This document shows, piece after piece, positions 1-64,000 of a stretch of DNA of 64,000 bases. The notes beneath the pieces were generated by a model, which worked only from the letters and a program-made list of their open reading frames with translations, searched no databases and had not been told where the DNA came from. Numbering within the stretch: the stretch's first letter is position 1; every line of letters begins with the position of its first letter. The stretch comes from Clostridia bacterium. GTDB lineage: Bacteria > Bacillota > Clostridia > Oscillospirales > CAG-272. The stretch spans positions 10,391 to 74,390 of the forward strand of contig JAFVQW010000041.1 in the NCBI GenBank assembly GCA_017504605.1. The letters run 5' to 3'. The position numbers were made by a program, and so were the translations under genes.

Positions 1-2
1 AG

Positions 3-368
3 TGGGTTCCCGAGGCAGACACTCGCGAGGGAGGCTACGTGAGCGAGGATGCGGAGCAGACGGTCGGCACTCAGCGCAGCAAGAATGCGGGCAATCTCTA
101 CGGCTACGTGGATACTCTTGAGAGCTACGACACGGGCGACGACTTCCTCGGCAAGAATATCGAGGGCGTATATATGATGCTCGGAAACGTGCAGTATCTT
201 CTTGACACCTACGGTCGAGATTACAAGCAGTATACGAGTGCGACTATGCTCGAGCGTATAGCTGCCTTCGACCGCTATCGCGCCATCTACGACGGATACG
301 TTAAGAACGCCGTCAAGGGTGAGGCCGCGGCCTCTGAGATGGTAGGGAAGCTGCTCGGCTTGAAATAA
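3..368 (+). CDS. 3' end of a gene starting upstream of the window: C-terminal tail of a heparinase II/III-like secreted protein, paralog of 48114..52658
   Basis: The frame is open from nt 3 (WVPEADTREGGYV...). The segments WVPEADTR and YDGYVKNAVKGEAAASEMVGKLLGLK align with WAPAADTRGYI and YDGFIKNANAAAATARELVGELFGSR at the C-terminus of the 1514-aa protein. Confidence 0.65.
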   Translation, partial: WVPEADTREGGYVSEDAEQTVGTQRSKNAGNLYGYVDTLESYDTGDDFLGKNIEGVYMMLGNVQYLLDTYGRDYKQYTSATMLERIAAFDRYRAIYDGYVKNAVKGEAAASEMVGKLLGLK

Positions 369-395
369 CAAGCCTATAGCCTCCTCTGCTTTAAA

Positions 396-647
396 TCCAA
401 GCCGACGAAGAAGGCTTGGTATGGCATCACGCGTTAGCGTGTATGGAATCCCGACTTCGTCGGGTATGGCATCAATTCGCAGGGCGAACTGTATGGAATC
501 CCGACTTCGTCGGGTATGGCATCTGCCGAAGGCGGTATTTTCGTCGGCTTGATTCCATACCGTCTGTGACGGATTCCATACCGTCTGTGACGGATTCCAT
601 ACCGTCTGCGACGGATTCCATCCACGGCTTCGCCGTGATTTGAAGGA
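396..647. repeat. Hairpin-punctuated repeat array, type A (GTATGGMATC x5, then inverted GATTCCATAC x4)
   Basis: Forward 10-mers lie at 419, 441, 464, 491 and 514. Reverse-complement 10-mers lie at 551, 572, 593 and 614. Every 11-17 nt spacer is a 3-5 bp GC mini-hairpin (acgc-gtta-gcgt, ccgac-ttc-gtcgg, cgtc-tgt-gacg, acggc-ttc-gccgt). An outer stem pairs caagccgacgaa (398-409) with ttcgtcggcttg (540-551). The element recurs at 55789..56170. Confidence 0.85.
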
Positions 648-689
648 GGCGGAGGGGTTGGTTAAGTACCCCGCGCAGTTATTAATTAC

Positions 690-702
690 TTAGTTCGCAA
701 AT
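690..702 (+). promoter_or_regulatory. Conserved TTAGTTCGCAAAT motif upstream of P1 (also upstream of P5)
   Basis: An identical 13-mer lies 40 nt before the P1 ATG and 36 nt before the P5 ATG (56225..56237). In both cases an AT-rich TATAAAAC stretch follows. The function is not established. Confidence 0.3.
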
Positions 703-741
703 GCCTATATATAAAACAAAAACAGAAAAGGAGAAAAAACC

Positions 742-3700
742 ATGCGAAACTTAGCAAAAATCTTGGCTCTTTTGCTTGTTCTTGCTCTTTGCGTTACCGG
801 TATCGTCCTTGCCGTAAGCGCTGACGAGCCTGAGCAGACAATCACAGAGCCGACCTTCGCCGGTATCAAGCCTAATCTTGTAAGGATTGACTCGGCGATA
901 GCAGCACAGCTTGTAGAAGCAGGATTTAATTATCTTGAGTTTGCAGACGAGGCTGCCTTCAACACCGCGAATGCGGGCGGATACGACGCTCTCGCAGCAG
1001 GCGGTAAGACGGGCGAGATCAACGTAACGGGCGGTACTTACATCTACCTGCTCGCTAATACGACCCTGAAGAGTTATTCGATCTCCGCACACAACCTTAG
1101 CACCTGGATTAACCTTGGCGGCAATAAGATTACCTGGCAGTGCAACGGCGGTACCGGTTATGCCCACAACCTCGCTGTATTTGACGGTGACCTTTATCAT
1201 CCGTGGTTTAGTGGAACCTCCGGCCACGCCGCTTACAGAATGTCCGGCGGATCTACGTCTAACGTCTCAGTGGAAAAAGTTACTTTTTCGACGAACAGCA
1301 CGAGCGGCAGATTCTTCTCGAGCGAGGGGACTGCTACTCTCAATCTTTACGTTAATGATTCGACTGTTAACGCAGCCGGCAAGCCGTTCGTTCACATGGG
1401 ATTTGGCGCGGGTGACGCACCCACTGTCAATCTCATACTAAAGAAAACCAACATTACAACTTCCGGAGCAGTTGTAAACTTTGATAATAGTATCTGCACG
1501 GATAAATCGAATCTGTCGATTTATATCGACGGTGCGTCTAAGCTTGACGCTATCATACTTGCAAATGCTACGATCATCACTCCTACCGTTACCGTTGCAA
1601 ACGGTGCGAGCTTCACCGCCAACGGCCGTGCTGCAGTTCAGTCTGCGGGCACTCTCGTTACCGAGAGCGGTGCGGAATTATACAACACCGAGGAAGGCAC
1701 TCATCCCTTCGTTATGATGGTGCCCCCCACCATTCCCGACGATACCAACTTCACCGCGAGTGCGGACTTCAAGACTGCTAACGGCGCTTTCGTCGTATAC
1801 GCTAACGAGTTCGACTTCTACGCAGACCTTGAGGGTGGCGTTATCGACGGTCTCGTTGACGGCAATAGCGTTATCGTTGACGACAACGGTGACACCTTCC
1901 CCACCTCGGGCTACGTTTGTATGCTTCAGAACTACACGCTCCAGCCCGCGTCGACAATCAACGTTACCGGAAAGCTGAAGATTAACCTCGGCGGCACCAC
2001 CTTTACCGAGTCGAGTATTGATACTCTTACCGTCGCTGCTAACGGAGTTCTCGGCATTTACAACGGTAAACTTATAGATGGCTTAAACAGCAATAAACCC
2101 ACGAACACTCTCCTTGCCGGTACGACTCTCAAGGTTAAGAACGTTACCCTTGAGACGACGGGCAACTGGGAGAACTGGTCTTCCACCTTCTGCTTTAACG
2201 GTACGGCTGACATAAGCTTCGAGGACTGTGTTATAAACCATAAAAGCATGCAGACGACTATCGTTAAGCTTGCCGGCGCGGCTTCCTATAACATAGACCT
2301 TAAGAACGTTAATTACAGTAACAGCAAGGGCCACACGATAGCTACCGTGCACAACAGTGGTTACAACTATATTAATAAGAACGGCTCGTACTACGGCTTC
2401 GTATCCACCAACGTGGCGGCTACGATTAATCTCAGCGTTGACAAGGACTGCGTTGTAAACAGCGGTATTCTCGTTAACGCCATGACAACCGGTGCTAAGA
2501 TTACGCTTAACGCCGAGCTCGGATTTAAGATCTGGAGCAACGACTTCACCACCAGTTACATTGTGAAGTCTGTTCAGGATCTGGTAAATAAGAATAACGG
2601 TCTTCCTTGGAACCCCGAATCTGATTTGACCTATACCGCCGTCACTATCGTTGACACCCTTAACTTCACGGAGAACGGCGAGATTGTTACGGCTTCGTTC
2701 GCGAAGAACGGCGACTTCTACGTCGCTTGGAAGGCTGCCAGCGTTACCTGGTACGACAAGAACGGCGATGTTATCTCCTCCGTCGATAACCTCACTCCCG
2801 ATATGGCGCTCACCGCTCCTAAGGAGTTCGTTAACGAAATTATCGCGGTTGAGGGCGGCTACGCTATCAGAGGCGGCGCTTGGTCCGATACTGAGGGCGG
2901 CAGTGCGGTTGAAATTCCCACCGAGATTACTGCCGGCGCAGCTTACGCCTTCTACGAGGTATATACCGAGCAGGCAGCTACCATCGTCGTATTTGACGGC
3001 GAGGGCGGTAGTGCCGTTGATGCATATGCTACCACGAAGCTTACCAAGGATATCGTAGGCGAGTTCCCCGCAGGTGCGTACGTTCTCGTTTGCACCGACC
3101 TTACCGTTGATTACGGCGAAGTCGTTGATATGACCTTTGACAACTACAAGGGCGACCTTACCATCGACCTTGGCGGAAAAACCCTCACCCAGACGAGCTA
3201 CGGCTGGGGTATCGGTATGGCGTGGGCTACTCCCGCGGCAGGCGTTACCGTAACCATTAAGAACGGTGCTATCAACGTTGCTACCACCGCTACCAGCCAG
3301 AATGACATTGCAACTCTTATCTCGGGCACGGGCGCAGGTACGCTTAAGTTCCACGGCGTTGACATCACCACCCTTGGCCACGTAGGTAACATCAAGGCAG
3401 GCAGCGTTGTATTCGAGCTCTGCACCATCAAGCAGCCCAATACCGCTACCAACTGGTCTACGTTCACAATTGCCGACGTAAGCGCGGAAACGAGCGTCGA
3501 CCTCCAGCTCCTCGGAACCTGTCTGAACGTTCAGCAAAATAACGGCGCAAGGTTCACTAGCATAAATGCGGGAACGTACGCGAAGAACATCAGCATCACC
3601 GTTTCCGACTACGAGGGTACGTACTCCTATATCAGGAGTGCATATCTCTACACCTTCACGAGCAAGGGAACCGAAAAGCTTCACGCAGATACCAAGCTTA

Positions 3701-4842
3701 GCTTCACGCTCGAGAACTGCTACGTAAGTGCATACAACAACATGATATCGGGCTGCGGCACGTTCCTTTGGGACACCGACGGCACGGGTACCTATGCGGC
3801 GAACGCTGCGCTTGATAAGCAGAACGTCTCCTTCACCTTCGACAACTTCTTCTATTCGAGAAACGACCTCTTTGATTATGAGAAGAGAAAGAGCCACGTA
3901 ATTCTTAAGACGGCTAACCTCAACGCGTATAAGATAGTTTCGACGGCGACCTCGAGCAACAGCTTTATTGCAATTCCCGAGCTCAATATAGACGTTAACC
4001 TTACGCTTTACAGCGACTTCAACCTTAACCTCTATATTCCCACCGACTTCGTGGCAGACCAGATTACCTATCTCGGTCAGGTTATATTCGATAAGTCGCT
4101 TGCCGACACCTACGACGTAGTTGACGGAAAGTATAAGATAGTTATCGAGAACATTGCTCCCAACAAGGCTGCGAAGAGCATAGAGCTCGGCTTCGTATTC
4201 AACGAGACCGTAACCTTCAACGAGGGCACGAGTATGAGAGACAGAGACATATCTCATACTCTTACCGCAAAGTATTCGGTAATCAAGTATGCGGCTGACC
4301 TCATCGCTACCAACGACGCTAAGAGCGTTGCAGCTATGAAGGCTCTTCTCGGCTACGTTGACGCAGCATATGACAACTTCGACGGCGACGAGAGCGACGA
4401 GGCTACCGTAGCTCTTCTTGACGAGCTTATCGCTGAGAACGGCGTTGCTGCATTCCTTGCGGGCTACACTCCCAAGGCGAGTGAGGGCGACACCGACTTC
4501 GTTACGGTCACCGGCGTTACCGCTGCCTTCCAGATTGGCGCCGTATCTAAGCTCTACGTGACGTTCCCCGCAGGCGCTGAGTGGTCTATCGTAGGCGACA
4601 AGCTTACTAAGACCGGCAAGGGCGGCGAGTGCGTAATCGAGCTTCCCGCATACGCTCTTACCGACGTGCTTACCATAACCGTTGGCGGCGAGACTGCTAC
4701 CTTCTCCTTCGGAGAGTACGCAGAGTATCTTATGAATGACGGCATTGACAACGCGACAGAGGACGCTGTTCTCGTTGCAATGTACGCATACGGCGAGACT
4801 GCAAGAGCTCTCAAGGCTCAGGTCGACGCCGAGAATGCATAA
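742..4842 (+). CDS. P1: 1366-aa secreted protein, largest (three-module) member of the paralogous P family, function unknown
   Basis: Has a ribosome-binding site (aaaaggag) and a Sec signal peptide (MRNLAKILALLLVLALCVTGIVLAVSA/DEP). Three modules each start [GA]Y[VI]..L and lead to INLGG/IDLGGxxLT. Also contains a VTWYDKNGD...GGAWSDTEGG segment and the family C-terminal domain (LTLYSDFNLNLYIP ... FSFGEYAEYLMNDG ... MYAYGETARALKA). Confidence 0.9.
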   Translation: MRNLAKILALLLVLALCVTGIVLAVSADEPEQTITEPTFAGIKPNLVRIDSAIAAQLVEAGFNYLEFADEAAFNTANAGGYDALAAGGKTGEINVTGGTYIYLLANTTLKSYSISAHNLSTWINLGGNKITWQCNGGTGYAHNLAVFDGDLYHPWFSGTSGHAAYRMSGGSTSNVSVEKVTFSTNSTSGRFFSSEGTATLNLYVNDSTVNAAGKPFVHMGFGAGDAPTVNLILKKTNITTSGAVVNFDNSICTDKSNLSIYIDGASKLDAIILANATIITPTVTVANGASFTANGRAAVQSAGTLVTESGAELYNTEEGTHPFVMMVPPTIPDDTNFTASADFKTANGAFVVYANEFDFYADLEGGVIDGLVDGNSVIVDDNGDTFPTSGYVCMLQNYTLQPASTINVTGKLKINLGGTTFTESSIDTLTVAANGVLGIYNGKLIDGLNSNKPTNTLLAGTTLKVKNVTLETTGNWENWSSTFCFNGTADISFEDCVINHKSMQTTIVKLAGAASYNIDLKNVNYSNSKGHTIATVHNSGYNYINKNGSYYGFVSTNVAATINLSVDKDCVVNSGILVNAMTTGAKITLNAELGFKIWSNDFTTSYIVKSVQDLVNKNNGLPWNPESDLTYTAVTIVDTLNFTENGEIVTASFAKNGDFYVAWKAASVTWYDKNGDVISSVDNLTPDMALTAPKEFVNEIIAVEGGYAIRGGAWSDTEGGSAVEIPTEITAGAAYAFYEVYTEQAATIVVFDGEGGSAVDAYATTKLTKDIVGEFPAGAYVLVCTDLTVDYGEVVDMTFDNYKGDLTIDLGGKTLTQTSYGWGIGMAWATPAAGVTVTIKNGAINVATTATSQNDIATLISGTGAGTLKFHGVDITTLGHVGNIKAGSVVFELCTIKQPNTATNWSTFTIADVSAETSVDLQLLGTCLNVQQNNGARFTSINAGTYAKNISITVSDYEGTYSYIRSAYLYTFTSKGTEKLHADTKLSFTLENCYVSAYNNMISGCGTFLWDTDGTGTYAANAALDKQNVSFTFDNFFYSRNDLFDYEKRKSHVILKTANLNAYKIVSTATSSNSFIAIPELNIDVNLTLYSDFNLNLYIPTDFVADQITYLGQVIFDKSLADTYDVVDGKYKIVIENIAPNKAAKSIELGFVFNETVTFNEGTSMRDRDISHTLTAKYSVIKYAADLIATNDAKSVAAMKALLGYVDAAYDNFDGDESDEATVALLDELIAENGVAAFLAGYTPKASEGDTDFVTVTGVTAAFQIGAVSKLYVTFPAGAEWSIVGDKLTKTGKGGECVIELPAYALTDVLTITVGGETATFSFGEYAEYLMNDGIDNATEDAVLVAMYAYGETARALKAQVDAENA

Positions 4843-4855
4843 GGAGGGACATAAA

Positions 4856-4966
4856 ATGAAAAAGTATGAATCTCCCGAAATCAAAATCACGAGCGTAGAA
4901 GCATCGGATATTATTACCGTGTCCTACGGTAGTACCCCCTGGCTTAACGCAGGATTTGAGTGGTAA
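4856..4966 (+). CDS. Conserved 36-aa peptide MKKYESPEIKITSVEASDIITVSYGSTPWLNAGFEW
   Basis: AAGGAGGGA lies 6 nt upstream of the ATG, and the gene starts 13 nt after the P1 stop. A second copy at 59409..59519 is 29/36 identical, with 9 codons differing only synonymously. Confidence 0.7.
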   Translation: MKKYESPEIKITSVEASDIITVSYGSTPWLNAGFEW

Positions 4967-4973
4967 AAGCCAC

Positions 4974-5206
4974 GTTCCATATCCCCCTCGCCCTCGGGCG
5001 AGGGGATATGGAGTTATATTGCTCGCGCGGCGAGCAGTTATATTGTTGCTTCGCAACAGTTATATTCGCCTTGCGGCGAGTTAGATTAAAGTGAAAGTTG
5101 AAAACCGAGAGTTGAAGGTGACCGTATACATTTTCAATTTTCCGTTTTCCATTTTCAATTAAAATAGCGCGCACAGCGCGCATTCTATACACCCCGGGAG
5201 GTAATT
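4974..5206 (+). repeat. Conserved intergenic cassette, copy 1 (strong hairpin + AGTTATATT/hairpin array + AGTTGAA/TTCAATT arms + 5' leader of P2)
   Basis: Near-identical to 8389..8625 and related to 59524..59713. Contains a 15-bp stem at 4977..5011 (ccatatccccctcgcc/ggcgaggggatatgg). AGTTATATT occurs at 5012, 5036 and 5058 (AGTTAGATT at 5079), separated by mini-hairpins. A gcgcgc-aca-gcgcgc hairpin precedes the ribosome-binding site GGGAGG. Confidence 0.85.
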
Positions 5207-8200
5207 ATGAAAAAAATGAGAAGGCTTTTTGCTCTTTTGACCGTGGCGGCGCTTCTGTGTGCCGCGCTCACGCTCGCGGTGGGCGCGAATACCGACGGCG
5301 CGGGAGCCGAATATCTTGACGAGGTGCCCGAGGACCTGAGCTTCACCGCGACTTCCGAGCTCGCGGCGGCCTCCGGCAGCTACGTCGTCTATGAGAGCGA
5401 GCTCGACTTCTACCGCGACCTCGAGAACGGCGTTATCGACGGCCTCGCGGACGGTGAGAGCGTTATATCCACAAAGACCTTCACGGATTTCCCGACCTCG
5501 GGCTACGTGTGTATGCTTAAGAACTTCACCCTTCAGCCGAAGACGGTCGGAAGCCCCGTAAGCATTCCCGCGGGCGGCTCGCTTAAGATTAATCTCGGCG
5601 GTCACACCTTCACCGAGAAGGGCTGTGCGGGCAAGAGCGGAAACACCGACGGCTGTACCCCCATATCCGTCGGCGCCGGTGCTACACTCGGCTTCTATAA
5701 CGGCTCTCTTGTGGATAGCCTGTCGAGTAAGTTTACCACCAACCTCATGGCCGCGGGTGCGAGACTCGAGCTTCGGGATATCAACCTCACCGCGAGAATG
5801 ACCTGGGAGAACTGGTCGAGCACCTTCCAGTTCAACGGCGCGGGCAGTGTGCTTATGGATAACTGCAAGGTCACTCAGGGCACCCAGGTAACCGTATTCT
5901 ATATGAACGGCAACAGTACTCTTGACTTCGATATTCGGGGGCTTGACTATACCGACAACGGAACGCACACCCTCTACAACAAGAACACCGGTGCCGTGCA
6001 GAATAACGGAGCCTTCTACGGTATGATTTCGACCTCGAGAGCGGGTGCAACCCTCAATCTTAACGTTGACGGCGACACCGTCGTTCGCTCGGGCAACCTC
6101 GTAAACTGCTCCGTCTCGGGAGCTACGGTAAATCTCAACGCCGAGGTCGGCTTCACAATGGCGCGCGAGAGCTTCGTTAACGATTACATACAGCACTCCG
6201 CGTTCCAGAACTTCAGCTCCGTCGACAGGCTCAGCGTTATCGTCGACGGCGTCGTTGACAGCGAGAGCAACGCTACCTTCGTTTCATCGGGTGGCCTCTA
6301 CGTTCTTAAGATAATTGATGCAACGATTTATTGGTACGACGAGCACGGCGTGCTTCTTTTCGAGCAGAGTGCCGTGTCGGGTGAGATTCCCGCGTACGAC
6401 TACGCGCTCCCTGCGTTCGGTGTTTTTGGCGACGCGGCCTACAAGCTCACCGCGGGCGGCTGGGCTCTCTCGGCCGACGGTGACGTTCTCGACGAGCTTT
6501 CCCCCGTTATGAAGTCTGAGGGCGAGAGAAAATATTACTACGTTCCCGAGAAGACCGCTCTTGCGGTTGCCGTCTTCTCCGATGACACCTGTCGGAGCAT
6601 TGTCGGCGGCTGGGTCGACAGACAGATAACGAGAGAGCTTCTCGCTACAATCCCCGCGGGTGCCTACGTTAAGCTCTTCGGCGATATAGGCGTGAACCCC
6701 GGTCTCACGGATGCCGCCGCTACTGTAATGGATAATTACGCAACGGGTATAGTCTTTGACCTCTCGGGCTACACGATGGTTCACCTGAAGGAGGGCGAGT
6801 CGGCTAAGCGCTGGGCCCCCCTTGACGGCAAAACCATCACCTTCAAGAACGGAAAAATGCAGGTAATAGGCGAGGACAGCCTCATCTGTTCCGAGGCAAG
6901 CGGCGGCAGCATCAGGCTCTATGACGTTCTGCTCGTCTCGGATGCCAAGACCGCGCCCATTCTCGAGCTTCGCTCGGGCAGGGTAGAGCTATATGGCGGC
7001 TCGATATTCTCGCTCGGCACGACTCCGATTTCCTGTAATGCCTACAGCTCCTCCTCGAGCGCTACGCTTACGCTCGGGCTCCACGGAGTTGATATAGATG
7101 CGGCCGATAATCCTCTTATGACCGTCTCCGTCGCGCAGAAGGCCGACAGGGCGGCCGCCGTAGACGTCACGGTCGGCGCGTATGACGACGTGCCCACCAC
7201 CCTTCGCTCGGGCTCGTTTATTTCCTTCGGTGATATGACGGCTCTCTCGAGGGCCACCACCGTCACCGTATCCGTAAGAGACACCTACGCTCTCCTTACG
7301 GGCGAGGCTCTCGTCGGTGCGGACGGCGCTATTGCGACCTGGTACGATGCCGTGACGGGCAACTCCGCGGCAGACACCGCGACCGAGGCTCGCAATATAA
7401 GGCTTTCCTTCGACAATTATTACACCAACCGTCGGCTTACGCAAATCGGCTCGGCGAGCCTCGAGTGCGGCGTTACGATCACAGCGGAGGGTATGGGCCG
7501 ATACACCGTAATTTACAGTGCGCCGAAGCTCGAGGGCCCCATGGCCTCTCTCACTCTCGAGAGCGACTTCGACCTCAACCTCTACGTTCCACAAAGCTCG
7601 AACGTAGTTAAGATAATGATAGGCGATGCGGTTCTCTTCGACCGTAACGATCCCACAACCTACGAGCTCTCCGAGGGCGTTTACAGATTCGCTATATCGG
7701 GCATATCCCCCGAGAATGCGGCAAGCTATATCGCTCTTGATATAACCTACGTCGACGAGATCGTGGTTCCCGAGGTGGGGAAGGCCGAGCTCGACTTCAC
7801 CGTCCGCGCCTACTACTCGGTGATAAATTATGCCGAGGACCTTCTCGAGAGTGCCGACGGCACCACCGAGGCTAAGAACGCTATGAGGGCGCTCCTCGCA
7901 TACGTTCGCGCGGCGTATGACAACTTTGAGGGCAGTGGCAGCCCCGAGCTTCTTTCAAGACTTGACAGCCTTTACACCGAGTACGGTGCAGGGGCGTACG
8001 TTGACTCGCTCGCGGGCGATATTCGCGGCGATGATAGCGACTTCGGTGCTGAGAGCGGAATTACCGCACAGTTCGCCATAGGCTCGGTAACGAAGCTCTA
8101 CATCAGCTTCCCCGAGAGCGTGGACTACGTCATCACCGACGCCGAGAGCGGCGTCACGGTGGCTATCGGCACGGGCAGAGCCTGCACGGTAGAGCTCCCC

Positions 8201-8383
8201 GCATATCTTCTTGCCGAGACTCTTGAGATTACCGTCGGCGACAAATCCGCTATCTTCTCCTTCGGCGAGTATGCCGATGCGCTTATGAATGACGGCACAG
8301 AGAACGCCTCCGAGGATGCGGTGCTCCGTGCTATGTACGCGTACGGCAGGGCGGCGAAGGCGCTTCGCGCGGCTAAGGCCTGA
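5207..8383 (+). CDS. P2: 1058-aa secreted protein of the P family
   Basis: Signal peptide MKKMRRLFALLTVAALLCAALTLAVGA. Family motifs present: YVVYESELDFYRDLENGVIDGLADG, GYVCMLKNFTLQP...KINLGGHTFTE, IYWYDEHG, FDLSGYTMVH, LTLESDFDLNLYVP, FSFGEYADALMNDG...MYAYGRAAKALRA. Confidence 0.9.
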   Translation: MKKMRRLFALLTVAALLCAALTLAVGANTDGAGAEYLDEVPEDLSFTATSELAAASGSYVVYESELDFYRDLENGVIDGLADGESVISTKTFTDFPTSGYVCMLKNFTLQPKTVGSPVSIPAGGSLKINLGGHTFTEKGCAGKSGNTDGCTPISVGAGATLGFYNGSLVDSLSSKFTTNLMAAGARLELRDINLTARMTWENWSSTFQFNGAGSVLMDNCKVTQGTQVTVFYMNGNSTLDFDIRGLDYTDNGTHTLYNKNTGAVQNNGAFYGMISTSRAGATLNLNVDGDTVVRSGNLVNCSVSGATVNLNAEVGFTMARESFVNDYIQHSAFQNFSSVDRLSVIVDGVVDSESNATFVSSGGLYVLKIIDATIYWYDEHGVLLFEQSAVSGEIPAYDYALPAFGVFGDAAYKLTAGGWALSADGDVLDELSPVMKSEGERKYYYVPEKTALAVAVFSDDTCRSIVGGWVDRQITRELLATIPAGAYVKLFGDIGVNPGLTDAAATVMDNYATGIVFDLSGYTMVHLKEGESAKRWAPLDGKTITFKNGKMQVIGEDSLICSEASGGSIRLYDVLLVSDAKTAPILELRSGRVELYGGSIFSLGTTPISCNAYSSSSSATLTLGLHGVDIDAADNPLMTVSVAQKADRAAAVDVTVGAYDDVPTTLRSGSFISFGDMTALSRATTVTVSVRDTYALLTGEALVGADGAIATWYDAVTGNSAADTATEARNIRLSFDNYYTNRRLTQIGSASLECGVTITAEGMGRYTVIYSAPKLEGPMASLTLESDFDLNLYVPQSSNVVKIMIGDAVLFDRNDPTTYELSEGVYRFAISGISPENAASYIALDITYVDEIVVPEVGKAELDFTVRAYYSVINYAEDLLESADGTTEAKNAMRALLAYVRAAYDNFEGSGSPELLSRLDSLYTEYGAGAYVDSLAGDIRGDDSDFGAESGITAQFAIGSVTKLYISFPESVDYVITDAESGVTVAIGTGRACTVELPAYLLAETLEITVGDKSAIFSFGEYADALMNDGTENASEDAVLRAMYAYGRAAKALRAAKA

Positions 8384-8388
8384 CGGCT

Positions 8389-8625
8389 GTTCCATATCCC
8401 CTCGCCCTCGGGCGAGGGGGATATGGAGTATATTGCTCGCGCGGCGAGCAGTTATATTGTCGCTTCGCAACAGTTATATTCGCCTTGCGGCGAGTTAGAT
8501 TAAAGTGAAAGTTGAAAACCGAGAGTTGAAAGCTGTGCCGTTTTTTGCACTTTCAATTTTCCATTTTCCATTTTCAATTAAAATAGCGCGCACAGCGCGC
8601 ATTCTATACACCCCGGGAGGTAATT
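8389..8625 (+). repeat. Conserved intergenic cassette, copy 2 (upstream of P3)
   Basis: Same hairpin (8392..8426), same three AGTTATATT/hairpin units and same leader as copy 1. Identity continues through the first 21 nt of the downstream CDS (atgaaaaaaatgagaaggctt). Confidence 0.85.
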
Positions 8626-11600
8626 ATGAAAAAAATGAGAAGGCTTACGTCGTTTGTTCTCGTGCTCGCGCTTATAGCGGCGGTGCTCGCGAGTATGCCC
8701 GCCGACACGGCACTCGCGGCAGAGGCGGGGAATAGCGAATACCCAACGCCCGATGCTGCTCTTGCTGAGACAGCTACGTCGGATACGAGAGTGAGAAGAA
8801 TTACAGATACGACCTCGCCGACGGAGTATTCGACGGCATAGCACTCGGTAAGTCGGTTATCGTTGCCTCGCTTTCCAATAAGGTAAGCGCGACGTTTTCA
8901 CCGTCCACAACGGCTAACGGATATATAGTTTGCTTAAAGGACGTCGACCTCGTCGGCTCGGGCACGAATAATCGCTTCCAGATGGGCGCGACTCAGGAGC
9001 TCACCGTCGACCTTTCGGGTCACAAGATGAATATGCTCGGCGAGATATCGATTGGAGGCGCGGGCGGCATTATGTCCTCCGTCCTCACCGTTAAAAACGG
9101 TACGATGATGCTCGAGGGCTCGCTTCAGTCCTCGGGGAAATCTATGTATCAGCTTATCGCACTCCGCCGCGGAGCGAAGATGTATCTCAACAACGTCGAC
9201 GTTGTTCACGGCAAGACGGCGAGGTATTCCATTTTCATTTACGATAACGGCGGCAGCGTTTATATGACGAACTCCTCTCTCGACCTCGGCCCGCGCACCT
9301 TCTGCGCGCTCTACCTTACGAGCTTGAACTGCACCTGTAATGACTGCGCACAGGACAAGACGACACGCGAAACTCAGGAGTTTATCTTTGACGGAGTTAC
9401 CGTCTACTCGGCACAGGTTCTTTTCACTGTAAACCCGAAGGCGCACGGCTTGGACGGCGACTATTACAACGCGGTTGCAGACATCGCCTTCAAGGGCGGC
9501 TCCAAGATTAAAACGACCTCCCGAGCCCCGAAGAGCCTCTTTACCTTCGGTGACGAGTCTAAGAACGCGGCGGCAATCGCGGCGATGAGGGCGTCGAAGA
9601 TGAACCTCACCTTTGAGGAGGGAACGGCGTTCTCAGAGGCGGCCTTCCTCGACGGCGAGCTCGCGGCTAAGTACACTCTTACGGTCGTTGACAAGAACGG
9701 AGACCCGATTACCGACTATCGGACGGGATATTCCGCGGACGACACCTTCCCCGAGATGATTGCGAGAAACGAGTACACGGTCAGCTGGTATGCCTACGAC
9801 GGCACGCTCCTTGAGGCTATTAAGTACGCCGAGGGGGCCACTCCCTCGCACTCCGCTCCCGAGCACCCCGACAATCTCACGATGGATGCCGAGGGCAACG
9901 TGCTTCTTAAGCGCCACGACGGCTGGTCTCGGACCGAGGGCGCAACGACGGCTGAGGCTATTACGGCTGTTTTGGCGGATACCGCCTATTACGCCGTATA
10001 CGCCGACGAGCTCGCGGCAGTTTATACCAAGGACTCGGGCGGCAACCTCACCGCGGGCTTCCGCGATGCCGATATCGGCTCCGAGGCTATAGCGGCACTC
10101 GCCAACGGCTCCAAGCTTTATCTTAATACCGATGCTACTCTTTCGCAAAATATAAGCACACCGAACCTAAGCATTGAGCTTCAGGGAAATACCCTCACGC
10201 TCCTCGGCGCGGCCCTTATCCCGAGTGGCACTATGACCGTAAGCGGCGGTACGCTTCTTGCCGACGGAGTATGCCCCTTCGTTATCGACGGTGGCGCGAT
10301 GCTCACTCTTAACGGCGTTTCGGTCTCGGCCATCGATGCAGTAATTGCCGAGATAAATAACGGAGTAATAGAGGTTGTCGGCGGCGAGCTCCGCGCGAGC
10401 TCTGCTACTATGATGGGCGCTATCGCGGCCTACGGTAATGCGGAGGTGATAATTCGCGGTGCGAGCGTGCGCACGAGAAACGCATTCGGCAGCTCCGCCG
10501 TCGTATATGCGGCGTCCGGCGCCTCGATCGTAAGCGTAAGCGTAACGAACAACGGCGGCACCGACCCCCGCTTTAACGTAGACGGCACTCTCATTTACGC
10601 TGACGGCGACGTCGGCTACGGAGTGGTTGAGGCTACGGTTGTAGATACCGATATTTTCCATCTCGGCGAGCTCGTTGCGACCTCCGCAGAGACTGCCGAT
10701 TTCGTCGACGTAATTATCCGAAACGCAAAAATCGGACGTCAGTCGAGCGGCGCTAATTTCCGCACCCAGAACGGCGCGCCCCTTTATACACCCCTTGACC
10801 CCAATACTCCCGTGACCGACATAGATGTCGAGTTCGAGGTTTACTCCTCGCTCACCGTTTCTAAGGAATTCACTCTTAACTTCTACATTCCCGAGGGCAG
10901 CCCCGTTGTCGACGTTATTGTCGGCGGCGTGTCCTACTTCGACGTTAACAGCCTTGATTCTTACGAGAAGACGGTGCACGAGGGCGTGTCCTGCTATCGC
11001 GTTGAGTGCGGCAGCTTCACCGCAAAGAACGCTATCTCCGCGCGCCGCGTGCAGTACGTTATCGAGCACGAGGGAGGGCGTTACTCGCTCGACAGCACCT
11101 ATTCGATTGTTGAGTACTGCGCCGACGTTCTCGCGGGCGACTATTCCGACATTACCAAGACGCTGATGCTCGACATTCTCTGCTATATCAGAGAGGGCTA
11201 CGACTTCTTCGTCGGCGGTGGCGCCACCGAGGAGGAGCTTGCACTTGTTGATAGCCTCATCGGTGACTACGATTCCAAGGAGGAGATACCCGCGGACACC
11301 GCCGACCTCTCGGCACTCTCGGGCCTCGTTTCCTCGGTACAGTTCGCGGCAAATGACAGAATTACGATGAGAATAGCTCTCACCGAGGCCGCAAAGAGCG
11401 AGAAAATAAGAATTTATTACGGCACCGCGGCCGCGCTCGCGGTGAACGGCACCGATGCCGATTTCCTTGAAATCGACGTTCCCCTCTTCGCTCTTACCGA
11501 TACTATACAGATAGTCGTCGGCGAGGCGAGCGCGGAGTACAGCTTCGCGGCCTACGTCGCGGCGGTTGCCGACGCCTACTCCGAGAGCTGCCCCGAGCTC

Positions 11601-11705
11601 TGCGATATGCTCGCGGCGACTCTTCGCCTCGGCAAGAGCGCGAGAAGGTACGAGGGCGCGGGACTGCCCGATACGCCGAGTATCGAGCCCGACTTCGAGT
11701 TCTAA
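8626..11705 (+). pseudogene. P3: P-family member interrupted by a frameshift near 8767-8775 (or an assembly error)
   Basis: The signal-peptide ORF 8626..8841 (MKKMRRLTSFVLVLALIAAVLA...) is in frame 1. Family homology (SYVGYESEKNYRYDLADGVFDGIALG...VDLSGHKMN) continues in frame 0, which opens at 8769 after a TGA at 8766-8768 and runs to 11705. The 8982 ATG is internal. Confidence 0.7.
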
Positions 11706-11748
11706 AACTCGGGCGTCGATATTTTGGCATAACCGCAAACGAAAAATA

Positions 11749-11783
11749 GGGGAGAGGCACTTTTAAGCCTCTCCCTTTTCTTT
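11749..11783 (+). terminator. Rho-independent terminator after P3
   Basis: ggggagaggc-acttttaa-gcctctccc followed by ttttctttg. Confidence 0.7.
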
Positions 11784-11970
11784 GTAAAAGCTCGTAGGCA
11801 AGGCTAAGGTTGAAAACCTACGGTTTTCTTCTAATTTTCGTTTGCTATCACCGTTTTCTCGCTCGACGTACTCTTGTACGCCTCACGCTCGAAGAACGGC
11901 GATTTCTGCTCAAAATCTCTTTGCCCGAGGGCTTCGACATTTTGGCATAACCGCAAACGAAATATTTATT

Positions 11971-12000
11971 GAAAGAGGTGCTTTTGCGCCTCTTTCTTTG
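11971..12000 (+). terminator. Second terminator-like hairpin
   Basis: gaaagaggtgc-tttt-gcgcctctttc followed by tttg. It is preceded by a repeat of the 28-nt sequence that also precedes the first terminator. Confidence 0.5.
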
Positions 12001-12025
12001 CTATATATTGTATTTCGGCGAAGAG

Positions 12026-12058
12026 AAAAGCGATGAGACTTGACGTCTCATCGCTTTT
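12026..12058 (-). terminator. Terminator downstream of trkH (bidirectional hairpin)
   Basis: aaaagcgatgagac-ttga-cgtctcatcgctttt, with A and T runs on both sides, 7 nt beyond the trkH stop. Confidence 0.7.
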
Positions 12059-12064
12059 GTTTTC

Positions 12065-13531
12065 TTATATTTTGCTTCTCTTCCAAGTCGTGGGGGAGAA
12101 CAGAAGAAGCATCGGGAACAGCTCGAGCCTGCCTGCGAGCATATCGAATATCAGTACGAGCTTCGAAAACGGAGAGAAAAATGCGAAGTTCTGTGTCGGG
12201 CCGACCGCCTCAAGGCCCGGTCCGATGTTGTTGAACGCCGCGCTTACCGCGGTGAAGTTCGTTACCATTTCGTTATAGCCGCCCGCATCGTAGTTGTCAA
12301 ACGAGATTAGAAATACGGAAAAGACAAATATCAGAACGTAGGTGACGAGATAAGCGTTGACGCTTCGCACCACCTCGTGGTCTACGGGTCGGCGGTCAAC
12401 CGTAATCTTCTTAATCTGGCGGGGGCGCAGAATTGCGCCGAGCTCGCGCGTCATACCCTTGAAGAGTATTACTATTCGCGAGACCTTGAAGCCGCCGCCC
12501 GTAGAGCCCGCACACGCACCGATAAACATTACGGAGACGAGAACGGTTTTTGAGAGCGTGGGCCAGTCGTTGAAGTTGGAAATCGCAAAGCCCGTCGTGG
12601 AAATGAGCGAGGATACCGTGAACGCCGCGTGGCGCAGCGCCTCACCGAGCGCGGTGAATATCCCGCCGAAATAGAGGTTGAGAGTAACTATTACTATCGC
12701 CGCCGCGACAATGCAGATAAAGGTGATAACCTCGGAGGTGAAGGCCTCCTTAAATCTTGCGCGGAGCACGAGATAGTAGGAGTTAAAGTTAACCGAGAAG
12801 ATAAGCATAAACACCGTAACGACAATTTGTACATAGGGGCTAAAGCCCGCAATACTGTCGTTATAGATGCCGAAGCCTCCCGTGCCCGCTGTGCCGAACA
12901 CGGTGCAGGCCGCATCGTAGAGCGGCATCTCGGGGAGGAGCAGGAGTACGTTTACCACGGTTAAGGCGATGTATATTGCGTAGAGTATAATCGCGGTTTT
13001 CTTGACACGGGGCACCAGCTTCGATACCTCGGGCCCCGGGCTCTCCGCCTTCATTATATACATATTCTCGGCGCCCGAGAGCGGCAAAATCGCCATAACG
13101 AATACGAGCACTCCCATACCGCCGACCCAGTGCGTGAAGCAGCGCCAGAGGTTTATGGAGCGGGGCATATCCTCGACCGCGGGCAAAATCGATGCACCCG
13201 TGGTGGTAAAGCCCGACACCGTCTCAAAGAGCGCGTCAACGAAGCTCGTAATCGAACCCGAGAAGATAAAGGGCAGCGAGCCGAAAAGACTGATGACAAT
13301 CCAAGAGAGCGACACAATAACGAGGCCGTCGCGCGCGTATAGCTTCGTGTTTTTTGGCCTCCGATATGTCATAAGCACACCGAGCGCAACCGTGAGGGCG
13401 GCCGTGCCGAGAAAGGCAAGGAGGCTCGGCCACTCGGCATATACCGCCGCCGTCACTGCGGGGATTGCGAAAAATCCCGACAGGAAGAGCAGTATTATTC
13501 CGAGGGTATATCTTATCATTTTGAAATTCAT
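12065..13531 (-). CDS. trkH: TrkH-family potassium uptake membrane protein
   Basis: 488 aa and polytopic. Four pore-loop motifs (GFTTTGAS, GTGGFG, STTGFA, STGGGFKV). Adjacent to trkA. Confidence 0.9.
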   Translation of the reverse strand: MNFKMIRYTLGIILLFLSGFFAIPAVTAAVYAEWPSLLAFLGTAALTVALGVLMTYRRPKNTKLYARDGLVIVSLSWIVISLFGSLPFIFSGSITSFVDALFETVSGFTTTGASILPAVEDMPRSINLWRCFTHWVGGMGVLVFVMAILPLSGAENMYIMKAESPGPEVSKLVPRVKKTAIILYAIYIALTVVNVLLLLPEMPLYDAACTVFGTAGTGGFGIYNDSIAGFSPYVQIVVTVFMLIFSVNFNSYYLVLRARFKEAFTSEVITFICIVAAAIVIVTLNLYFGGIFTALGEALRHAAFTVSSLISTTGFAISNFNDWPTLSKTVLVSVMFIGACAGSTGGGFKVSRIVILFKGMTRELGAILRPRQIKKITVDRRPVDHEVVRSVNAYLVTYVLIFVFSVFLISFDNYDAGGYNEMVTNFTAVSAAFNNIGPGLEAVGPTQNFAFFSPFSKLVLIFDMLAGRLELFPMLLLFSPTTWKRSKI

Positions 13532-13560
13532 TAAATCAAGGCTCCTTCGGTGAAGAAAAA

Positions 13561-14916
13561 TTACTCGAGTATGTCTGCGATATCACGGATTCCCGTAATT
13601 TCGGACACCACGATAACGGCATCTCCGACCTCAATAATATCGTGTCCGCGAGGAATTATAAGGTCGCGCCCGCGCATTATCGCCGCGACGAGAACGCCCT
13701 TTCTCAGCTTCAGCATAGACAGCGGCACACCCGCGACCTCGGAGCCGCGGCGCACGATAAACTCCACCGCCTCAATCTTGCCCTTGATTACGCTGTAGAG
13801 CGTTTCAATATTACCGCCACGCGAGCCCTCTACACTGCGGGCGTAGCGGACTATCATATCCGCAATTATGTTCTTCGGGTATATTACCGTGTCGAGCGAG
13901 AGCCTTTGAATAACGTCGTCGTAGTCGATACGGTTTATCTTCGTGACGAGCTTGCCGCGGCTCTTCTGCTTCGCGAAGAGCGAGAGAATAAGGTTCTCCT
14001 CGTCGTTGTCGGTGAGCGCGATGAAGGCGCCCGCCTCCTCGATGCCCTCCTCGGCGAGTATCTCCTCGTCGGCGGTATCGGCGTTCACGACGGTAATCTT
14101 ATCGTGCTCGGAGGCGAGCCTCTCGGCTCTCGCCTTATCACGCTCGATAACGCGCAGGGATATACCCGTGCGGCGAAGAGCACGGCAGAGATAGTGAGTA
14201 ACCTCGCCGCCGCCGACTATAATCGCATCCTTGACGGCACGGGTCTTATAGCCTATCAGCTTCGAGAACTCAAGAGCCTGCTTCGGCTCGGCAATTATAG
14301 ATATTACATCGTTTTCAAGGAAGATAAAGTCACCCTTGACGATATGAGCCTCGTCTCCGCGCTCGACGGTGCAAAAGAGCACATCACAGCGGTGGTTACC
14401 GACGAACTCGCGTACCGTCATGCCCGCAATAGGACAGCCCTTAGGCAGTCTGAACTTTACGAGCTCGACACGCCCCTTGGCAAAGGGCTCAATGCTGATA
14501 GCTGAGGGAAAGCGCAAAACGCGCGCAATCTCCTCGGCCGCCGCGAGCTCGGGGTTGAGAACCATAGCAAGTCCGAGCTCCTCCTTAAGATAGGGGCTCT
14601 CGGTATAGTATTCGTGACTGCGCACGCGGGCTATCGTTCTGCATTCGCTCTCGCGCTTGGCCACAATAGAGGCGAGAATGTTTAACTCGTCGGCGCCCGT
14701 GACCGCGATAAGAAGGTCGGCCTTCTTAATCCCCGCATCGCGCTGGACGGTGTGCGTGGCACCGTTGCCGATAACGCCCATAGCGTCAATCTTGTCGGTG
14801 ACGGCGCGGACGTTCTCGGCCACGCTGTCGATAACCGTTATATTATTTCCCTCAAGGCTGAGCTGCCTTGCAAGGGTCTGTCCGACCTTGCCGCAGCCGA
14901 CTATGATTATATTCAT
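13561..14916 (-). CDS. trkA: Trk system NAD-binding (RCK) subunit TrkA
   Basis: 451 aa. Two tandem Rossmann/RCK halves (MNIIIVGCGKVGQTLA and IIVGGGEVTHYLCRAL). Confidence 0.9.
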   Translation of the reverse strand: MNIIIVGCGKVGQTLARQLSLEGNNITVIDSVAENVRAVTDKIDAMGVIGNGATHTVQRDAGIKKADLLIAVTGADELNILASIVAKRESECRTIARVRSHEYYTESPYLKEELGLAMVLNPELAAAEEIARVLRFPSAISIEPFAKGRVELVKFRLPKGCPIAGMTVREFVGNHRCDVLFCTVERGDEAHIVKGDFIFLENDVISIIAEPKQALEFSKLIGYKTRAVKDAIIVGGGEVTHYLCRALRRTGISLRVIERDKARAERLASEHDKITVVNADTADEEILAEEGIEEAGAFIALTDNDEENLILSLFAKQKSRGKLVTKINRIDYDDVIQRLSLDTVIYPKNIIADMIVRYARSVEGSRGGNIETLYSVIKGKIEAVEFIVRRGSEVAGVPLSMLKLRKGVLVAAIMRGRDLIIPRGHDIIEVGDAVIVVSEITGIRDIADILE

Positions 14917-14985
14917 TACCGTTCTCCGTTTAAAAGGAATTTAGTCAGTCGTTATTATATAATTATAAATATTTTCCTGCTTTTG

Positions 14986-15990
14986 TCAAGTATGCGAGCG
15001 GCGGTATTCGAGCGGCGTTACTCCCGCTATATCCTTGAACCTTCGGTGGAAGTAGGAATCGTTCTCGTAGCCGACGGCGCTTATGACGTCGCCGACGGGT
15101 ATATCGCTGTCGCGAAGAAGTGCCGCCGCGCGGGCCATACGCTCCTCGAGGAGCAGCTCGGAGAAGCTCTTGCCGAAGAGGCGCTTGACGGTTCTCGACA
15201 GATAAGGCACGCACAGATAGGTCACCTCGGAGAGGCCCGTGAGGCTCGCATCGCGAAAGTGAGATTTTATGTACGTCAGAATTTCAATACGGCGGCGCTC
15301 ATCGGCATCGGGCGCGTGAGATGCGTGCGCGAGCACGCGCTCGCCGTCAAGCGAGAGCGAGAGCAGTAAAAGCGACACGGTACGGCTCATTATCTCTCTG
15401 TTGCAGCGCTCGCCGAGCAGCTCGAGCAGTAAATTCTCGAATATGTTCTCATACAGTCGCTCGCCTCCCGTTTTGAATACGAGGTACATAGCCTCGCCGC
15501 GGCCTCTCGCGTTCTCGCGGATAAAGGGGGAGAACACCGTGCCCGAGGCCTCGGCGGAGAGCTCGTCGAGAAACTCGTCGCTCATAATTATATTAACGCC
15601 GATGTCGGAGCTCTCGGCGCGCTCGATAGAGTGGTGAGCGTGCTTGTTAAGGAAGAGAAGGTCGCCCTCGCCGAGGGTGATGACCTCGCCGTTTATGCGA
15701 TGAGTAATTTGACCCGAGAGAACGAGCATAACCTCAACAAAGCTGTGTCGGTGCTCGGGGAATACCGTGAAGCGCGGGTGCTTGCGCATGCTTATCTCGC
15801 GCCTTCCCGAGAAAAGCCTGGCACCGCTGACTATAAATTCCTCCTCGGTGCTATAGAGGCCTCGGTCAAGCTCGGCGCCCGCGAGCAGCCGCTCCTCCTC
15901 GGGGCTTATTTCGGATAGAATAGATATGATTTTTTCGTTCATAGGAGTTCCTCCCGACAATATTTTAACATATACAGGGTTAAAAAGCAA
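14986..15990 (-). CDS. AraC-family transcriptional regulator (cupin sensor + HTH), probable rhamnose regulator
   Basis: C-terminal AraC HTH (GYENDSYFHRRFKDIAGVTPLEYRR) and an N-terminal cupin-like region. Divergent from rhaBAD. Confidence 0.8.
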   Translation of the reverse strand: MLFNPVYVKILSGGTPMNEKIISILSEISPEEERLLAGAELDRGLYSTEEEFIVSGARLFSGRREISMRKHPRFTVFPEHRHSFVEVMLVLSGQITHRINGEVITLGEGDLLFLNKHAHHSIERAESSDIGVNIIMSDEFLDELSAEASGTVFSPFIRENARGRGEAMYLVFKTGGERLYENIFENLLLELLGERCNREIMSRTVSLLLLSLSLDGERVLAHASHAPDADERRRIEILTYIKSHFRDASLTGLSEVTYLCVPYLSRTVKRLFGKSFSELLLEERMARAAALLRDSDIPVGDVISAVGYENDSYFHRRFKDIAGVTPLEYRRSHT

Positions 15991-16093
15991 TATAAAAAGT
16001 TAAAATAAGACGGTTTTTATAACAATTTTCCACCTTGTGCGCGTGTATTTAACTATGCTATCATTAAGTTGAAAATAAAAAGGGAGGGCAAGC

Positions 16094-17404
16094 ATGAATT
16101 ACTATCTGGCAATTGATATAGGTGCCTCGAGCGGACGGCACATCGTCGGGTGGGAGAATGACGGAAAAATTATGACCGACGAGGTCTACCGCTTCGACAA
16201 CGGCCCCGACAAGCTCGGCGAATCGCTTGTATGGGATACCGAGAGGCTTTTCCTGGAGGTCAAGCGCGGTATTGCCGCGGCACTTTTAAAATATCCCAAG
16301 ATTATCTCGCTCTCTATTGACACCTGGGGCGTCGATTACGTCCTTATGCGCGGTGACGAGGCCGCTTTACCCGCCTACGCCTACCGTGACGAAAGGGGCG
16401 AGCGCGCCGCCGAGTTCGTTCACAGAATAATCTCCAAAAGAGAGCTTTTTTCTCGCACGGGGACTACCTATATGTCCTTTAACACGATATACCAGCTTTA
16501 TTACGACAAGCTCTGCGGTAGGCTTGAGGGGGTTACCGACCTGCTTATGATGCCCGAGTATCTGATGTATCGCCTCACGGGCAAGAGGCTCCGCGAGCGC
16601 ACCAACGCCACGACCACGGGCCTTGTAAACGCCCTGACGCACGAATACGACGAGGAGATTTTTGAGCGGCTCGGCCTCCCCGAGTGCCTGATGAGGCCGC
16701 TTTCCGACCCGGGTGCGAGCCTCGGCGGTCTTTTACCCGAGGTGATAGACGAGGTGGGCGGGGATATTGAGGTCGTGCTTTGCGCAACCCACGATACCGC
16801 GAGCGCCGTCGTGGCTATCGAGATGAAGGAAAACGCGCCCTACATATCCTCGGGCACCTGGTCGCTTCTCGGCGTTAAGACCGAGGCGGCTCTGACCGAT
16901 GACAAATCGCGCCGCTCGGGCTACTCGAACGAGGGGGGCATAGGATATAACCGTTACCAGAAGAATATTGCGGGAATGTGGATTGTGCAGAGGCTTCGCG
17001 CAGAGCTTTGCCCCGAGCTTTCCTACGTTGAGATTACCGATATGGCGCTGAGGAGCAAATTTATCGGCTCGTTCGACGTTGACGACCCGTGCTTACTCGC
17101 TCCTAAGAGCATGAAGGGGGTTATTTGCGAGCGCCTCGGCATATTCGAGGACAGCGTCGGAGCTGCCGACCTCTTTAACGCGGCCTACGTCAGTCTCGCT
17201 CTCGGGTATCGGAGAGCTATCGCCGACCTTGAGAAAAACACCGGAAAAACCTACACCGAGCTTTACATTGTCGGTGGCGGTGCTAAAAATAATTATTTGA
17301 ATTCGCTTACCGAGCAGTACACCGGCAAGCGCGTAATTGCGCTGCCGATTGAGGCTACCGCGATAGGCAATCTTAAGGTACAGATGAAAGGAAAGAGAAA
17401 ATGA
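16094..17404 (+). CDS. rhaB: Rhamnulokinase
   Basis: FGGY kinase. AIDIGASSGRH, DTWGVDYVL, NATTTGLVN and THDTASAV match E. coli RhaB motifs. Overlaps rhaA by 4 nt. Confidence 0.9.
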   Translation: MNYYLAIDIGASSGRHIVGWENDGKIMTDEVYRFDNGPDKLGESLVWDTERLFLEVKRGIAAALLKYPKIISLSIDTWGVDYVLMRGDEAALPAYAYRDERGERAAEFVHRIISKRELFSRTGTTYMSFNTIYQLYYDKLCGRLEGVTDLLMMPEYLMYRLTGKRLRERTNATTTGLVNALTHEYDEEIFERLGLPECLMRPLSDPGASLGGLLPEVIDEVGGDIEVVLCATHDTASAVVAIEMKENAPYISSGTWSLLGVKTEAALTDDKSRRSGYSNEGGIGYNRYQKNIAGMWIVQRLRAELCPELSYVEITDMALRSKFIGSFDVDDPCLLAPKSMKGVICERLGIFEDSVGAADLFNAAYVSLALGYRRAIADLEKNTGKTYTELYIVGGGAKNNYLNSLTEQYTGKRVIALPIEATAIGNLKVQMKGKRK

Positions 17405-18645
17405 ACGCATACGAAAGAGCAAGGGTAGAGTACGCAAAATGGGGAATTGATACCGAGGCGGCAATGGAGCGCCTCGCACGTGTTCCCGTGTCGATGCACT
17501 GCTGGCAGGGAGACGACGTGGTCGGCTTCGATGCTCGCGAGGCACTCTCGGGTGGCATACAGGTCAGCGGCAACTATCTCGGACGCGCTCACACGCCCTC
17601 GGAGCTTATGGCGGATATTGAGAAGGCCTTTTCGCTTATACCCGGCAAGAAGAAGCTTAATGTTCACGCCTCCTACGCTATTATTCCCGAGGGGGAGACG
17701 GTCGGCAGGGACGGGATTTTGCCCCGACACTTCGAGCCGTGGCTCGAGCTTGCAAAGCGCCTTGGCGTGGGAATTGATTTTAACCCCACCTTCTTCAGCC
17801 ACCCGATGGTTAAGGATAACCTCACGCTCTCCTCGCCCGACGAAGAGGTGCGCGCGTATTGGGTAAGGCACGGCAAGGCCTGCCTCAAGATTGCCGAGTA
17901 TTTTGCGACCGAGACGGGGGCCCCCTGCGTTATTAACTTCTGGATTCCCGACGGATATAAGGACATTCCCGCCGACAGGCTGTCTCCGAGAGCGAGATTT
18001 AAAAAATCCCTCGACGAAATTCTTGACACGCCTTATGATAAGACGGGGGTTTACGTAACGCTCGAGTCGAAGGTGTTCGGAATAGGTCTTGAGTCCTACA
18101 CCGTCGGCTCGGCCGAGTTCTGCCTCTCCTATTCGGCACAGCGCGGTATAACGCCGCTTATGGATAACGGACACTACCACCCGACCGAGGTCGTCTCGGA
18201 TAAGATTTCCTCGCTCCTTCTCTTCAATGAGAAAATCGCACTCCACGTAACCCGTGCGGTGCGCTGGGACTCCGACCACGTCGTCATTTTCGACGACGAG
18301 ACACGCGAGATTGCGAAGGAGATAGTTCGAAACGGCGCACTCGAGCGCGTGTTTATTGCGCTCGACTACTTCGATGCCTCGATTAACCGCGTGGCCGCGT
18401 GGGTTATAGGAATGAGGAATATGGAGAAGGCGCTTCTCGCGGCTATGCTCCTGCCGAACGAGCGCCTCGCGGAGTATCAGCAGGCGGGTGACTTTACTCA
18501 CGTGCTGGCGCTTACCGAGGAGTTCAAAACCTTCCCGTTCGGCGACGTATTCGACGAGTACTGCCGCCGTCAGGGCGCGCCCGTCGGAGCTGATTGGCTT
18601 CGCGAGATTGAGATTTACGAGGCAGAGGTCCTCTCAAAAAGATAA
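17401..18645 (+). CDS. rhaA: L-rhamnose isomerase
   Basis: 414 aa. VSMHCWQGDDVVGFD is the RhaA signature region. Confidence 0.9.
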   Translation: MNAYERARVEYAKWGIDTEAAMERLARVPVSMHCWQGDDVVGFDAREALSGGIQVSGNYLGRAHTPSELMADIEKAFSLIPGKKKLNVHASYAIIPEGETVGRDGILPRHFEPWLELAKRLGVGIDFNPTFFSHPMVKDNLTLSSPDEEVRAYWVRHGKACLKIAEYFATETGAPCVINFWIPDGYKDIPADRLSPRARFKKSLDEILDTPYDKTGVYVTLESKVFGIGLESYTVGSAEFCLSYSAQRGITPLMDNGHYHPTEVVSDKISSLLLFNEKIALHVTRAVRWDSDHVVIFDDETREIAKEIVRNGALERVFIALDYFDASINRVAAWVIGMRNMEKALLAAMLLPNERLAEYQQAGDFTHVLALTEEFKTFPFGDVFDEYCRRQGAPVGADWLREIEIYEAEVLSKR

Positions 18646-18661
18646 GAAGGGTGAAAGAAAA

Positions 18662-19474
18662 ATGAAGAACATACTTGATGCAAAATTTATGACTGAGGCG
18701 ATAAGAACGCTTTCCAATATGTACAGGCTCGGCTGGGACGAGCGTAACGGCGGAAACCTCTCGGTTTTACTTGACACCGCCGAGGTTGAGGAGTACCTCG
18801 ACACCGAGAACGTCATTCGCGAAATCCCCTTTTCCTTTGACGCTACCGCCCTCGCGGGAAAAATATTCCTCGTTACGGGAACGGGTAAGTATTTCAAGAA
18901 CGTTGAATACGACCCCGCGGCTAACCTCGGCATTATCAGAATAAAGGAGTGCGGCAATATTGCCGAGCTTCTTTGGGGCTATACCGACGGCGGCAGGTTC
19001 ACGAGTGAGCTTCCCGCTCATCTGATGAGCCATATCGCGCGCCTCGAGTGCGACGAAAGCCACCGCGTAGTGCTTCACACGCATCCGACCTATACTATCG
19101 CTATGACCCTTGCACACTCGCTCGACGAGCGCGAGTTTACGAGAACGCTCTGGCAGATGCAGACCGAGAGCATAGTCGTATTTCCCGAGGGAGTTGCCGT
19201 TCTTCCCTGGATGGTGTGCGGCACAAACGAGATTGGTGTGGCGACGGCAGAGAAGCTCCGCGGCGCACGCCTTTGCGTTTGGGGTGAGCACGGTATTTAC
19301 GGCGTTGGCCGCGACCTCGACGAGGCCTTCGGCCTTATAGAGACCGTTGAGAAGGCTGCTCAGCTCTATATGATAGCCGCGTCGGTAGGCATAAAGAATA
19401 AGATTACCGACGACGAGCTCCGCCGCCTCGCCGCTACCTTCGGACTTGATTACAGAAGGGATTATCTGGGTTAA
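18662..19474 (+). CDS. rhaD: Rhamnulose-1-phosphate aldolase (class II aldolase)
   Basis: Starts MKNILDAKFM after ribosome-binding site gaaggg-n-gaaag. NGGNLSVLL and VVLHTHPTY motifs present; length 270 aa. The ORF-track extension 18488..18661 overlaps rhaA and was rejected. Confidence 0.85.
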   Translation: MKNILDAKFMTEAIRTLSNMYRLGWDERNGGNLSVLLDTAEVEEYLDTENVIREIPFSFDATALAGKIFLVTGTGKYFKNVEYDPAANLGIIRIKECGNIAELLWGYTDGGRFTSELPAHLMSHIARLECDESHRVVLHTHPTYTIAMTLAHSLDEREFTRTLWQMQTESIVVFPEGVAVLPWMVCGTNEIGVATAEKLRGARLCVWGEHGIYGVGRDLDEAFGLIETVEKAAQLYMIAASVGIKNKITDDELRRLAATFGLDYRRDYLG

Positions 19475-19505
19475 AGAACATTTTTTAAAAACTTCGGAAA
19501 AGGTA

Positions 19506-19534
19506 TTGCATTTTCAAAAGAAATGTGATAAAAT
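19506..19534 (+). promoter_or_regulatory. Sigma-A-type promoter upstream of secG
   Basis: TTGCAT (19506-11), a 17-nt spacer, and an extended -10 TGaTAAAAT (19526-34). Confidence 0.5.
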
Positions 19535-19593
19535 AACTGTATGATTTATAGGTATGCCTATCCGCATACGAACAAGCGAAAGGAAAAATAAGT

Positions 19594-19893
19594 ATGGAAT
19601 ACGTTCTTATGGCAATACTTCTGTTGTCCGCCATCTTTATTATAGTTGCAGTTATTTTCCAGAAGTCTGCCGACGAGGGCCTCTCGGGCACTATCGCTGG
19701 CGGTAACGAGACCTTCTACGGTAAAGAGAAGGCTGCGCACGGTGAGAAGAAGCTCTTTAAGCTTACTCTTATTGCTTGCATTGTCTTTGCTGTTGCGGTT
19801 CTTGTTGCTTACGTAATTCAGCCCGACTATACCTACAGCTTCGGCGCTGATTATTGGAAGAGCCTTACCGAGTTCAGAGCACTCTTCAGCTAA
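19594..19893 (+). CDS. secG: Preprotein translocase subunit SecG
   Basis: Small two-TM protein with a central Gly-rich loop (LSGTIAGGNETFYG). Shows conserved secG-rnr synteny. Confidence 0.7.
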   Translation: MEYVLMAILLLSAIFIIVAVIFQKSADEGLSGTIAGGNETFYGKEKAAHGEKKLFKLTLIACIVFAVAVLVAYVIQPDYTYSFGADYWKSLTEFRALFS

Positions 19894-19902
19894 ACGGTGG
19901 CT

Positions 19903-19940
19903 AAAAGTCGGGCGGATTTTTTCGCCCGACTTTTATTTTT
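19903..19940 (+). terminator. Rho-independent terminator after secG
   Basis: aaaagtcgggcg-gatttttt-cgcccgactttt followed by a T-run. Confidence 0.75.
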
Positions 19941-19956
19941 GGAAAAAGAGGAGAAA

Positions 19957-22056
19957 ATGAAAAAAAGCGCAAAGAGAAATACCGCGAGGAAAAACCTCGA
20001 GAAATACACGAGCCGCGCCGCCCAAAAGCGGCGCGGCAAGGCTCGTTTACAGCACGAGCTCTCCTTGATTGCCGAGCAAATGGGTGTCTCCGTCGAGGGT
20101 GCGCATCTTGGCGAGGCTGTGTCCCGCGGGAAGGAGCGAGAGGGAACGGAGCGGCACGTTCGCGGCGTATATATGGGCACGGCACAGGGCTACGGCTTCG
20201 TCAGGTGCCCCGATTTTAGCGAGGATATTTTTATTCCGCGCGGGCGCTCTATGGGCGCTATCGACGGCGACGAGGTCGAGGCTGCCTTTCACGAATACTC
20301 GGGCTATCTCGGCGAGCGGAAAACCGAGGGACGGGTGCTTAAGATAATAAACGAGGGTCGGCATACCCTCGTCGGCGTGCTCTCGCACGGTGAGCGTGCG
20401 CGCCACGGGCGTGAGACGGTTTTTATCCCCGACGACCCGCATATCTCAATTCGCCCGCGCATTACCGATACGGCGGGGGCTAAAATCGGGGAGAAGGTCT
20501 TGGTAAGCATAAAGCGGGGCGGGCAGTCGGGTCTGCCCACGGCCTCGGTCGTGCGCGTGTTCGGAAGCCCGAATACGCGAGAGGCAAACTACGGGGCAAT
20601 TCTTGCCGAGTGCGAGATAGAGTGCGAGTTCTCGGACGAGGAGCTTCTCGCGGCAGAGCGCTCGGCCGCGAGGCCGGTTACCGCCGAGGGCAGAGAAGTG
20701 CCGAGCGAGATTATATTCACCATAGACGGCGAGGGCGCTAAGGACCTCGACGATGCCGTTTCTATAAGAGAAACCGAGGACGGATACCTCGTCGGCGTGC
20801 ATATTGCCGACGTGTCCTATTACGTCGGCGAGCGCTCCTCGCTTATGAGGGCGGCGTTTGCGCGCGGTACGAGCGTGTACTTCACCGACAAGGTCGTGCC
20901 GATGCTCCCCGCGGCGCTCTCGAACGGCGCCTGCTCGCTTAACGCGGGCGAGGACAAGTATGCCGTCAGCGCGATGATTTCACTTGATAAAAGCGGAAAT
21001 ACAGTCGGTCTTTGTCTTTTCCCGAGCGTGATAAGAAGTCGGGTGCGCGGGGTCTATTCCGAGGTCAATTCGATTTTCGACGGCACGGCAGACGACGGAA
21101 TACTGGAAAAATATAAAGAGGTTATCCCGAGCCTCTATCTGATGCGCGAGGTATACGGCATACTTGCCGAGCGGCTTCACCGCCGCGGCTATATAGATAT
21201 GGAGCTTCCCGAGGCGGGGATAATTCTCTCGCCCGACGGCACCGTCGAGGATATAGTGAAGCGCGAGCGGGGAATTTCCGAGAGGATTATAGAGCAGCTT
21301 ATGCTCCTCGCGAACGAGGCCGTGGCAAGAGAGCTGACCGACAGAGGCCTCCCCGCTGTTTACAGAATACACGAGCGGCCGAGCGCCGATAAGCTCGAGG
21401 GGCTTCTTCCGTACCTTCGCTCTCTCGGGCTCGATGCCTCGGGAATTTCCTCGCCCTCGGCATCGGCGCGGGATTTTGCTCTTTTGCTGGCCTCTGCCGA
21501 GGATAAGGGCGTGCGAGCCGAGGTGTCGGCGGTGATGCTCCGCGCGATGATGAAGGCGAGGTATTCCGATACACGGCATATCCATTTCGGGCTTGCCTCG
21601 GACTGCTATTGCCATTTCACCTCGCCGATACGCCGCCTCGCCGACCTTGCCACGCATACGGTAATAAGGAAGACGCTTTTTGAGGGAGAGAGCCCGCGAG
21701 GCACTGTCTCACTCGCGCGGCGTGCCGCCGCGGCCGCGACCGACGGAGAGCTTCGCGCTCTTACGGCCGAGAGAAAAATAGAAAATCTTTATAAGGCGCT
21801 CTATATGAGAGAGCGTATAGGAGAGGTATACGATGCCGTCGTTTCCTCGGTCGGCGCCTTCGGCGTGTTCGCCACCCTTGAAAACACCTGCGAGGGGCTT
21901 ATTCCCGCCGAGAGGCTCTCGCCTCTTGCCACCTTCGACGAGCGGACGATGTCCGTCGTCGCCCGCGGGCGCAGTCTTCGTCTCGGTGACAGAATTGAAA
22001 TCAAGGTGGACGACGTCGATATTTCTCGGGGGCGTGTATACTTTTCACTTTTATAA
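19957..22056 (+). CDS. rnr: Ribonuclease R
   Basis: RNB domain (IFTIDGEGAKDLDDAVS) and a C-terminal S1 domain (GEVYDAVVSSVGAFGVFATL). The ATG at 19957 has ribosome-binding site agaggag. The upstream GTG at 19897 would read through the secG terminator. Confidence 0.9.
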   Translation: MKKSAKRNTARKNLEKYTSRAAQKRRGKARLQHELSLIAEQMGVSVEGAHLGEAVSRGKEREGTERHVRGVYMGTAQGYGFVRCPDFSEDIFIPRGRSMGAIDGDEVEAAFHEYSGYLGERKTEGRVLKIINEGRHTLVGVLSHGERARHGRETVFIPDDPHISIRPRITDTAGAKIGEKVLVSIKRGGQSGLPTASVVRVFGSPNTREANYGAILAECEIECEFSDEELLAAERSAARPVTAEGREVPSEIIFTIDGEGAKDLDDAVSIRETEDGYLVGVHIADVSYYVGERSSLMRAAFARGTSVYFTDKVVPMLPAALSNGACSLNAGEDKYAVSAMISLDKSGNTVGLCLFPSVIRSRVRGVYSEVNSIFDGTADDGILEKYKEVIPSLYLMREVYGILAERLHRRGYIDMELPEAGIILSPDGTVEDIVKRERGISERIIEQLMLLANEAVARELTDRGLPAVYRIHERPSADKLEGLLPYLRSLGLDASGISSPSASARDFALLLASAEDKGVRAEVSAVMLRAMMKARYSDTRHIHFGLASDCYCHFTSPIRRLADLATHTVIRKTLFEGESPRGTVSLARRAAAAATDGELRALTAERKIENLYKALYMRERIGEVYDAVVSSVGAFGVFATLENTCEGLIPAERLSPLATFDERTMSVVARGRSLRLGDRIEIKVDDVDISRGRVYFSLL

Positions 22057-22076
22057 ATAAAACGAAAGGAGAGAAA

Positions 22077-22886
22077 ATGAAAACAAATATTAACATTTTT
22101 ACGCTGGCGAGCCTCTTGTTTATGCTTTTTCTCTCGCTTTTTCGCCCTATCGGGTTTATATCCTATCTTCTTGCCGCGCTCCTCACCCTCGCTCTTGTGA
22201 TTGCCTTTACGCGAGTGGGGGAGGGCGGGCCCGCACTGCGCGATATTGCCGCGGCGGTAAGGTTAAAGAGAGAGGGGCTCCGCCTTACGCTCCTTTTGGC
22301 CTTTCCCACCGTTTTGATTATATTTGCGGTGTCGTATCTCACCTCACTTTTACTCGGTGTATTCGGCGCCGAGCCCGCGGCCGTGCCAAACGCTCCGCTA
22401 CCGAATATGCTTCTTGAATACGCGCTGATACCCGCGCTGAGCGAGGAAACGGTGTTCAGGCTTCTGCCGCTCGTGCTTCTCGCACCCTACTCTAAGAGGT
22501 GGGCGATTATACTCTCCGCGGCGGTCTTCGCGCTCGTGCACTGCGATTTCTTCCAGATGCCCTACGCCTTCGTCGCGGGACTGCTCCTTATGACCCTTGA
22601 CGTTATGACGGGGAGCGTTATTCCCTCGCTTTTAATCCACCTCATAAACAACGCGGCGTCGGTGGTGTGGATAAAATACTGCACCGAGCCCGTCGCGGTT
22701 ACCGTATTTTTACTTGCTTTGATTATTCCCGCGGTGATTTCGCTCGTAATTCTCTGTGCTCGCCGTAGGCGCTATCTTCCCGCCCTCGCCGAGGCTCTCT
22801 CGCGCGGTGAGTGTGAGCTTTCCCCGACACCGCTTTTGCTTGCCGCGGTAGCCGTTATTTCGGCTATAGCTAATATCACAATATGA
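22077..22886 (+). CDS. CPBP-family intramembrane metalloprotease (CAAX/Abi-like)
   Basis: Polytopic, with the motifs SEETVFRLLPL, FALVHC and HLINN. Confidence 0.8.
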   Translation: MKTNINIFTLASLLFMLFLSLFRPIGFISYLLAALLTLALVIAFTRVGEGGPALRDIAAAVRLKREGLRLTLLLAFPTVLIIFAVSYLTSLLLGVFGAEPAAVPNAPLPNMLLEYALIPALSEETVFRLLPLVLLAPYSKRWAIILSAAVFALVHCDFFQMPYAFVAGLLLMTLDVMTGSVIPSLLIHLINNAASVVWIKYCTEPVAVTVFLLALIIPAVISLVILCARRRRYLPALAEALSRGECELSPTPLLLAAVAVISAIANITI

Positions 22887-22908
22887 CAGATGTTTGAGGA
22901 TAAGATTT

Positions 22909-23340
22909 ATGCAAAATAAAAAGGAAAAAAGTGTGCGAAAAAAGTTTTCCATATTCACAAAAGAAAAAAGAGAAAAACTCGAGGTCCTGTGCAGCAAAGG
23001 GGTTCCAGTAAAAGATATAGCAGCAGAGCTGGGGTATACAGAGGTGAGCATATATAGAGAACTTAAACGTGGTACTTCTACAGGCGGTAACAAAACGGGA
23101 ATGACCAAGTATAGCGCCAAGCGAGCAGAAGAAAACGCGAGAAAGCACTCATCTACAAAAGGAGCATCGCTGAAGATAAAAGATGACTATGAATTTGCTT
23201 GCTTTTTGGATAGAATGATCACAAAGGGATATACGCCGACCGAAATAATAAAATACATAGAACAAAAAAACCTTGTTTTTAAAACTCAGATTTCTCGGGC
23301 TACACTTTACAACTATGTTGAACAGGGAATTATTACGAGC
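22909..23340 (+). mobile_element. IS30-family transposase N-terminal (HTH) remnant without DDE domain, in frame with tadA
   Basis: AT-rich island within GC-rich flanks. GVPVKDIAAELGYTEVSIYRELKRG, YSAKRAEENARK, GYTPTEIIKYI and ISRATLYNYV match the IS30 N-terminal HTH layout. No catalytic domain follows. Confidence 0.6.
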
Positions 23341-23829
23341 ATGGTAAAAAAGAACAACGAGAATAAGACGCAAAATGAAATAGACGAATATTACATAAGG
23401 CTGGCTATGGACGAGGCGCGGCGCGCCGAGGAGATTGACGAGGTGCCCGTCGGTGCCGTTGCCGTCTGCGACGGCAGAGTTATTGCGACGGCCTACAACA
23501 CCCGCGAGAGCGACAAATGCGCTACGCATCACGCCGAGCTTCTCGCTATCGAGCGTGCCTGCCGGGCTCTCGGCGGCTGGCGGCTGCCCGGCGTTACGCT
23601 TTACGTCACTATGGAGCCCTGCGCTATGTGTGCGGGTGCTATCGTTAACGCGCGTATTCCGCGCGTGGTTTACGGAGTGCCCGATTTGCGCTTCGGCGCC
23701 TTCGGCTCGCTTATCAATCTTGCCGAGCTGCCGCTTAACCATAAGCCCGAAATCAAGGGCGGCGTTCTCGCCGAGGAGAATAGGAGCGTGCTTTCGGCGT
23801 ACTTTAAGAGAAAGAGAGAAAAACGATAA
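23341..23829 (+). CDS. tadA: tRNA-specific adenosine deaminase TadA (may be translated as a 311-aa fusion from 22894/22909)
   Basis: Zinc-deaminase motifs HAELLAIE and TMEPCAMCAGA, plus the typical N-terminus DEYYIRLAMDEARRA. The start codon is uncertain because the upstream frame stays open. Confidence 0.8.
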   Translation: MVKKNNENKTQNEIDEYYIRLAMDEARRAEEIDEVPVGAVAVCDGRVIATAYNTRESDKCATHHAELLAIERACRALGGWRLPGVTLYVTMEPCAMCAGAIVNARIPRVVYGVPDLRFGAFGSLINLAELPLNHKPEIKGGVLAEENRSVLSAYFKRKREKR

Positions 23830-23832
23830 AAT

Positions 23833-24444
23833 ATGGATATTAAAGAAAAAATGCATAACGGTTCGCTATATCTGCCGACGGAGCCCACAATTGCCGCGGA
23901 GCAGAGAGCCTGTCTTGACAGGCTTTACGATTTTAACGCGACACGTCCCACCGAGGAAGAGAAAAGGGCCGCGCTCCTCTCGGAGATGTTCGCCGAGATT
24001 GGCGAGGGCTGTTATATAGAGCCGCCTCTACACTCAAACTTCGGCGGCAGGCACTGCCACTTTGGGAGAGGAGTGTATGCTAATTTCGGACTTACTCTTG
24101 TAGACGACACGCATATCTTCATCGGCGACTTTACTATGCTCGGGCCGAACGTGGTTCTGGCTACCGCGGGTCACCCGATACTTCCGTCGCTTCGCGAGAG
24201 GGGCTATCAGTATAACGCGCCTATAAGAATAGGAAAGAATTGTTGGCTCGGCGCGGGTGTGATAGTTCTCCCGGGCGTTACGGTAGGAGACGGCAGCGTT
24301 ATCGGTGCGGGGAGCGTGGTAACGAAGGATATACCCGCCGGTGTCGTAGCCGTAGGCAACCCGTGCAGAGTCCTGCGCAGAATAAACGAGCGCGACGAGG
24401 AGTATTACTTTAAGGATAGAAAAATAGACGAGAGCGCCCTTTAA
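23833..24444 (+). CDS. maa: Maltose/galactoside O-acetyltransferase (hexapeptide-repeat)
   Basis: Mac-type N-terminus (MHNGSLYLPTEP...RLYDFN) and left-handed beta-helix hexapeptide repeats ending in GNPCRVLRRI. Confidence 0.8.
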   Translation: MDIKEKMHNGSLYLPTEPTIAAEQRACLDRLYDFNATRPTEEEKRAALLSEMFAEIGEGCYIEPPLHSNFGGRHCHFGRGVYANFGLTLVDDTHIFIGDFTMLGPNVVLATAGHPILPSLRERGYQYNAPIRIGKNCWLGAGVIVLPGVTVGDGSVIGAGSVVTKDIPAGVVAVGNPCRVLRRINERDEEYYFKDRKIDESAL

Positions 24445-24462
24445 ATTTTCAGAGAATTGTAT

Positions 24463-24495
24463 CCGCCGCTTTTTTTGCGGCGGGTTATTTTTATC
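24463..24495 (+). terminator. Rho-independent terminator after maa
   Basis: ccgccgc-ttttttt-gcggcgg followed by gttatttttat. Confidence 0.7.
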
Positions 24496-24543
24496 CCCGA
24501 CCTGTCAATACTACCGTATAGACCTTTTTCGGGGGGTGGGAAA

Positions 24544-25596
24544 ATGAAGATTATGCACGCGGTGTCGGTCGCGCGTACCGACGGAGAAAATATCAGGCTC
24601 GCCTCGCTTCTCTCGGGGCTCTCCGAGAGGTTCGAGATTGAGCTTATGGCGCCCGAGGGCTCGGCGCTGTTTCCGATGCTACGCGGGACGCGTGTTAAGC
24701 AAATCCCGATAAGGAGCGAGGGAAATCGGGATTTTTCGCTAACAGATGTTTACAAAATGCAAAGGGTGATGAGGAGCGAAAGACCCGATGCGGTGCATAG
24801 CCACGCCTCGCGCTCGGCGCGCGCGGCGGCGAGAATGTGCGGGGTGAGCTGTCTCGTATCCGAGTGCGGGGGCTTCGTGCCGCCCGCACTGCGGCGCTCG
24901 CTCTGTCCCGCGGCACGCGGCCGCCGCGGCGAGTATACCGTCCTTGCCTCGGAAATCTTAACGGGAGAGCTTATATCCCGGGGGGCCTCGCCGAGCAGAA
25001 TAGCACACCTTGGGTGCGGGGCGCCCGAGCTCGCACTCTCGGGCGAGGGTGAGGGGGTGACGGTCACGGCAAAATGCCTTTGCCCCGACGAATACAGGCT
25101 CGTTATATCGGCCGCCGCGAGAGCGGCGAGGGCGGCGGACTTCCGCACGCTTCTCTTCGTTCCCGAGGGGGCGCGGCGAGAGGCTCTACGCGCCGCGGCG
25201 CTTTTTTCCTCGGGGGCCGATATTGAAATTCGCCCGCTCTCACGCCTTTCGGAATACCTGCCGAGCAGAAACACTCTTTTCGTATACCCCGTGCTTCGCG
25301 ACGAGAGACTGCCTATTTTGCCTATGCGCTTTATGTCGGCCTCGCTCCCCCTCGCCGTCAGCGCAACGGCGGCGAACAGAGAATTCTTCGCCGAGGGGAG
25401 CGAGGCCCTCTTCTTTATTCCCGGGGACCCCTTCTCGCTCGCGGAGTGTATTCTTAGGATTATTTCCGACGAGGCTCTATGGAATAAGCTCTCCCACGGT
25501 GCGCGGGCGGCCTGGGAGAGCCGCTACAGCAGCGAAAAAATGCTCGAGGAATACGGGAATTTTTATCTTGCGCTCGGCGGGGCCCCGAGCTCTTGA
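24544..25596 (+). CDS. GT-B glycosyltransferase-like protein (GT4-like, divergent)
   Basis: N-terminal PDAVHSHAS and a C-terminal GT1-type segment (FVYPVLRDERLPILPMRFMSASLPLAVS...REFF). Start MKIMHAV was chosen because the longer ORF includes the maa terminator. Confidence 0.5.
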   Translation: MKIMHAVSVARTDGENIRLASLLSGLSERFEIELMAPEGSALFPMLRGTRVKQIPIRSEGNRDFSLTDVYKMQRVMRSERPDAVHSHASRSARAAARMCGVSCLVSECGGFVPPALRRSLCPAARGRRGEYTVLASEILTGELISRGASPSRIAHLGCGAPELALSGEGEGVTVTAKCLCPDEYRLVISAAARAARAADFRTLLFVPEGARREALRAAALFSSGADIEIRPLSRLSEYLPSRNTLFVYPVLRDERLPILPMRFMSASLPLAVSATAANREFFAEGSEALFFIPGDPFSLAECILRIISDEALWNKLSHGARAAWESRYSSEKMLEEYGNFYLALGGAPSS

Positions 25597-25621
25597 CTTT
25601 CTATATATTTTGTGTTAAAAT
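25593..25621 (+). promoter_or_regulatory. Sigma-A-type promoter directly abutting rimM start
   Basis: TTGACT (25593-98), a 17-nt spacer, and TGtTAAAAT ending at 25621. The first ATG is at 25628. Confidence 0.5.
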
Positions 25622-25627
25622 GTGCTT

Positions 25628-26143
25628 ATGAAAAAGATGTTTCTTGAATGTGGCAGGGTCACGGCGCCCCACGGCGTGCGCGGTCTTGTGAAGGCTGAAG
25701 CCTGGTGCGACAGCCCGCGCGTTTTAGCAGGCCTTAAGCGGATTTTTCTCGCCACGGGGGAGGGCGAGTACGAGGAGCACAGTCTCATCTCCGCTTCGGT
25801 ATCGGGTCAGCACGTGCTTTTGGCTATCGACGGATATTCCGACCGTGACGCCGCGGTTGGGCTTAAGGGTAGAGTGCTCTATGCCGCTCGCGAGGATATT
25901 CCTCTTCGGCGCGGCGCTATGTTTATACAGGATATGATAGGGCTTCCCGTGGTGGATATTGACACGGGCCGCACTCTCGGTACTCTCTCGGACGTCTCCG
26001 AGGGCGTGAGGACGAGGCTGTACACCGTGCGGGCGGGGGAGCGCGAGGTGCTCATTCCCGACGTGCCCGAGTTCATAAAGGAGATTGACCCCGAGCGCGG
26101 GGTGCAGGTGCACCTTATACCCGGGTTCTTTGACGAGGTATGA
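25628..26143 (+). CDS. rimM: 16S rRNA processing protein RimM
   Basis: GRVTAPHGVRGLVKA N-terminal barrel plus a PRC-barrel C-terminus. Overlaps trmD by 4 nt. Confidence 0.85.
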   Translation: MKKMFLECGRVTAPHGVRGLVKAEAWCDSPRVLAGLKRIFLATGEGEYEEHSLISASVSGQHVLLAIDGYSDRDAAVGLKGRVLYAAREDIPLRRGAMFIQDMIGLPVVDIDTGRTLGTLSDVSEGVRTRLYTVRAGEREVLIPDVPEFIKEIDPERGVQVHLIPGFFDEV

Positions 26144-26892
26144 GATTTGACGTAATGACGCTCTTTCCCGAGATGGTTATGACGGTTCTCGGCGAGAGCA
26201 TTATCGGCAGAGCGCAGAGGGCGGGCTTAATCGAGGTTCACGCGCACAACATACGCGACTTCTCGCTCGACAGGCACAGGAAGACCGACGACACACCCTA
26301 CGGCGGCGGTGTCGGTATGATTATGACCTGCCAGCCGATATACGACTGCTATAAGAGCATAGTTGACGAGATAGGCGACGGCGGGCGAACCCGTGTCGTC
26401 TATATGACGCCTAAGGGGCGTATATTTAATCACGGCGTGGCTCGCGAGCTCGCCGAGTACGATAATCTGATTTTTCTTGCGGGGCATTACGAGGGCGTGG
26501 ACCAGCGTGTGCTCGACGAGATTGTCGACGAGGAGCTTTCGATAGGCGACTACGTGCTTACGGGGGGAGAGCTTCCCGCCTGCATCGTCATCGATGCCGT
26601 ATCGCGGCTTAAGGACGGTGTGCTCGCCGCTCCCGAGTGCTACGAGGGTGAGTCGGTTGCCTCGGGCCTTCTCGAATATCCGCAGTATACCAAGCCGCGC
26701 GAGTTCCGCGGCAGGGCCGTGCCCGAGGTGCTCCTGTCGGGCGACCACGCGAAAATTGACAGGTGGCGGCTTGAGGAGTCGGTGCGGCTTACACGCCTTC
26801 GCCGCCCCGAGCTTCTGCTTATGCACCCCGAGCTCGAGGAGCCTCTTCTTCCGAAGAAGAAGGGAAAAAGAAAATCGAAAGGTGACGAATAA
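26140..26892 (+). CDS. trmD: tRNA (guanine37-N1)-methyltransferase
   Basis: MRFDVMTLFPEM, GHYEGVDQRV and SIGDYVLTGGELPA are TrmD SPOUT signatures. Confidence 0.9.
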   Translation: MRFDVMTLFPEMVMTVLGESIIGRAQRAGLIEVHAHNIRDFSLDRHRKTDDTPYGGGVGMIMTCQPIYDCYKSIVDEIGDGGRTRVVYMTPKGRIFNHGVARELAEYDNLIFLAGHYEGVDQRVLDEIVDEELSIGDYVLTGGELPACIVIDAVSRLKDGVLAAPECYEGESVASGLLEYPQYTKPREFRGRAVPEVLLSGDHAKIDRWRLEESVRLTRLRRPELLLMHPELEEPLLPKKKGKRKSKGDE

Positions 26893-26918
26893 CACCGAGG
26901 GAAAGGAGATGAGGAGCG

Positions 26919-28688
26919 GTGGCTGATTTCACTCTATACAATCTTGTCAGCGGCTACGAGCGCCGCGAGAGCGGGGAGAGGGATTTCTTCGTTCGCAATA
27001 TCAGCGGCTCGGTCACGGGGGCTAAGAGGCTCTCGGGCTCGCGCCTTGAGCGCGCCTGCCTGTACCTTTCGCGCCTCGTTTCGTACACCACGGCGAGAGC
27101 CTGGGGAATGCTGCTTCTCGGCTTCGGCCTTCTTTCGGTAATTATAAACTTCGTTAAGGACTACCTTAACCTATACGACGGCGTGCCGCTCTCCTCGCTG
27201 ATTGCGGGAGCCGTTATCTCCATAATCGCCATTCCGCTTATAACGGTGGATAAGCCGATTGCCATAGCCTCTCAGGACTATATTCTGACCGACTACATCG
27301 TGCACGAGTTCTTCTGTATCAAGAGAATGCACCGAGACGGGGCACAGCGGGGAATATCTCCCGCGGTTATGCTCGTTATCGGACTTGTGCTTGCGGGGGT
27401 CGGCTACTTCCTGCCGATGCCGTATATGATTTTCGGCACGGTCGGGCTTCTTTATCTCTACCTTGCATTTACCTCGCCCGAGTTTTCCTTCCTTGCCATA
27501 TTCCTCGTTATGCCGTACCTTACGCTTTTGCCCCACCACGAGCTTATTCTCGGGGCGCTCGTTTTGGTCACCCTCTTCTCTTACGGCAGAAAGGTGCTCC
27601 TCGGTAAGCGAGTTTTCGCTCTCGAGCAGTATGATATAGTGCTTTTCCTTATGCTGATTTTCGTGCTTATCAGCGGAATATTCATCAAGGGCATTGAGTC
27701 CTTCGAGAGCTCGGTTACGATGATACTTCTCGCCATGGGCTATATCCTTGCCGGCAACCTCGTAACGAACAGACGACTCGCCGACTGCGTTATACACGCG
27801 GTTATCATCTCCTCGGTGCCGATTTCGGTTATGTCTACGGTACAGTTCGTCAGCGCCGCCGTCGCGGCGGGCGCTCTGCCCGAGGGGGTCAGCGCGACCT
27901 TCGGTAGCCCCGAGGTGCTCGCGGTTTATATGATAGTCGTCGTGGCGTTCTCGCTCTACTTTGCGATAGGTGCCGCCACCGTCGGCGGTAAAATTCTCTA
28001 TTCGCTGATTTCGCTCCTCAGCGCGGCGGCGCTATTCTCGACGCTCTGTGCCAACGCGGTGCTCGCGGCGCTCTTCGGGCTTCTCGCCCTTCTTGCCGTG
28101 CGTGCGAGGCGCGGCTCGGGAATTTTGCTCGGGCTTCTCTCGGCGCTGCCCTATGCCGTGCTGCTTCTTCCCGTGTCGCTCGCGGAGAAGATTTCACCCG
28201 CTCTTGCCGCGCTCGTCAGCCGCTGGCATATTTCGCTCAGGATGCTCGGCGATAACCTCTTCACGGGTGTCGGTATGGGTGCCGACAGCTTCCGCGAGGA
28301 ATACTTCAAGTACAGCGGTGAATACGCCGACAGCTCCTCGAGCTTCATTCTCGAGATAGGCGTCGAGGCGGGTATATTCGCGCTCGCCCTCTTCCTCGTT
28401 ATCGTTCTCGTGCGCCTCGTTCACAGAACGCGATACAGGCTTTACGTTAGAAATTCGCAGGTGCGCGACGTTGCCTACATCACCTCGTCGGCCCTCGTTG
28501 CTCTTCTCGCCTTCGGCTCCTTCAGCTACATCTGGGCCGATATGACTATGTATTACCTTTTTTGGTGCGTTTTCGGTCTCGGCAGTGCCGCGATGAGGAT
28601 TGCCAAGCGCGAGCACGACGACCGCGTCGGCTACTTTGTGGACGGCAGCAGTCTCGAGGCCTCCTCGATTGACATTACACTCAGGTAA
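26919..28688 (+). CDS. O-antigen ligase/polymerase-like polytopic membrane protein
   Basis: 589 aa with 12 or more hydrophobic segments. The late periplasmic loop plus FILEIGVEAGIFALALFL resembles Wzy_C-type proteins. GTG start with ribosome-binding site. Confidence 0.5.
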   Translation: MADFTLYNLVSGYERRESGERDFFVRNISGSVTGAKRLSGSRLERACLYLSRLVSYTTARAWGMLLLGFGLLSVIINFVKDYLNLYDGVPLSSLIAGAVISIIAIPLITVDKPIAIASQDYILTDYIVHEFFCIKRMHRDGAQRGISPAVMLVIGLVLAGVGYFLPMPYMIFGTVGLLYLYLAFTSPEFSFLAIFLVMPYLTLLPHHELILGALVLVTLFSYGRKVLLGKRVFALEQYDIVLFLMLIFVLISGIFIKGIESFESSVTMILLAMGYILAGNLVTNRRLADCVIHAVIISSVPISVMSTVQFVSAAVAAGALPEGVSATFGSPEVLAVYMIVVVAFSLYFAIGAATVGGKILYSLISLLSAAALFSTLCANAVLAALFGLLALLAVRARRGSGILLGLLSALPYAVLLLPVSLAEKISPALAALVSRWHISLRMLGDNLFTGVGMGADSFREEYFKYSGEYADSSSSFILEIGVEAGIFALALFLVIVLVRLVHRTRYRLYVRNSQVRDVAYITSSALVALLAFGSFSYIWADMTMYYLFWCVFGLGSAAMRIAKREHDDRVGYFVDGSSLEASSIDITLR

Positions 28689-28760
28689 AATTTTGTTTAC
28701 TTTTCACAAAAATCAAGCGCATTTTGTGTAAAATCTCTTGAAATAAATTTGATTTTAGTA

Positions 28761-28789
28761 TTGATTTTTGTCCTTTTATTTGATATACT
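28761..28789 (+). promoter_or_regulatory. Sigma-A-type promoter upstream of ptsH
   Basis: TTGATT, a 17-nt spacer, and an extended -10 TGaTATACT. Confidence 0.5.
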
Positions 28790-28823
28790 TTATTATACTG
28801 AATGTGCTTTAAGGAGATAATTT

Positions 28824-29090
28824 ATGATTTCTCGCAGCGTTACGATTAAGAATAGCGTGGGTCTGCATGCAAGACCGGCTACCTTTTTCGTCCAGAAGGC
28901 TAACTCGTACAAGTGCTCCATCTGGGTTGAGAAGGAGGACTGCCGCGTTAATGCAAAGAGCCTTCTCGGTGTTCTTTCGCTCGGAATTTCCAAGGGAATG
29001 ACGATTACGCTCATTGCCGACGGTAACGACGAGTCGGCTGCCGTCCTCGGCCTTGCCGAGCTTGTTGACAGCGGATTTTCCGAAAAATAA
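28824..29090 (+). CDS. ptsH: Phosphocarrier protein HPr
   Basis: 88 aa. His15 context GLHARPA and Ser46 context NAKSLLGVLSL. Confidence 0.9.
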   Translation: MISRSVTIKNSVGLHARPATFFVQKANSYKCSIWVEKEDCRVNAKSLLGVLSLGISKGMTITLIADGNDESAAVLGLAELVDSGFSEK

Positions 29091-29100
29091 TCAGAGAGGT

Positions 29101-29145
29101 AAAGGGGCGTTTGCGTTTGGCGAGCGCCCCTTTGTCCGTTTTATG
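29101..29145 (+). terminator. Terminator-like hairpin after ptsH
   Basis: aaaggggcg...cgccccttt followed by gtccgtttta. Confidence 0.55.
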
Positions 29146-29165
29146 TATTCTTTTTTGAAGGGGGT

Positions 29166-31007
29166 GTGCTTTCCGTGACGGTAATTGAGAGGCTTCGGGA
29201 TAAGGCGAATTCTCTGCCGCTTCAGCCCGGCGTTTACATTATGAAGAACGCCGAGGGCGAGGTTATATACGTCGGAAAGTCCAAAAGACTGAAAAACCGT
29301 GTCAGCAGCTATTTCACGGGCACGCACCGCCAGCTTAAGACGGCGAGAATGGTCAGCCTCGTGCGCGACTTCGACTATATCGTCTGCACGAGCGAGATTG
29401 AGGCCTTGACACTCGAAAATACCCTTATAAAAAAGCATACGCCGAAATATAACATAAGGCTTAAGGATGCGAAGTCCTACCCCTATATCAGAGTGACGGG
29501 CGGGGAATACCCCCGCCTCACCGTCACGCGCGAGAGGGGCGAGGGTGGGCGCTACTTTGGCCCGTATCAGTCTGCCGCCGCGGCGTATACCGCGCTCGAG
29601 ACTGTGCTTAAGATATTTGCGCTACCGACCTGCCGCCGCGTCTTTCCGCGCGACATCGGGCGTGAGAGGCCCTGCATCTATCGCGATATGGGCCGATGCA
29701 TAGCCCCCTGCGCGGGCTCGGTAAGCCCCGAGGAGTACCGCGCTCTCGTGCGCTCGGCCGAGGGAGTGCTCGGCGGAAATATACGCGAGACAAAGGAGCG
29801 GCTGACTGCCGAGATGCTTGAGCTCTCGGATAGGCTCGAATTTGAGCGCGCCGCCGCGGTGCGCAACAGCATAAGCGCGATAGAGCGCCTCGCCGACAAG
29901 CAGAAGGTGGTCGCGGACACGAGGGTTATGCGCGACGTTTTCGCGCTCTATACCGACGAGGTGTCGGCCGTGCTCGGCGTGCTTACCGTGCGTAGCGGTG
30001 CCCTTGTCGGCAAGGGTGAGTTCGTGCTCTCGCATAACGACCTCTCGGGCGAGGACGACGCGCTCTCGCTTATAGTCGATTACTACGACCGCGCTGGCAC
30101 ACCGCCGAGGGAGGTAATGCTCGGCTTCGAGATTTCCGAGGACAACCGAGCGCTCCTGTCCGAGTATCTTTCGGTTTTGGCAGAGCGTAAGGTAGAGGTT
30201 AAAATTCCCGAGAGGGGCGACGGACGGGCTCTGTGCGCTATGGCGCTCGAGAACGCCGCCGAGGCGGCCAGACAGACACGCCTCGAGGGTGAGAGGGATA
30301 ACAAGGGGCTCGCACGGCTCTCGGAGCTGCTCGGCCTTGCCGAAATTCCCGAAAGAATTGAGGCCTACGATATATCGAATATAGGCGACGAGAGCATCAC
30401 CGCCTCTATGGTGGTGTGCGTAAACGGAAAGCTGAAAAAGAGCGATTACCGCAGCTTCACCGTCAGGAAAAACGAGGGGCGTGACGACTACGCCTCGATG
30501 CGCGAGGCACTCTCGCGCCGCCTGTCGCATATAGGCGACGGCACGCTCTCGCTCGGAGAGCGACCCGACCTCATTCTCCTTGACGGCGGTGAGGGTCACG
30601 TCAGTGCCGTGCTCCCTATTCTTCGTGAAATGGAGCTTGATATACCCGTGTTCGGTATGGTCAAGGACGATTATCATAAGACACGCGCCATCACCGACGG
30701 CAAAACCGAGATTTCGATTGCACGCGAGATGGGGGCATACACATTTGTTTACAATTTGCAGGAGGAGGCGCACCGCTTCGCCTACAAGAACACCTCGGGC
30801 GCGAAGCGCCGCACGCTGACGCACTCCTCGCTTGAAAAAATAAAGGGGGTAGGCCCGAGCCGTGCGCGGATTTTGCTTCGCACATTGACCCTTGATAAAA
30901 TCAAGAGGGCGAGCCCCGACGAGCTCGCGGCGATAGACGGCATATCGGCCTCCGTCGCGGCGGCGGTATACGAATATTTCCAAGGTGAGAGGAAAGAGAA
31001 AAAATGA
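29166..31007 (+). CDS. uvrC: Excinuclease ABC subunit C
   Basis: GIY-YIG N-terminus (PGVYIMKNAEGEVIYVGKSKRLKNRVSSYF), a UVR domain, and an RNase H-like region plus a C-terminal HhH. Confidence 0.9.
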   Translation: MLSVTVIERLRDKANSLPLQPGVYIMKNAEGEVIYVGKSKRLKNRVSSYFTGTHRQLKTARMVSLVRDFDYIVCTSEIEALTLENTLIKKHTPKYNIRLKDAKSYPYIRVTGGEYPRLTVTRERGEGGRYFGPYQSAAAAYTALETVLKIFALPTCRRVFPRDIGRERPCIYRDMGRCIAPCAGSVSPEEYRALVRSAEGVLGGNIRETKERLTAEMLELSDRLEFERAAAVRNSISAIERLADKQKVVADTRVMRDVFALYTDEVSAVLGVLTVRSGALVGKGEFVLSHNDLSGEDDALSLIVDYYDRAGTPPREVMLGFEISEDNRALLSEYLSVLAERKVEVKIPERGDGRALCAMALENAAEAARQTRLEGERDNKGLARLSELLGLAEIPERIEAYDISNIGDESITASMVVCVNGKLKKSDYRSFTVRKNEGRDDYASMREALSRRLSHIGDGTLSLGERPDLILLDGGEGHVSAVLPILREMELDIPVFGMVKDDYHKTRAITDGKTEISIAREMGAYTFVYNLQEEAHRFAYKNTSGAKRRTLTHSSLEKIKGVGPSRARILLRTLTLDKIKRASPDELAAIDGISASVAAAVYEYFQGERKEKK

Positions 31008-31576
31008 GAATTATTACGGGAAGTGCAAAGGGAAAGAGACTTATTACCCTTGAGGGTGAGGCGACGAGGCCTACCTCGGAGAGAATAAAGGAAGCGATGT
31101 TTTCCTCGATACAGTTCGATATTGAAAACCGCCGCGTGCTCGACCTTTTCGCGGGCTCGGGTCAGCTCGGCCTTGAGGCGCTCTCGCGCGGAGCCGAGAG
31201 CGTTACCTTCGTCGACGCCGAGCGCGAGGCTATGGAGACGGTCAAGAAAAACGCGCGCACGACGGGCTTCTTCGAGCGCTGCCGCTACGCCGTCAGCGAC
31301 TGGCGTAACTATATAAGAAAGGCGGCGGGGCGCGACGTGTACGACCTCGTTTTCGTTGACCCGCCCTATGCTATGGAGTGCTGCCTCGATGCGGCCGAGC
31401 GCCTTGCCCGCTCGGGTATAATTATTCCCGGGGCTATTCTCGTTTTTGAGAGCGGCACCGAGGAAATAACCCCCGAGGCTCTCGAGGCACTCGGATACGA
31501 GAGCATAAAATCAACTCACTACGGCAAGAAGACCTTTGTTAATATAGCGATTTTCCGCGGGGGAAGTGACAGGTGA
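31004..31576 (+). CDS. rsmD: 16S rRNA (guanine966-N2)-methyltransferase
   Basis: LDLFAGSGQLGLEALSRGA SAM motif and the DPPY motif (FVDPPYA). Confidence 0.85.
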   Translation: MRIITGSAKGKRLITLEGEATRPTSERIKEAMFSSIQFDIENRRVLDLFAGSGQLGLEALSRGAESVTFVDAEREAMETVKKNARTTGFFERCRYAVSDWRNYIRKAAGRDVYDLVFVDPPYAMECCLDAAERLARSGIIIPGAILVFESGTEEITPEALEALGYESIKSTHYGKKTFVNIAIFRGGSDR

Positions 31577-32043
31577 GCGTTATAATGCCGGGCAGCTACG
31601 ACCCCGTTACCCTCGGCCACCTCGATATGATACGGCGGGTGGCGGAGCGCGGCGACGAGGTTTATGCCGTAATATTCACAAATCCGAATAAGGAATACAC
31701 CTTTTCGCTCGAGGACAGGGTGCGTATGCTTCTTATCGCCACCGAGGATATACCTAACGTCACCGTCAGCTATTCGCTCGGGCGAGTGGTGGATTATATG
31801 CGCGAGCACGACATCTCGCGTATAGTCAAGGGCTATCGCGACGAGAGCGATTTACCCTGGGAGAGAGAGCAGGCAGAGTATAACCTGAAGCACGGGGGCT
31901 ACGAGACCGAGCTCATCGCGGCGAACGAGGAGTATAGGAGCATCAGCTCAACCGCCGCGAGAGAGGCTATTCGCCGCGGCGCCGACCTCACGCAAATTCT
32001 GCCGCGCGGAGTGATAGAATATATCGCGGCGATGTCGGAATAG
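31573..32043 (+). CDS. coaD: Phosphopantetheine adenylyltransferase
   Basis: PGSYDPVTLGHLDMI nucleotidyltransferase motif. About 156 aa, with conserved rsmD-coaD synteny. Confidence 0.9.
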   Translation: MSVIMPGSYDPVTLGHLDMIRRVAERGDEVYAVIFTNPNKEYTFSLEDRVRMLLIATEDIPNVTVSYSLGRVVDYMREHDISRIVKGYRDESDLPWEREQAEYNLKHGGYETELIAANEEYRSISSTAAREAIRRGADLTQILPRGVIEYIAAMSE

Positions 32044-32062
32044 GCTTTTTTGCCGCGGAATA

Positions 32063-32091
32063 TTGACAATTATATAGTTTTAGTTTATAAT
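32063..32091 (+). promoter_or_regulatory. Consensus sigma-A promoter of pheST
   Basis: Perfect TTGACA (32063-68), exactly 17 nt, then perfect TATAAT (32086-91). The ATG lies about 45 nt downstream. Confidence 0.7.
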
Positions 32092-32135
32092 TAAATGTTG
32101 TAATTAAGGTTAACCTAAGCCAAAGGAGCGTAAAA

Positions 32136-33158
32136 ATGAAAGACAGAATAGAGCAGCTGAGGAGCGATTTTGAAGCCGCGCTCGGCTCTGCTACCGATGC
32201 CTCGGAGCTCGAGGCGCTGAGAATTGCCTATCTCGGTAAGCGCGGACATATTGCCGCTCTTATGCAGGGGCTTCGCGAGGTTGAGGATAAGAAGACTGCG
32301 GGTCAGCTTATCAACTCTCTCAAGACCGAGGTCGAGGATAGGATTAAGAATGCCGACGAGGCGCTTCGCCGTGCCGCCGTTGACAGAGAAATCAGAGAGG
32401 CTAAGAAGTATAACCCCACTCTCGCCTTCCCGCGTGAGATGGGCTCCTATCACCCCATAACCCTCGCCACCCGCGAGGTTGAGGAAATATTCCGCACTAT
32501 GGGCTTTACTATCGAGAATTACGCCGAAATCGTAGACGACTACGAGTGCTTTGAGGCGCTTAATATACCGAAGCATCACCCTGCAAGAGATATGCAGGAC
32601 ACCTACTATCTTGAGAACGGTCAGCTTCTTAAGACCCATACCTCGGCGGCACAGAACGCGATTATGAAGAAATACGGCGCGCCCCTGCGTGCGATTTTCC
32701 CCGGCCGCTGCTTCAGAAATGAGTCTACCGATGCCTGCCATGAGAACACCTTCTTCCAGATGGAGGGTATGATGATAGACGAGGACATCTCTATCTCGAA
32801 CCTCATCTACTTTATGAAGACGATGCTCTCCGAGGTGTTCAAGAGAGACGTTAAGGTAAGGCTTCGTCCCGGCTTCTTCCCCTTCGTCGAGCCCGGCTTC
32901 GAGCTTGACATCAACTGTGCGATTTGCGGCGGCGAGGGCTGTCCGTCCTGTAAGAACTCGGGCTGGCTCGAGCTCTGCCCCTGCGGAATGATACACCCGA
33001 ACGTGCTTGAGGCGGGCGGCATCGATACCGAGAGGTACACCGGCTTTGCCTTCGGCCTCGGTCTTACCCGTCTTGCTATGATGAAGTACGGCGTAAAGGA
33101 CATCAGAGATTTTAACAGCGGCAGCCTTAAGGCTCTCTCGCAGTTTAAGTCGAGATAA
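32136..33158 (+). CDS. pheS: Phenylalanine--tRNA ligase alpha subunit
   Basis: Class II aaRS motifs FPGRCFRNE and GFAFGLGLTRLAM. Confidence 0.95.
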   Translation: MKDRIEQLRSDFEAALGSATDASELEALRIAYLGKRGHIAALMQGLREVEDKKTAGQLINSLKTEVEDRIKNADEALRRAAVDREIREAKKYNPTLAFPREMGSYHPITLATREVEEIFRTMGFTIENYAEIVDDYECFEALNIPKHHPARDMQDTYYLENGQLLKTHTSAAQNAIMKKYGAPLRAIFPGRCFRNESTDACHENTFFQMEGMMIDEDISISNLIYFMKTMLSEVFKRDVKVRLRPGFFPFVEPGFELDINCAICGGEGCPSCKNSGWLELCPCGMIHPNVLEAGGIDTERYTGFAFGLGLTRLAMMKYGVKDIRDFNSGSLKALSQFKSR

Positions 33159-33171
33159 GGGGGGAGAAAAA

Positions 33172-35541
33172 ATGCTTTTATCAATGAACTGGATAGGCGA
33201 TTTCGTTGACCTCTCGGGTCTTGACAAGCGCTCGCTTATTCACAATTTCACACTCTCGACCGCAGAGGTTGAGGATATAATAGTAAAGGGTGAGGATACC
33301 TACGGCGTTATCGTCGCGCGTATTCTCTCGGTGGAGAACCACCCCACCTCGAAGAAGCTTCATCTTCTTAAGGTTGACACGGGCAGCGGTGTCGTTGACA
33401 TCGTCTGCGGCGCGCCTAACGTAAGAGAGGGAATGAGGGTTGCTCTCGCGACCGACGGCGGTGCCGTTCAGGGCCATAAGATTGCACCCGCTACGATTGC
33501 GGGCTTCACCTCGTACGGTATGTGCTGCTCCGAGGCCGAGCTCGGCATCAGCGACGACAACTCGGGCATTTGGGAGATTACCGACGATATTCCGCTCGGC
33601 ACCGATATTAAGAGCGTGTACGACGTCGACGATATTATCTTCGAGGTTGATAACAAGTCGCTCACCAACCGCCCCGACCTTTGGAGCCACTACGGAATTG
33701 CGCGTGAGTTCGCGACCATAACGGGCAGAGCGCTCACCGCGCCCGCTCTCGTGTCGCTCTCAGATTTCGACACGCTCCCGCCCGTAGAGATTGACGTTCG
33801 CGCTACCGACCTTACGAGAAGATACAGCGCTATCAAGGTTGAGAATATCACCAGAAGAGTATCTCCCGTAAATATGCGCATCCGCCTCTATTACTGCGGC
33901 TCGCGTGCTATCAACTTCCTTGCCGACCTCACCAACTACGTGATGATGGAGCTCGGTCAGCCGATGCACGCCTTCGACAACCGCCGTGTTGACAAAATCG
34001 AGGTTCAGACCTTCCCCCGGGGGCTTAAGTTCGTTACCCTCGACGGCATCGAGCGCAATATCGACGACAGAATGCTTATGATTACCTCGGGCGACGAGCC
34101 CGTGGCTATTGCCGGCGTTATGGGCGGCGACGCCTCGAAGATTGAGGACGATACGACCTCTCTTCTTCTTGAGTCGGCGACCTTCGACGGTGTTTCGGTG
34201 CGTAAAACCACGACACGCCTCGGCCTTCGCACCGATGCATCTATGAGATACGAGAAGATGCTCGACCCCGAGCTCTGCTCGCTCGCTACCGCGAGACTTC
34301 TCTCGCTTCTTTTCGAGTGCGACGGCGGTGCGCGCGTGATTTCGAGCTTCACCGATGCTTACGTAAACCGCTATCCCACCATTACTCTTAACTTTGACAA
34401 GAGATACGTTGACAGATACACGGGAATTGATATTTCCTCCGACACTATCGTAACCACCCTTACCGCACTCGGCTTCGGCGTTGTGCGCTCGGGCGACGAC
34501 TTCTCGGTTACCGTGCCCTCCTGGCGCGCGACCAAGGACGTCACAATCAAGGCCGATATTATCGAGGAGATTACGAGAATTTACGGCTACGACAACTTCG
34601 AGATTTTCACCTCCGAGAGCGCGCTTCTGCCCGTTCGCGAGGAGACCGAGAAGACGGTAGAGGACAGAATTAAGGATATTCTCGTTGCCTCCTACCGTAT
34701 GCACGAGGTTCATTCCTACATCTGGACCGACGAGGCTAAGTGCCGCGAGCTCGGTATCGAGACCGCGGGCGGTATGAGAATTATCAATGCACAGACCCCC
34801 GACCACCAGTATATCAGACGGACTATGATACCCACCCTTCTCTCGGTCGTTAAGGAGAACAGGGGCTATGCCGACACCTTCGGCATCTTCGAGATAGGTC
34901 ATATCGTTGACGGCGTTTTAGAGAACGGCTACTGCAACGAGAAGAAGAAGCTCGGCGCGGTCATATTCTCCCGTACCGAGAGCGAGGAGAGCGTATTCCT
35001 CCGCGCACGCGATGCGGCGCTTGAGATTTGCCGCGACATTCTTCATAAGAGCCCCGAGTTCGTCTCGGCCTCAGAGCCCTACTCCTTTATGCACCCGAAG
35101 AACAGCTTTGATATTACCGTTGACGGCGTAAAGGTCGGATATCTCTCGGTGCCCCACCCGACGGTGAACAAGAATATAGACAAGAAGTGCGCGGTTGCCT
35201 TCGTGGAGCTCTTTATCGAGAGCCTCGCGGCCACTCCCGCGGCGGATATTAAATACTCCGAGCCCTCGCGCTTCCCCGCGATAGACATCGACCTTACCTT
35301 TACCGCCGACATCGGCGCGGTGTCCTTCACGGCTCTTCGCACGGCGGCACTCGGCGCATCGGCACTGCTTAACGACTGCTCGGTTCGCGACATCTACACG
35401 GGCGAGGACGGCACCGCCGCCCTGACCCTCCGCTTCTCCTTCCTCTCTAAGGAGAGAACATTGACGAAGCAGGAGCTCCAGCCCGCTACCGATGCCGTGG
35501 CGGAGGCACTCGCAAATCTCGGACTTACGCTTAAGGTATAA
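33172..35541 (+). CDS. pheT: Phenylalanine--tRNA ligase beta subunit
   Basis: 789 aa. N-terminal tRNA-binding OB domain, B3/4 and B5 domains, and a C-terminal FDX-ACB domain. Follows pheS. Confidence 0.95.
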   Translation: MLLSMNWIGDFVDLSGLDKRSLIHNFTLSTAEVEDIIVKGEDTYGVIVARILSVENHPTSKKLHLLKVDTGSGVVDIVCGAPNVREGMRVALATDGGAVQGHKIAPATIAGFTSYGMCCSEAELGISDDNSGIWEITDDIPLGTDIKSVYDVDDIIFEVDNKSLTNRPDLWSHYGIAREFATITGRALTAPALVSLSDFDTLPPVEIDVRATDLTRRYSAIKVENITRRVSPVNMRIRLYYCGSRAINFLADLTNYVMMELGQPMHAFDNRRVDKIEVQTFPRGLKFVTLDGIERNIDDRMLMITSGDEPVAIAGVMGGDASKIEDDTTSLLLESATFDGVSVRKTTTRLGLRTDASMRYEKMLDPELCSLATARLLSLLFECDGGARVISSFTDAYVNRYPTITLNFDKRYVDRYTGIDISSDTIVTTLTALGFGVVRSGDDFSVTVPSWRATKDVTIKADIIEEITRIYGYDNFEIFTSESALLPVREETEKTVEDRIKDILVASYRMHEVHSYIWTDEAKCRELGIETAGGMRIINAQTPDHQYIRRTMIPTLLSVVKENRGYADTFGIFEIGHIVDGVLENGYCNEKKKLGAVIFSRTESEESVFLRARDAALEICRDILHKSPEFVSASEPYSFMHPKNSFDITVDGVKVGYLSVPHPTVNKNIDKKCAVAFVELFIESLAATPAADIKYSEPSRFPAIDIDLTFTADIGAVSFTALRTAALGASALLNDCSVRDIYTGEDGTAALTLRFSFLSKERTLTKQELQPATDAVAEALANLGLTLKV

Positions 35542-35547
35542 GCCTTA

Positions 35548-35573
35548 GGGCACGGCGCTTCTGCGCCGTGCCC
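35548..35573 (+). terminator. Terminator hairpin after pheT
   Basis: gggcacggcgc-ttct-gcgccgtgccc, an 11-bp GC stem. The T-tract is weak. Confidence 0.6.
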
Positions 35574-35592
35574 GTTGAATTTTATGCATAGA

Positions 35593-35737
35593 GTGCATAT
35601 TTATTCGCATAAGAGGGGCAAATTTCTTTGCAAAATAAACAATATGCGTTATTTATGCGTGAATAGTTTGGCTAAAACGCCGAAAAATGAAAAAAGTTGC
35701 AAAAACTATTGAATATTTATTCGGAAAGTGCTAAAAT
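35593..35737 (+). promoter_or_regulatory. arg operon control region: ARG-box-like operators and promoter
   Basis: TGCATATTTATTCG (35594-) and TGAATATTTATTCG (35710-23) resemble the ARG box TGAATwwwwATTCA. The second overlaps the -35 TTGAAT (35709-14). A 17-nt spacer precedes an extended -10 TGcTAAAAT (35729-37). Confidence 0.5.
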
Positions 35738-35777
35738 ATCTGCGTGAAAACAATTCAACCTTTGGAGGACAAGAAAA

Positions 35778-37010
35778 ATGGATAAAGCTAAGATTAAAAA
35801 AGTAGTGCTCGCGTATTCGGGCGGCCTTGACACCTCGATTATCATTCCGTGGCTCAAGGAGAATTACAACAACTGCGAGGTTATCGCGGTATCGGGTAAC
35901 GTCGGACAGGCCGACGAGCTCGAGGGACTTGAGGAGAAGGCTATTAAGACCGGTGCCTCGAAGCTCTATATTGAGGACCTCACCGAGGAGTTCGTTAACG
36001 ACTACATAATCCCCACCGTTAAGGCGGGAGCTCTTTACGAGGAGTATATGCTCGGCACCTCCTTCGCACGTCCTGTTATCGCGAAGAGAATAGTCGAGAT
36101 TGCTAAGGCCGAGGGTGCCGATGCAATCTGCCACGGCTGTACGGGTAAGGGCAACGACCAGGTGCGCTTCGAGCTCACCATTAAGGCCTTCGCTCCCGAT
36201 ATGCCCATTATCGCTCCCTGGCGTGAGTGGGACATCAAGTCGCGTGAGGAGGAGATTGAGTACGCCGAGGCGCACGACATTCCCCTTAAGATAAACCGCG
36301 AGACCAACTACTCGAAGGACAAGAACCTCTGGCACCTCTCTCACGAGGGTATGGACCTTGAGGACGCTTGGAACGAGCCGCTTTACAACAAGCCCGGCTT
36401 CCTCGAGATGGGCGTGTCGCCCGAGATGGCACCCGACACCCCCACCTATATCACTCTTGATTTTGAAAAGGGCGCTCCCGTGGCTCTTAACGGCGAGAAG
36501 ATGAGTGCAAAGGATATTATCCTCGCGCTTAACAAGCTCGGCGGAGAAAACGGCATCGGACTTCTTGACATAGTCGAGAACCGCCTCGTCGGTATGAAGT
36601 GCCGCGGCGTATACGAGACCCCCGGCGGAGCAATTCTCTACTTCGCGCACAATTACCTTGAGACCCTCACCCTTGATAAGATGACCGCTCATAAGAAGAG
36701 CGAGCTCGCTATCACCTTCGCGGACCTCGTTTACAACGGTCAGTGGTTCACTCCTCTTCGCGAGGCGCTCTCGGCCTTCGTTGACAAGACGCAGGAGCAC
36801 GTAAGCGGTACGGTAAGGCTTAAGCTCTACAAGGGCAACATCATCAAGGCGGGCGTAAAGAGCGATTGGGCTCTCTACTCCGAGGAGCTCGCTACCTTCG
36901 GCGAGGACAACGTATATAACCAGGCGGACAGCGCGGGCTTCATCAACCTCTTCGGCCTTCCGATTAAGGTTCAGGCGCAGGTAAACGCGAAGAACGCCGA
37001 CAAAAAATAA
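35778..37010 (+). CDS. argG: Argininosuccinate synthase
   Basis: [12 protein letters not shown]-binding signature; 410 aa. Confidence 0.95.
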
Positions 37011-37044
37011 TTTTCACCCGAGCACCTCGGGAAAAGGATAAAAT

Positions 37045-38430
37045 ATGGAAAAGATGTGGGCGGGAAGAACCTCGGGAGACGTGAGTAAAATCGCTGACGA
37101 CTTCAATTCTTCCATTCATTTTGATAAAAAAATGTATAAGCAGGATATCCGCGGCTCGCTCGAGCACGCGCTTATGCTCTCAACCGTCGGCATTATCAGC
37201 CGCGAGGAGTATCTCAAGATTGCCGACGGGCTTACCTCGGTGCTCAGAGATATTGAGAGCGGGGAGCTTACGATTGACGAGAGCGCCGAGGATATACATA
37301 TGTTCGTTGAGGCAGAGCTTACCCGCCGCATAGGCGATGCGGGTAAGAAGCTGCACACGGCGAGGAGCCGCAACGACCAGGTGGCGCTCGACCTCCGTCT
37401 TTATATGCGTGAGAGATGCCTTGCGGTGCGCGGGCTTCTTATCTCGCTTATCGAGGCGATTAAGGACAAGGCGTACGAGGGTCGCGAGCTCGTGATGCCG
37501 GGCTATACTCATCTTCAGCGCGCACAGCCGATAACCTTTGCCCACCATCTTCTTGCATACTGCATGATGCTTATGCGCGACGTCGGCCGTCTTGACGACG
37601 CGCTTTTGCGCCTTAACGTCTCGCCCCTTGGCAGCTGCGCTCTCGCGGGAACGACCTATCCTACCAATCGCGATATGGTTGCGGCGGGGCTCGGCTTCGA
37701 CGGAATTATGATGAACTCGATTGACGGCGTATCCGACAGAGACTACTGCGTGGAGCTTGAGGCGGCGTTTGCGCTTATTATGATGCATCTTTCGCGCTTC
37801 TCAGAGGAGATTATCCTCTGGTCGAGCTGGGAGTTCAAGTTCGTTGAGCTCGACGATGCCTACACCACGGGCTCGTCTATTATGCCGCAGAAGAAGAACC
37901 CCGATATGGCCGAGCTCGTGCGCGGTAAGACGGGGCGCGTTTACGGCGACCTTATGGCGACCCTCACCGTTCTTAAGGGACTGCCTCTTGCATATAACAA
38001 GGATATGCAGGAGGACAAGGAGGCTATATTCGATGCCACCGAGACGGTCGAGAAGTGCCTCGAGGTGTTTATACCTATGATTGCTACTATGAGGCCTCTT
38101 GGCGAGAATATGTATAACGCCGCCTGCCGCGGCTTTATCAACGCCACCGACCTCGCCGATTATCTGACTAAGCGCGGTCTGCCCTTCCGCACGGCGTACA
38201 AGACCGTCGGACAGATTGTCGCCGACTGTATTGCCGCGGGCAAGACGCTTGAGGAAGTGCCTCTTTCGAAATACCGCGAGTACTCCGAGATATTCGATGA
38301 CGACCTTTACGGCGAGATTTCGCTTCGGGCGTGTGTCGAGAAGCGTATATCGCGCGGCGGCACGGGCTACGCCTCGGTTAACGAGCAGCTCGGCTACGTC
38401 GAGAACTTTCTTAAGGAAAACAAGATATGA
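37045..38430 (+). CDS. argH: Argininosuccinate lyase
   Basis: Fumarate-lyase signature GSSIMPQKKNPD; 461 aa. Confidence 0.95.
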   Translation: MEKMWAGRTSGDVSKIADDFNSSIHFDKKMYKQDIRGSLEHALMLSTVGIISREEYLKIADGLTSVLRDIESGELTIDESAEDIHMFVEAELTRRIGDAGKKLHTARSRNDQVALDLRLYMRERCLAVRGLLISLIEAIKDKAYEGRELVMPGYTHLQRAQPITFAHHLLAYCMMLMRDVGRLDDALLRLNVSPLGSCALAGTTYPTNRDMVAAGLGFDGIMMNSIDGVSDRDYCVELEAAFALIMMHLSRFSEEIILWSSWEFKFVELDDAYTTGSSIMPQKKNPDMAELVRGKTGRVYGDLMATLTVLKGLPLAYNKDMQEDKEAIFDATETVEKCLEVFIPMIATMRPLGENMYNAACRGFINATDLADYLTKRGLPFRTAYKTVGQIVADCIAAGKTLEEVPLSKYREYSEIFDDDLYGEISLRACVEKRISRGGTGYASVNEQLGYVENFLKENKI

Positions 38431-39359
38431 AAACTGTATTTATTGACGGCCGCTCGGGAACGACCGGCCTTCGGATAGTGGAGCGCCTCTCGGGGCGGAG
38501 CGACCTTACGCTCTTAACCATACCCGAGGAGCTTCGCCGCGACACGGAGCAGCGGCGGAAAATGCTCAACAGTGCCGATATAGTATTCCTCTGCCTGCCC
38601 GATGCGGCGGCGAGAGAGGCGGTCGAGATGATAGAGAACCCGAATACCGTGGTGCTCGATACCTCGACGGCACACAGAACCGACCCGAGATTTGCCTACG
38701 GCTTTCCCGAGCTCTCGGCCGAGCATTACGAAAAAATAAAGGGAAGTAAGCGCATCGCCGTTCCCGGCTGTCACGCGGGCGGCTTTATTGCACTCGTATA
38801 TCCGCTTATCAAGGCGGGGGCCATATCGCCCGATATTCTGCTCTCGGCTCACTCGCTTACGGGCTACAGCGGCGGCGGAAAGGGAATGATTGCCGAATAC
38901 GAGGGAGAGGGAAGAGACGCGCTCCTTTCTGCTCCGAGACAGTACGCGCTCGCGCAGTCGCACAAGCATCTGCCCGAGATGTGTGCCGTAACCGGACTTA
39001 AGAGCCCGCCCGTATTCTGCCCGATTGTTGCCGATTTTTACTCGGGTATGGAGGTCACCGTGCCTCTTTTTCGCGAGTGGCTTAATCCCGGCTTTGACGT
39101 TGAAAATATTAAAGATATATATAAAAAGGCCTACACGGGGCCTATCGTTTCCTATCGCGAGGAGGCCTCCGAGGGCGGATTTCTCTCGGCGCTCGCCCTC
39201 TCGGGCAAGGATACGATGCAAATAGAGGTTTACGGAAACGGAGAGAGAATACTTCTCGTCGCCCGCTACGATAACCTCGGTAAGGGTGCCTCGGGTGCCG
39301 CCGTCGAGTGCCTTAATATAGTGCTCGGCTGCGATATAGACACCGGACTGTCACTTTAA
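38427..39359 (+). CDS. argC: N-acetyl-gamma-glutamyl-phosphate reductase (short type)
   Basis: N-terminal GRSGTTGLRIVERL and active-site PGCHAGG; 310 aa. Confidence 0.85.
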   Translation: MKTVFIDGRSGTTGLRIVERLSGRSDLTLLTIPEELRRDTEQRRKMLNSADIVFLCLPDAAAREAVEMIENPNTVVLDTSTAHRTDPRFAYGFPELSAEHYEKIKGSKRIAVPGCHAGGFIALVYPLIKAGAISPDILLSAHSLTGYSGGGKGMIAEYEGEGRDALLSAPRQYALAQSHKHLPEMCAVTGLKSPPVFCPIVADFYSGMEVTVPLFREWLNPGFDVENIKDIYKKAYTGPIVSYREEASEGGFLSALALSGKDTMQIEVYGNGERILLVARYDNLGKGASGAAVECLNIVLGCDIDTGLSL

Positions 39360-39373
39360 GAAAGGAAGGAAAA

Positions 39374-40588
39374 ATGGAAATTATAAACGGCGGCGTGTGC
39401 GCCGCAGAGGGCTTTGTCGCCTCGGGTATTCACTGCGGTATACGCAAGAACAGGCTTAAGCGCGACCTCTCTCTCATATATTCCACCGTACCCGCGAGTG
39501 CCGCGGCGGTATATACCACGAATAAGGTAAAGGGAGCGCCCCTGACCGTCACTCGCGCACATCTTGAGAACGGTATAGCACAGGCTATTATATGCAACAG
39601 CGGCAACGCCAACACCTGTAACGCGGGCGGCGAGGCGCTTGCCGAGGACACCTCGGCGCTTTTGGCAAAGGAGCTCGGGATTTCCCCCGCGGACGTAGTC
39701 GTTGCCTCGACGGGCGTTATAGGACAGCCCCTCGATATTGAGCCGATAAGGAGCGGTATACCCACGCTCGTCTCAGAGCTTCGCACCGACGGCGGCTCGG
39801 ACGCGGCAGAGGGAATTATGACAACCGATACGAAGAAGAAGGAGATTGCCGTCTCCTTTACCGCGGGCGGCAAGACCTGCCACATCGGCGGTATTGCAAA
39901 GGGCTCGGGAATGATACACCCCAATATGGCGACTATGCTCGTATTCATTACGACCGACCTCGCGATTTCCCCCGAGATGCTCTCTCTCGCACTCTCGACC
40001 GACGTGCAGTCCACCTTCAATATGGTCAGCGTTGACGGCGACACCTCGACTAACGATATGGTCGTCGTTCTCGCAAACGGACTTGCGGGAAATGAGAAAA
40101 TCACCGCCGAGGGCGAGGACTTCTCGGCCTTTATGGCGGCTCTCAATACCCTTACCGTTGCGCTCTGCCGTATGATTGCGGGCGACGGAGAGGGTGCTAC
40201 GAAGCTGCTTGAGTGCACGGTTTCGGGTGCCTGCTGCGAGAGCGTTGCCAAGACCGTGGCGAAGAGCGTTATTTGCTCCTCTCTCGTGAAGGCGGCGATG
40301 TTCGGCTCTGATGCCAACTGGGGCCGCGTGCTCTGCGCAATCGGCTACTCGGGTGCCGAGGTGGACATTTCCCGTGTCGGCGTGTGGTTTAAGTCTCGCG
40401 CGGGCAGAATTGAGGTCTGCCGTATGGGCACGGGTGTCGATTTCTCCGAGGACGAGGCTAAGAAAATTCTTCTTGAGGATGAGATTACCATTGAGGTTAC
40501 GCTCTCCTCGGGCGAGGCCTCGGCCGTTGCCTGGGGCTGCGACCTCACATATGATTACGTAAAGATTAACGGAGATTACAGAACCTGA
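39374..40588 (+). CDS. argJ: Bifunctional ornithine acetyltransferase/N-acetylglutamate synthase
   Basis: MTTDT motif and the autoprocessing site PNMATMLVF. Confidence 0.9.
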   Translation: MEIINGGVCAAEGFVASGIHCGIRKNRLKRDLSLIYSTVPASAAAVYTTNKVKGAPLTVTRAHLENGIAQAIICNSGNANTCNAGGEALAEDTSALLAKELGISPADVVVASTGVIGQPLDIEPIRSGIPTLVSELRTDGGSDAAEGIMTTDTKKKEIAVSFTAGGKTCHIGGIAKGSGMIHPNMATMLVFITTDLAISPEMLSLALSTDVQSTFNMVSVDGDTSTNDMVVVLANGLAGNEKITAEGEDFSAFMAALNTLTVALCRMIAGDGEGATKLLECTVSGACCESVAKTVAKSVICSSLVKAAMFGSDANWGRVLCAIGYSGAEVDISRVGVWFKSRAGRIEVCRMGTGVDFSEDEAKKILLEDEITIEVTLSSGEASAVAWGCDLTYDYVKINGDYRT

Positions 40589-41475
40589 TGGAAAACAATT
40601 TGCCGATAGAGATTTCAAACGCGCAAAGGGCGGTAATTCTTACCCAGGCGCTTCCCTACATACAGAAGTATTATGGCAAGATAGTCGTGGTAAAATACGG
40701 CGGCAACGCTATGATTAACGACAGCCTGAAGGAGCAGGTTATGGAGGACATCGTCCTTCTCTCGCTCATCGGCGTTAAGGTCGTGCTCGTTCACGGCGGC
40801 GGCCCCGAGATTACCGATATGCTGAAGAGAGTTGGTAAGGAGAGCGTATTCTGCGACGGACTTCGCGTGACCGATAGGGAGACCGCCGAGATAGTTCAGA
40901 TGGTGCTCGCGGGCAAAATCAATAAGAGCCTCGTTAATATGCTCGAAATCAAGGGCGGCCGTGCGATAGGCCTTTCGGGTATGGACGGACATATGCTCCG
41001 TGCAGAAATGAAGGACGAGAGGCTCGGCTTTGTCGGACGGATTACCGAGGTTGACGTAACGCCTATAAGCGACCTGCTCGAGCGCGGATATATTCCCGTC
41101 GTGTCCACCGTCGGTTGCGACACCGAGGGCAATATCTATAATATCAACGCCGACACCGCCGCCGCGCGTATTGCGGGCGCTCTTTCTGCGGAGAGGCTCT
41201 TCACGATGACCGATATAGAGGGAATTCTGCGCGACAGAAGCGACCCCGCGTCGATTATATCCAAGATTGATATTGCGGGAGCGAGAGCGCTCTTTGAGAG
41301 CGGCGTTATCAGCGGCGGTATGATACCTAAGGTTGAGTGCTGCATCGAGGCAATCGAGCGCGGAGTAAAGAGCGTGATTATCCTCGACGGCAGAGTGCCC
41401 CACGAGCTTCTTATCGAGATGCTCACCGACGAGGGCGCGGGAACTATGATAGTTCGGGATGAAAATGATGAATAG
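40588..41475 (+). CDS. argB: Acetylglutamate kinase
   Basis: VVKYGGNAM and VLVHGGGP amino-acid-kinase motifs. Confidence 0.9.
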   Translation: MENNLPIEISNAQRAVILTQALPYIQKYYGKIVVVKYGGNAMINDSLKEQVMEDIVLLSLIGVKVVLVHGGGPEITDMLKRVGKESVFCDGLRVTDRETAEIVQMVLAGKINKSLVNMLEIKGGRAIGLSGMDGHMLRAEMKDERLGFVGRITEVDVTPISDLLERGYIPVVSTVGCDTEGNIYNINADTAAARIAGALSAERLFTMTDIEGILRDRSDPASIISKIDIAGARALFESGVISGGMIPKVECCIEAIERGVKSVIILDGRVPHELLIEMLTDEGAGTMIVRDENDE

Positions 41476-42652
41476 TATTGATATAAAGCAAAAGGATAAA
41501 GAATACGTAGCCGCGACCTACGCGCGCTTCGACCTCGCCTTAACTCACGGCGAGGGCTCCTATCTCTATGATGCCGAGGGCAAGAGGTATATTGATATGT
41601 CGTCGGGAATAGCGGTTAACACTCTCGGCACGGCCGACCCCGGCTGGGTTCGGGCGGTTACCGAGCAGCTCTCGCGCCTCAGTCATACCTCAAACCTCTA
41701 TTACAGCGAGCCCGGTGCGCTTCTTGCCGAGCAGCTTTGTACTCGCACGGGTGCGCGCTCGGTGTTCTTCTCGAACTCGGGCGCCGAGGCGAACGAGTGC
41801 GCGATTAAGTGCGCACGCCTTTGGGCGGCGAAAAATAAGGGCAGCGAGTATTTTGGAATTATAACCCTGAAGAACAGCTTTCACGGAAGAACCGTAACCA
41901 CTCTTGCGGCGACGGGGCAGGAGGTGTTCCACACCGACTTTACTCCCCTTACCGAGGGCTTCTACTACGCTGAGGCGGGAAATCTCGCGAGCGTTGAGGA
42001 GCTGCTTAAGGGAAAAAAGTGCGCCGCGGTTATGATGGAGCCCGTGCAGGGCGAGGGCGGCGTCGTGCCGCTGTCGCGCGAGTTCGTTCTCGGGGTATTC
42101 GAGCTTGCAGAGAAATATAACGTGCTCGTTATATTCGACGAGGTGCAGACGGGTAACGGCAGAAGCGGATACCTCTACGCCTACGAGGCGTTTGGCAAGG
42201 CTCCCGATATTCTCTCGACGGCCAAGGGCCTCGGCGGCGGCCTGCCTATCGGTGCTACGCTCTTCTTCGAGAAGACACACGGCACGCTCGGCGCGGGTCA
42301 GCACGGCTCGACCTTCGGCGCAAATCCCGTGGCAGCGGCGGGGGCGTTACACGTTTTATCCCGTCTTGACGGTGAATTTTTAGCCTCCGTGCGTGAAAAG
42401 TCGGAGTATATAATAAGCGCTCTTTCGGACGCCGCGGGAATAGTATCGGTCAGCGGTATGGGCCTTATGCTCGGTATAGAGACCGTGGCCGATGCGGGCG
42501 CGGTTATTTCCGAGTGTATGAGGCGCGGCGTTCTCGTCATCAAGGCGAAGACGAAGGTGCGCCTGCTCCCCCCTCTTAATATACCCACCGAGGCGCTTCG
42601 CGAGGCGGTCGAGGTTATTAAGTCGGTTGCGGCGGAGCTTGCAAATAAATAA
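41459..42652 (+). CDS. argD: Acetylornithine aminotransferase
   Basis: Class III aminotransferase. FDEVQTG, and the PLP-lysine context STAKGLGGGLPIGA. Confidence 0.9.
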   Translation: MKMMNSIDIKQKDKEYVAATYARFDLALTHGEGSYLYDAEGKRYIDMSSGIAVNTLGTADPGWVRAVTEQLSRLSHTSNLYYSEPGALLAEQLCTRTGARSVFFSNSGAEANECAIKCARLWAAKNKGSEYFGIITLKNSFHGRTVTTLAATGQEVFHTDFTPLTEGFYYAEAGNLASVEELLKGKKCAAVMMEPVQGEGGVVPLSREFVLGVFELAEKYNVLVIFDEVQTGNGRSGYLYAYEAFGKAPDILSTAKGLGGGLPIGATLFFEKTHGTLGAGQHGSTFGANPVAAAGALHVLSRLDGEFLASVREKSEYIISALSDAAGIVSVSGMGLMLGIETVADAGAVISECMRRGVLVIKAKTKVRLLPPLNIPTEALREAVEVIKSVAAELANK

Positions 42653-42715
42653 ACAATTATTTACATTTTACGGTGAAAAGGGGCGAAAAACGCTCTTTTT
42701 CGGGAAGGTGGATTT

Positions 42716-43711
42716 ATGGCAAAGGGATTTTTGGGACGCGATTTTCTGAAGCTTCTCGACTATACCCCCGAGGAAATACTCGAGCTTATCTCGCTCGCCG
42801 AGGAGCTCAAGGCAAAGAAAAAGGCGGGAATACCTCACAGACTGTGTGAGGGAAAATCGGTCGCCCTTATATTCGAAAAGACGAGCACCCGCACGCGCTG
42901 TGCCTTTGAGGTTGCGGCGTACGACCTCGGTATGGGCGTGACCTATCTCGACCCCTCGGGCTCGCAGATAGGCAAGAAGGAGAGCATTGCGGATACCGCA
43001 CGCGTTCTTTCGAGAATGTACGACGGCATCGAGTACCGCGGCTTCGGCCAGGAAATCGTAGAGGAGCTCGCACGTCACTCTACGGTACCCGTCTGGAACG
43101 GACTTACGAACGAATTTCACCCGACCCAAATTCTTGCCGATATGCTTACCATAAAGGAGCACTTCGGCCGCCTTCGCGGGATAAACTTCGTTTATATGGG
43201 TGATGCCCGCTTCAATATGGGCAATTCGCTTATGGTCGGCTGTGCAAAGCTCGGCCTTAACTTCACCGCCTGTGCGCCGAGGGAGTATTTCCCCGATGCG
43301 GCGCTTATCTCCGAGTGCGAGAAAATAGCCGCCGAGACCGGTGCTACTCTCCGCTTTGAGACCTCGCCCGAGGAGGCGGTCAAGGGGGCGGACGTAATAT
43401 ACACCGACGTCTGGGTATCTATGGGCGAGCCCCCCGAGGTATGGGAGGCGCGCATCTCGGCTCTCGCGCCCTATGCGGTTACCGCAGAGCTTATGAATTT
43501 GGCATCGGACGGGGCGGTGTTTATGCACTGTCTTCCCGCATACCACGACCTCAGAACCGGCATCGGCCGCGAGGTCGGTGAGCGCTTCGGCCGCAGCTCT
43601 ATGGAGGTTACCGACGAGGTATTCGAGAGCGAGCGGAGCATCGTATTCGACGAGGCAGAGAACAGAATGCATACCATTAAGGCGGTTATGGCGGCGACCT
43701 TAACCGAATAA
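42716..43711 (+). CDS. argF: Ornithine carbamoyltransferase
   Basis: STRTRCAFE carbamoyl-phosphate motif and HCLPA. Confidence 0.9.
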
Positions 43712-43729
43712 ACCAAAAGAGAAAAAATA

Positions 43730-43758
43730 ACGGCACCCGCAAAAAAAGCGGGTGCCGT
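43730..43758. terminator. Bidirectional terminator between argF and the AraC gene
   Basis: acggcacccgc-aaaaaaa-gcgggtgccgt between convergent genes. Confidence 0.7.
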
Positions 43759-43824
43759 GTTGAGTTTTATGGCTAAAACACCTCGGTTATTGTAAATCAA
43801 TATTTACATTTACGGCGCTCGGCA

Positions 43825-44718
43825 TCAGAGCGCCCTTTTGTTTGTGAAGGCACGCTTCTTGTATGCCACGGGGGTCATACCCGTATAGCGCTTGAAGGTC
43901 TTTGAGAAATAGTTCGGCGTGTCGAAGGCGAGCCGCTCGGCAATCTGCTTGACGGTGTAGTCTCCCTCGCGCAGATACTGCTTTGCCGCCTCTACCTTAA
44001 GCTTTGTAAAGTAGGCCATAACCGTCTTGCCCGTGGCGCGCTTGAACTCTCGGAATATGTAAGCGCGGCTGTATCCGACCGCCGCCGAGAGCTCGTCAAC
44101 CGATAGCGTGCTCTCGATTTTTTCTCTCATAACCGCGATGCAGTCGTCCACCGCCTTCGATTGCAGCTTCTCCGTGGGAAGGAAAATACTGTTGCTCCTG
44201 CCGTTTTCCGTCATTTGGCGCATAAGGCTGATGAGAAAAAGCTCAAGATAATTTTTTATCAGCTGCTGACCGCCGAGGGTGGGGTGCTCGAGAAGGTGCA
44301 GGCCGGTGTCCTCGGGAGTGGAGAAGGGAATATCGAAGGTACGCTTCGCCTCCTCTACGATGCTGTAAATGAAGCGCACGAGGCTCTTGTCGGGCCGCAC
44401 GCGGCAGCCCTCGAAAAAGCGCATAGCCTCGGACTTACATTCAAAGGAAATTACAAAGACGTTCGGCGCGCGTCGGCCGTTGGCGCTGTGCGCGTGAAAT
44501 TCTCCGGGCTTGTGAAAGGCAACCGTGCCCTCCTCAAGCGTGTATTCCTCGTCACCAGCCGTACAGAGAATGCTCTCCTTGTCGGCGTACACCAGCTCCC
44601 AGAAATCGTGTACCTCCCCCGAGAAGCTGAAATTCTTTTCAAATTCAAAGTAGTGTATAGTGACGATTTTATTGATTACAATGAGATTTTCGAGCTTGTG
44701 TTTGAAATATTTCTTCAT
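43825..44718 (-). CDS. AraC-family transcriptional regulator, divergent from the secreted-protein operon
   Basis: N-terminal cupin-like sensor and C-terminal AraC HTH (YIFREFKRATGKTVMAYF...PNYFSKTFKRYTGMTPVAYKK). Confidence 0.85.
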   Translation of the reverse strand: MKKYFKHKLENLIVINKIVTIHYFEFEKNFSFSGEVHDFWELVYADKESILCTAGDEEYTLEEGTVAFHKPGEFHAHSANGRRAPNVFVISFECKSEAMRFFEGCRVRPDKSLVRFIYSIVEEAKRTFDIPFSTPEDTGLHLLEHPTLGGQQLIKNYLELFLISLMRQMTENGRSNSIFLPTEKLQSKAVDDCIAVMREKIESTLSVDELSAAVGYSRAYIFREFKRATGKTVMAYFTKLKVEAAKQYLREGDYTVKQIAERLAFDTPNYFSKTFKRYTGMTPVAYKKRAFTNKRAL

Positions 44719-44913
44719 AAGGACAGTATATCACACCGCGAAGGAAAAAGCAAGCGTTTTATCCGAGGTGGGGTTCTGTTTCAAAAAAGTGACATTTTTT
44801 GATTTGAGGGTATTACAAAATGTAAATTTGACATAATCGACAAAATGACGGCTGACAATATGGTAAAAGTGACAACTTTTTTTAAAAAGGGGAAGAATTT
44901 TTGTTTTTTTACC

Positions 44914-44942
44914 TTGACAAGAGGCTTTTCGTTATTTAAAAT
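44914..44942 (+). promoter_or_regulatory. Sigma-A-type promoter of the 45099 operon
   Basis: TTGACA (44914-19), a 17-nt spacer, and TAAAAT (44937-42). This leaves a leader of about 150 nt. Confidence 0.55.
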
Positions 44943-45098
44943 AAAAGCACAAAGGATACGCGCCGAATATAAGGCGCGGAACAGTGACAGGCCGCGTTCG
45001 CCGCGGTGCGGCTCTCTCTGAGCCGTAGCGAAGCAAACGCCGAGATTTTTAATCGGCCTGGCATATTTTTTAATCACAACTCGTAAACGGAGGGGCTT

Positions 45099-48095
45099 AT
45101 GAAAAAAACGAACGGGAAGAGGATAGCACTTTTGGCGGTGACTGTGCTTATGTGTGTTGCCGCGGTCTTCACGCTTGCCACGTCTGCGGCGAGGGTGGGC
45201 AGTCTCGACGAGGCTAACCGACTTCTTGAGCAGGTGAAAAAGGTAGATATAGGAGAGGACAGCGCGGCGGCGTGCGAGGAAATGTCGAGCGCCATCTTCA
45301 ATCTTCGCTCCTACATACTTCGTATGCCTCTTGACGAGAGCGAGAGCGGCTATAACGAGTTCGCCTTCGAGTACGGCAAGGAGCAGTTCAGATATGCCGA
45401 GCTGATAATGAAGGTGTTCGACGAGGCGAAGGAGAAAACCGATGCAAGCGGCAATCCCTCCCCCGACGTTCCCGCGATGCAGAGCGCGCTTGACGACATG
45501 TTCGTGCTTCTTTCCGCCGATGATTTTATGATAGAGCGAGCGCTCGTTTATAATGAGGGTGAGGACGGAGTTTTCAGTGCGGATTACGATGCTCTTAACG
45601 AGAAATACGCCGAGGCTCCCTTCGGCTGCGTAGAGGCTATGCTTGACAATCTTCCGAACGAGGCGGATATGGCGGCGGCGCTTACCAACGCGGCGGCGTT
45701 CATCGAGCGAAACGGAATTAATATTAATGATGCAAGCAACGCGAGCATCAAGGAAAAGCTTTTTAACGCGAGACTTGCTTGCGCTAACGGGCTTCTCGAT
45801 GCGGTTGCCGACGATGCCGCGGGGATTGACGCGCAGAAGAACGGCGTGGCACTCCGTAAGCTCTCGGCGTTTATCAAGGCAAACCCTCTCGGTAAGGACG
45901 AGACCGAGGGCAGCGATTATATGACCTTTATGGCCGCGTATGAGCAGCGTATTGAGGTACAGAACGAGGCGCTTCGCGCCGCTCGCGAGGCTCTTACGTC
46001 CAAGGCGAGCTTCGGCGACCACTACGCGGGAGTGCTCTTCTTCAAGGGAACGGCCTTCGCCGTAGGAAATCAGTCTATAAACTATGCCGACGTTGACAGT
46101 GGCGCCGACGGCGACAACGAGTACTTCACCGTCAGATATGAGAACACAAAGGTGACCCATACTCATATAAGCACCGCGAGCGTTCCCGACAACAGTCGCG
46201 GCGTCGTCGTGGAGTTTGACTTTACCACCTTCGGCGATATGCCGAGCGGCTCGGTCATCATCGAGCGCGGCTCGTACACCTTCCCCGACGGACAGACCTC
46301 GGGAGTTGAGTTCTTTAAGATAAACAAGGACGGTGTCACGATAGGAAACACGACCGTCGCGGGGCTTGTACAGCCCGGCGAGTGGACGCACTTCACCCTC
46401 ATTATCGACCCCGATTGCAATGCTACGCTCTACGTCGATTACGTGCTTGTCGGCAGTGTGAGCCTTAAGGTAAGAAACTACGTCTTCGAGATTGGCGCTA
46501 TAAGAATGGGCGCACAGGCGGCCTCGGGTGAGTTCTCGATTGACAATTATATGGCGTATACCGGCACCTCGATACGCGACTGCGACTATCTCGCACAGCT
46601 CCGTGCCGATACCGAGGCCTACTTCGTACGTCTTTATCAGGGACTTAAGCACAGGCTTACCGACCACAGGGTGCTTCTCAACATCTACGACGAGTGCGCG
46701 GCGCTCGTTAACGAGTTCACTCCCGAAACCGAGGAGGGCATAGCGGCCGTCGAGGCCTTCCGCGCTATGAGCCGCTCCGACGTGCAGGATAAGGCGCTCG
46801 AGAATGCGAGAGAGAAGCTCGCGGAGAAGATAACCGCAATCAAGGATAAGCCGCGCGACAGCTCGACCTCTAAGGAGCGCATAGCGATGCTCTCCAACCT
46901 TGATAAATTCCTTGCCTACAACGAGGGCATTATGAGCGAGACCGAGAACGACGAGCTCTACGTTGCGATACAGAAAATAAAGAAGCAGCTCGACGACGAG
47001 GACTTCGTAGCCCTTCTCGTTACGGCTGTGAACGACTTCTTCGCCGAGAGCGATGCGTTCAAAATTAAAGCAAAATACGATATGGCAAAGAAATACATTA
47101 CCGAGGCCGAGAGCGACGAGGAGATTATGGCTATGCGCCGTCTCTCGGGCTTTGCGAGCTTCTCGGTTGCGTACGAGCGCTTTAAGACCGAGGGTCCTAC
47201 CCACTACGGCGACCTCGTCAGCATTGACAACACCGAGATTTTCGTGTCTATGATGAAATACGTTGCGTCGCTTATTTCCGACCCCGATTGGAAGACCAAG
47301 CATTACGACGAGATTGACAAGTACATAATGCTTGCCTCCGAGCGCGTGGAGGATGGAGCCTACGACGAGCTTTACAGCGGCTTTAGCGAGGCCTACGAGG
47401 TATATCTCGAGTACGCTCACTACTTCTTCCTCGAGCGTCAGCCGGGATATATTACCGAGCTTCGCGGCCTGCTTGATAAATGCATAGCCGCGGTTCACCC
47501 GGTTGAGAAGGCGGGCGTGATCGCGTACATCGGCGACTATATAGACAACACCGACCTTGATTTTGAGAACTCCGAGATTATAGCACTCGTTGACGAGTAC
47601 GAGGAGCTTCTCGCGACCCTTGACGGTGCCGACGGCGCGTACGAGGAGCTTCGCACGGAGTATACCGAGAAATTCATTGAAGCCGTGGCGCTTATTGCCG
47701 AGGCGGAGGGATACGCCGCTCGCCGAGCGCTCGCGGACGAGGCGCGTGTATATTATACGCACATTAACAGAACGGGCGACGGGGTCTCGGCCGCAGAGGC
47801 AGAGTACCTTGAGATTGAGGCCGCTCTTGGCGCGGTGGAGGCTGTTGCAAAGAGATTTATCTCGGAGTATGCGCTTTTAGCCTCTGCACGTACTAACGAG
47901 GAGCGCTTCGCCGCACTCGTTACCCTCTCGGCTCTTTACGCCGAGGGAATAGAGACCGAGGTGGCGGGTGCCGCCGCGGCAATTGACGGATACAATTCCG
48001 CAATCGACGATATGAACGAATTTATAAACAAGCATAACGGCGAGCTTGATGAGCTGCTTCGCGCATCGCTTGCAGCGCTCGTCAAGGCTAAATAA
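45099..48095 (+). CDS. 998-aa secreted, mostly alpha-helical protein with a central LamG/concanavalin-like insert; function unknown
   Basis: Ribosome-binding site ggagg and signal peptide MKKTNGKRIALLAVTVLMCVAAVFTLATSA. Flanks are rich in A, E and L. The central segment YFTVRYENTKV...GEWTHFTLIIDPD...FSIDNYMAYTG looks LamG-like. Confidence 0.8.
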   Translation: MKKTNGKRIALLAVTVLMCVAAVFTLATSAARVGSLDEANRLLEQVKKVDIGEDSAAACEEMSSAIFNLRSYILRMPLDESESGYNEFAFEYGKEQFRYAELIMKVFDEAKEKTDASGNPSPDVPAMQSALDDMFVLLSADDFMIERALVYNEGEDGVFSADYDALNEKYAEAPFGCVEAMLDNLPNEADMAAALTNAAAFIERNGININDASNASIKEKLFNARLACANGLLDAVADDAAGIDAQKNGVALRKLSAFIKANPLGKDETEGSDYMTFMAAYEQRIEVQNEALRAAREALTSKASFGDHYAGVLFFKGTAFAVGNQSINYADVDSGADGDNEYFTVRYENTKVTHTHISTASVPDNSRGVVVEFDFTTFGDMPSGSVIIERGSYTFPDGQTSGVEFFKINKDGVTIGNTTVAGLVQPGEWTHFTLIIDPDCNATLYVDYVLVGSVSLKVRNYVFEIGAIRMGAQAASGEFSIDNYMAYTGTSIRDCDYLAQLRADTEAYFVRLYQGLKHRLTDHRVLLNIYDECAALVNEFTPETEEGIAAVEAFRAMSRSDVQDKALENAREKLAEKITAIKDKPRDSSTSKERIAMLSNLDKFLAYNEGIMSETENDELYVAIQKIKKQLDDEDFVALLVTAVNDFFAESDAFKIKAKYDMAKKYITEAESDEEIMAMRRLSGFASFSVAYERFKTEGPTHYGDLVSIDNTEIFVSMMKYVASLISDPDWKTKHYDEIDKYIMLASERVEDGAYDELYSGFSEAYEVYLEYAHYFFLERQPGYITELRGLLDKCIAAVHPVEKAGVIAYIGDYIDNTDLDFENSEIIALVDEYEELLATLDGADGAYEELRTEYTEKFIEAVALIAEAEGYAARRALADEARVYYTHINRTGDGVSAAEAEYLEIEAALGAVEAVAKRFISEYALLASARTNEERFAALVTLSALYAEGIETEVAGAAAAIDGYNSAIDDMNEFINKHNGELDELLRASLAALVKAK

Positions 48096-48113
48096 TAAGA
48101 AAGGAGAGAAAAA

Positions 48114-51100
48114 ATGAAAATCAGAAAAACGAGCAGCAGAATACTGTCCTTTTTACTTCTCCTTTCTATCATAGCATCTCTGTTTTCGGTTTTTGCCTAT
48201 GCCGCGACTGACGAGAGTGTCGGTACAGCCGAGAGTGCGGAGGGAGCAGGACTCAGCGTAGTCTATAACAGAGGCTTCGCCGAGGGTTGGGATTACACCA
48301 ACGGACTTACCCCTTATATCGAGGGTGACGTTTCCTACGGTATAGAATACGTGAAGATGAGTGCCTCGAGGTACGAATACTATCTCAACGTTGAGGTAAA
48401 CGGAGAGAGCGAGGGCTACCTTGAGATTGATGCGGGGGATAATCTCCCCGCCTCGGGCAAGCAGTTCCTTACCTTCGATGCCCGCGCCGAGGAGGATGCG
48501 GATATTGTCGGAGCCGTAATTGCTATGACGGCGGGTGAGGGCTCGGCCTCGGAGATGATGCATCTTCTGTCCTACGTCGACGGCGAGATTTACTCGCTCG
48601 GAAGGAAGGTAGGAGAGGCTGACGGCAGCTGGCAGCACTTCTTATTTGAAATTGATTACGACTACGAGGGCGAGAGCGAGAGAGAATTTCTCGTAACCCT
48701 CTATCTTGACGGCGAGGCCTTCACGAGCGTACAGAGCGCGGGCAAGGGCGGCTTCGGCATCGGCAGCGTGCTTATCGGCGCAGGCGCCGACGAGGACCGC
48801 ACGGGCGGCTCCTATCAGCTCGATACGGTTGCGCTCTACCACGGAGTAGACGCCCCGACCGATATTCCGAACGGAAACTTCGGCACGGCGGTAGACAGAA
48901 CTCTCGTGCGCAACTTTACCATTCTCGGCCTCGGTGAGAGGACCGACGACCCGAACGTGCTCTCGGGCACTCCCGCGCTCGACCGTATCAGCACCTCGAG
49001 CGTCAGCGTGCTTTACAACCGCCACTATGGCGAGGGCTGGGATTGGAGCAACGGCTTCAACAGCCTCAGCACGAGCAAGCTCGCGAGCAATCTCGCCGAG
49101 CTTCGCAGCGATTACAGCTTTATAGTCAACAAGAGCGAGAACTTCCTCAACCATTATCTTGCGATTGAGAAGAAGAACGACACGCTCGGCTACGTATATC
49201 TCGCACCCGAGTCAAACGACAACTCGCCGCTTATAGCGAGCACCTCGGGTAAGGTGTTCATCGAGTTTGATATGAAGACCTCGGATAACAACGGCACGAT
49301 GCTTCTCACTCTTATAACCGACCCGAAGTCAGAGGGTGACACGCTCGTCTACACCGATAACGGAGAGCTCTATCTGCTCGGCCGGAAGGTTGGTACCGTC
49401 GGCGGCGAGTGGCTCCGCATTTCGATAATGCTCGATTTTGCGGGCATATACCGCGACGGCTCCTACAGTGCCGAGGCGCATTACGGCTCCGAGGGCGGGG
49501 TCGTGTACTCCTCCTATACCGCTACGACCCCGACCGTTACGAATTTGAGATTCGGCACGGCGGATAAGAAGGCCGGCAACACGGGCGACTGGTTCGGCAT
49601 CGATAACCTCGCGGTTTATTGGGGTGCCTCTACCTTCGTCAATCTCCCGAGTGACGAGCTCGGTGAGCTCGTTAATACGAGACTTGAAAAGGATTTTGCA
49701 CTCTCCGTCGAGGGCGAGTCGCTTACGGTGAACGAGATTTACAATGCCTCGCTTACTATGAAGGTCGGCTCGAGCTTCGCATATCTTCTCGGTAAGCAGG
49801 TGAAAATCTACGAGACCGAGAGCGGCGAGCGCTACGGTGCACCCGTTAAGGTTGACGGCAAGGTTCTCCTGCCGCTTCAGTCTATTATCGACTTTACGGG
49901 AGCAACGCTCATTCCTCACGATGACTTCAAGAGCTTCGAGGTCTTCCTCGGCTCGACACTCTCGTACCTCACGCTCGGCTCGACCGATGCTATAATCGGC
50001 GGTAAGCGTGTCAGCCTCGCGGCGGCTCCCGCGGTGGTTGAGGCGGGCGAGGGAATGTCCTACGTGGTTATCGGAATGGACGACCTTGAGGCTATTTTCC
50101 CCGGCTTCTACGTGGTTTGGGACGATTGCGGACTTCTCACGGTTACCGAGTATAAGAACTTTATAAACAGAAATATGAGCGGCGCGTTCGATACTATGGT
50201 ATCGATTATGCGTAAATTCCTCTACGATTACGTGGACGGGGATACCGTTTACGAGATGGCGAAGGAGCACACGAACAACTTCGACCACCCCTACCTGTTT
50301 GCTAATCAGGATAAGTTCGACGAGCTTCGGAGAGTATATTACGCCGCACCCGGCGACGAGGACTTCAACGCCGAGCTCGCGGGCTATATGCAGGTTCGCG
50401 TTGACCGTGCCGACGAGCGCCTCGGAGCGCTTGCCGAGCTTGACGAGACGGGCAGATACCTCGGTGTTAAGCCCGAGAAGATTCCCGTGAACACCAACTA
50501 CGTCACCGAGCCCGGCAACAACGGCTACGACGTCGGCGGACGACTTAATCTTATTTACCGTGACGATTATACCGGCGCTCTTGAGGATATTGCCTTCGCA
50601 TACCAGGTTACGGGCAATACCGTCTACGCCGAGTTCCTTCTCGACTTCATCGGCTACTTCTGCGACGACGAGCTCTGGCCTCACTGGGGTCCCTCTCACT
50701 TCCTTAACGTCGCGGAGAGCGTTATACACATGGCGATAGCCTACGACTGGTGCTACGACGCGTGGATGGAAATAAGCCCCGAGCAGACTATGCACATAAG
50801 AGCGAAGCTCTATGAGAAGGGCGGCTATCACGGCTACAACTCGATGCTTACGACCGTTTGCCCGAAGGAATTTATATCGGCTAAGGGCTACCGCTGCTAC
50901 AACTACCACATAACGACTAACAACTGGAACACGGTATGCTCGAACGGTATGGTGGTCACGGCGCTCGCGCTCTTTGACATTGACACCAACGCCGATATGG
51001 ATAAAATCAATAACAACGAGGCCCTCTCGCAGATGAAGGCGCTCGTTTCGGGCGATATCCGAAGCCTTGTCAACTACGCGATGCATTACTACCAGTTCGA

Positions 51101-52658
51101 CGGCTCCTACTCCGAGTCGGTCGGATATTGGGATGCCTCGACACAGGGCTATCACCAGATGACCGCGGTGCTTGAGTCGGTTACCGGCTCCACCTTCGGC
51201 TACCTCGATACCTGGGGTATGGATAGGACCTACTATTTCGCTCTCTCCTTTGAGTCGAGCGACCACTACACCTGGCCCTTCCACGACGACTCTGCGAGCG
51301 AGCTGTCTACTCCGCTTATGATGTATTATTCCACGGCCTCGGGCGACAGCGTTCTCGGTCAGATAAGGAAGATACAGCTGGCACAGGGTAAGACTCCGAC
51401 GATATGGGATGCGATTTACTATCAGGATGCCGATGCAGACGGAGATATTGAGCTTCCCCTTACCTTCACCGCATCGAAGATAGAGGCCTTCGTGGCCAGA
51501 ACCTCGTGGGAGAAGGGAGCGCTCTTCACGGGAATTATGGGCGGATATAACGGCGAGGGCCACGCTCATATGGACTCGGGCAACTGGGTTTACTACAACA
51601 AGGGCATTAACTGGTTTAAGGACCTTGGAAGCGACAACTACAACGTATATAACTATTGGAGCTCCTACCACGTATACAGAAGGAGCGCCGAGGGACACAA
51701 CCTCTTTATAATGAACACATCCTCCTACGAGTACGGTATGGACCTTCAGGGCACGGGCTACCTCACCGACACACTGGTTAACGAGCACGGCTCCTACGCC
51801 ATCATTGACCAGTCCGAGGTATACGGCGGCTCGAAAATGGTTAACTATGCTCGCCGCGGTATGCTTATTACCAACGACAACAACACCGTTGTTATTCAGG
51901 ACGAGGTACAGTTTAAGACCATGACCAAGTCCTATTGGATAGCACACGTGAACGTTGCGCGAAGCAACGTGATGGGCTTCGTTGAAAAGATTGAGGTTTC
52001 AGCGGATAAGAAGGTGGCCTATCTCCACGGTGTCAACCGGAGCAAGGGCGAGAGATACACCCTGCGCGTAACGCTTATCACGGCGGTTCTCGGTGCGGGC
52101 TTCGAGGTCTGGGATGCGGGTATGAGTGACTTTGCGCTTCCCGGCACCTACCGCCCCGGCTACTCCGAGTCTATGGGCGGAGAGCCTCAGACGAGTAACG
52201 TCGGTGCACAGAGGCTCGTCGTAGAAATAAAGGACAGAACCGAGGTTAAGATAGCCGTGGCTATCGAGCTTGTAGACAGAGAAAACGAGCTTGAGACCGG
52301 CTACAAGATGACCGATATGAAGAAGTGGGCGCCCGCGGCCGACACTCGCGGATATATAGCAGATGCGGTCGAGACCCGCTCCTCTCACGTAAACGGCGTT
52401 TATACCAACGTATCTCAGCTCCAGGCCTTTGAACCGAGCACTCTCCTCGGCGTGAATATGGAGGAGGCCTACAAGAAAATGGCTAATATAGGTTACATAG
52501 TAAGTAAGAACCAGAATATAGTCAACGTTGATTATTACAAGGAGCTCCTTGTAACCTACTACGACTGCCGTGCGACATACGACGGCTTCATTAAGAATGC
52601 CAATGCGGCGGCGGCCACCGCACGCGAGCTGGTCGGTGAGCTCTTCGGCTCCCGATGA
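48114..52658 (+). CDS. 1514-aa secreted heparinase II/III-like polysaccharide lyase with two LamG-like modules and a copper-amine-oxidase-N-like domain
   Basis: Signal peptide ...SLFSVFAYA. Two LamG-like modules (GSWQHFLFEIDYD..LDTVALYHG; GEWLRISIMLDF..GIDNLAVYWG) and a VKVDGKVLLPLQSIIDFTGA stalk. DHPYLFANQDKFDELRR is toroid-like. GEGHAHMDSGNWVYYNKGINWFKDLG and AEGHNLFIMN are heparinase II/III C-domain-like. Confidence 0.8.
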   Translation: MKIRKTSSRILSFLLLLSIIASLFSVFAYAATDESVGTAESAEGAGLSVVYNRGFAEGWDYTNGLTPYIEGDVSYGIEYVKMSASRYEYYLNVEVNGESEGYLEIDAGDNLPASGKQFLTFDARAEEDADIVGAVIAMTAGEGSASEMMHLLSYVDGEIYSLGRKVGEADGSWQHFLFEIDYDYEGESEREFLVTLYLDGEAFTSVQSAGKGGFGIGSVLIGAGADEDRTGGSYQLDTVALYHGVDAPTDIPNGNFGTAVDRTLVRNFTILGLGERTDDPNVLSGTPALDRISTSSVSVLYNRHYGEGWDWSNGFNSLSTSKLASNLAELRSDYSFIVNKSENFLNHYLAIEKKNDTLGYVYLAPESNDNSPLIASTSGKVFIEFDMKTSDNNGTMLLTLITDPKSEGDTLVYTDNGELYLLGRKVGTVGGEWLRISIMLDFAGIYRDGSYSAEAHYGSEGGVVYSSYTATTPTVTNLRFGTADKKAGNTGDWFGIDNLAVYWGASTFVNLPSDELGELVNTRLEKDFALSVEGESLTVNEIYNASLTMKVGSSFAYLLGKQVKIYETESGERYGAPVKVDGKVLLPLQSIIDFTGATLIPHDDFKSFEVFLGSTLSYLTLGSTDAIIGGKRVSLAAAPAVVEAGEGMSYVVIGMDDLEAIFPGFYVVWDDCGLLTVTEYKNFINRNMSGAFDTMVSIMRKFLYDYVDGDTVYEMAKEHTNNFDHPYLFANQDKFDELRRVYYAAPGDEDFNAELAGYMQVRVDRADERLGALAELDETGRYLGVKPEKIPVNTNYVTEPGNNGYDVGGRLNLIYRDDYTGALEDIAFAYQVTGNTVYAEFLLDFIGYFCDDELWPHWGPSHFLNVAESVIHMAIAYDWCYDAWMEISPEQTMHIRAKLYEKGGYHGYNSMLTTVCPKEFISAKGYRCYNYHITTNNWNTVCSNGMVVTALALFDIDTNADMDKINNNEALSQMKALVSGDIRSLVNYAMHYYQFDGSYSESVGYWDASTQGYHQMTAVLESVTGSTFGYLDTWGMDRTYYFALSFESSDHYTWPFHDDSASELSTPLMMYYSTASGDSVLGQIRKIQLAQGKTPTIWDAIYYQDADADGDIELPLTFTASKIEAFVARTSWEKGALFTGIMGGYNGEGHAHMDSGNWVYYNKGINWFKDLGSDNYNVYNYWSSYHVYRRSAEGHNLFIMNTSSYEYGMDLQGTGYLTDTLVNEHGSYAIIDQSEVYGGSKMVNYARRGMLITNDNNTVVIQDEVQFKTMTKSYWIAHVNVARSNVMGFVEKIEVSADKKVAYLHGVNRSKGERYTLRVTLITAVLGAGFEVWDAGMSDFALPGTYRPGYSESMGGEPQTSNVGAQRLVVEIKDRTEVKIAVAIELVDRENELETGYKMTDMKKWAPAADTRGYIADAVETRSSHVNGVYTNVSQLQAFEPSTLLGVNMEEAYKKMANIGYIVSKNQNIVNVDYYKELLVTYYDCRATYDGFIKNANAAAATARELVGELFGSR

Positions 52659-52675
52659 GGTCGAAAGGAGAGAAT

Positions 52676-55600
52676 ATGAAAAGATACGGTAAAATTTTGG
52701 TTTTACTTATAGCTCTCGCGGCGTTGCTGACGGCGGTCTTCCCCGCCGTCAGCGCGGAGGAAGGCGTTGCCTCCTCCGCACCCGCCGCGCCGAGCTATCT
52801 GCCCCCGAGCGTGACGGTCACGGCCGCAGATGCTCTTCAGGGCGCAACGTACGTAATCTACGAGAACGTGCGTGACTTTAACGACGATATTGAAAACGGC
52901 GTTATCGACGGCATGATTGACGGCGAGAACGTGCTCGTAACCCGCGGAACCGAGACGACTATGGCGCTCCCCGCGTCGGGCTACGTCTATCTTCTTGCCG
53001 ACGTAACGGTGCCGCAGGTGTTTAAGCTTTCGGGCGGTGCCGTGCTACAGATTAACTGCGGCCGTAAAAAGCTCACCTTAGGCAAGGTGCGTAACGTTAT
53101 CAGCGGCTCCTCGCTTGCGATATTCAACGGAGCGCTTAACCCCTCAGCGTGGGCTACCGAGGGAACTCTCGAGACCACGGATACGGCGGCGTATATCGCA
53201 TTCCGTGACCTCGATATCACGACCAACGACGGATACGGAAGCGCGAGATTTATCTGGGCGAGAAGCGCCGTGTACGGATACTTCGAGAACCTAACCTACG
53301 ACTCCTCGGCCGGAAGAAAGCGCTTTATCTGGCTCGCGAGCAACGGAACGCAGGACTACACCTTCAAGAACGTAAATATAACTCAAAACGCTAAAAACCC
53401 CGACCCCGTGGTTGAGCTTGCGGGGCAGGCGTGTAACGTTTCGCTCTATTTTGATAAGGATACGAAAATTAATTCCAAGCTCTTTAACTCCGCACTTGCT
53501 GCGGGCTCGCAGCTCTTGGTTTCTGCCGAGGTCGGCTGTAAAATAAAAAACAACGACTGGATACTCGACCCCTCCCTCGTGTCGACTAACCTCAAGCTTG
53601 ACTTTATAAGTCCCTTGGGCGTTTCCGCGAGGTTCGTGGACGTCGGCGGAATCTTCGTTCTTACCGAGGCAATCTCCGAGATTTTATGGCACGGCGTTGA
53701 CGGTGCCCCCATTGGAGAGAAGATTTCCATATTCGAGGGTGACGTGATAGTTCCTCCCGAGCTGCCGAAGACGGTCAGCGAGAAGGAGGGCGGCGGATAC
53801 ACCGTTACAGAATACGTGTGGGCGAGAGAGATTGGCGGCGAGGCCGTGGATATTGACTCGCTTCGCGGCTCGGTTAACCTCTACGCCGTGGCGGGCGAGC
53901 CGCTCGATGCTACCCTCGCTCTTCTCGGTGCGGACGGTAAGCTTGTCGACGCATGGATTACCGACAGACTCACCAAGGATACCGTGTCAAATATGCCTGC
54001 GGGCTCGACGCTCCTTATGCTCGCCGACCTCTCGGTTGACTACGGCGCTTCCGCAGATATGACCTTCGACAGCTATATGGGCGATATCACCGTCGACCTC
54101 GGCGGTCACACTCTGACCCACGTCAGCTACGACGGTAAGACCGACGTCGCCTGGGCTACACCTGCGGCGGGCGTTACGGTAACGCTTCAAAACGGTACTG
54201 TTAATATTTCCAACAGCGGCGGCAAATACGGTACGCTCGTCAGCGGCGAGGGCGAGGGAACAATTAAATTCCACCGTGTTGACATCGTTTCGGCGGGCGG
54301 CCCCGCGATTGTAAATCTCAATGCGGGCAGCTTCATAATGGAGCTTGGCAGAATTGATACGAATGGCAGCGGTACCTACAGACCCTTCCGAATCGGAAAC
54401 GGTGCTACGAAGGCGGTTACCGCATCCCTCGAGCTCTACGGAGTATATCACAGCGGTAAGGGCGGCGACGTCTTCGTCTCTCTTTACTCGGCAAGGAACG
54501 CTAATAATAATATAAAGGTAGTGGTTGGCGAATACGAGGGCACCTACAGCTGGATTAAGACCGGCTATATGCTCCAGTTCTCTCAGGCCAACATCGGCTC
54601 GGCCTCCAAGTACGAGTTTATCTATGACGGAGCCTACGTCTACGGCGGCAACGCCCACGTAACGGGCAGGCCCAAGTGGGACAGTAAGGCGGTCGATGCG
54701 GCACTCGATGAGAAAAACATCAGCTTCTACTTTGACAACTTCATCGGCATGAGACCCGAGGCCGACTATTTTACGAGCACTACAAGCGTGCTTCTCACCA
54801 CCGCGAGCATCAATATTGACAGAGCGCTCACGACGGTCTACAAGGGCAGCGAGGTTTATACCGTGGGGGGACTACTCGACCCCGACTTCGGCTTGATGTC
54901 GAGCCTCACGCTTTACTCCGACCTCGACCTTAACCTTTTTATTCCCGTTGACGTTGTTGGCGGAATAAATACTATCTCGGCCGACGGCACTCTTATCTTC
55001 GACCGCTCGCGCGCCGAGGACTATCCGATTTACGTCGATAGAAGGACGGGAGAGAGATATTACGTCGCGAGCGTGCGCGACATCGCTCCCAACCTTGCGG
55101 CGAAGCAAATAGAGCTTTCCATAAACTACTCGATGTGCTTTACCTACGCGGGCGAGAGTGCAGAGACCGAGCTTAATGCGACCGTCCTGCGCAGCTTCTC
55201 GGTCGTTGATTACATAGAGACGCTCTTCGACACCGAGGGTGTCAGCGAGACGGCACTCGATACCGCACGCGCTCTTAGCGCATATATCATCGCTGCATAC
55301 GATTACTTTGATGTCGACTCGATATTCCACGTCGATACGTGGGAAAAGCTTTTAGACATCGCACTCGAGGTTGGTGCGGAGGAGTTCGTCGGATCCTTTG
55401 GCGAAATTCACGCGCCCGAGGGCGATACCGACTTCGGCCCCGAGGCAGGGGTCACCGCACAGTTCGGTATCGGAACGGTGACGCGCCTCGAGCTTAGCTT
55501 CGGCGCGGTGCGCGACTACGAGATATACTCGGGTGCTAAGCTTATTGCCGAGGGCAGAGCCGACGGCGTTACCCTCGAGCTTCATGCATACGAGCTCTGC

Positions 55601-55777
55601 TCGAGCCTTGTTATCAAGGTGGACGGAAATACCGCTACCTTCTCCTTTGCCGAGTACATCGAGATGCTCCTCGACGGCACGGATATGATGCGCGACAGAC
55701 TTCTTCGCGCAATGTACGCCTACGGCAGATGCGCCGAGCTCCTTCGTGCGGAGCAGCTCTCGAGCGGATTGCTTTGA
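52676..55777 (+). CDS. P4: ~1033-aa secreted protein of the P family
   Basis: Ribosome-binding site aaaggagag 5 nt before the ATG at 52676 (an alternative ATG at 52655 overlaps the upstream stop). Signal peptide MKRYGKILVLLIALAALLTAVFPAVSA. Motifs: YVIYENVRDFNDDIENGVIDGMIDG, VDLGGHTLTH, WATPAAGVTVT, LTLYSDLDLNLFIP, FSFAEYIEMLLDG...MYAYGRCAELLRA. Confidence 0.9.
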   Translation: MKRYGKILVLLIALAALLTAVFPAVSAEEGVASSAPAAPSYLPPSVTVTAADALQGATYVIYENVRDFNDDIENGVIDGMIDGENVLVTRGTETTMALPASGYVYLLADVTVPQVFKLSGGAVLQINCGRKKLTLGKVRNVISGSSLAIFNGALNPSAWATEGTLETTDTAAYIAFRDLDITTNDGYGSARFIWARSAVYGYFENLTYDSSAGRKRFIWLASNGTQDYTFKNVNITQNAKNPDPVVELAGQACNVSLYFDKDTKINSKLFNSALAAGSQLLVSAEVGCKIKNNDWILDPSLVSTNLKLDFISPLGVSARFVDVGGIFVLTEAISEILWHGVDGAPIGEKISIFEGDVIVPPELPKTVSEKEGGGYTVTEYVWAREIGGEAVDIDSLRGSVNLYAVAGEPLDATLALLGADGKLVDAWITDRLTKDTVSNMPAGSTLLMLADLSVDYGASADMTFDSYMGDITVDLGGHTLTHVSYDGKTDVAWATPAAGVTVTLQNGTVNISNSGGKYGTLVSGEGEGTIKFHRVDIVSAGGPAIVNLNAGSFIMELGRIDTNGSGTYRPFRIGNGATKAVTASLELYGVYHSGKGGDVFVSLYSARNANNNIKVVVGEYEGTYSWIKTGYMLQFSQANIGSASKYEFIYDGAYVYGGNAHVTGRPKWDSKAVDAALDEKNISFYFDNFIGMRPEADYFTSTTSVLLTTASINIDRALTTVYKGSEVYTVGGLLDPDFGLMSSLTLYSDLDLNLFIPVDVVGGINTISADGTLIFDRSRAEDYPIYVDRRTGERYYVASVRDIAPNLAAKQIELSINYSMCFTYAGESAETELNATVLRSFSVVDYIETLFDTEGVSETALDTARALSAYIIAAYDYFDVDSIFHVDTWEKLLDIALEVGAEEFVGSFGEIHAPEGDTDFGPEAGVTAQFGIGTVTRLELSFGAVRDYEIYSGAKLIAEGRADGVTLELHAYELCSSLVIKVDGNTATFSFAEYIEMLLDGTDMMRDRLLRAMYAYGRCAELLRAEQLSSGLL

Positions 55778-55788
55778 GTTTAAAAAAG

Positions 55789-56170
55789 CCTCCACTGTTC
55801 TAAATCCAAGCCGACGAAGGAGGCTTGGTATGGCATCACGCGTTAGCGTGTATGGAATCCCGACTTCGTCGGGTATGGCATCAGCCGAGGGGCTGTATTT
55901 CGTCGGCTTGATTCCATGCCGTCTGAGACGTATTCCATACCGCCACAAGTGGCGGATTCCATCCACGGCTTCGCCGTGATTTGAAGAAAACTAAAGCTTA
56001 TAACCTCCACTGTTCTAAATCCAAGCCGACGAAGGAGGCTTGGTATGGCATCACGCGTTAGCGTGTATGGAATCCCGACTTCGTCGGGTATGGCATCAGC
56101 CGAGGGGCTGTATTTCGTCGGCTTGATTCCAAGCCGTCTGAGACGGATTCCATACCGCCATGGGCGGACT
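55789..56170. repeat. Two tandem copies of the type A hairpin-punctuated repeat element
   Basis: Copy A is about 55789-55987 and copy B about 56004-56170. Both start cctccactgttctaaatccaagccgacgaaggaggcttggtatggcatc and carry 3 forward GTATGGMATC units and 2-3 reverse GATTCCATAC-like units. They are homologous to 376..647. Confidence 0.85.
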
Positions 56171-56224
56171 GCTCTAAAAATGCATAATGCAGAATTCATA
56201 ATGCATAATGCATAATTAATTAAT

Positions 56225-56237
56225 TTAGTTCGCAAAT
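56225..56237 (+). promoter_or_regulatory. Conserved TTAGTTCGCAAAT motif upstream of P5
   Basis: Identical to 690..702. Preceded by AT-rich ATAATGC repeats (56180-56215). Confidence 0.3.
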
Positions 56238-56272
56238 CCCAAATATAAAACAATCAAGAAAGGAAAAGCAAG

Positions 56273-59200
56273 ATGAAAAAAATCAGCAAAATCCTTGCCG
56301 TGCTTCTGATGCTCTGTCTCGTTCTTACGGGAATCGTGCTTACCGTGAGTGCAGATGAGCCCGCAGCAGCATCGGCACCCGCCGCTCCCGACTTTTTGCC
56401 CGAGAGCGTGACGGCAACTCCTGATGCTTCGCTTTCCGGCTACGCTTACGTAGTCTATGCGAGCGAGGCTGACTTCAACGCCGACCTCGATAACGGTGTT
56501 ATCGACGGTATGGTTGACGGCACAAGCGTTCTCACCGCGACAGGCGCGGCGACAACCGACGGCACGGAGGCAGTGCTTACTATGCCTACGACAAGCGCCT
56601 ACGTCTACCTGCTTCAGAACGTAAATACGGGAGCAACCGCCTTCACAACTAAAGGAATTACCCTTCAGATTAACTTTGGCGGAAAAACCCTTACGTTCAA
56701 CAACTCTAACAACATCCAGGGAACCTCTGCGGTGGCAGGAAAATATGCCTTCTTCAACGGTACTTTCGTTGACGGCTTTAACGGCGCCCACGGCACCTTC
56801 CGTACGGGCTACCTCATAAACATAGCGCTTCGCGACCTTAATGTGTCGAGCACTCGCACCTGGGGCAACTCGAGAACCTTCGCTCTTGAGAGTAACGCGA
56901 ACGTATATGCAGAGGACGTTACGGTAGATTACACAAAATCCACCAAGGGTTTGTTTACCATTAATACTACGGGATTCGCAAACATAACCCTTAAGAACCT
57001 TGACTACGCGGGCAAGACTGCGAGCAACGGCGCGAGAGTTATTTTTGCGATCAATACATTCTCGAGCGCAACCCTCTATGCTGACGCTGACTGTAGCTTC
57101 AAGGGCCAGCTCTTCACTTGTACCGCTTCACCTGCGGCGCCTCTCGCCGCCACCTTTGAGAACGGCGTGAAGTTTGATAACGACGCCTATAATTCGCTCT
57201 CGAGCCAGCATTTTGCCTCCTCGTTCGTCGAGGACGGCTCGACGTTCATCGAGTCGAGTGATGCCGACTTTTCTTGGATAGTTGAACAGCCCGCTGCAAC
57301 GGTTAGCTGGTACGACGAGAACGGTACTCTCCTTGGCACCACGAGCCACGGTGTCGGCGCTACTCCCTCGTTCGAGTATGCTCCCCCCGCGGACTCCGCA
57401 AGCATTGAGGGTGATAAGGTTTACCTTCTCGGTAACGGCGGCTGGTCGACCACCGATGGCGGTACGGCTACCGAGATTACCGCTATTACGAGCGGCGAGA
57501 CCGAGAGAAGCTATTACTGCGTTCTCGCTAAGGTTGAGGCTGCGGTAGCTATATTCGAGGACGATACCTGCACTAAGCTTATCAGCGCATCTAGCGAAAA
57601 GAAGCTCTCGGGCGAGGTTATCAGCACGCTCCCCGAGGGTGCATACGTTCGCGCTTACACCGACCTTGATGCTGTCGGTAATTTCGAGAGCTATCTCGGA
57701 AGCATCACCGTTGACCTCGGCGGCAACAAGCTGACGCACGCGGGCACCTATTGGGCAACTCCCGCGGCGGGCGTTACCGTAACCGTCAAGAACGGTACCA
57801 TTGACATCGCAGGCACTTATACGAAGGTTATTAACGGTGCGGCTGCCGGAACCCTTAAGTTCCATAAGATAGACATCGTATCGGCGGGCGGCCCCCAGAT
57901 TGCAAACCTCAACGCGGGCAGCTTCATAATGGAGCTCGGCTCGATTGATACCACCGGCGCTCGGTACTACAGACCCTTCTTCATTGGTCAGGGTGCTACC
58001 GAGGCGGTTACCGCATCCCTTGAGTTCTACGGTGTATATCACCACGGCGAGTGGGGTGGCGGAAGCGGCGACATTTTCGTCACGCTCCAGTCGAAGGCAG
58101 GTGCCAATAACGATATAAAGGTTATCGTTGGCGACTACGAGGGCACCTACAGCTGGATTAGAACCGGATATCTTCTTCAGTTCTCTACCGCAAATCTCGG
58201 CGCCGAGTCCAAGTATGAGTTCGTATGCGACGGCGTATATCTCTACGGCGGTAACGCTCACGTAACCGGCAAGCCCACCTGGGGCGGTCTGACCTCTGCC
58301 GATCTCGACAAGCAGAACGTAAGCTTCTACTTCGATAACTTCATCGGCACGAGACCCGACTACTTCACGCACTCCGACAGCGCGCTTCTTACCACCGCGA
58401 CGGTGAACGTAAAGAGGTTCGAGATGGTATATACCGACGGCACCGATGAAGAGACCGGCGAGCCCATTTGGGATGAAGATTCCGCGGGCGGCGCTTTCAT
58501 GCCTCCCGAAGACCTTGGCATCCTTGCTAACCTCACGCTCTACAGCGACTTCCGTCTCAACTTCTATATTCCCGTAGACGGCGACGTCGTAAGACTCGCT
58601 TACGGCGATGCTCTTCTCTTTGATAAGGCGAACGGCATCGGCACCGACGGACTTACTTCCGACGGCAAGTACTACAAGGTTTCTCTTGCAGGCATAGCTC
58701 CGAACACCGCGGCAGCGAGCGTTGAGCTTCGCGTCGGCCTCGTCGAGAGCGACGTTTTCGCAACTCGTGACGGCGCGACCGAGGAGTTGACCTATTACTA
58801 TTACCTCACCGCTAAGTACTCGGTAGTTAACTACGTATCCGACCTTCTTGCCGGCACGACCGACGAGATTCAGGTTAACGCTATGAAGGCTATCATCGCT
58901 TACGTTGTATCGGCATACGACTACTTCTTCGAGGAGAGCAGCACCGAGGATGCTAAGTACGAGCTTCTTCTCTCTCTCTACGATAGCTGTGGCGTTGAAG
59001 ACTTCATCGCAGACTTCTATGAGAGTGCGGTGGCACCTGACAACGACACCGATTTCGCAGAGGGCACCGGCGTTACCGCTGCCTTCCAGATCGGTACCGT
59101 ATCTAAGCTCTACGTAACCTTCCCCGCAGGCTCCGAGTGGACCGTAAAGGGAGCGAACGTAGATAAGTCGGGCACGGGTGGCGAGTGCGTGATTAACCTT

Positions 59201-59395
59201 CCCGCATACGCTCTTACCGACGTGCTTACCATAACCGTTGGTGAGGCGACTGCTACCTTCTCCTTCGGTGAGTATGTAGAGTTCCTTATGACCGACGACA
59301 ACCCCGACGAATATCAGGATGCCGTGCTCGTTGCAATGTACGCTTACGGCGAGACTGCAAAGGCGCTCAAGGCAACCCTGCCCGAAAATGCATAA
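56273..59395 (+). CDS. P5: 1040-aa secreted protein of the P family (mosaic of P1-like ends and a P4-like centre)
   Basis: Signal peptide MKKISKILAVLLMLCLVLTGIVLTVSA/DEP resembles that of P1. The centre (WATPAAGVTVTVKNG...IDIVSAGGPQIANLNAGSFIMELG...YEGTYSWIRTGYLLQFS) resembles P4. The C-terminus (TAAFQIGTVSKLYVTFPAGSEW...LPAYALTDVLTITVGEATATFSFGEY) resembles P1. Confidence 0.9.
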   Translation: MKKISKILAVLLMLCLVLTGIVLTVSADEPAAASAPAAPDFLPESVTATPDASLSGYAYVVYASEADFNADLDNGVIDGMVDGTSVLTATGAATTDGTEAVLTMPTTSAYVYLLQNVNTGATAFTTKGITLQINFGGKTLTFNNSNNIQGTSAVAGKYAFFNGTFVDGFNGAHGTFRTGYLINIALRDLNVSSTRTWGNSRTFALESNANVYAEDVTVDYTKSTKGLFTINTTGFANITLKNLDYAGKTASNGARVIFAINTFSSATLYADADCSFKGQLFTCTASPAAPLAATFENGVKFDNDAYNSLSSQHFASSFVEDGSTFIESSDADFSWIVEQPAATVSWYDENGTLLGTTSHGVGATPSFEYAPPADSASIEGDKVYLLGNGGWSTTDGGTATEITAITSGETERSYYCVLAKVEAAVAIFEDDTCTKLISASSEKKLSGEVISTLPEGAYVRAYTDLDAVGNFESYLGSITVDLGGNKLTHAGTYWATPAAGVTVTVKNGTIDIAGTYTKVINGAAAGTLKFHKIDIVSAGGPQIANLNAGSFIMELGSIDTTGARYYRPFFIGQGATEAVTASLEFYGVYHHGEWGGGSGDIFVTLQSKAGANNDIKVIVGDYEGTYSWIRTGYLLQFSTANLGAESKYEFVCDGVYLYGGNAHVTGKPTWGGLTSADLDKQNVSFYFDNFIGTRPDYFTHSDSALLTTATVNVKRFEMVYTDGTDEETGEPIWDEDSAGGAFMPPEDLGILANLTLYSDFRLNFYIPVDGDVVRLAYGDALLFDKANGIGTDGLTSDGKYYKVSLAGIAPNTAAASVELRVGLVESDVFATRDGATEELTYYYYLTAKYSVVNYVSDLLAGTTDEIQVNAMKAIIAYVVSAYDYFFEESSTEDAKYELLLSLYDSCGVEDFIADFYESAVAPDNDTDFAEGTGVTAAFQIGTVSKLYVTFPAGSEWTVKGANVDKSGTGGECVINLPAYALTDVLTITVGEATATFSFGEYVEFLMTDDNPDEYQDAVLVAMYAYGETAKALKATLPENA

Positions 59396-59408
59396 GGAGG
59401 GACGAAAA

Positions 59409-59519
59409 ATGAAAAAATATGAATCCCCCGAAATCGTAATTACGAACGTTAATTCCTCGGACATTATTACCGCATCCTACGGTACTACCCCTTGGCTTAA
59501 CGCGGAATTCGAATGGTAA
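59409..59519 (+). CDS. Conserved 36-aa peptide MKKYESPEIVITNVNSSDIITASYGTTPWLNAEFEW (second copy)
   Basis: AAGGAGGGA ribosome-binding site, 13 nt after the P5 stop. Same length, start and stop as 4856..4966, with a mix of synonymous and conservative differences. Confidence 0.7.
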   Translation: MKKYESPEIVITNVNSSDIITASYGTTPWLNAEFEW

Positions 59520-59523
59520 AACC

Positions 59524-59713
59524 ACGTTCCATATCCCCTCGCTCTCGGGCGAGGGGGATATGGAGTTATATTGCACCTTCGGTGCAGTTAGATTGAATTG
59601 AAGGTTGAAAGCCGAGAGTTGAAGGTGACCCTGTGCATTTTCAATTTTCCGTTTTCCATTTTCAATTAAAAAAGCGCTATATGCGCAATCTATAAAAGCC
59701 TATGGAGGTTCTT
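59524..59713 (+). repeat. Conserved intergenic cassette, copy 3 (diverged, shorter) upstream of P6
   Basis: Same big hairpin (59529..59563). Only one AGTTATATT/hairpin unit (gcacc-ttc-ggtgc). Same gttgaa...ttttcaattttccgttttccattttcaatt arms. A gcgc-tatat-gcgc hairpin replaces gcgcgc-aca-gcgcgc. Confidence 0.8.
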
Positions 59714-62700
59714 ATGAAAAGAAAGATGAAACTTGGAGCTGTAATTCTCGCGCTCTCGCTCGCACTCTCGTCACTGCTCGCCGTGGCTATCCCGTCGGCC
59801 GCCGTGACCGAAGAGACTCCCGCTCCCGCGGATAGCACCGAGAGACTCGAGCCGACGGGTGCACTCGAGGGATATTACTACGCCCTGTATAGCACCGAGG
59901 ACGATTATCTTTTCGATATCGCCGACGGAGCGCTTGACGGCGTCGGACACGGCGACTACGGCGAGGAGGAGACTCTTATCGATAAGACTGTCGGTAAAGC
60001 GAGTCCCCTTATAGCGCTTCCCGCCGCGAGGAGCTTCTATATTCTCGTTCTTTCTAAGGACGTCGAGATTACCAATAAGGAGGTCGCGCTTGCCTCTAAT
60101 CGCGTGTGCGTGCTCGACCTTAACGGATATAATCTGCATATAACCACGACCACGAGCGCCTTCACCACGGTCAGCGTAGGCGATACCAGGACTCAGCTTA
60201 CCTCTGCCGACTTTACCGTCAAGAACGGTACCATATATAACGAAAGCACCAGGGCGGGCCAGATATTCTCGGTCCGTATGGGCTCCTTCTTGACCTTCGA
60301 GGACGTCGTGATTGATGGCAGAGATGGGGGTGCTGCCTCCTTCGTTCAGGACTTCGGCGGCGATATAACCTTCAGAAGATGCGATTATTATGCACCTTCG
60401 AATGCGTCACTTATAGACGTCAATTCGACACCCCTTGCCGAGTACGACAACTGCGTCTGCAATGCCTGTCAGTCGCGCCCGAACATTTCTACGCTTCTTC
60501 CGTTTAAGAACACCTACACCTTCGACGGCTTTAATTACTACGGCGACGACAACCCTCAAGGTATAACCTACGTCCGTCCGCAGTCGCACGCGAACGACGA
60601 CGGATTGGGCAAGCCCCTCGTAGACGTTATCATCAAGGGCAACTCCTCCTTCGTCGGCCAGGTGTTCGGAATACATAAGCACGGCGAGGGCACGAGGCTC
60701 AACGTCCAAATAGAGGAGGGCACTCGCTTCGACCGTAAGCTTACGCTCCCCAAGCTTAATACAGATAAGATAACCGTTTACGTTGCGACCTACGTAGACA
60801 AGGCGGGCAACGAGATAGATGAGCCCGTCTTCGGCTCCTCGGGACTTCCCGAGTATCCCTATCAGCTCGGCACGGGACTCTGCAAGGTAAGCTGGTACGG
60901 CTTCGACGGCAAGCTCGTCGACGTAACCGAGCTCGTAAAGGGCGCTTATCCCGTCTATACCGGCTACGTAGCTCCCGCAACCCAGAAGCCCTCCATGAAC
61001 GAAGAGGGCGAGCCCGTTATAAAGGAGCACGACTATTGGTCTCTTACCGAGGGTGGCGAGCCCCTTCCCGGCACGCCTCTTGATTCCGATACCGCCGCCT
61101 TCTACTCGGTGCCGAGGGACGTTCATCCGTCCGTTGCGATATTTGACGCTGAGGGCAAGCCTACCGATGCCTCGGTTACTCCCGTTCTCAGTGCAGAGCT
61201 GCTCGGCGCTATGACAGACGGCGCGCTCGCACGCATTTACACCGATGCTTATATAGCAGATGCACAGAGCCTGGTCGTTAATGCGAGCGTTACTCTTGAC
61301 CTTAACGGCTACACGCTCTCCCTTATCACTAAGGACGGCGAGACCGCGGCCTTCCACACCCCCGCGGCAGGGCTTACCCTTACCGTTGAGGACGGAACTA
61401 TTTATTCCGAGGGCGCTGTGGCAATCGCCGGCGCGGGTGACGGCACTGTGAGACTTAATAACGTAGAGCTTAAGTGCTTCAATTCCTCGGCTATTGACCT
61501 CTCGGTCGGCAGAGTGGAGCTCTACGGCGGTATGCTTAACGTCGATACGCTGAAGAAGGGCGTGTCGGGTATTCTTCTCGGCAAGGCGGGCGGAAGCTGC
61601 TCGCTTGCTATCTGTGGCACCGTTATCGACGTTATGGGCGTCGGTAAGGAAAGCTACGCTATAGAAATTAATTCTCTTCCCGAGGAAGGTGAGAGCTCGG
61701 TTATCTCGATAGAGCTCGGAGCGGCGGACGGCGTTTCGCCGAGACTTCTCGGCGGCAGCCTTATCTACGTTGCCCCCGCCTCGGAGAGCACCCTTCGCGC
61801 GAGCCTCACCGTTGACAGTGCTGATCTCGCCTCCTTCGGAACTCTCACTACCTTCGCCGACGGCGTGTCGCCGAGCGAGCTGCCGGTTACCCTCGTCGGT
61901 ACGGCGCGCATCAGCCGCCAGCCTGACGGACACACCGTTCTCGCGGAGGACGGTAGCTTCATCGTCAGCCTTGAGAGCGACGAGAACACTCTCGCTATCA
62001 CGAACGCTAATCTCACGGCCTACAAGAGCTTCAGCGTTTGGCGCGACCTTATTATGAACGTCTATATTCCTGTCGATAGCGATATCGACAGGGTTACCGT
62101 GAACGGCACGGTCGTATTCGATTCGAGCCTCGCGGCCTTCTACGAAACCGCGGTGCACGACGGCGTGCGCTGCTACCTCGTCAGATACACCGAGCTTAAG
62201 ATTAACCGCGCGCTTGACGGCATCAAAACCGTGCTCGCGGTTGACAGAGAAGACGTTGCAATTGCCGCTCACGAGGAGTTTGACCTTCTCGACTATTCCG
62301 CATCGGTTATATCCGGCGATTACGTAGACGAGGCAAAGGCACTTATTCACGCTATCCTCTCGTACGTGAAGGCGGCGTACGGATACTTTAACCCCCGCCT
62401 CACCGAGAGCGACACGGCGGCTCTTCTTAGACTCGACGAGCTCCTCGACAGCGAGATATTCGGCAAAATCGACCTCGCTACCGAGAAAGCGGGAGAGAGC
62501 GACGCATCTCTTTCCGAACTGTCCGATTATATTTCGAGCGTGCAGCTTCGCGTTGCGGGTGGCGTATATCTCACCCTCAACCTGACCGAGGCGGGCAGGA
62601 GTGCTCCGCTTACCGTCAGTGACGAGGACGGTGTGATCTTCGAGACCGCGGGTGTCGGCACCGACAGCGTTGAGATAGAGCTCGGACATCTGAGTATCGC

Positions 62701-62929
62701 TGACGTCCTCACCGTGAGTGTCGGCGAGCAGAGCGGCAGCTTCAGCCTCGCGGCCTACAGAGCGGCGCTTGTCGGCGTATGGGGCGACGAGCTCCAGGGA
62801 CTTTCCGACGTGCTTCTTGCACTGGAGAGGCTCGGTGTAGCCTCGGAGACCTACGAGGCCCGTATGGGCGGCGAAATGGAAGACGTTGGCGGCGATACGC
62901 CCGTCATCGATGCACCGCTAAAGCGCTGA
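59714..62929 (+). CDS. P6: ~1071-aa secreted protein of the P family (most divergent member)
   Basis: Ribosome-binding site ggagg 5 nt before the ATG at 59714. Signal peptide MKRKMKLGAVILALSLALSSLLAVAIPSAA. Motifs: YYALYSTEDDYLFDIADGALDG, VLDLNGYNLHIT, VSWYGFDGKL...YWSLTEGG, TLDLNGYTLSL, HTPAAGLTLTV, IMNVYIPVDS. Confidence 0.9.
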   Translation: MKRKMKLGAVILALSLALSSLLAVAIPSAAVTEETPAPADSTERLEPTGALEGYYYALYSTEDDYLFDIADGALDGVGHGDYGEEETLIDKTVGKASPLIALPAARSFYILVLSKDVEITNKEVALASNRVCVLDLNGYNLHITTTTSAFTTVSVGDTRTQLTSADFTVKNGTIYNESTRAGQIFSVRMGSFLTFEDVVIDGRDGGAASFVQDFGGDITFRRCDYYAPSNASLIDVNSTPLAEYDNCVCNACQSRPNISTLLPFKNTYTFDGFNYYGDDNPQGITYVRPQSHANDDGLGKPLVDVIIKGNSSFVGQVFGIHKHGEGTRLNVQIEEGTRFDRKLTLPKLNTDKITVYVATYVDKAGNEIDEPVFGSSGLPEYPYQLGTGLCKVSWYGFDGKLVDVTELVKGAYPVYTGYVAPATQKPSMNEEGEPVIKEHDYWSLTEGGEPLPGTPLDSDTAAFYSVPRDVHPSVAIFDAEGKPTDASVTPVLSAELLGAMTDGALARIYTDAYIADAQSLVVNASVTLDLNGYTLSLITKDGETAAFHTPAAGLTLTVEDGTIYSEGAVAIAGAGDGTVRLNNVELKCFNSSAIDLSVGRVELYGGMLNVDTLKKGVSGILLGKAGGSCSLAICGTVIDVMGVGKESYAIEINSLPEEGESSVISIELGAADGVSPRLLGGSLIYVAPASESTLRASLTVDSADLASFGTLTTFADGVSPSELPVTLVGTARISRQPDGHTVLAEDGSFIVSLESDENTLAITNANLTAYKSFSVWRDLIMNVYIPVDSDIDRVTVNGTVVFDSSLAAFYETAVHDGVRCYLVRYTELKINRALDGIKTVLAVDREDVAIAAHEEFDLLDYSASVISGDYVDEAKALIHAILSYVKAAYGYFNPRLTESDTAALLRLDELLDSEIFGKIDLATEKAGESDASLSELSDYISSVQLRVAGGVYLTLNLTEAGRSAPLTVSDEDGVIFETAGVGTDSVEIELGHLSIADVLTVSVGEQSGSFSLAAYRAALVGVWGDELQGLSDVLLALERLGVASETYEARMGGEMEDVGGDTPVIDAPLKR

Positions 62930-62942
62930 TTAGCAGTTAGAC

Positions 62943-63003
62943 CTTGAGTAAAGCGCAGGCAACACCCAAGCTCTTGCAGATGCAAGCCTGCGCTAAGCTC
63001 AAG
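62943..63003. other. Long imperfect inverted repeat downstream of P6
   Basis: cttgag-taa-agcgcaggc (62943-60) pairs with gcctgcgct-aag-ctcaag (62986-63003). The loop contains a ttgca-ga-tgcaa mini-hairpin. Confidence 0.6.
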
Positions 63004-63020
63004 TCCTTATAAAAACAGAA

Positions 63021-63065
63021 AGAGATAACAAATCGGTTGGCAGCCGAAATGTTATCTCTTTTTTG
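63021..63065 (+). terminator. Rho-independent terminator after P6
   Basis: agagataaca-(loop)-tgttatctct followed by tttttg. Confidence 0.7.
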
Positions 63066-63081
63066 TCGTTTTTAGTTTAGA

Positions 63082-63227
63082 GTTATGAGGCTCGCTCCTC
63101 TCGCCGTTATGAGCTTGCACAGCAAGCGTTATGATATGATTGCCTTTGTAGTTTATAACTTGGCGAAGCTAATCATAACAATGCGAAGCATTTCATAACT
63201 CATAACTTGCCCGTAAGGACAATCATA
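63082..63227. repeat. Hairpin-punctuated repeat array, type C (GTTATGA x3, then inverted TCATAAC x3)
   Basis: GTTATGA at 63082, 63106 and 63128. TCATAAC at 63173, 63193 and 63200. Spacers include gcttgc-aca-gcaagc and aatgc-gaa-gcatt mini-hairpins. Confidence 0.7.
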
Positions 63228-63254
63228 GTTAAGCGCGATTGTCCGTTAAGGACA

Positions 63255-64000
63255 TCACGCTTCGGGAAGGCCCTCGGGAAGACCCTCGGGAAGACCCTCG
63301 GGAAGACCCTCGGGAAGACCCTCGGGAAGACCTTCGGGAAGACCCTCGGGAAGGCCCTCGGGGAAGCCCTCGGGGAGACCCTCTCCCTCAAGATACTTAG
63401 CGTATGCATCGTAGTAGGAGAGAATGACGTCGTTGATGTCGTCCTCGGTAATCTCGCCCTCCTTCTCAAAGAAGGTGTCGGCAACGATGCCCGCCATCTC
63501 CTCGATAATCTCGGGCTCGAGTTCAATCTCGTGCTCGCGAAGCGCGGTGTCAAGGTCGGTGGCAACCGTTTCCTTATACTCCTCCTTCGTCTCGCACTCC
63601 TCCTTCGTATTAAGAATGGTACCTATCTTGTCGGTAACCTCCTCGTAGACCTCGGTCGCATCTCCCTCCATGCCGACGGCATCCGAGATGAGCGCTATCG
63701 AGAGCTTGGTAAGAGAGGTAACCACGGGCTTCGTCGCGGGGTTGCCCTTAAGCTCGGCAATAACCGCGTTAATTACGTTTCCGTCGGAGTTGTACTCGGT
63801 AATAAGAAGGTCCTCGACGGCATCGGCATTACCCTCGCTGAGCGCGGCAAGCACGCCGCTGTCACCGAGAATAGCGTACACGCTTATAATAGTGTCGAGA
63901 TTGAAGCCGAGATTGTCGCCGTAGGTCTCAAGGAATATGTCGGTAAGAGATATGGCAAGGTCGTGATAGGGGTTTTCAAGTCCAACGGGAATTCTCTCGG
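63255..64000 (-). CDS. Partial (5' end outside window) acidic protein with C-terminal (L/F)PEG tandem repeats; function unknown
   Basis: The minus-strand frame is open from the window edge to the TGA at 63255-57. It ends EGEGLPEGFPEG(LPEG)x8 LPEA. No stop occurs in 63882..64000 in this frame. Confidence 0.7.
   Translation of the reverse strand, partial: ERIPVGLENPYHDLAISLTDIFLETYGDNLGFNLDTIISVYAILGDSGVLAALSEGNADAVEDLLITEYNSDGNVINAVIAELKGNPATKPVVTSLTKLSIALISDAVGMEGDATEVYEEVTDKIGTILNTKEECETKEEYKETVATDLDTALREHEIELEPEIIEEMAGIVADTFFEKEGEITEDDINDVILSYYDAYAKYLEGEGLPEGFPEGLPEGLPEGLPEGLPEGLPEGLPEGLPEGLPEA
63258..63377. repeat. 12-bp tandem repeat (about 10 units, consensus accctcgggaag)
   Basis: The units tile 63258-63377 in 12-nt register. 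Five are identical and the others differ at 1-3 positions. They encode the PEGL repeat. Confidence 0.9.

Follow-up and report, generated by a model that had tools for sequence, protein, structure and literature searches.

Two probably ancient paralogous copies of one secreted-protein module, overlaid by probable gene conversion and by hairpin arrays, in a Clostridia bacterium

The two ends of the analyzed DNA are probably ancient paralogous copies of one chromosomal module, on which gene conversion and lineage-specific hairpin arrays have been superimposed. The window, i.e., the whole stretch under analysis, comprises 64,000 nt of a gut Clostridia bacterium (Oscillospirales, CAG-272; GCA_017504605.1, contig JAFVQW010000041.1, positions 10,391 to 74,390 of the forward strand). 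Between the two modules (Table 1), protein bodies share 25–45% identity, and the 36-residue gene and the non-coding spacers are 80–96% identical; judging from the pattern of identity, this high level is most likely due to gene conversion. The left locus is also carried by two other assemblies (L002 and L003), and loci of relatives (L005, L007, L009, L010, and L012) were used for comparison.

Table 1. Features of the left and right modules and their positions in the window
Feature	Position	Strand	Remarks
Left lyase, 3' end	3..368	+	PL35/heparinase-II/III-like; 1529 aa when complete (L002)
Type A hairpin array, one copy	379..656 (about)	+	
P1 promoter-proximal region	681..741	+	TTAGTTCGCAAAT at 690-702, A-rich leader, ribosome-binding site
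P1, 1366-aa secreted P-family protein	742..4842	+	
Tract of P1 tail, peptide gene, and cassette, shared with 59044-59730	4488..5222	+	putative gene-conversion tract
36-aa ORF MKKYESPEIKITSVEASDIITVSYGSTPWLNAGFEW	4856..4966	+	own ribosome-binding site AAGGAGGGA
Cassette copy 1	4967..5206	+	
P2, 1058-aa P-family paralogue	5207..8383	+	orthologue in L010
Cassette copy 2	8384..8650	+	runs through first 8 P3 codons; spacer part 8384-8625
P3	8626..11705	+	true start 8626; frameshifted in the window
AraC-family regulator, divergent from right module	43825..44718	-	HTH_18 and HTH_AraC domains
998-aa secreted protein, first right-module gene	45099..48095	+	paralogue of left 1125-aa gene
Right lyase, 1514 aa	48114..52658	+	PL35/heparinase-II/III-like
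P4, P-family paralogue	52676..55777	+	start 52676 likely; 39% identical to P5
Two tandem type A copies	55778-55993, 55994-56170	+	mutual identity 99%
P5 promoter-proximal region	56215..56272	+	TTAGTTCGCAAAT at 56225-56237
P5, 1040 aa	56273..59395	+	
36-aa ORF MKKYESPEIVITNVNSSDIITASYGTTPWLNAEFEW	59409..59519	+	
Right cassette	59520..59713	+	one AGTTATATT+hairpin unit, not three; narrower limits 59520-59701
P6	59714..62929	+	likely start 59714 after GGAGG; reciprocal best paralogue of P3

The first-pass annotation had described the same order of elements on the same strand at both ends, and every element it listed was recovered at or near its described place. Left-versus-right nucleotide matches (blastn) are collinear and on the plus strand, in agreement with the nucleotide-level conservation proposed for the type A element, the motif, and the cassette. 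Type A copies are 88–96% identical (E 1e-31 to 1e-41), positions 4488–5022 and 59044–59574 are 82% identical (E 1e-125), and the cassettes are 78–82% identical. Chance similarity is excluded: GTATGGMATC is present 15 times where 0.15 would be expected, confined to the two type A regions, and there are exactly two copies of TTAGTTCGCAAAT, one some 40 nt ahead of P1 and the other at a like distance from P5. The similarity also extends beyond short motifs, with reciprocal best protein pairs in the same order: the 1125-aa and 998-aa proteins (30% identity over 847 aa), the lyases (44% over 1533 aligned positions, with the left sequence from L002), P1 and P5 (36% overall), the peptides (81%), and P3 and P6 (26%). 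Each locus holds one intercalated extra P paralogue, P2 on the left and P4 on the right; in another organism (L005), a P4-like gene ends at the same position.

Upstream sequence from L002 adds a full-length lyase, the 1125-aa gene, and a divergent AraC regulator to the left copy. The full-length left lyase is homologous to the right lyase along its whole length, which bears out the suspected kinship of the upstream gene, and the second regulator that had been predicted there does precede the left module too. Within the window, the C-terminus of the left lyase and the final 110 aa of the right lyase share 31% identity (E 1e-10). P3 is present as claimed, but the ORF listed for it (8982..) covers no more than the stretch past a frameshift that results from a missing T near 8770; L002 and L003 carry an uninterrupted gene of 1026 aa.

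Matches to solved structures (PMC12088678) identify both lyases as PL35-like. Residues 807–1278 of the right lyase match 8khw, 8khv, and 9o3q (E 1e-27 to 1e-18), and the left lyase of L002 matches 8khv/8khw (E 1e-20 and 3e-16); against Pfam Hepar_II_III_C, the right lyase scored 23.3 bits, below the cut-off of 24. The 998-aa protein has a weak Laminin_G_3 match. For the P proteins, no match was found among Pfam, NCBIfam, and PDB entries, and P1 had none in Pfam or NCBIfam. In the AlphaFold2 model of P5 (pLDDT 82), two regions are beta-rich and resemble beta-helices, and the C-terminal domain spans 296 aa; modelled alone, this domain reached a pLDDT of 86.6, and no PDB entry with a shared fold was found for it. 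The beta-helix-like regions of the P proteins are putative, with weak structural matches. Across the family, the C-terminal domain, which is family-specific, is conserved more widely than any other part, and P-family relatives carry GH2, SASA esterase, CE4, and CBM domains. Rhamnose catabolic genes adjoin the left module. We infer both function and substrate class from sequence: the module would be a sugar-regulated locus whose products break down an acidic polysaccharide outside the cell.

The duplication appears ancient because a related organism has both modules in synteny, and P3 and P6 are closer to its genes than to each other. In the locus L010, the left module has a syntenic orthologue with lyase, P1-like, peptide, P2-like, and P3-like genes, after which come TrkH, TrkA, AraC, rhaBAD, and RNase R. 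Identity to L010 is 82% for RhaA, 72% for TrkH, 49% for the lyase, and 30–34% for the P proteins, which evolve very fast. P3 is 34% identical to its L010 orthologue P0013 and only 26% to P6, and P6 is 39% identical to its orthologue P0014, again above its identity to P3. P0014 lies in a syntenic context (L012), where the next gene is a homologue of the P6 neighbour (45% over 204 aa). By these comparisons, the duplication predates the split from the organism with the 82% identical RhaA, and both full-architecture copies would have been present in the common ancestor. The ancestral order would have been a divergent AraC regulator, a ~1000-aa secreted protein, a ~1500-aa lyase, the motif, a P protein of ~1000–1400 aa, the 36-aa ORF, a structured spacer, and a second P protein; each copy would later have gained one P paralogue (P2 left, P4 right).

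The P1/P5 pair is a mosaic with a body 34% identical and a last 118 aa 73% identical, which supports the later divergence and exchange proposed in the earlier reading. In a sliding window, identity jumps at P1 aa ~1250, and the last ~118 codons reach 0.70–0.82 amino-acid and 0.77–0.86 nucleotide identity; among identical residues, third-position identity is ~0.8 in the tract versus ~0.55 elsewhere. The bodies of all compared P1/P5-like proteins are 23–39% identical. The tails are 70% identical between L010 and L005 and 54% between L007 and L009, pairs whose members come from different samples and were assigned to one lineage each by sequence similarity, against 32–50% between lineages. Nucleotide similarity confined to the ends is found in the same two pairs, and the tail-specific similarity of paralogues recurs in two apparent sister lineages. 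The two peptide genes of the genome share 82% nucleotide identity, compared with ~70% across organisms. The last ~118 P1/P5 codons, together with the peptide gene and the spacer that follows it, have probably been copied repeatedly between the modules by gene conversion, and the promoter/5' region would have been copied likewise.

The conserved non-coding parts reported earlier are real but of two kinds, with the motif and the cassette core shared with other organisms and the arrays lineage-specific. The left arm of type A consists of GTATGGMATC units with short hairpins between them, the right arm of reverse-complement units (GATTCCATAC), also with hairpins between, and folding of the element is strong for either strand (z -5.6 and -7.6). 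The left array is present as described, but its copy number is not fixed: one copy in the window and two in tandem in L002, with L003 having one 21-nt unit fewer. At the junction between type A copies, the right array matches the two-copy left array of L002; therefore, copying of an already dimeric array is indicated. Type A and hairpin arrays are absent from the relatives L005, L007, L009, L010, and L012, and within the window they occur only in P-module spacers, with none in six housekeeping spacers. Compared across these loci, the arrays are lineage-specific, dynamic additions: in this lineage alone, spacers would have gained expandable arrays of short hairpins with constant 9–10-nt units, and type A would have passed between the loci as a tandem dimer. 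A third array of the same plan, with other units (GTTATGA/TCATAAC), lies after P6 at 63080–63240.

Upstream of P1/P5-like genes elsewhere, TTAGTTCGCAAAT is exact in L007 and present as variants in L009, L005, and L010. Five copies of AATGCAT (56179–56216) lie ahead of the P5 promoter-proximal region, and promoter prediction on the spacers gave no canonical sigma-70 promoter. The 36-aa ORF always lies directly after the P1/P5-like gene and is conserved in sequence, particularly in its C-terminal YGxTPWLxxxFEW, in four complete and two partial loci outside the organism's own assemblies. In cassette copy 1, a G+C-rich hairpin just past the stop codon is followed by three AGTTATATT+hairpin units and then by a long purine/pyrimidine hairpin whose tail is U-rich; a small hairpin and, after it, the P2 ribosome-binding site come last. 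Copy 2 is 94–99% identical to it and seems to be a recent local duplication because the orthologous P2–P3 junction in L010 has only 22 nt; the cassette would have been duplicated into this junction in the present lineage. The AGTTATATT+hairpin units number 3, 3, 1, and 0 in cassette copy 1, copy 2, the right cassette, and L010, and L010 retains the cassette core, including the G.U pairs and the U-rich tail. By analogy, we infer that the G+C-rich hairpin and the long G.U-containing hairpin with its U-rich tail act at the RNA level; the spacer hairpins may be partial terminators or 3'-end stabilizers and so determine how strongly consecutive genes are expressed relative to one another. The ORF, invariantly of 36 aa, may couple translation to the spacer structure.

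Independent acquisition of the two modules by horizontal transfer from different donors, with the common order reflecting conserved operon design, is highly improbable. The first-pass annotation had argued against it, and the synteny of both modules in the related organism agrees: the modules hold syntenic chromosomal positions there and sit among housekeeping genes (trk, rha, RNase R, pheST, and arg), the G+C content is even across the window, and no mobility genes were seen in its gene annotation. Independent transfer would nonetheless fit the depth of paralogue divergence, which equals that between organisms (lyases 44% left to right and 42–49% to L007/L010), and the star-like divergence of the P bodies. 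Purifying selection on the tail and the peptide could contribute to their similarity, and conservation of the peptide, promoter motif, and cassette core across organisms, together with the wide conservation of the C-terminal domain, might suggest strong selection on a functional unit without any gene conversion. However, selection alone would be insufficient because the tails group by lineage and not by locus and third-position identity is raised within the tract; the lineage-specific hairpin arrays common to both loci also speak against it, and we regard this explanation as quite improbable.

It is also unlikely that type A and the cassette hairpin units represent a REP/BIME- or MITE-like repeat, mobile or self-propagating, that entered each locus separately. 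In the 64 kb, type A is confined to the two homologous positions immediately ahead of the P1/P5 promoter region, and the six empty housekeeping spacers, the tandem-copy junction common to both loci, and the adjacent P1/P5 tail, which gives independent evidence of conversion, all disfavor separate insertions. No target-site duplication was seen, and the gene annotation of the window includes no transposase or RAYT-like gene. What a mobile repeat would explain is that the arrays are lineage-specific and missing from the orthologous spacers of relatives, that they are extragenic imperfect palindromes with unit orientation inverted between left and right arms, that their copy number varies among assemblies, and that a further array with different units follows P6. 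Overall, ancient duplication with superimposed gene conversion remains the preferred reading.

Several known systems resemble parts of the module. Gram-positive polysaccharide-utilization clusters with PL35-type lyases are similar in the divergent AraC regulator, the large secreted proteins with signal peptides, the lyase domain matching PL35 glycosaminoglycan lyases (E 1e-27; PMC12088678), the GH2, SASA esterase, CE4, and CBM domains of P-family relatives, and the rhamnose catabolic genes next to the left module. In contrast, the lyases here are long (~1500 aa) and contain sizeable additional regions and a Cu_amine_oxidN1 domain, Pfam, NCBIfam, and PDB gave no match for the companion P proteins, and the module includes the conserved 36-aa ORF and no transporter gene. 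Concerted evolution of paralogous surface- or secreted-protein genes through gene conversion likewise produces homogenized ends and divergent centers, the ends here being the promoter/5' region and the 3' tail with the downstream spacer, as seen in three lineages. Unlike those systems, only two loci about 45 kb apart are involved, silent cassettes, invertible promoters, and a site-specific recombinase were not found here, and swapping of central regions was not observed. The arrays are similar to REP/BIME clusters as short imperfect palindromes of variable copy number in spacers directly after stop codons. However, hairpin sequences here vary by unit and the 9–10-nt linkers are constant, the reverse of REPs, the array as a whole forms one long palindrome, and a RAYT-like gene was not seen in the window.

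The 36-aa ORF resembles leader- or arrest-peptide attenuators of the TnaC and SecM type, a likeness that we take as a lead only. It is short, of fixed length, conserved in amino-acid sequence, and has its own ribosome-binding site; a stable hairpin follows within ~10 nt, and a hairpin with a U-rich tail lies further on, before the next gene's ribosome-binding site. It differs from them in lying after a gene and not at the operon head, in an N-terminus conserved as much as the C-terminus, and in having no sequence-family or experimental link to known arrest peptides. In the cellulosome operons of Clostridium, stoichiometry is controlled by stem-loops through selective RNA processing and stabilization (PMC4423207), and the present module shares with them predicted stable stem-loops at gene 3' ends in operons for secreted, glycan-degrading proteins.

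The two ends of the window carry the same module, in the same order and on the same strand. Its elements are a lyase-like gene, a hairpin array with GTATGGMATC units (type A), a 13-mer promoter-proximal motif (TTAGTTCGCAAAT), genes for large secreted proteins of one family (P1–P3 left, P4–P6 right, with P2 and P4 as the extra paralogue of each side), a 36-aa ORF, and the structured spacer behind it (the cassette). This inventory, its order and its orientation, as listed in the first-pass annotation, were borne out by reading of the spacers and by blastn of 1–12100 against 45000–64000, in which every match keeps the collinear order and lies on the plus strand. Nucleotide identity is 88–96% between the type A arrays, 82% between 4488–5022 and 59044–59574 (E 1e-125) and 78–82% between the cassettes. 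GTATGGMATC occurs 15 times in the window (0.15 expected), confined to the type A regions, and the 13-mer occurs just twice.

Features of the left and right modules (positions in the window)
Feature	Position	Strand	Remark
Left lyase, 3' end	3–368	+	
Left type A array	~379–656	+	
Left motif TTAGTTCGCAAAT	690–702	+	
P1	742–4842	+	
Left 36-aa ORF	4856–4966	+	own ribosome-binding site
Left cassette, copy 1	4967–5206	+	
P2	5207–8383	+	
Left cassette, copy 2	8384–8625	+	followed by P3
AraC-family regulator	43825–44718	-	head of right module
Right lyase	48114–52658	+	1514 aa
P4	likely start 52676	+	good ribosome-binding site before it
Right type A array	55778–56170	+	two tandem copies
Right motif TTAGTTCGCAAAT	56225–56237	+	
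P5	56273–59395	+	
Right 36-aa ORF	59409–59519	+	
Right cassette	59520–59701	+	
P6	likely start 59714	+	good ribosome-binding site before it

The similarity is a matter of collinearity, not just of short motifs: five of five reciprocal best protein pairs stand in matching order on the plus strand. Another assembly of the same organism (L002) supplies the remainder of the heparinase-like gene and the second regulator that were to be looked for upstream; its 10 kb before P1 hold a divergent AraC-family regulator, a gene for a 1125-aa protein and a complete 1529-aa lyase-like gene. The right module is headed by an AraC-family regulator, a 998-aa protein and then the lyase. The two lyases are 44% identical over their whole length (1533 aligned positions), and the 1125-aa protein shares 30% identity with its 998-aa counterpart across 847 aa. 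Because these upstream genes pair up, the module extends beyond what the first-pass annotation could see. Among the P proteins, identity is 36% for P1/P5, 39% for P4/P5 and 33% for P1/P2; P3 and P6 (26%) are reciprocal best paralogues within the genome.

The two modules are paralogues of ancient origin and occupy syntenic positions. A contig from another organism (L010) is a syntenic orthologue of the entire left module, with lyase, P1-like gene, peptide gene, cassette-like spacer, P2-like gene, P3-like gene, trkH, trkA, AraC, rhaBAD, secG and RNase R in order. P3 has more in common with its L010 orthologue (~34%) than with P6 (26%), and P6 is nearer to its orthologue P0014 in a further contig, L012 (39%), than to P3. 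In L012, the gene after P0014 is homologous to the one adjoining P6 in the window, giving right-module synteny, and contig L005 has the end of a P4-like gene upstream of its P5-like gene. Because of these closer matches, the P0014 neighbour and the P4-like end, both modules, with the additional P paralogue of each in place by then, are older than the split of these lineages. Synteny of the left module in L010 and of the right module in L012 points to vertical inheritance of both copies, where we infer that the contigs belong to one related organism. The proposed segmental duplication with later divergence thus agrees with collinear, whole-length homologous modules, and independent acquisition is contradicted by the syntenic positions of both in relatives.

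The surroundings are those of an ordinary chromosome. P5 is identical to hypothetical protein IKA64_05515 of a metagenome-assembled 'Clostridia bacterium', and the other assemblies of the organism come from ruminant-gut metagenomes. Between the loci lie 36 kb of ordinary chromosomal genes (trkH, trkA; an AraC regulator with rhaB, rhaA and rhaD; RNase R; trmD, rimM; uvrC; pheS, pheT; arginine biosynthesis genes). G+C content is even over the whole window, within which no tRNA genes were found. Two long listed 'spacers', 19475–19896 and 28689–29165, hold small unlisted genes, so they are not non-coding; one contains a SecG-like ORF, with SecG at the corresponding position in L010, and the other an HPr-like ORF, called by eye from the sequence MISRSVTIKNSVGLHARPAT.

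Related loci differ strongly in how fast their parts change. Identities between L010 and the window are 82% for RhaA, 81% for the aldolase, 72% for TrkH and 49% for the lyase, and 34% for P2, 33–34% for P3 and 30% for P1; from the 30–34% of the P proteins against the 82% of RhaA, the former evolve far faster than housekeeping genes. In another organism (L007), a lyase-like gene (45% identity with the right lyase) comes first; 73 nt bearing an exact copy of TTAGTTCGCAAAT lead to a P1-like gene, after which come a 36-aa ORF, a 330-nt spacer and a P3/P6-like gene. Variant forms of the promoter-proximal motif are found in L009 and L005, where the peptide gene also comes directly after the P gene. 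The distant P-family loci L013 and L015 are without the peptide; in L015, the lyase-like gene is still present, followed by two P genes.

Exchange between the modules, also part of the earlier proposal, is supported by the mosaic structure of P1 and P5. In their codon alignment, amino-acid identity is 0.2–0.5 up to about codon 1250 of P1 and 0.70–0.82 beyond this sharp boundary, with nucleotide identity of 0.77–0.86 to the end of the gene. Third-position identity among identical residues is ~0.8 in the tail versus ~0.55 elsewhere, and the tail similarity extends across both the peptide gene and the cassette. When nine P genes were compared, with the tail taken as the last 118 residues, all pairs of bodies had 23–39% identity, while the tails reach 73% for P1–P5 of the window, 70% for L010–L005 and 54% for L007–L009, and 32–50% between lineages. 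L005/L010 and L007/L009 are apparent sister pairs, with the two contigs of each from different samples; within each pair, nucleotide matches (75–89%) are limited to the promoter/5' region, the 3' tail together with the peptide, and a portion of the downstream spacer. The tails are alike within lineages and the bodies are not; grouping of tails by genome and not by locus, as here, is a hallmark of concerted evolution. Within each lineage the tract has been homogenised, and gene conversion is the process that would account for it. The loop of the long hairpin in cassette 1 also exists as two alleles (5117–5144 in the window, 14376–14408 in L002): the window form is that of the right cassette and the L002 form that of cassette 2, which suggests conversion between cassettes within the population.

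The non-coding parts, whose conservation between the loci at the nucleotide level held as claimed, fall into two classes: the promoter-proximal motif and the cassette core, beside the peptide, are kept across organisms, but the type A and AGTTATATT units are lineage-specific. The core comprises the hairpin CCCCTCGCCCTCGGGCGAGGGG, a GTTTTCCAyTTTCAATT run and a ribosome-binding site. The consensus fold of the cassette has a G+C-rich hairpin ~11 nt past the stop codon and a long hairpin with a purine arm, a pyrimidine arm, several G.U pairs and a U-rich tail; at 5107–5142 and 59614–59649, 14-pair hairpins with T-rich tails are seen. The G.U pairs of the long hairpin are possible solely in the plus-strand RNA. 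Rfam returned nothing relevant in any spacer at gathering thresholds or E ≤ 1, and a sigma-70 consensus scan of the spacers found no convincing plus-strand promoter. Units of AGTTATATT with its hairpin number three in cassette 1, three in cassette 2, one in the right cassette and none in L010. Cassette 2 is 94–99% identical to cassette 1, and L010 has 22 nt at the orthologous junction; the second cassette is a recent local duplication that displaced the first codons of P3. P3 is indeed present where it was listed, but its listed start is wrong, and the real start is 8626, inside the second cassette.

The hairpin arrays are lineage-specific and variable in copy number, and in the window they are confined to the spacers of the P modules. 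Type A is absent from all relatives examined. Comparison of assemblies uncovered a difference at the left locus, with two tandem type A copies in L002 versus one in the window and one 21-nt unit fewer in L003 (another assembly of the organism). The tandem junction is identical in the right array and in the left array of L002, so type A was copied between the loci as a dimer; the single left copy of the window may be an assembly collapse of the tandem. The outer arms of type A are partly complementary (GCCTCC...AAATC and GATTTGAAGGAGGC). Inspection by eye showed no direct duplication at its flanks, and at the right locus the copies are without the outer arm at one end; both points speak against a MITE, which would have terminal inverted repeats plus a target-site duplication. 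A third array (63080–63240), after the P6 terminator, has GTTATGA units with hairpins and then TCATAAC units with hairpins, i.e., the type A plan with different units; the orthologous spacer of L012 is just a 65-nt terminator. A 7-nt unit, AATGCAT, repeated five times in tandem (56179–56216), separates the P5 motif from the truncated second type A copy; the left locus has no such repeat.

Several irregularities were noticed near P3 and P6. P3 is interrupted in the window by the loss of one T at 8765–8775 (GAGTACAG to GAGACAG, not a homopolymer), and is intact, with 1026 aa, in two other assemblies of the same organism; the frameshift is then a true inactivating variant, or else an error in the consensus. 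In the assembly L001, AT-rich sequence with no relation to the window replaces P6 after its first 160 nt (L001 13601–14098, from the equivalent of window position 59873 on). An alternative P6 allele was considered for this divergent end (after 59872) and rejected, the AT-rich foreign sequence being probably an assembly chimera. After P3, at 11706–12064, ATTTTGGCATAACCGCAAACGAAA occurs twice, both times with a terminator-like hairpin behind it, and the two copies flank ~190 nt with the inverted sequence TTTTCGTTTGC. Beside P6, the convergent minus-strand gene has a 12-nt tandem repeat in 10 copies (63262–63383), encoding a C-terminal (EGLP)n; its L012 homologue ends without it.

The 36-aa ORF is strictly conserved. 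Its product has the consensus MKKYESPE[IL]...YGxTPW[LG]xxxFEW, is 36 aa long in every complete copy, and keeps ~70% amino-acid identity across organisms where the adjacent P proteins keep ~30%. The ORF has its own ribosome-binding site, and a hairpin starts ~11 nt past its stop codon. A word-indexed protein search with the peptide returned only 43-aa versions from this organism; the ORFs of L007 and L009 were missing from the results, perhaps through omission of short products from the protein database. Such a strictly conserved 36-aa gene is of a type left out by most annotation pipelines and protein databases. The single metagenome match to the back-translated N-terminus was a chance one, in an unrelated ORF that stops after 9 codons, and literature searches on KKYESPE and TPWLN found nothing relevant. 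A RiPP precursor was considered, and no maturation enzyme (e.g., radical SAM or cyclase) was found in the 64-kb window or in the gene lists of L007, L009 and L010; this reading is disfavoured because no maturase gene lies near the peptide in any locus.

All of P1–P6 have signal peptides. Neither they nor the 36-aa peptide matched Pfam or NCBIfam, and a 30-sequence P-family profile found nothing in the PDB. A profile search run exhaustively on 1.84 billion representative proteins gave 603 relatives (71 below 1e-30), of which very few were recovered by the word-indexed search. A scan of the genome collection, in which the species is not represented, gave a single distant locus, L004, with 24% identity across the C-terminal domain. 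In most of the distant relatives, the common part is a ~290-aa domain alone, extreme C-terminal in 134 of 143 and fused in some proteins to GH2, sialate esterase, CE4 deacetylase, CBM or Ig-like domains. The AlphaFold2 model of P5 (pLDDT 82) has two beta-rich regions and, in Foldseek, no significant PDB match (none at E ≤ 0.001); right-handed beta-helix enzymes and tailspikes (PL6, GH55, GH28) turn up repeatedly in the list of weak matches, the top-ranked of which have other folds. Against the viral library BFVD, one match had a probability of 1.00 and a TM of 0.54 over 325 columns, and many matches there are named beta-helix or pectate lyase. Modelled alone, the C-terminal domain (P5 residues 745–1040, 58505–59392) reaches pLDDT 86.6 and pTM 0.83, with no PDB counterpart in Foldseek (best E 8e-3, TM below 0.2). 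The model consists of two halves, each a beta-sheet plus helix, with a sole faint likeness to MHC-like platforms. Our search thus brings to view a family of ~600 representatives whose C-terminal domain has no Pfam family or similar solved structure.

About 450 residues of both lyase-like proteins match PL35 glycosaminoglycan lyases (E 1e-27 to 1e-10 overall): residues 807–1278 of the right lyase match the structures 8khw, 8khv and 9o3q (E 1e-27 to 1e-18), described in PMC12088678, and the left lyase matches solved PL35 lyases at E 1e-20. Pfam Hepar_II_III_C scores 23.3 bits on the right lyase against a gathering cut-off of 24, and gives no match at E ≤ 1e-4 on the left. By similarity over the catalytic region, both are probably PL35/heparinase II/III-like lyases. 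The most economical reading would be a regulated locus for the extracellular breakdown of an acidic polysaccharide. The left module stands beside rhamnose catabolism genes, an adjacency kept in a relative, which hints at a substrate that may contain rhamnose.

The locus is a clear natural case of two processes at work on a single pair of paralogous modules: fast divergence of secreted proteins, with P orthologues ~30% identical where housekeeping enzymes are ~80%, and probable gene conversion confined to regulatory and 3' segments. The strain-variable hairpin arrays, the P family and the 36-aa gene are uncharacterised items in a ruminant-gut Clostridia lineage. The cassette hairpins would act on the plus-strand RNA as partial terminators or 3'-end stabilisers, and the 36-aa ORF, whose translation would run to the foot of the first hairpin, may modulate that structure. 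A bolder proposal, which we regard as unlikely, is that the co-converted unit (the last ~118 P codons, the 36-aa ORF and the structured spacer) forms a regulatory device, not described before, in a fast-evolving family of secreted glycan-degrading proteins. The nascent or free peptide would control read-through or stability at the downstream hairpins and so set expression of the next P gene, and the conserved ends and lineage-specific arrays would serve as recombination handles by which loci exchange or resize variable P genes.

Gene conversion and paralogous loci for glycan degradation are both familiar; new are the P family with its C-terminal domain, the conserved 36-aa gene, the co-converted tail, peptide and spacer, and the arrays of constant linkers and variable palindromes. 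As in REP/BIME elements, short imperfect palindromes of both orientations form clusters within the spacers, but the plan of the arrays is the reverse of classical REP elements, since the linkers are constant and the palindromes variable. With leader- or arrest-peptide attenuators, the module would share a short ORF directly upstream of a terminator-like structure that precedes the next gene. In clostridial cellulosome operons, stem-loops control subunit stoichiometry (PMC4423207), and the action proposed for the spacer hairpins would resemble that control.

What the first reader, a model, noticed from the sequence alone, without database searches (positions are those of the whole stretch)
396..647. 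Nested hairpin array: 10-nt direct repeats, then their inverted copies, each separated by a self-complementary GC mini-hairpin
Five GTATGG(A/C)ATC units are followed by four GATTCCATAC units, the exact reverse complement.

Every 11-17 nt spacer is itself a 3-5 bp GC stem with a 3-4 nt loop (loops gtta, ttc, agg, gaa, tgt, tgc).

The forward half is bracketed by a 12-bp stem (caagccgacgaa / ttcgtcggcttg). The element can therefore fold at three nested scales.

It superficially resembles a miniature CRISPR, but the dimensions are wrong. It is closer to modular BOX/REP-type elements, yet with an architecture I do not recognise.

It sits between the heparinase-like gene and P1, and again between P4 and P5.
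Basis: seen in the sequence. Interest (0 to 1): 0.65.

Follow-up and report, generated by a model that had tools for sequence, protein, structure and literature searches.

The report
Polar linker–hairpin repeat element family
The finding is real: it is one copy of a previously undescribed, widespread family of structured DNA repeats in gut Clostridia, made of an invariant 10-base linker alternating with small GC hairpins, which normally sits just after tRNA genes and whose function is still unknown.

Summary
Window 370-655 holds five GTATGG(A/C)ATC units and four inverted units, and every spacer is a GC mini-hairpin. A 12-bp stem (398-409/540-551) brackets the forward half. Two shorter tandem copies lie at 55787-56168.

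It is neither chance nor a duplication relic. The same grammar occurs in about 50 loci from ruminant and other animal-gut Clostridia genomes. No Rfam family, paper or viral contig matches it.

- **Supported structure:** the mini-hairpins (73% of 173 unique spacers have at least 4 perfect pairs, against 0.6% shuffled) and the bracket stem (at least 9 covarying variants).
- **Unsupported structure:** pairing of forward with inverted 10-mers shows no compensation at all.
- **Polarity:** loop sequences (C-G-closed GNA/GNNA) follow the linker's orientation, so the two halves are the same unit on opposite strands.
- **Canonical context:** tRNA gene, bidirectional terminator, element, then a PF05635 four-helix-bundle gene with no promoter of its own.
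- **Window copies:** orphans, upstream of large secreted-protein genes.
- **Dynamics:** unit number and element number differ between strains.

Best reading (about 0.4): a REP/BIME-like post-terminator repeat, maintained at the DNA level and recognised through its linker by an unknown factor. The main rival (about 0.3) is a cis-acting RNA leader.

The parts
370..397 (+). 5' leader of the window subfamily (AAGCCTATAGCCTCCTCTGCTTTAAATC), ending in the ATC that opens the first hairpin. In most other species a bidirectional terminator occupies this position.
   Evidence: Conserved in all three window copies and at both tandem junctions. Pairs with 637-655 in the minimum-free-energy fold.
398..409 (+). 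5' arm of the long-range bracket stem S (CAAGCCGACGAA). Bases 398-403 can alternatively pair locally with 413-418 (hairpin H0, CAAGCC/GGCTTG, 9-nt loop).
   Evidence: Perfect 12-bp complement of 540-551 (I7). S is 10-14 bp in 29 unique elements, with at least 9 covarying variants. RNAalifold chooses S over H0.
419..523 (+). Forward array: five linkers GTATGG(C/A)ATC (419-428, 441-450, 464-473, 491-500, 514-523) separated by mini-hairpins H1-H4 (429-440, 451-463, 474-490, 501-513). 440-473 and 490-523 are an exact internal duplicate.
   Evidence: (D3, D4). Hairpin statistics.
524..539 (+). Last forward-half hairpin TGCCGAAGGCGG (a CCGAAGG mini-hairpin) followed by TATTTT. This is a weak intrinsic-terminator-like site.
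   Evidence: Flagged by the terminator scan. The position is conserved in other species as hairpin + G(T/C)ATTT(T)C.
540..551 (+). 3' arm of bracket stem S (TTCGTCGGCTTG).
551..636 (+). Inverted array: GATTCCATAC at 551, 572 and 593, and GATTCCATCC at 614, with hairpins 561-571, 582-592, 603-613 and 624-636. It is a 21-nt tandem repeat of 3.4 copies. Its 'sense' strand is the - strand.
   Evidence: (D1). Loops on the + strand are T(N)NC in 25 of 43 and G(N)NA in 0 of 43 across the family. One 21-nt unit is absent in strain contig L066.
637..655 (+). Right end GATTTGAAGGAGGCGGAGG. It starts with the truncated unit GATT, and its purine-rich, SD-like tail resembles the ribosome-binding region of the PF05635 gene in canonical copies.
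   Evidence: for example L045 GATTTGGATGCGAAAGGAGAA. The resemblance is weak, and this reading is an inference.
55787..55988 (+). Copy 2 (3 forward + 3 inverted units), directly after the stop codon of the 52655-55777 gene.
56004..56168 (+). Copy 3 (3 forward + 2 inverted units, 3' end truncated), in tandem with copy 2 and upstream of the 56273-59395 gene.
   Evidence: The junction sequence is the same as in the tandem pair of strain contig L065.

Best explanation
**What it is (shown).** Window 370-655, with 55787-55988 and 56004-56168, are copies of a modular 'linker-hairpin array' repeat family found in uncultured animal-gut Clostridia (MAGs labelled Eubacteriales, Oscillospiraceae, Acutalibacteraceae).

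- A unit is an invariant 10-nt linker GTATGG(A/C)ATC plus a 4-7 bp GC mini-hairpin.
- The hairpin stems come from a limited repertoire shared between species. The loops vary.
- A full element has a 5' domain of 3-5 units (up to 13), clamped by a covarying 10-14 bp long-range stem.
- It also has a 3' domain of 1-4 units of opposite polarity.
- Canonically it starts at ATC, directly after the T-run of the bidirectional terminator of a tRNA gene. It ends at GATT, directly before the ribosome-binding site of a PF05635 (23S-rRNA-IVS / Avd-like) four-helix-bundle gene that has no promoter of its own.

**How it most likely works (inferred).** It behaves like REP/BIME-type extragenic repeats.

- It is kept and reshaped at the DNA level by unit slippage, whole-element tandem duplication and homogenisation between copies.
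- The hairpins probably fold in transiently single-stranded DNA, on whichever strand carries the linker in the GTATGG sense.
- The invariant linker is the recognition site of a conserved trans-acting factor that has not been identified.
- Lodged in post-terminator zones, the element is crossed by read-through transcription. There it probably acts as an insulator, a back-up terminator or an RNA-end barrier.

**The window copies.** They are orphans, with no tRNA and no PF05635 gene nearby. They separate an upstream gene from the P1 and P5 secreted-protein genes.
For: **Family and grammar.**
- The pattern scan returned 63 loci, of which about 50 are real. About 12 chance hits were expected, and these lie in coding DNA of Chryseobacterium, Prevotella and others.
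- 173 unique spacers: 73% have at least 4 perfect terminal pairs, against 0.6% of shuffled spacers.

**Bracket stem.**
- It is present in 29 unique elements with at least 9 covarying variants.
- RNAalifold finds it independently, with 11 of 18 pairs doubly compensated.

**Polarity and DNA-type loops.**
- On the strand where the linker reads GTATGGMATC, loops are GAA 32, GCA 17, GTA 15 and GGA 8, plus GNNA. The closing pair is almost always C-G. The complement TTC occurs only 4 times.
- In canonical elements the forward half has G(N)NA 9 and T(N)NC 1 of 30. The inverted half has G(N)NA 0 and T(N)NC 25 of 43 on the + strand.
- One transcript cannot carry both halves in the sense orientation.
- C-G-closed GNA/GNNA loops are the 'mini-hairpin DNA' motif. 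They are much more stable in DNA than in RNA, and they occur in single-strand initiation signals (PMC13037366, PMC3201870).
- The adjacent true terminators instead use tetraloops (TTCG in 5 of 26); only 1 of 26 has a GNA triloop.

**Multi-copy and dynamic.**
- Metagenome word depth over the element is 374 against 17 in the flanks, and 42-137 against about 6.
- Many copies lie at contig ends.
- A strain with an identical P1 protein has two tandem copies; another lacks one 21-nt unit.
- Copies within one genome share the element but have different terminators (L037/L058, L007/L031, L027/L052).
- Window copies are about 97% identical over 95 nt, while P1 and P5 are 36% identical.
- Hairpin stems recur at different positions and in different species.

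**Post-terminator position.**
- At least 26 loci lie after tRNA genes of 11 anticodon types, or after tRNA 3' fragments.
- L087 shows a consensus promoter, then tRNA, terminator, element, SD plus PF05635 gene, and a terminator.

**Generality.** Two other linker families with the same grammar lie in the same window.
Against: **No machinery found.**
- No transposase, RAYT or HUH gene recurs within 2.5 kb of about 50 arrays. Whole genomes could not be searched.
- No target-site duplication and no empty site were seen, so mobility is not demonstrated. Homogenisation by gene conversion would give the same pattern.

**Features that fit an RNA equally well or better.**
- The element keeps a position-specific architecture at apparently orthologous tRNA loci: F1 is C-type, F2 A-type, F3 often GCATGGCATC, and the clamp is always on the tRNA side. 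This looks more like a selected functional structure than like selfish DNA.
- A long-range clamp enclosing three hairpins is typical of structured RNAs.
- The PF05635 gene must be transcribed through the element.

**Evidence that does not discriminate.**
- The G.T versus A.C bias is small (8 against 2 in hairpins; 5 against 4 in the clamp).
- The argument from loops rests on thermodynamic knowledge, not on an experiment here.
- No usable RNA-seq was found.
Confidence: 0.4

Rival explanations
1. **Cis-acting structured RNA leader or spacer.** The element is transcribed by read-through of the upstream terminator. In canonical copies this is the tRNA operon terminator; in the window it is the end of the upstream gene. 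The clamp domain (stem S closing a loop with three hairpins and three conserved single-stranded 8-10-mers) is a protein-binding or processing module. It sets the amount, the 5' end or the stability of the downstream mRNA (PF05635 gene; P1/P5 in the window). The linker-binding protein could be the PF05635 pentamer itself, acting by autoregulation, with orphan copies as further targets.
For: - L087 and L067 have a consensus promoter only upstream of the tRNA. The SD of the PF05635 gene follows the element's GATT by 1-50 nt, with no intervening promoter.
- The clamp stem and hairpins covary.
- H0 and S are mutually exclusive pairings, which is switch-like.
- The architecture is position-specific and conserved across species.
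- The PF05635 gene or its remnants follow the element at several different tRNA loci.
- The closest solved relative, 2RLD, has five chains in its single entry.
- There are slightly more G.T than A.C pairs on the sense strand.
Against: - The inverted half has its loop bias on the opposite strand (0 of 43 G(N)NA on the + strand). In most loci the next gene is co-directional, so a sense transcript of that half is unlikely.
- The loops are DNA-type GNA triloops, unlike the neighbouring RNA terminators.
- A second PF05635 subfamily sits after tRNAs without this array and with its own promoter. The gene-array link may therefore only reflect a shared liking for tRNA flanks.
- The only RNA contigs available start inside the P1 coding region, at 755, and none covers the element. 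This evidence is weak.
- The PF05635 protein here is not markedly basic (reading of the sequence).
Confidence: 0.3
2. **Single-strand DNA priming or replication-restart signal.** This is an ssi/primosome-assembly-like site placed downstream of heavily transcribed tRNA operons. There is one set of hairpins per strand, so a replisome disrupted by a collision with transcription can be reloaded or re-primed from either direction.
For: - CCGAAGG and other C-G-closed GNA mini-hairpins are the hallmark of the G4-type and RSF1010 ssiA priming signals (PMC13037366). CCGAAGG itself is at window 526-532 and recurs in H0 and H3 of many copies.
- The two halves lie on opposite strands.
- The location after tRNA genes is strongly non-random.
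Against: - It explains neither the invariant linker, nor the clamp stem, nor the window copies that sit far from any tRNA.
- Chromosomal ssi arrays of this kind are not known to me.
- Nothing here tests priming.
Confidence: 0.08
3. **Stand-alone small RNA or protein sponge.** On this reading it would be a CsrB/RsmZ-like RNA that titrates an RNA-binding protein through the repeated GGA-containing linkers, transcribed from its own promoter.
For: - It has repeated single-stranded motifs between hairpins.
- The A-type linker UAUGGAAU contains GGA.
- On the minus strand, a bidirectional terminator lies at the element's distal end.
Against: - No promoter-like site flanks the element. The tRNA-side terminator abuts the first base.
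- Half of the linkers are GGC, not GGA.
- No RNA evidence was found.
Confidence: 0.07
4. **Guide-RNA array of the CRISPR or TIGR-Tas kind.** The variable parts would specify targets.
For: It alternates constant and variable segments. The stem-loop arrays of TIGR systems also have 'variable but consistently palindromic' segments (PMC12045711).
Against: - The variable parts are only 4-7 bp self-complementary stems from a small shared repertoire, which is too short to guide anything.
- There are no box C/D motifs and no 8-12 nt spacers.
- No cas or Nop-domain gene is among the recurrent neighbours.
- The PF05635 protein gives no PADLOC hit.
Confidence: 0.02
5. **Invertible DNA switch.** The 12-bp inverted repeats 398-409 and 540-551 would be recombination sites that flip the forward array.
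For: A perfect inverted repeat flanks a 130-bp segment upstream of surface or secreted-protein genes. The arms stay identical within each species.
Against: - All 33 unique canonical elements from many strains and species have the same arrangement. No flipped form was seen.
- The repeat sequence differs between species, which is unlike recombinase sites.
- No invertase gene lies nearby.
Confidence: 0.03

Closest known systems
REP / BIME elements of Enterobacteria and Pseudomonas (with RAYT transposases)
   Same: Both are extragenic, GC-rich and hairpin-forming. Both are strand-polar units that occur in both orientations within one composite element. Both are multi-copy, lie typically just after genes or terminators, and vary in unit number.
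   Different: REPs are 20-40 nt palindromes whose sequence is conserved within a genome, with a GTAG tetranucleotide. Here the constant part is a single-stranded 10-mer, and the hairpins are short and diverse. No RAYT was found nearby. The long-range clamp and the tRNA-flank specificity have no REP counterpart.
BOX elements of Streptococcus pneumoniae (boxA-boxB(n)-boxC)
   Same: Both are modular, with a variable number of internal units and a stable predicted fold. Both are intergenic and non-autonomous.
   Different: BOX modules are 45-59 nt and conserved in sequence. They have no constant-linker/variable-hairpin alternation, no polarity switch and no association with tRNA terminators. (This comparison is from my own knowledge, not tested here.)
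TIGR-Tas stem-loop arrays (PMC12045711)
   Same: Both are arrays in which some segments are 'variable but consistently palindromic' while short motifs stay constant.
   Different: TIGR units carry box C/D motifs and two 8-12 nt spacers, and lie next to a Nop-domain Tas gene. None of these is present here.
Mini-hairpin DNA in single-strand initiation signals (phage G4 origin, RSF1010 ssiA/ssiB)
   Same: Both have C-G-closed GNA/GNNA loops, including the exact CCGAAGG. In both, the hairpins sit on opposite strands of one locus.
   Different: ssi signals are single sites in plasmid or phage origins, with a cognate primase. They are not chromosomal arrays with an invariant linker (PMC13037366).
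23S rRNA intervening sequences carrying a PF05635 ORF
   Same: In both, a structured non-coding segment plus a PF05635 four-helix-bundle gene is embedded in a stable-RNA (rRNA or tRNA) transcription unit, with a sporadic distribution.
   Different: IVSs lie inside the 23S rRNA and are excised by RNase III at one long stem. Here the segment lies after a tRNA terminator and is a hairpin array. (IVS properties are from my own knowledge.)
CRISPR arrays
   Same: Both show regular alternation of constant and variable segments.
   Different: The dimensions are wrong: a 10-nt repeat and 11-17 nt palindromic 'spacers'. There is an inverted second half, a shared repertoire of stems and no cas genes.

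Membership tests
Any Rfam family | Covariance-model score at or above the family's gathering threshold | tested here: not met
   There were 0 hits in the window at the gathering threshold. At E up to 10 only chance-level hits appeared (best 16.8 bits against a gathering score of 34.7). Nothing overlapped the arrays in 18 related loci.
CRISPR | Direct repeats of 23-50 nt with unique, non-palindromic spacers of similar length | tested here: not met
   The repeat is 10 nt, the spacers are 11-17 nt and self-complementary, and the second half is inverted.
CRISPR | Adjacent cas genes | tested here: not met
   No recurrent neighbour other than PF05635 was found in about 50 loci. The window ORFs that were scanned are housekeeping genes or have no hit.
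TIGR-Tas | Box C / box D motifs flanking two 8-12 nt spacers in each unit | tested here: not met
   A unit is a 10-nt linker plus a hairpin. It has no RUGAUGA/CUGA motifs and no spacers (compared with PMC12045711).
TIGR-Tas | Neighbouring Nop-domain Tas protein | tested here: not met
   None is among the recurrent neighbours.
REP/BIME | A palindromic unit conserved in sequence within a genome, with a flanking GTAG/CTAC | tested here: not met
   Hairpins differ within one element (71 distinct stems in the family). The flank is GTAT, not GTAG.
REP/BIME | A cognate RAYT (Y1 transposase) gene in the genome, itself flanked by REPs | not testable with these tools
   None was found within 2.5 kb of the arrays. 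Whole genomes of the hosts could not be scanned.
REP/BIME | Extragenic, multi-copy, units in both orientations | tested here: met
   All copies are intergenic. Depth is 10-20 times that of the flanks. Forward and inverted halves are both present.
MITE | Terminal inverted repeats and a target-site duplication | tested here: not met
   Only ATC...GAT is shared at the ends. No duplication flanks the copies.
Invertible promoter (inverton) | Both orientations of the IR-flanked segment present among strains | tested here: not met
   33 of 33 unique elements are in one arrangement.
Intrinsic terminator | GC-rich hairpin followed by a U-tract | tested here: inconclusive
   Only the central hairpin 524-535 plus TATTTTC passes the scan, with a 5-bp stem. 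The other hairpins have no T-run.
Integron attC site | R''/R' core sites (RYYYAAC / GTTRRRY) closing an imperfect hairpin, with an integron integrase present | tested here: not met
   The clamp arms are CAAGCC.../...GGCTTG. No integrase recurs, although one serine recombinase of an inserted element is seen in L077.

The most novel reading that the evidence does not exclude
The arrays are the cis sites of an undescribed nucleic-acid system of gut Clostridia. On this reading they are strand-polar arrays of DNA mini-hairpins, read through an invariant 10-mer by a dedicated trans factor. The candidate factor is the co-located PF05635/Avd-like four-helix-bundle pentamer. The system would be installed at the 3' flank of tRNA operons, which are both the most heavily transcribed sites and the main integration hot-spots of mobile elements. 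It could guard or manage these sites, or it could propagate as a new class of repeat without a classical transposase. This would give PF05635 its first function outside diversity-generating retroelements.
Probability: 0.15. Interest if true: 0.85.

Novelty: new variant of a known kind. Interest (0 to 1): 0.62.

Why it matters
- **A new repeat grammar.** Small structured repeats (REP, BIME, BOX, ERIC) shape transcription, mRNA stability and genome plasticity, but they are known almost only from cultured Proteobacteria and streptococci. This family is widespread in the uncultured Clostridia that dominate ruminant and other animal guts. Its grammar, a constant single-stranded linker with a variable mini-hairpin, a polarity switch and a covarying clamp, matches no described element.
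- **A testable link.** Its tight, repeated placement between tRNA terminators and PF05635 genes ties together three poorly understood things: what lies downstream of tRNA operons, what PF05635 proteins do, and how such repeats arise and are kept.
- **A practical consequence.** These arrays break metagenome assemblies (many copies lie at contig ends) and generate spurious ORFs. Recognising them would improve annotation of metagenome-assembled genomes.

Tried and rejected
- **RNA evidence.** Four run searches found only one metatranscriptome, X15. Its contigs cover the P1 coding region from 755 and a low-complexity AATGCAT repeat, but never the element.
- **Metagenome scan.** A scan with the window's own 31-nt left end gave a single hit, L064. 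The viral contig scan gave none.
- **Forward/inverted pairing ('ladder' of four-way junctions).** Rejected, because the variable positions are never compensated.
- **Strand assignment from wobble pairs.** Inconclusive: 8 against 2 in hairpins and 5 against 4 in the clamp. The G.U frequency is the same as in the neighbouring terminators.
- **Symmetric 'between two convergent terminators' model.** Only about a quarter of the elements have a terminator on the right. Most are followed by a co-directional gene.
- **Inversion switch.** No flipped form was seen.
- **Partner transposase.** None recurs near the arrays. A cluster of 'ORFs' through the element is an artefact of the repeat.
- **PF05635 as a defence gene.** No PADLOC hit.
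- **Literature.** Searches for the 10-mers, for hairpin arrays and for PF05635 found no description of this element.
- **Apparent extra hit at 19592.** It lies inside a small membrane-protein gene and is not an element.
- **tRNA-end duplication after the PF05635 gene.** None was found, so the element plus gene is not bounded like a classical tRNA-integrated island.
Full report
**1. The observation**

- Five forward units GTATGG(C/A)ATC start at 419, 441, 464, 491 and 514.
- Inverted units GATTCCATAC start at 551, 572 and 593. A one-mismatch copy, GATTCCATCC, starts at 614.
- All nine spacers (11-17 nt) are GC mini-hairpins.
- CAAGCCGACGAA (398-409) is perfectly complementary to TTCGTCGGCTTG (540-551).

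The signal is well above chance. The 10-mer with up to 1 mismatch occurs 22 times in the window against 5.0 +/- 2.2 in shuffles, and 19 of the 22 lie in three elements. The region folds far better than shuffles, with z = -6.9 and -7.5 on the two strands.

The second site holds two shorter tandem copies, at 55787-55988 and 56004-56168. All three copies share a 5' leader (AAGCYTATARCCTCCNCTGYTYTAAATC) and the same orientation. They are co-directional with the flanking genes.

**2. It is a widespread family, not a local relic**

One scan of 185,579 species-representative genomes with GTATGGCATC-N10-20-GTATGGAATC returned 63 loci.
- About 12 hits are expected by chance. These are visibly coding DNA of Chryseobacterium, Prevotella and others.
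- About 50 hits are arrays with the same grammar. They come from metagenome-assembled genomes of goat, sheep, deer and other animal guts, labelled Clostridia, Eubacteriales, Oscillospiraceae or Acutalibacteraceae.

No known family or description matches.
- Rfam has no match at the gathering threshold, or at E up to 10.
- IMG/VR viral contigs have no match.
- Literature searches for the motifs found nothing relevant.

Within the window, the two sites are upstream of paralogous genes. P1 and P5 are only 36% identical in protein, while the elements are about 97% identical over their first 95 nt. The copies are therefore young or homogenised, not remnants of the old gene duplication.

**3. Anatomy of the family**

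The canonical element reads as follows:

[tRNA gene] - [bidirectional terminator: A-run, 10-21 bp perfect stem, T-run] - ATC - H0 (CAAGCC-loop-GGCTTG) - F1 GTATGGCATC - hairpin - F2 GTATGGAATC - hairpin - F3 G(C/T)ATGGCATC - hairpin - G(T/C)AT + T-rich - (N)CGGCTTG - R1 ATTCCATAC - hairpin - R2 - hairpin - R3 - hairpin - GATT

- The number of forward units ranges from 2 to 13 (L027), and of inverted units from 0 to 4 (L003 has none).
- Purely unidirectional arrays also exist (L002, L011, L014, L023, L036).
- Each hairpin is extended by a C-G pair formed from the C of ATC and the G of GTAT. This leaves about 8 unpaired linker bases.

**4. Which structures are supported**

(a) *Mini-hairpins.* Of 173 unique spacers, 73% have at least 4 perfect terminal pairs, against 0.6% of shuffled spacers.

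(b) *Bracket stem S.* It is 10-14 bp in 29 unique elements. At least nine sequence variants all stay complementary. Examples:
- CAAGCCGACGAA / TTCGTCGGCTTG
- CAAGACCGAAGG / CCTTCGGTCTTG
- CAATCCGACC / GGTCGGATTG
- AAGTCGCAGA / TCTGCGACTT
- CAAACTGAAGG / CCTTCAGTTTG

RNAalifold on 22 left halves independently predicts S plus hairpins, with 11 of 18 pairs showing double compensatory changes. S uses the 5' arm and the loop of H0, so H0 and S are mutually exclusive.

(c) *Pairing of forward with inverted linkers.* This is not supported.
- At variable position 7 the putative pairs are A-T 45, C.T 48, A.G 6 and C-G 0.
- At position 2 there are C.A 13 against C-G 1.

**5. Polarity**

Loops are strongly biased. 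On the strand where the linker reads GTATGGMATC they are GAA 32, GCA 17, AAA 17, GTA 15 and GGA 8, plus GNNA tetraloops. They are nearly always closed by C-G. The complement TTC occurs only 4 times.

In canonical elements:

| Half | G(N)NA on + strand | T(N)NC on + strand | Loops scored |
|---|---|---|---|
| Forward | 9 | 1 | 30 |
| Inverted | 0 | 25 | 43 |

The inverted half is thus the same polar unit on the other strand, and no single transcript carries both halves in sense.

C-G-closed GNA/GNNA loops are the 'mini-hairpin DNA' motif. They are much more stable in DNA than in RNA, and they are found in single-strand initiation signals (PMC13037366; PMC3201870). The true terminators next to the elements use tetraloops instead: TTCG in 5 of 26, with only 1 GNA triloop in 26.

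Wobble pairs do not discriminate between strands or between RNA and DNA.

**6. Genomic context**

Bipartite elements lie directly after tRNA genes in at least 26 loci, covering 11 anticodon types: Met, Glu-TTC, Glu-CTC, Lys, Thr, Arg-CCG, Trp, Gln-CTG, Gln-TTG, Val and Leu. Where no tRNA is called, a tRNA 3'-end fragment precedes the terminator.

Several loci show small inserts, or a mobile element ending in a large serine recombinase gene, wedged between the tRNA and the terminator-element block, with the tRNA 3' end duplicated. The terminator plus element is therefore the original downstream flank of the tRNA.

Copies in one genome share the element but have different terminators (L037/L058, L007/L031). 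The repeat therefore begins at ATC.

The only recurrent protein neighbour is a 117-aa PF05635/TIGR02436 four-helix-bundle gene.
- The closest solved relative is 2RLD, whose single PDB entry has five chains with that sequence.
- The gene starts 1-50 nt after GATT in L012, L045, L046, L047, L061, L067-L087.
- It is frameshifted in L029 and reduced to remnants in L008, L020 and L038.
- A 39%-identical paralogue lies upstream of the element in L003.

L087 shows the whole unit: TTGACA-17-TATAAT, tRNA-Glu, terminator, element, SD plus gene, terminator. The gene has no promoter of its own.

A second PF05635 subfamity also sits after tRNA plus terminator. It has a long CT/AG inverted repeat and its own promoter instead of this array. 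The gene's liking for tRNA flanks is therefore general, and its link to the array may be partly positional.

The window itself has no tRNA and no PF05635 gene. Its copies are orphans. They follow a heparinase-like gene and the P4 gene, and they precede the P1 and P5 genes.

**7. Dynamics**

- A contig encoding an identical P1 protein carries two tandem elements upstream of P1. Another lacks one 21-nt inverted unit.
- The tandem junction is the same as in window copies 2 and 3.
- Word depth over the element is 10-20 times that of the flanks in three metagenomes. Many copies lie at contig ends.
- Hairpin stems form a limited repertoire of 71 stems. ACGC/GCGT occurs in 23 loci with nine different loops. 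Stems appear at different positions in different species, and homologous loci can carry entirely different hairpins. Units are therefore shuffled or replaced faster than the flanks diverge.

**8. Interpretation**

Any model must explain six things:
1. An invariant linker, which implies a conserved trans factor.
2. Polar hairpins with DNA-type loops.
3. Two halves of opposite polarity.
4. An asymmetric covarying clamp.
5. A post-terminator position, mostly after tRNAs.
6. Rapid unit turnover.

I favour (about 0.4) a REP/BIME-like element that is maintained at the DNA level. On this view it folds in transiently single-stranded DNA, is recognised through the linker, and acts incidentally or by selection as a post-terminator insulator or barrier for read-through transcription.

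The main rival (about 0.3) is a cis-acting RNA leader whose clamp domain binds a protein, possibly PF05635, and controls the downstream gene. It explains points 1, 4 and 5 and the promoter-less gene, but not points 2 and 3.

Minor rivals:
- An ssi-like priming or restart site (0.08).
- A stand-alone sponge RNA (0.07).
- An inversion switch (0.03).
- A guide array (0.02).

The shown and inferred steps are kept apart in the structured fields.

**9. Comparison and novelty**

The element fails the defining tests of CRISPR, TIGR-Tas, REP/BIME (sequence-conserved palindrome, GTAG), MITEs, invertons and attC sites, and it matches no Rfam family.

It works most like REP/BIME or BOX repeats: extragenic, modular, structured and polar. 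I rate it a new variant of that broad kind.

Two further linker families with the same grammar lie in the same window. The first uses AGTTATATT and occurs at three sites. The second uses GTTATGAG forward and TCATAAC inverted, and follows a terminator at 63060-63250. The grammar is therefore a general property of this lineage, which raises the interest.

**10. Limits**

- No usable transcript data were available.
- Host genomes could not be searched as wholes.
- The DNA-versus-RNA argument rests on loop thermodynamics from the literature.
- The function remains an inference.

Noticed in passing
window 4960-5090, 8385-8500, 59520-59590: A second linker-hairpin array family: AGTTATATT plus a GC hairpin, three units. 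Each array is preceded by a 39-nt perfect hairpin (gttccatatcccctcgccctcgggcgaggggatatggag) and followed by ATTTTCA/TTTTCCA 7-mer tandem repeats (5130-5160, 8543-8579, 59637-59667). All lie upstream of P-family genes.
   Followed up: partly
window 63060-63250: A third family with the same bipartite grammar: GTTATGAG forward units, then TCATAAC inverted units, separated by hairpins with GAA or GTAA loops. It lies directly after a bidirectional terminator and between convergent genes. One hairpin (aatgcgaagcatt) is identical to hairpins in GTATGG arrays of other species.
   Followed up: partly
window 4857-4967 and 59410-59520: A conserved 36-aa ORF (MKKYESPEI(K/V)IT...TPWLNA(G/E)FEW) with a good SD, immediately after the P1 and P5 genes. 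It has no Pfam hit. It may be a small secreted or modified peptide.
   Followed up: partly
window 742-4842, 5207-8383, 8982-11705, 52655-55777, 56273-59395, 59702-62929: A family of large secreted proteins (907-1366 aa, with signal peptides) that have no significant Pfam or NCBIfam match. P1 and P5 are 36% identical overall, but the signal peptide and the last ~120 aa are about 75-80% identical. This mosaic suggests recombination at the gene ends. The neighbouring genes include heparinase II/III-like and laminin-G-like proteins.
   Followed up: partly
window 56179-56216: An AATGCAT 7-mer tandem repeat (5.4 copies) between copy 3 and the P5 gene. Metagenome word depth here is 3300-4600 against about 6 in the flanks, so this simple repeat is extremely common in the samples.
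   Followed up: no
window 63262-63383: (TCGGGAAGACCC) x 10.2 tandem repeat inside the 3' part of a minus-strand ORF, where it encodes a repeated short peptide motif.
   Followed up: no
L089 1000-1200, L096 990-1200, L101 860-1067: A second PF05635 subfamily (39% identical to the first) also lies downstream of tRNA plus terminator. It is separated from them by a long CT-rich/AG-rich inverted repeat and has its own TTGAAT-N17-TATAAT promoter. PF05635 genes therefore appear to be general residents of tRNA 3' flanks in Clostridia.
   Followed up: partly
L070 1000-1260, L081 1085-1310, L085 135-330, L062 3000-3160, L012 7330-7470, L077 1-1320: Small inserts with a duplicated tRNA 3' end lie between the tRNA and the terminator-element block. 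In L077 a mobile element ending in a large serine recombinase gene abuts TCACCA plus terminator plus element. These look like scars of integration at the tRNA 3' end.
   Followed up: partly
L002, L023, L036, L055 (MAG RGIG2083): Unidirectional GTATGG arrays alternate with another ~130-nt repeat (…gtcatcctgagcctgtcgaagttttgcgagcgagg…gaagggatctcgccc…), forming long composite repeats.
   Followed up: no
L036 146-220, L011 7840-7919: Gut-1 RNA (RF01706) genes lie in two of the array-bearing loci, several kb from the arrays. This is probably unrelated.
   Followed up: no

Follow-up and report, generated by a model that had tools for sequence, protein, structure and literature searches.

Secreted proteins with repeated, predicted beta-helix modules and a new C-terminal domain family beside a PL35-like lyase gene in a Clostridia bacterium

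What are the six related secreted proteins (P1-P6) encoded near a predicted polysaccharide lyase in an uncultured gut Clostridia bacterium built of, and what might they do there? The window in the present study, i.e., the whole stretch of 64,000 nt that was analysed (GCA_017504605.1 JAFVQW010000041.1:10391-74390), contains exactly six of these paralogs, all on the + strand and all of one family, and no further ORF in the window was matched by the P-family domain HMMs. P1-P6 are Sec-secreted multidomain proteins with pairwise identities of 17-41% over more than 900 aa, and they split into two subgroups, one of P1, P2, P4 and P5 and the other of P3 and P6 (Table 1).

Table 1. Features of the P loci and their neighbours, with coordinates counted from the first letter of the window.
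Feature	Position	Strand	Description	Basis
Q2a	39..368	+	3' end of Q2 paralog preceding P1	
P1	742-4842	+		
P1 signal peptide	742..822	+	aa 1-27, end AVSA/DEP	read directly from sequence
P1 extra N-terminal module	919..1731	+	aa ~60-330; NYLEF...YIYLLANTT...INLGGNKITW	hhalign, module HMM
P1 cap and module 1	1780..2718	+	cap FVVYANEFDFYADLEGGVIDG, GYVCML; module INLGGTTFT...	module-1 HMM E 2.8e-115; motif scan
P1 spacer	2731..2970	+	VTWYDKNG...GGAWSDTEGG...YAFYEV	spacer HMM E 1.4e-25
P1 cap 2 and module 2	2971..3975	+	TIDLGGKTLTQ, WATPAAGVTVTIKNG...	module HMM E 3.1e-41
P1 C-terminal domain	3976..4842	+	~288 aa, and stop codon	C-terminal HMM E 3.1e-72
P2	5207..8383	+	1058 aa; signal peptide, cap-module 1, spacer, cap-module 2, C-terminal domain	
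P3	8626..11705	+	subgroup with P6; two ORFs in the window, 8626-8841 and 8982-11705	
AraC-family regulator	43825..44718	-	divergent, upstream of Q1	Pfam HTH_18/HTH_AraC
Q1	45099..48095	+	secreted, mostly helical; weak ConA-like/Laminin_G_3 match; first gene of Q1-Q2-P-P-P block	
Q2	48114..52658	+	secreted PL35-like (heparinase II/III-like) predicted polysaccharide lyase, directly upstream of P4	
P4	52655..55777	+	1040 aa counted from this ATG; database representative begins 7 aa later	
P5	56273..59395	+	1040 aa; paralog chosen for modelling	
P5 signal peptide	56273-56353	+		
P5 cap and module 1	56435-57277	+		
P5 spacer	57290-57532	+		
P5 cap and module 2	57533-58507	+		
P5 C-terminal domain	58508-59392	+		
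P6	59702..62929	+	1075 aa; subgroup with P3	

Domain architecture of the six paralogs

The original prediction had proposed one order of elements for all six paralogs, and this order was found in 6/6: a signal peptide, a cap with a module, a spacer of ~80 aa, a second cap with a module, and a C-terminal domain, with P1 alone carrying a third, N-terminal module. The signal peptide of P1 is made up of an N-terminus with K/R, a hydrophobic core and an AxA site, without a lipobox. A signal peptide in every paralog, as had been claimed, holds overall but not for P3 as read in the window: this assembly has lost a single base at ~8770, which puts both the signal peptide and the YxhY motif of P3 into another frame (ORF 8626-8841). 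P3 is intact (1026 aa) in two independent assemblies, and the aligned one (locus L012) is 99.9% identical to the window. Likewise, the shared motifs are collinear in the paralogs, but a motif scan showed that the strict patterns fail in some of them, e.g., YxhY begins with F in P1, and P4, P5 and P6 carry the deviating forms INCGRKKLT, INFGG and LDLNGYNLH, respectively. Tandem copies of P-type genes also occur in other MAGs.

Profile-profile comparison demonstrated a modular build with a repeated module. Modules 1 and 2 are homologous (hhalign 96.9%, E 1.4e-10), in agreement with the claim that the second is of the same kind as the first, and residues 60-294 of P1 represent a further copy of the module-1 type (hhalign 94.7%, E 5.8e-8, 220 columns; E 1.4e-17 for the extra module against a broader module HMM), just as a third module ahead of the common core had been predicted. 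Furthermore, this extra module aligns collinearly with the first of three modules in the homologs P0021, P0002 and P0010. Judged by sequence, the three-module form is a conserved subfamily that includes these homologs and not a peculiarity of P1, a point that the original prediction missed. Each module would be entered via a small cap (YxVY-helix...GYVYLL...hDLxGxxhT), and the cap motif YxVY...GYVYLL...hDLxGxxhT has no match in the Pfam or NCBIfam models searched.

Predicted fold of the modules and affinity of the spacer

In the full-length AlphaFold2 (AF2) model of P5 (pLDDT 82.7), residues 106-335 and 478-745 consist of strands only, with rungs every 21-36 residues that follow the pattern h-x-h-x-h-[NDG]-G-x-h-x-h (e.g., VTVTVKNGTIDI, LKFHKIDIVS, SFIMELGSIDT, KYEFVCDGVYLY and VSFYFDNFIG). 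The modelled modules of P5 thus have the regular ~20-35-residue rungs of an all-beta solenoid, and module 1 of P1 is predicted to be a beta-solenoid by homology to this model. When the whole chain was used as query against the PDB, the 13 best Foldseek matches were all right-handed beta-helix proteins (the HK620 tailspike, another phage tailspike, GH55 and PL6), the best at E 0.012 with TM <=0.24 and none significant. The Pfam beta-helix profiles had no match in the six paralogs; among 37 homologs, the family matched by most was Beta_helix PF13229 (3/37, sub- or near-threshold, best E 1.7e-4), and NosD and Cthe_2159 were each matched by one, none of these matches being individually significant. 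The parallel beta-helix that had been suggested for these proteins is therefore a likely fold, not a proven one, and the modules probably form right-handed parallel beta-helices.

The top structural neighbours of the modules belong to the Pec_lyase-like clan and related right-handed beta-helix proteins (PL6 chondroitinase B, GH55 SacteLam55A, HK620/P22 tailspikes), with which they share an all-beta build, one rung per 21-36 residues and a hydrophobic/Asn-Gly ladder; GH55 resembles the P proteins in joining two beta-helix domains in tandem within a single chain. Unlike the Pec_lyase-like proteins, however, each P module has its own cap motif, and the modules show neither a significant sequence or structure match to these proteins nor conserved catalytic residues.

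The spacer had been likened to the Flg_new repeat. Pfam gave no Flg_new match for the whole P proteins, nor, with the E cutoff relaxed to 10, for any of the six spacers taken alone, and direct profile comparison of the spacer with canonical Flg_new units was not significant. Nevertheless, a probable link can be traced through P0114, a protein matching Flg_new at 1.3e-50 over 6 stretches, in which type-A repeats alternate with canonical Flg_new repeats. The spacer profile matches these type-A repeats (hhalign 98.2%, E 2.9e-14), and the isolated type-A repeats match Flg_new positions 1-65 end to end at E 0.0017-0.04, under the 27-bit gathering score. By this indirect route, the spacer appears to be distantly related to the InlB B-repeat (Flg_new), at a level below the Pfam threshold; the proposed likeness is supported as probable homology via P0114 intermediates and fails as a direct Pfam match. 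With the InlB B-repeat (PF09479, PF18998) the spacer shares its length of ~80 aa and the pattern hxVxW/F-x-x-x-G...P...GW...YYA, and the B-repeat structure 7pv9 is among the Foldseek matches (E 0.26), but the P spacer is a single copy between modules and not an array.

The C-terminal domain and its cassette

The C-terminal domain, previously put at ~330 aa, measures ~285-295 aa and carries in P1 the motifs LTLYSDFNLNLYIP, YSVIKY, AAYDNF, FSFGEY and MYAYG. It is conserved, Tyr-rich and acidic (median pI 4.4), with conserved residues, mainly Tyr, Ala and Leu, located in helices. Modelled alone, the domain of P5 (AF2, pLDDT 92.2, pTM 0.88) is predicted to fold into a seven-stranded beta-sandwich, four helices, a five-stranded sheet and two helices. 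No Pfam, NCBIfam or PDB-sequence match was obtained for it: the Pfam scan of 37 C-terminal domains found no family common to more than one member (a weak SlpA match, E 3.6e-4, appeared in 1/37), and NCBIfam returned nothing for the six P proteins. By profile or motif, the domain could not be placed in any of the known anchoring and docking families (SLH, CWB2, LPXTG, dockerin, GW, LysM and SlpA), and the six translated P proteins have neither an LPXTG motif nor a C-terminal transmembrane segment. With a fold match defined as Foldseek E <= 1e-3 or TM >= 0.5 over the domain, none was found in the PDB (best E 5.1e-3, MHC-I-like chains, TM 0.17-0.19, rmsd >23 A, the matches covering only Ig-like subdomains of 60-77 residues) or in BFVD (best E 3.1e-3, TM <=0.21). 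These results support the proposal of a new family, which is widespread in metagenomes, an exhaustive HMMER search placing the domain in 686 clusters.

The domain occurs once per protein, nearly always as the very last part: 96/125 instances stop no more than 5 aa short of the last residue. In 91-94 of 112 proteins a module ends no more than 80 aa before its start, and the hDLxG...NG motif is found upstream of it at a median distance of 249 aa (0 in shuffled controls). The last module and the C-terminal domain are a cassette shared with carbohydrate-active enzymes of related bacteria, which had also escaped the original prediction. The cassette stands at the C-terminal end, and N-terminal Pfam or PDB matches, where there are any, are to extracellular carbohydrate-active enzyme domains (PL35-like lyase, GH2, GH78, esterases and deacetylase). 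The cargo domains recognised so far are GH2, GH78, SASA esterase, polysaccharide deacetylase, DUF4886 and CBM-type domains, and P0090, P0094, P0107 and P0147 join a Q2-like PL35 core to the C-terminal domain. Most cassette-bearing proteins have no recognisable enzyme domain. Like dockerin, SLH, CWB2, LPXTG and T9SS C-terminal modules, the domain forms, as one copy, the very end of secreted proteins whose N-terminal cargo varies and includes CAZymes. It has no sequence or fold similarity to these modules, however, is much larger and acidic, and in nearly all cases has a beta-helix module in front of it.

Gene neighbourhood and possible role

Both P clusters follow the order AraC, Q1, Q2, P, P, P, the locus in L012 giving the full order AraC, Q1a, Q2a, P1, P2, P3; Q2a is 44% identical to Q2, and an AraC gene lies likewise upstream of Q1a and upstream of P0004. 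The N-terminal 300 aa of Q1 are found fused to a P-type protein in P0015. PL35 glycosaminoglycan lyases, represented by PDB 8khw and 8khv (eLife 2025, PMC12088678), are the nearest known relatives of Q2, though not of the P proteins. Residues 807-1278 of Q2 align to PL35 structures at E 1e-27 to 1e-18 (8khw at E 9.7e-28, 8khv, and 9o3q, 'PL35 chondroitinase'), and its Pfam matches are Hepar_II_III_C and Cu_amine_oxidN1. Q2 differs from the PL35 lyases in its length of 1514 aa and in extra ConA-like and Cu_amine_oxidN1-like regions.

Architecture, homology relations, fold confidence, distribution, domain fusions and gene order are results of the analysis; non-catalytic binding, an attachment role of the C-terminal domain and the substrate class are inferences. 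The most likely function, which we put forward tentatively, is that the P proteins are non-catalytic, glycan-targeting surface-display or binding proteins. Each would consist of two beta-solenoid modules in a row, or three in P1, the last two separated by a divergent InlB-B-repeat-like domain. The beta-helix modules may act as a rigid non-catalytic stalk or a glycan-binding surface, and the C-terminal domain would hold the protein to a fixed partner: the cell envelope, another protein or the substrate polysaccharide itself. In this way the six paralogs, variable as they are, could capture or present a uronic-acid-containing polysaccharide for the co-encoded PL35-like lyase Q2, and would do so under AraC-type control; we infer the link between P proteins and Q2 from adjacency and fusion only. 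In C. thermocellum, the lyase-like beta-helix protein Cthe_2159 binds both cellulosic and pectic polysaccharides and is not known to catalyse their cleavage. As a secreted clostridial protein (PF14262) whose beta-helix is a binding surface and not an enzyme, it may serve as an analogue of the role proposed here, although the P proteins differ in their tandem modules, B-repeat-like spacer and new C-terminal domain; PF14262 itself was matched in one P-family homolog only, below threshold (E 0.051).

The modules could instead be catalytic, forming a new polysaccharide lyase or glycoside hydrolase family that acts with Q2 on the same substrate, with the C-terminal domain as a carbohydrate-binding module. 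Precedents exist in PL1/3/6/9, GH28, GH55 and GH87, and this reading, unlikely but to be taken seriously, draws on structural neighbours that include PL6 chondroitinase B, alginate lyases, GH55 laminarinase, polygalacturonase and tailspike depolymerases, on the adjoining PL35-like lyase gene and on a multi-paralog expansion typical of CAZyme loci. Against it, no conserved charged cluster, Asp/Glu/Lys/Arg/His constellation or Ca2+ site was found on the helix bodies and faces of 37 homologs, where columns conserved at >=70% hold G, N, F, L, Y, I and T, with Asp only at module entry; this depends on an alignment of 20-40% identity, in which variable rungs may be misaligned. Pfam gave no CAZyme-type match, the same modules also follow genuine catalytic domains in other proteins, which have no need of a second catalytic unit, and the C-terminal domain is single and terminal, unlike most CBMs.

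A rather unlikely alternative is that the C-terminal domain helps the beta-helix before it to fold, caps it or makes it oligomerise, a function akin to that of the C-terminal domains in phage tailspikes and fibres, and is neither an anchor nor a binding domain. Its near-obligatory position after a module, at the C-terminal end, suits such a structural role equally well, the conserved Tyr, Ala and Leu in its helices are consistent with a packing interface, and trimeric tailspikes are among the structural neighbours of the modules; yet it has no similarity to tailspike C-terminal or chaperone domains in the PDB or BFVD, 285 aa is large for a cap, ~20/112 proteins have no adjacent module by the profile used, and modules 0 and 1 of P1 are not followed by a domain of this kind. 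Variable surface-coat proteins or adhesins (S-layer-like, towards host or particle), diversified by phage or immune pressure and unlinked to the neighbouring lyase, seem improbable: six divergent paralogs on a conserved scaffold, all secreted and acidic, each gene with its own conserved upstream region and terminator-like hairpins, and tandem arrays in other MAGs would fit, but the gene order kept in duplicate suggests a functional link, the fusion of Q1 and Q2 parts to P-type parts elsewhere argues for one, and profile scans found no known S-layer or wall-binding domain in the P proteins.

Returning to attachment of glycan-targeting P proteins by the C-terminal domain, wall-binding domains such as the Lactobacillus SlpA anchor are basic; the domain is acidic, unlike these, and this speaks against an attachment to anionic wall polymers by electrostatics alone. 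It is a speculative and rather unlikely idea that uncultured gut Oscillospiraceae/Ruminococcus-like Clostridia use the module and C-terminal domain as a so far unrecognised system of cell-surface display or docking. If true, this would be a display system on a new fold, a functional analogue of dockerin-cohesin or SLH anchoring, whose cassette would tether dozens of distinct binding proteins and enzymes outside the cell, perhaps through a dedicated partner such as Q1.

Element order and repeated modules of the six paralogs

The six secreted-protein genes P1 to P6, arranged in the clusters P1-P3 and P4-P6, share pairwise identities of 17-41% and split into two subgroups (P1, P2, P4, P5 versus P3, P6). 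Exactly these six ORFs were matched when HMMs of the individual parts were run against the six-frame translation of the window; P1 and P5 are named "MAG: hypothetical protein [Clostridia bacterium]" in the database, and Pfam and NCBIfam scans returned a match for none of the six (0/6). In agreement with the original prediction of a common element order, alignment and motif scanning found the paralogs collinear: a signal peptide, the YxhY...DG motif, GYVxxL, hDLxGxxhT and a module body, followed by a W[YH]xxxG...GW spacer, a second hDLxGxxhT, WATPAAGVTVT and the C-terminal domain with its motifs LTLYSDFxLNxYIP, YSVxxY, AAYDxF, FSFGEY and MYAYG. In their strictest wording, the predicted motifs are each satisfied by three to five paralogs, whereas the remaining paralogs bear conservative variants in the same alignment columns.

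Features of the window and their positions (nt)
Feature	Position	Strand	Length	Remark
P1	742-4842	+	1366 aa	NCBI MBR2343660.1, locus tag IKA64_05335
P2	5207-8383	+	1058 aa	
P3	8982-11705	+	907 aa	as ORF
P4	52655-55777	+	1040 aa	
P5	56273-59395	+	1040 aa	locus tag IKA64_05515
P6	59702-62929	+	1075 aa	
Signal-peptide ORF of P3	8626-8841		71 aa	other frame
Q1	upstream of P4		998 aa	secreted, helical; weak Laminin_G_3 match
Q2	upstream of P4		1514 aa	PL35 structure matches
Q2 paralog at window start	39-368			
Q1 and Q2 of the block before P4-P6	45099-52658			
AraC-family regulator and L-rhamnose operon	14986-19474			
HTH_38/deaminase ORF	22894-23829			
Inter-P DNA	4829-5272, 8389-8691, 59382-59779			
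Second intergenic repeat family	380-640			upstream of P1
Second intergenic repeat family	55789-55945, 56004-56160			upstream of P5
21-nt tandem repeat	551-621			
7-nt tandem repeat	56179-56216			
12-nt tandem repeat	63262-63383			
ORF with 12-nt repeat	63255-63881	-		

P3 as read in the window lacks both the signal peptide and the YxhY motif, which are encoded in the other frame (MKKMRRLTSFVLVLALIAAVLA...). The P1-P3 locus is present in two independent metagenome assemblies, and alignment with one of them (L012, 99.9% identical to the window) revealed that a single T is absent at ~8770 (GCTGAG[T]ACAGC), dividing the gene into the 71-aa signal-peptide ORF and the 907-aa ORF. Since P3 is intact in both assemblies (L012 and L013; 1026 aa, with signal peptide and YSYVGYESEKNYRYDLADGVFDG), the claim of a signal peptide in all six holds for the genes as a family but fails for the sequence as it reads in the window. 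The deletion marks P3 as a strain-level pseudogene or stems from an error in the assembly.

The repetition of the modules was evident from profile comparison, in which module 1 (P5 residues 55-335) and module 2 (residues 421-745) aligned over 168 columns (96.9% probability, E 1.4e-10) with their GYVYLL, hDLxGxxhT and NG motifs matched to one another. The third module proposed for P1 was borne out, its residues 60-294 aligning to the module-1 profile (94.7%, E 5.8e-8, 220 columns) and giving no alignment to the spacer and C-terminal-domain profiles; a broader module HMM matched P1 three times (E 1.4e-17, 1.3e-23 and 3.1e-41) and each other paralog twice. The three-module form is not unique to P1, for the homologs P0002 (1281 aa), P0010 (1358 aa) and P0021 also have the extra module and line up with P1 collinearly, starting at residue 1; other relatives (P0030, P0100) have between four and seven modules.

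In an AlphaFold2 model of P5 built on a 37-sequence alignment (mean pLDDT 82.7, pTM 0.59), both module bodies contain strands only, spaced every 21-36 residues, and a small strand-helix-strand cap precedes each body (residues 59-125 and 425-467). The modelled rungs (VTVTVKNGTIDI, LKFHKIDIVS, SFIMELGSIDT, SLEFYGVYHH, IKVIVGDYEG, KYEFVCDGVYLY and VSFYFDNFIG) follow the same h-x-h-x-h-[NDG]-G-x-h-x-h pattern as parallel beta-helices. With the whole chain, Foldseek found no PDB match at E <= 1e-3; the 13 best sub-threshold matches were right-handed beta-helix proteins without exception (13/13), namely the HK620 tailspike and one other phage tailspike, GH55 SacteLam55A and PL6 chondroitinase B, and PL6 alginate lyase, the P22, phi297 and Acinetobacter phage tailspikes and polygalacturonase came further down. 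The commonest Pfam match among 37 full-architecture homologs was Beta_helix PF13229 (3/37, best E 1.7e-4), NosD and Cthe_2159 each gave one weak match, and a PDB sequence search with the family profile returned noise only. The suggested parallel beta-helix is supported by strand-only bodies and regular rungs but not by a significant PDB fold match, and on the model the module bodies are likely beta-helices.

The spacer, a domain of ~80 residues between the last two modules, had been called reminiscent of Flg_new. Neither Flg_new nor Flg_new_2 matched the six isolated spacers even at E 10; nevertheless the wording is fair, as a link runs through homologs bearing arrays of spacer-type units (P0068, P0114, P0144 and P0149, from the family-profile search). 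P0114 alternates between such units (YTIKWYDQNGNLL...EFLGWS...SFYACV) and canonical Flg_new ones (YTLTFDSNGG...), the whole protein matching Pfam Flg_new at 1.3e-50 over six stretches. The spacer profile matched the spacer-type units (98.2%, E 2.9e-14), which in isolation align with positions 1-65 of Flg_new, the E values of 0.0017-0.04 staying under the gathering score; its direct comparison with the canonical units was not significant. On these alignments, a divergent B-repeat-like domain is the most fitting description of the spacer.

The C-terminal domain and its cassette

Modelled by itself from 37 diverse sequences (P5 residues 738-1040; pLDDT 92.2, pTM 0.88), the C-terminal domain of ~285 residues (P5 751-1035) shows a seven-stranded sandwich, four helices, a five-stranded sheet and two helices. 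Conservation peaks at tyrosines and small residues in the helices, with Y854 and Y1001 invariant and Y877, Y801, G798 and A1029 next, and the domain is acidic (median pI 4.4 over 125 instances). A Pfam scan of the 37 domains found no family common to them, a PDB sequence search with the C-terminal profile returned no relative but noise, and Foldseek against PDB and BFVD gave nothing at E <= 1e-3, superposition being limited to Ig-like pieces of 60-77 residues and whole-domain TM to 0.21 or less. The best PDB Foldseek matches, MHC-class-I-like chains (FcRn, MILL2, MR1, CD1d; E 5e-3 to 0.1), were rejected as relatives at TM <=0.19 and rmsd >23 A, the likeness being one of make-up (an Ig-like sandwich plus a sheet with helices).

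An exhaustive HMMER search over 1.84 billion cluster representatives recovered 686 family proteins at E <= 1e-3, 349 at <= 1e-10 and 70 at <= 1e-30, and a word-indexed protein search was nearly blind to the family (4 matches with the six-paralog profile, 2 with the C-terminal profile). The suggestion that the C-terminal domain forms a new family holds: it is widespread in metagenomes and has no match in Pfam, NCBIfam, PDB sequences or PDB/BFVD folds. About 45 of the best 150 HMMER matches have the full P architecture. Named sources are Clostridia MAGs only (Ruminococcus sp., Eubacteriales, Oscillospiraceae and a goat-colon Clostridia bacterium); loci in other MAGs were located with a degenerate DNA pattern for NLTLYSDFxLNxYIP, and neighbouring family copies occur there too.

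Near-complete C-terminal domains were present in 125 of 152 retrieved family proteins, always as a single copy (125/125) and ending within 5 residues of the protein end in 96. Among the 112 proteins with enough sequence upstream, the iterated module profile placed a module end no more than 80 residues before the domain in 91-94, and the composite motif hDLxGxxhT...hxhxNGxh stands ahead of it at a median distance of 249 residues (shuffled controls 0); the last module and the C-terminal domain thus form one cassette. In 25 long members, the cassette follows GH2, SASA esterase, polysaccharide deacetylase, DUF4886, metallophosphoesterase, F5/8-type-C, NPCBM or Big_5 matches, the N-terminal part of the majority being free of any Pfam match; P0004, a distant member, bears a GH78 rhamnosidase.

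The PL35-like lyase block and proposed roles

The window is chromosomal, with trkHA, a rhamnose catabolism operon, RNase R, trmD/rimM, uvrC, pheST and the arg operon between the P clusters, and Rfam and tRNA scans of it were empty. A phage (tailspike-like) origin of the P proteins was rejected on this housekeeping context (pheST, arg operon, uvrC, trmD), the Sec signal peptides and the lack of a BFVD match for the C-terminal domain.

Upstream of P4 lie Q1 and Q2, with an AraC regulator placed divergently. In Q2, residues 807-1278 gave structure-database matches to PL35 glycosaminoglycan lyases (8khw, 8khv, 9o3q; E 9.7e-28 to 1.1e-18), a family described in PMC12088678; Q2 in the window has no P-type C-terminal domain. 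The window start falls inside a Q2 paralog, and the gene order in L012 (1-9365) is AraC, Q1a, Q2a, P1, P2, P3, where Q2a is 44% identical to Q2 and Q1a 30% to Q1, so the whole block of AraC, Q1, Q2 and three P genes is present twice in the genome. No Q1/Q2 homologs were seen in nine loci of other MAGs, which are short (4.8-8 kb) and bear neither way on co-occurrence.

The P proteins are secreted, as read from their signal peptides, and of a modular solenoid build, as modelled. We tentatively favour, while granting it somewhat less than an even chance, a joint reading in which the modules would be non-catalytic stalks or glycan-binding surfaces, the C-terminal domain would attach the protein to the substrate, to a partner or to the cell envelope, and the six divergent paralogs would offer different binding surfaces for a uronic-acid-containing polysaccharide that Q2 would cleave. 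The modules are read as non-catalytic because the conserved residues of the helix bodies are structural only and the cassette also stands behind bona fide catalytic domains; that they are themselves catalytic, which would make the P family a new CAZyme family, we regard as unlikely. Acidic pI and near-obligate coupling to a module are the chief points against a simple wall anchor, and a role of the C-terminal domain in folding or oligomerisation seems to us distinctly unlikely. In other organisms the parts are fused: P0090, P0094, P0107 and P0147 have a Q2-like core ahead of the C-terminal domain (E 1e-96 to 1e-121), and in P0015 a P-type protein follows the first 300 residues of Q1. These fusions argue for a functional tie between the P proteins and the PL35-like lyase, and a variable coat or adhesin with no relation to the lyase appears quite improbable.

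The fold classes of module and spacer are already known; neither Pfam (2025 copy) nor NCBIfam 20 has an entry for the P family, its cap motif or, above all, its C-terminal domain, although the family numbers sequence clusters in the hundreds and as many as six copies within 64 kb. It is a sizeable, unannotated family of secreted surface proteins, of predicted beta-helix build and with a new terminal domain, for which a putative role in organising glycan degradation is plausible. Gut Clostridia that break down complex glycans are mostly uncultured, and enzyme retention at their surface is known chiefly from cellulosome, SLH and sortase systems. The cassette recurs C-terminally across PL35-like lyases, GH2, GH78, esterases and enzyme-free beta-helix proteins; were it an attachment or substrate-capture device, it would represent a new mode of organising extracellular glycan degradation in Firmicutes, supply a sequence marker for the secreted glycan-processing proteins of these organisms and add a confidently predicted domain without known structural relative.

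Two neighbouring loci were also recorded. Downstream of the P1-P3 cluster, at a distance of 3 kb and with trkHA on the opposite strand in between, are the AraC-family regulator and L-rhamnose operon (FGGY kinase, RhaA isomerase at E 5e-187, class II aldolase), which together with the GH78 of P0004 may hint at a rhamnose-containing substrate. Another ORF joins an N-terminal HTH_38 to a cytidine/adenosine deaminase (MafB19-deam 3.5e-37, dCMP_cyt_deam_1 5.6e-30); because it begins at TTG, the HTH part may come from an over-extended start.

Repeats in and around the intergenic DNA

The inter-P DNA is far more conserved than the P genes: blocks of 41-144 nt common to P1>P2, P2>P3 and P5>P6 are mostly 73-99% identical (63% for the most divergent copy), and the flanking proteins are 20-35% identical. 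Rich in GC-rich hairpins (e.g., GTTCCATATCCCCTCGCCCTCGGGCGAGGGGGATATGGAGT, ATTGCTCGCGCGGCGAGCAGT) and extending into the codons for the P2 and P3 signal peptides, the blocks have no match in Rfam; they could be an intergenic repeat element, or shared terminator/promoter/leader units that gene conversion has homogenised. A second repeat family occurs upstream of P1 and, in two copies 99% identical, upstream of P5; it includes the 21-nt tandem repeat GATTCCATACCGTCTGTGACG (x3.4), and the 7-nt tandem repeat is AATGCAT (x5.4). Finally, the 12-nt tandem repeat TCGGGAAGACCC (~10 copies, 91% matches), within a minus-strand ORF, would encode a repeated tetrapeptide in one reading frame.
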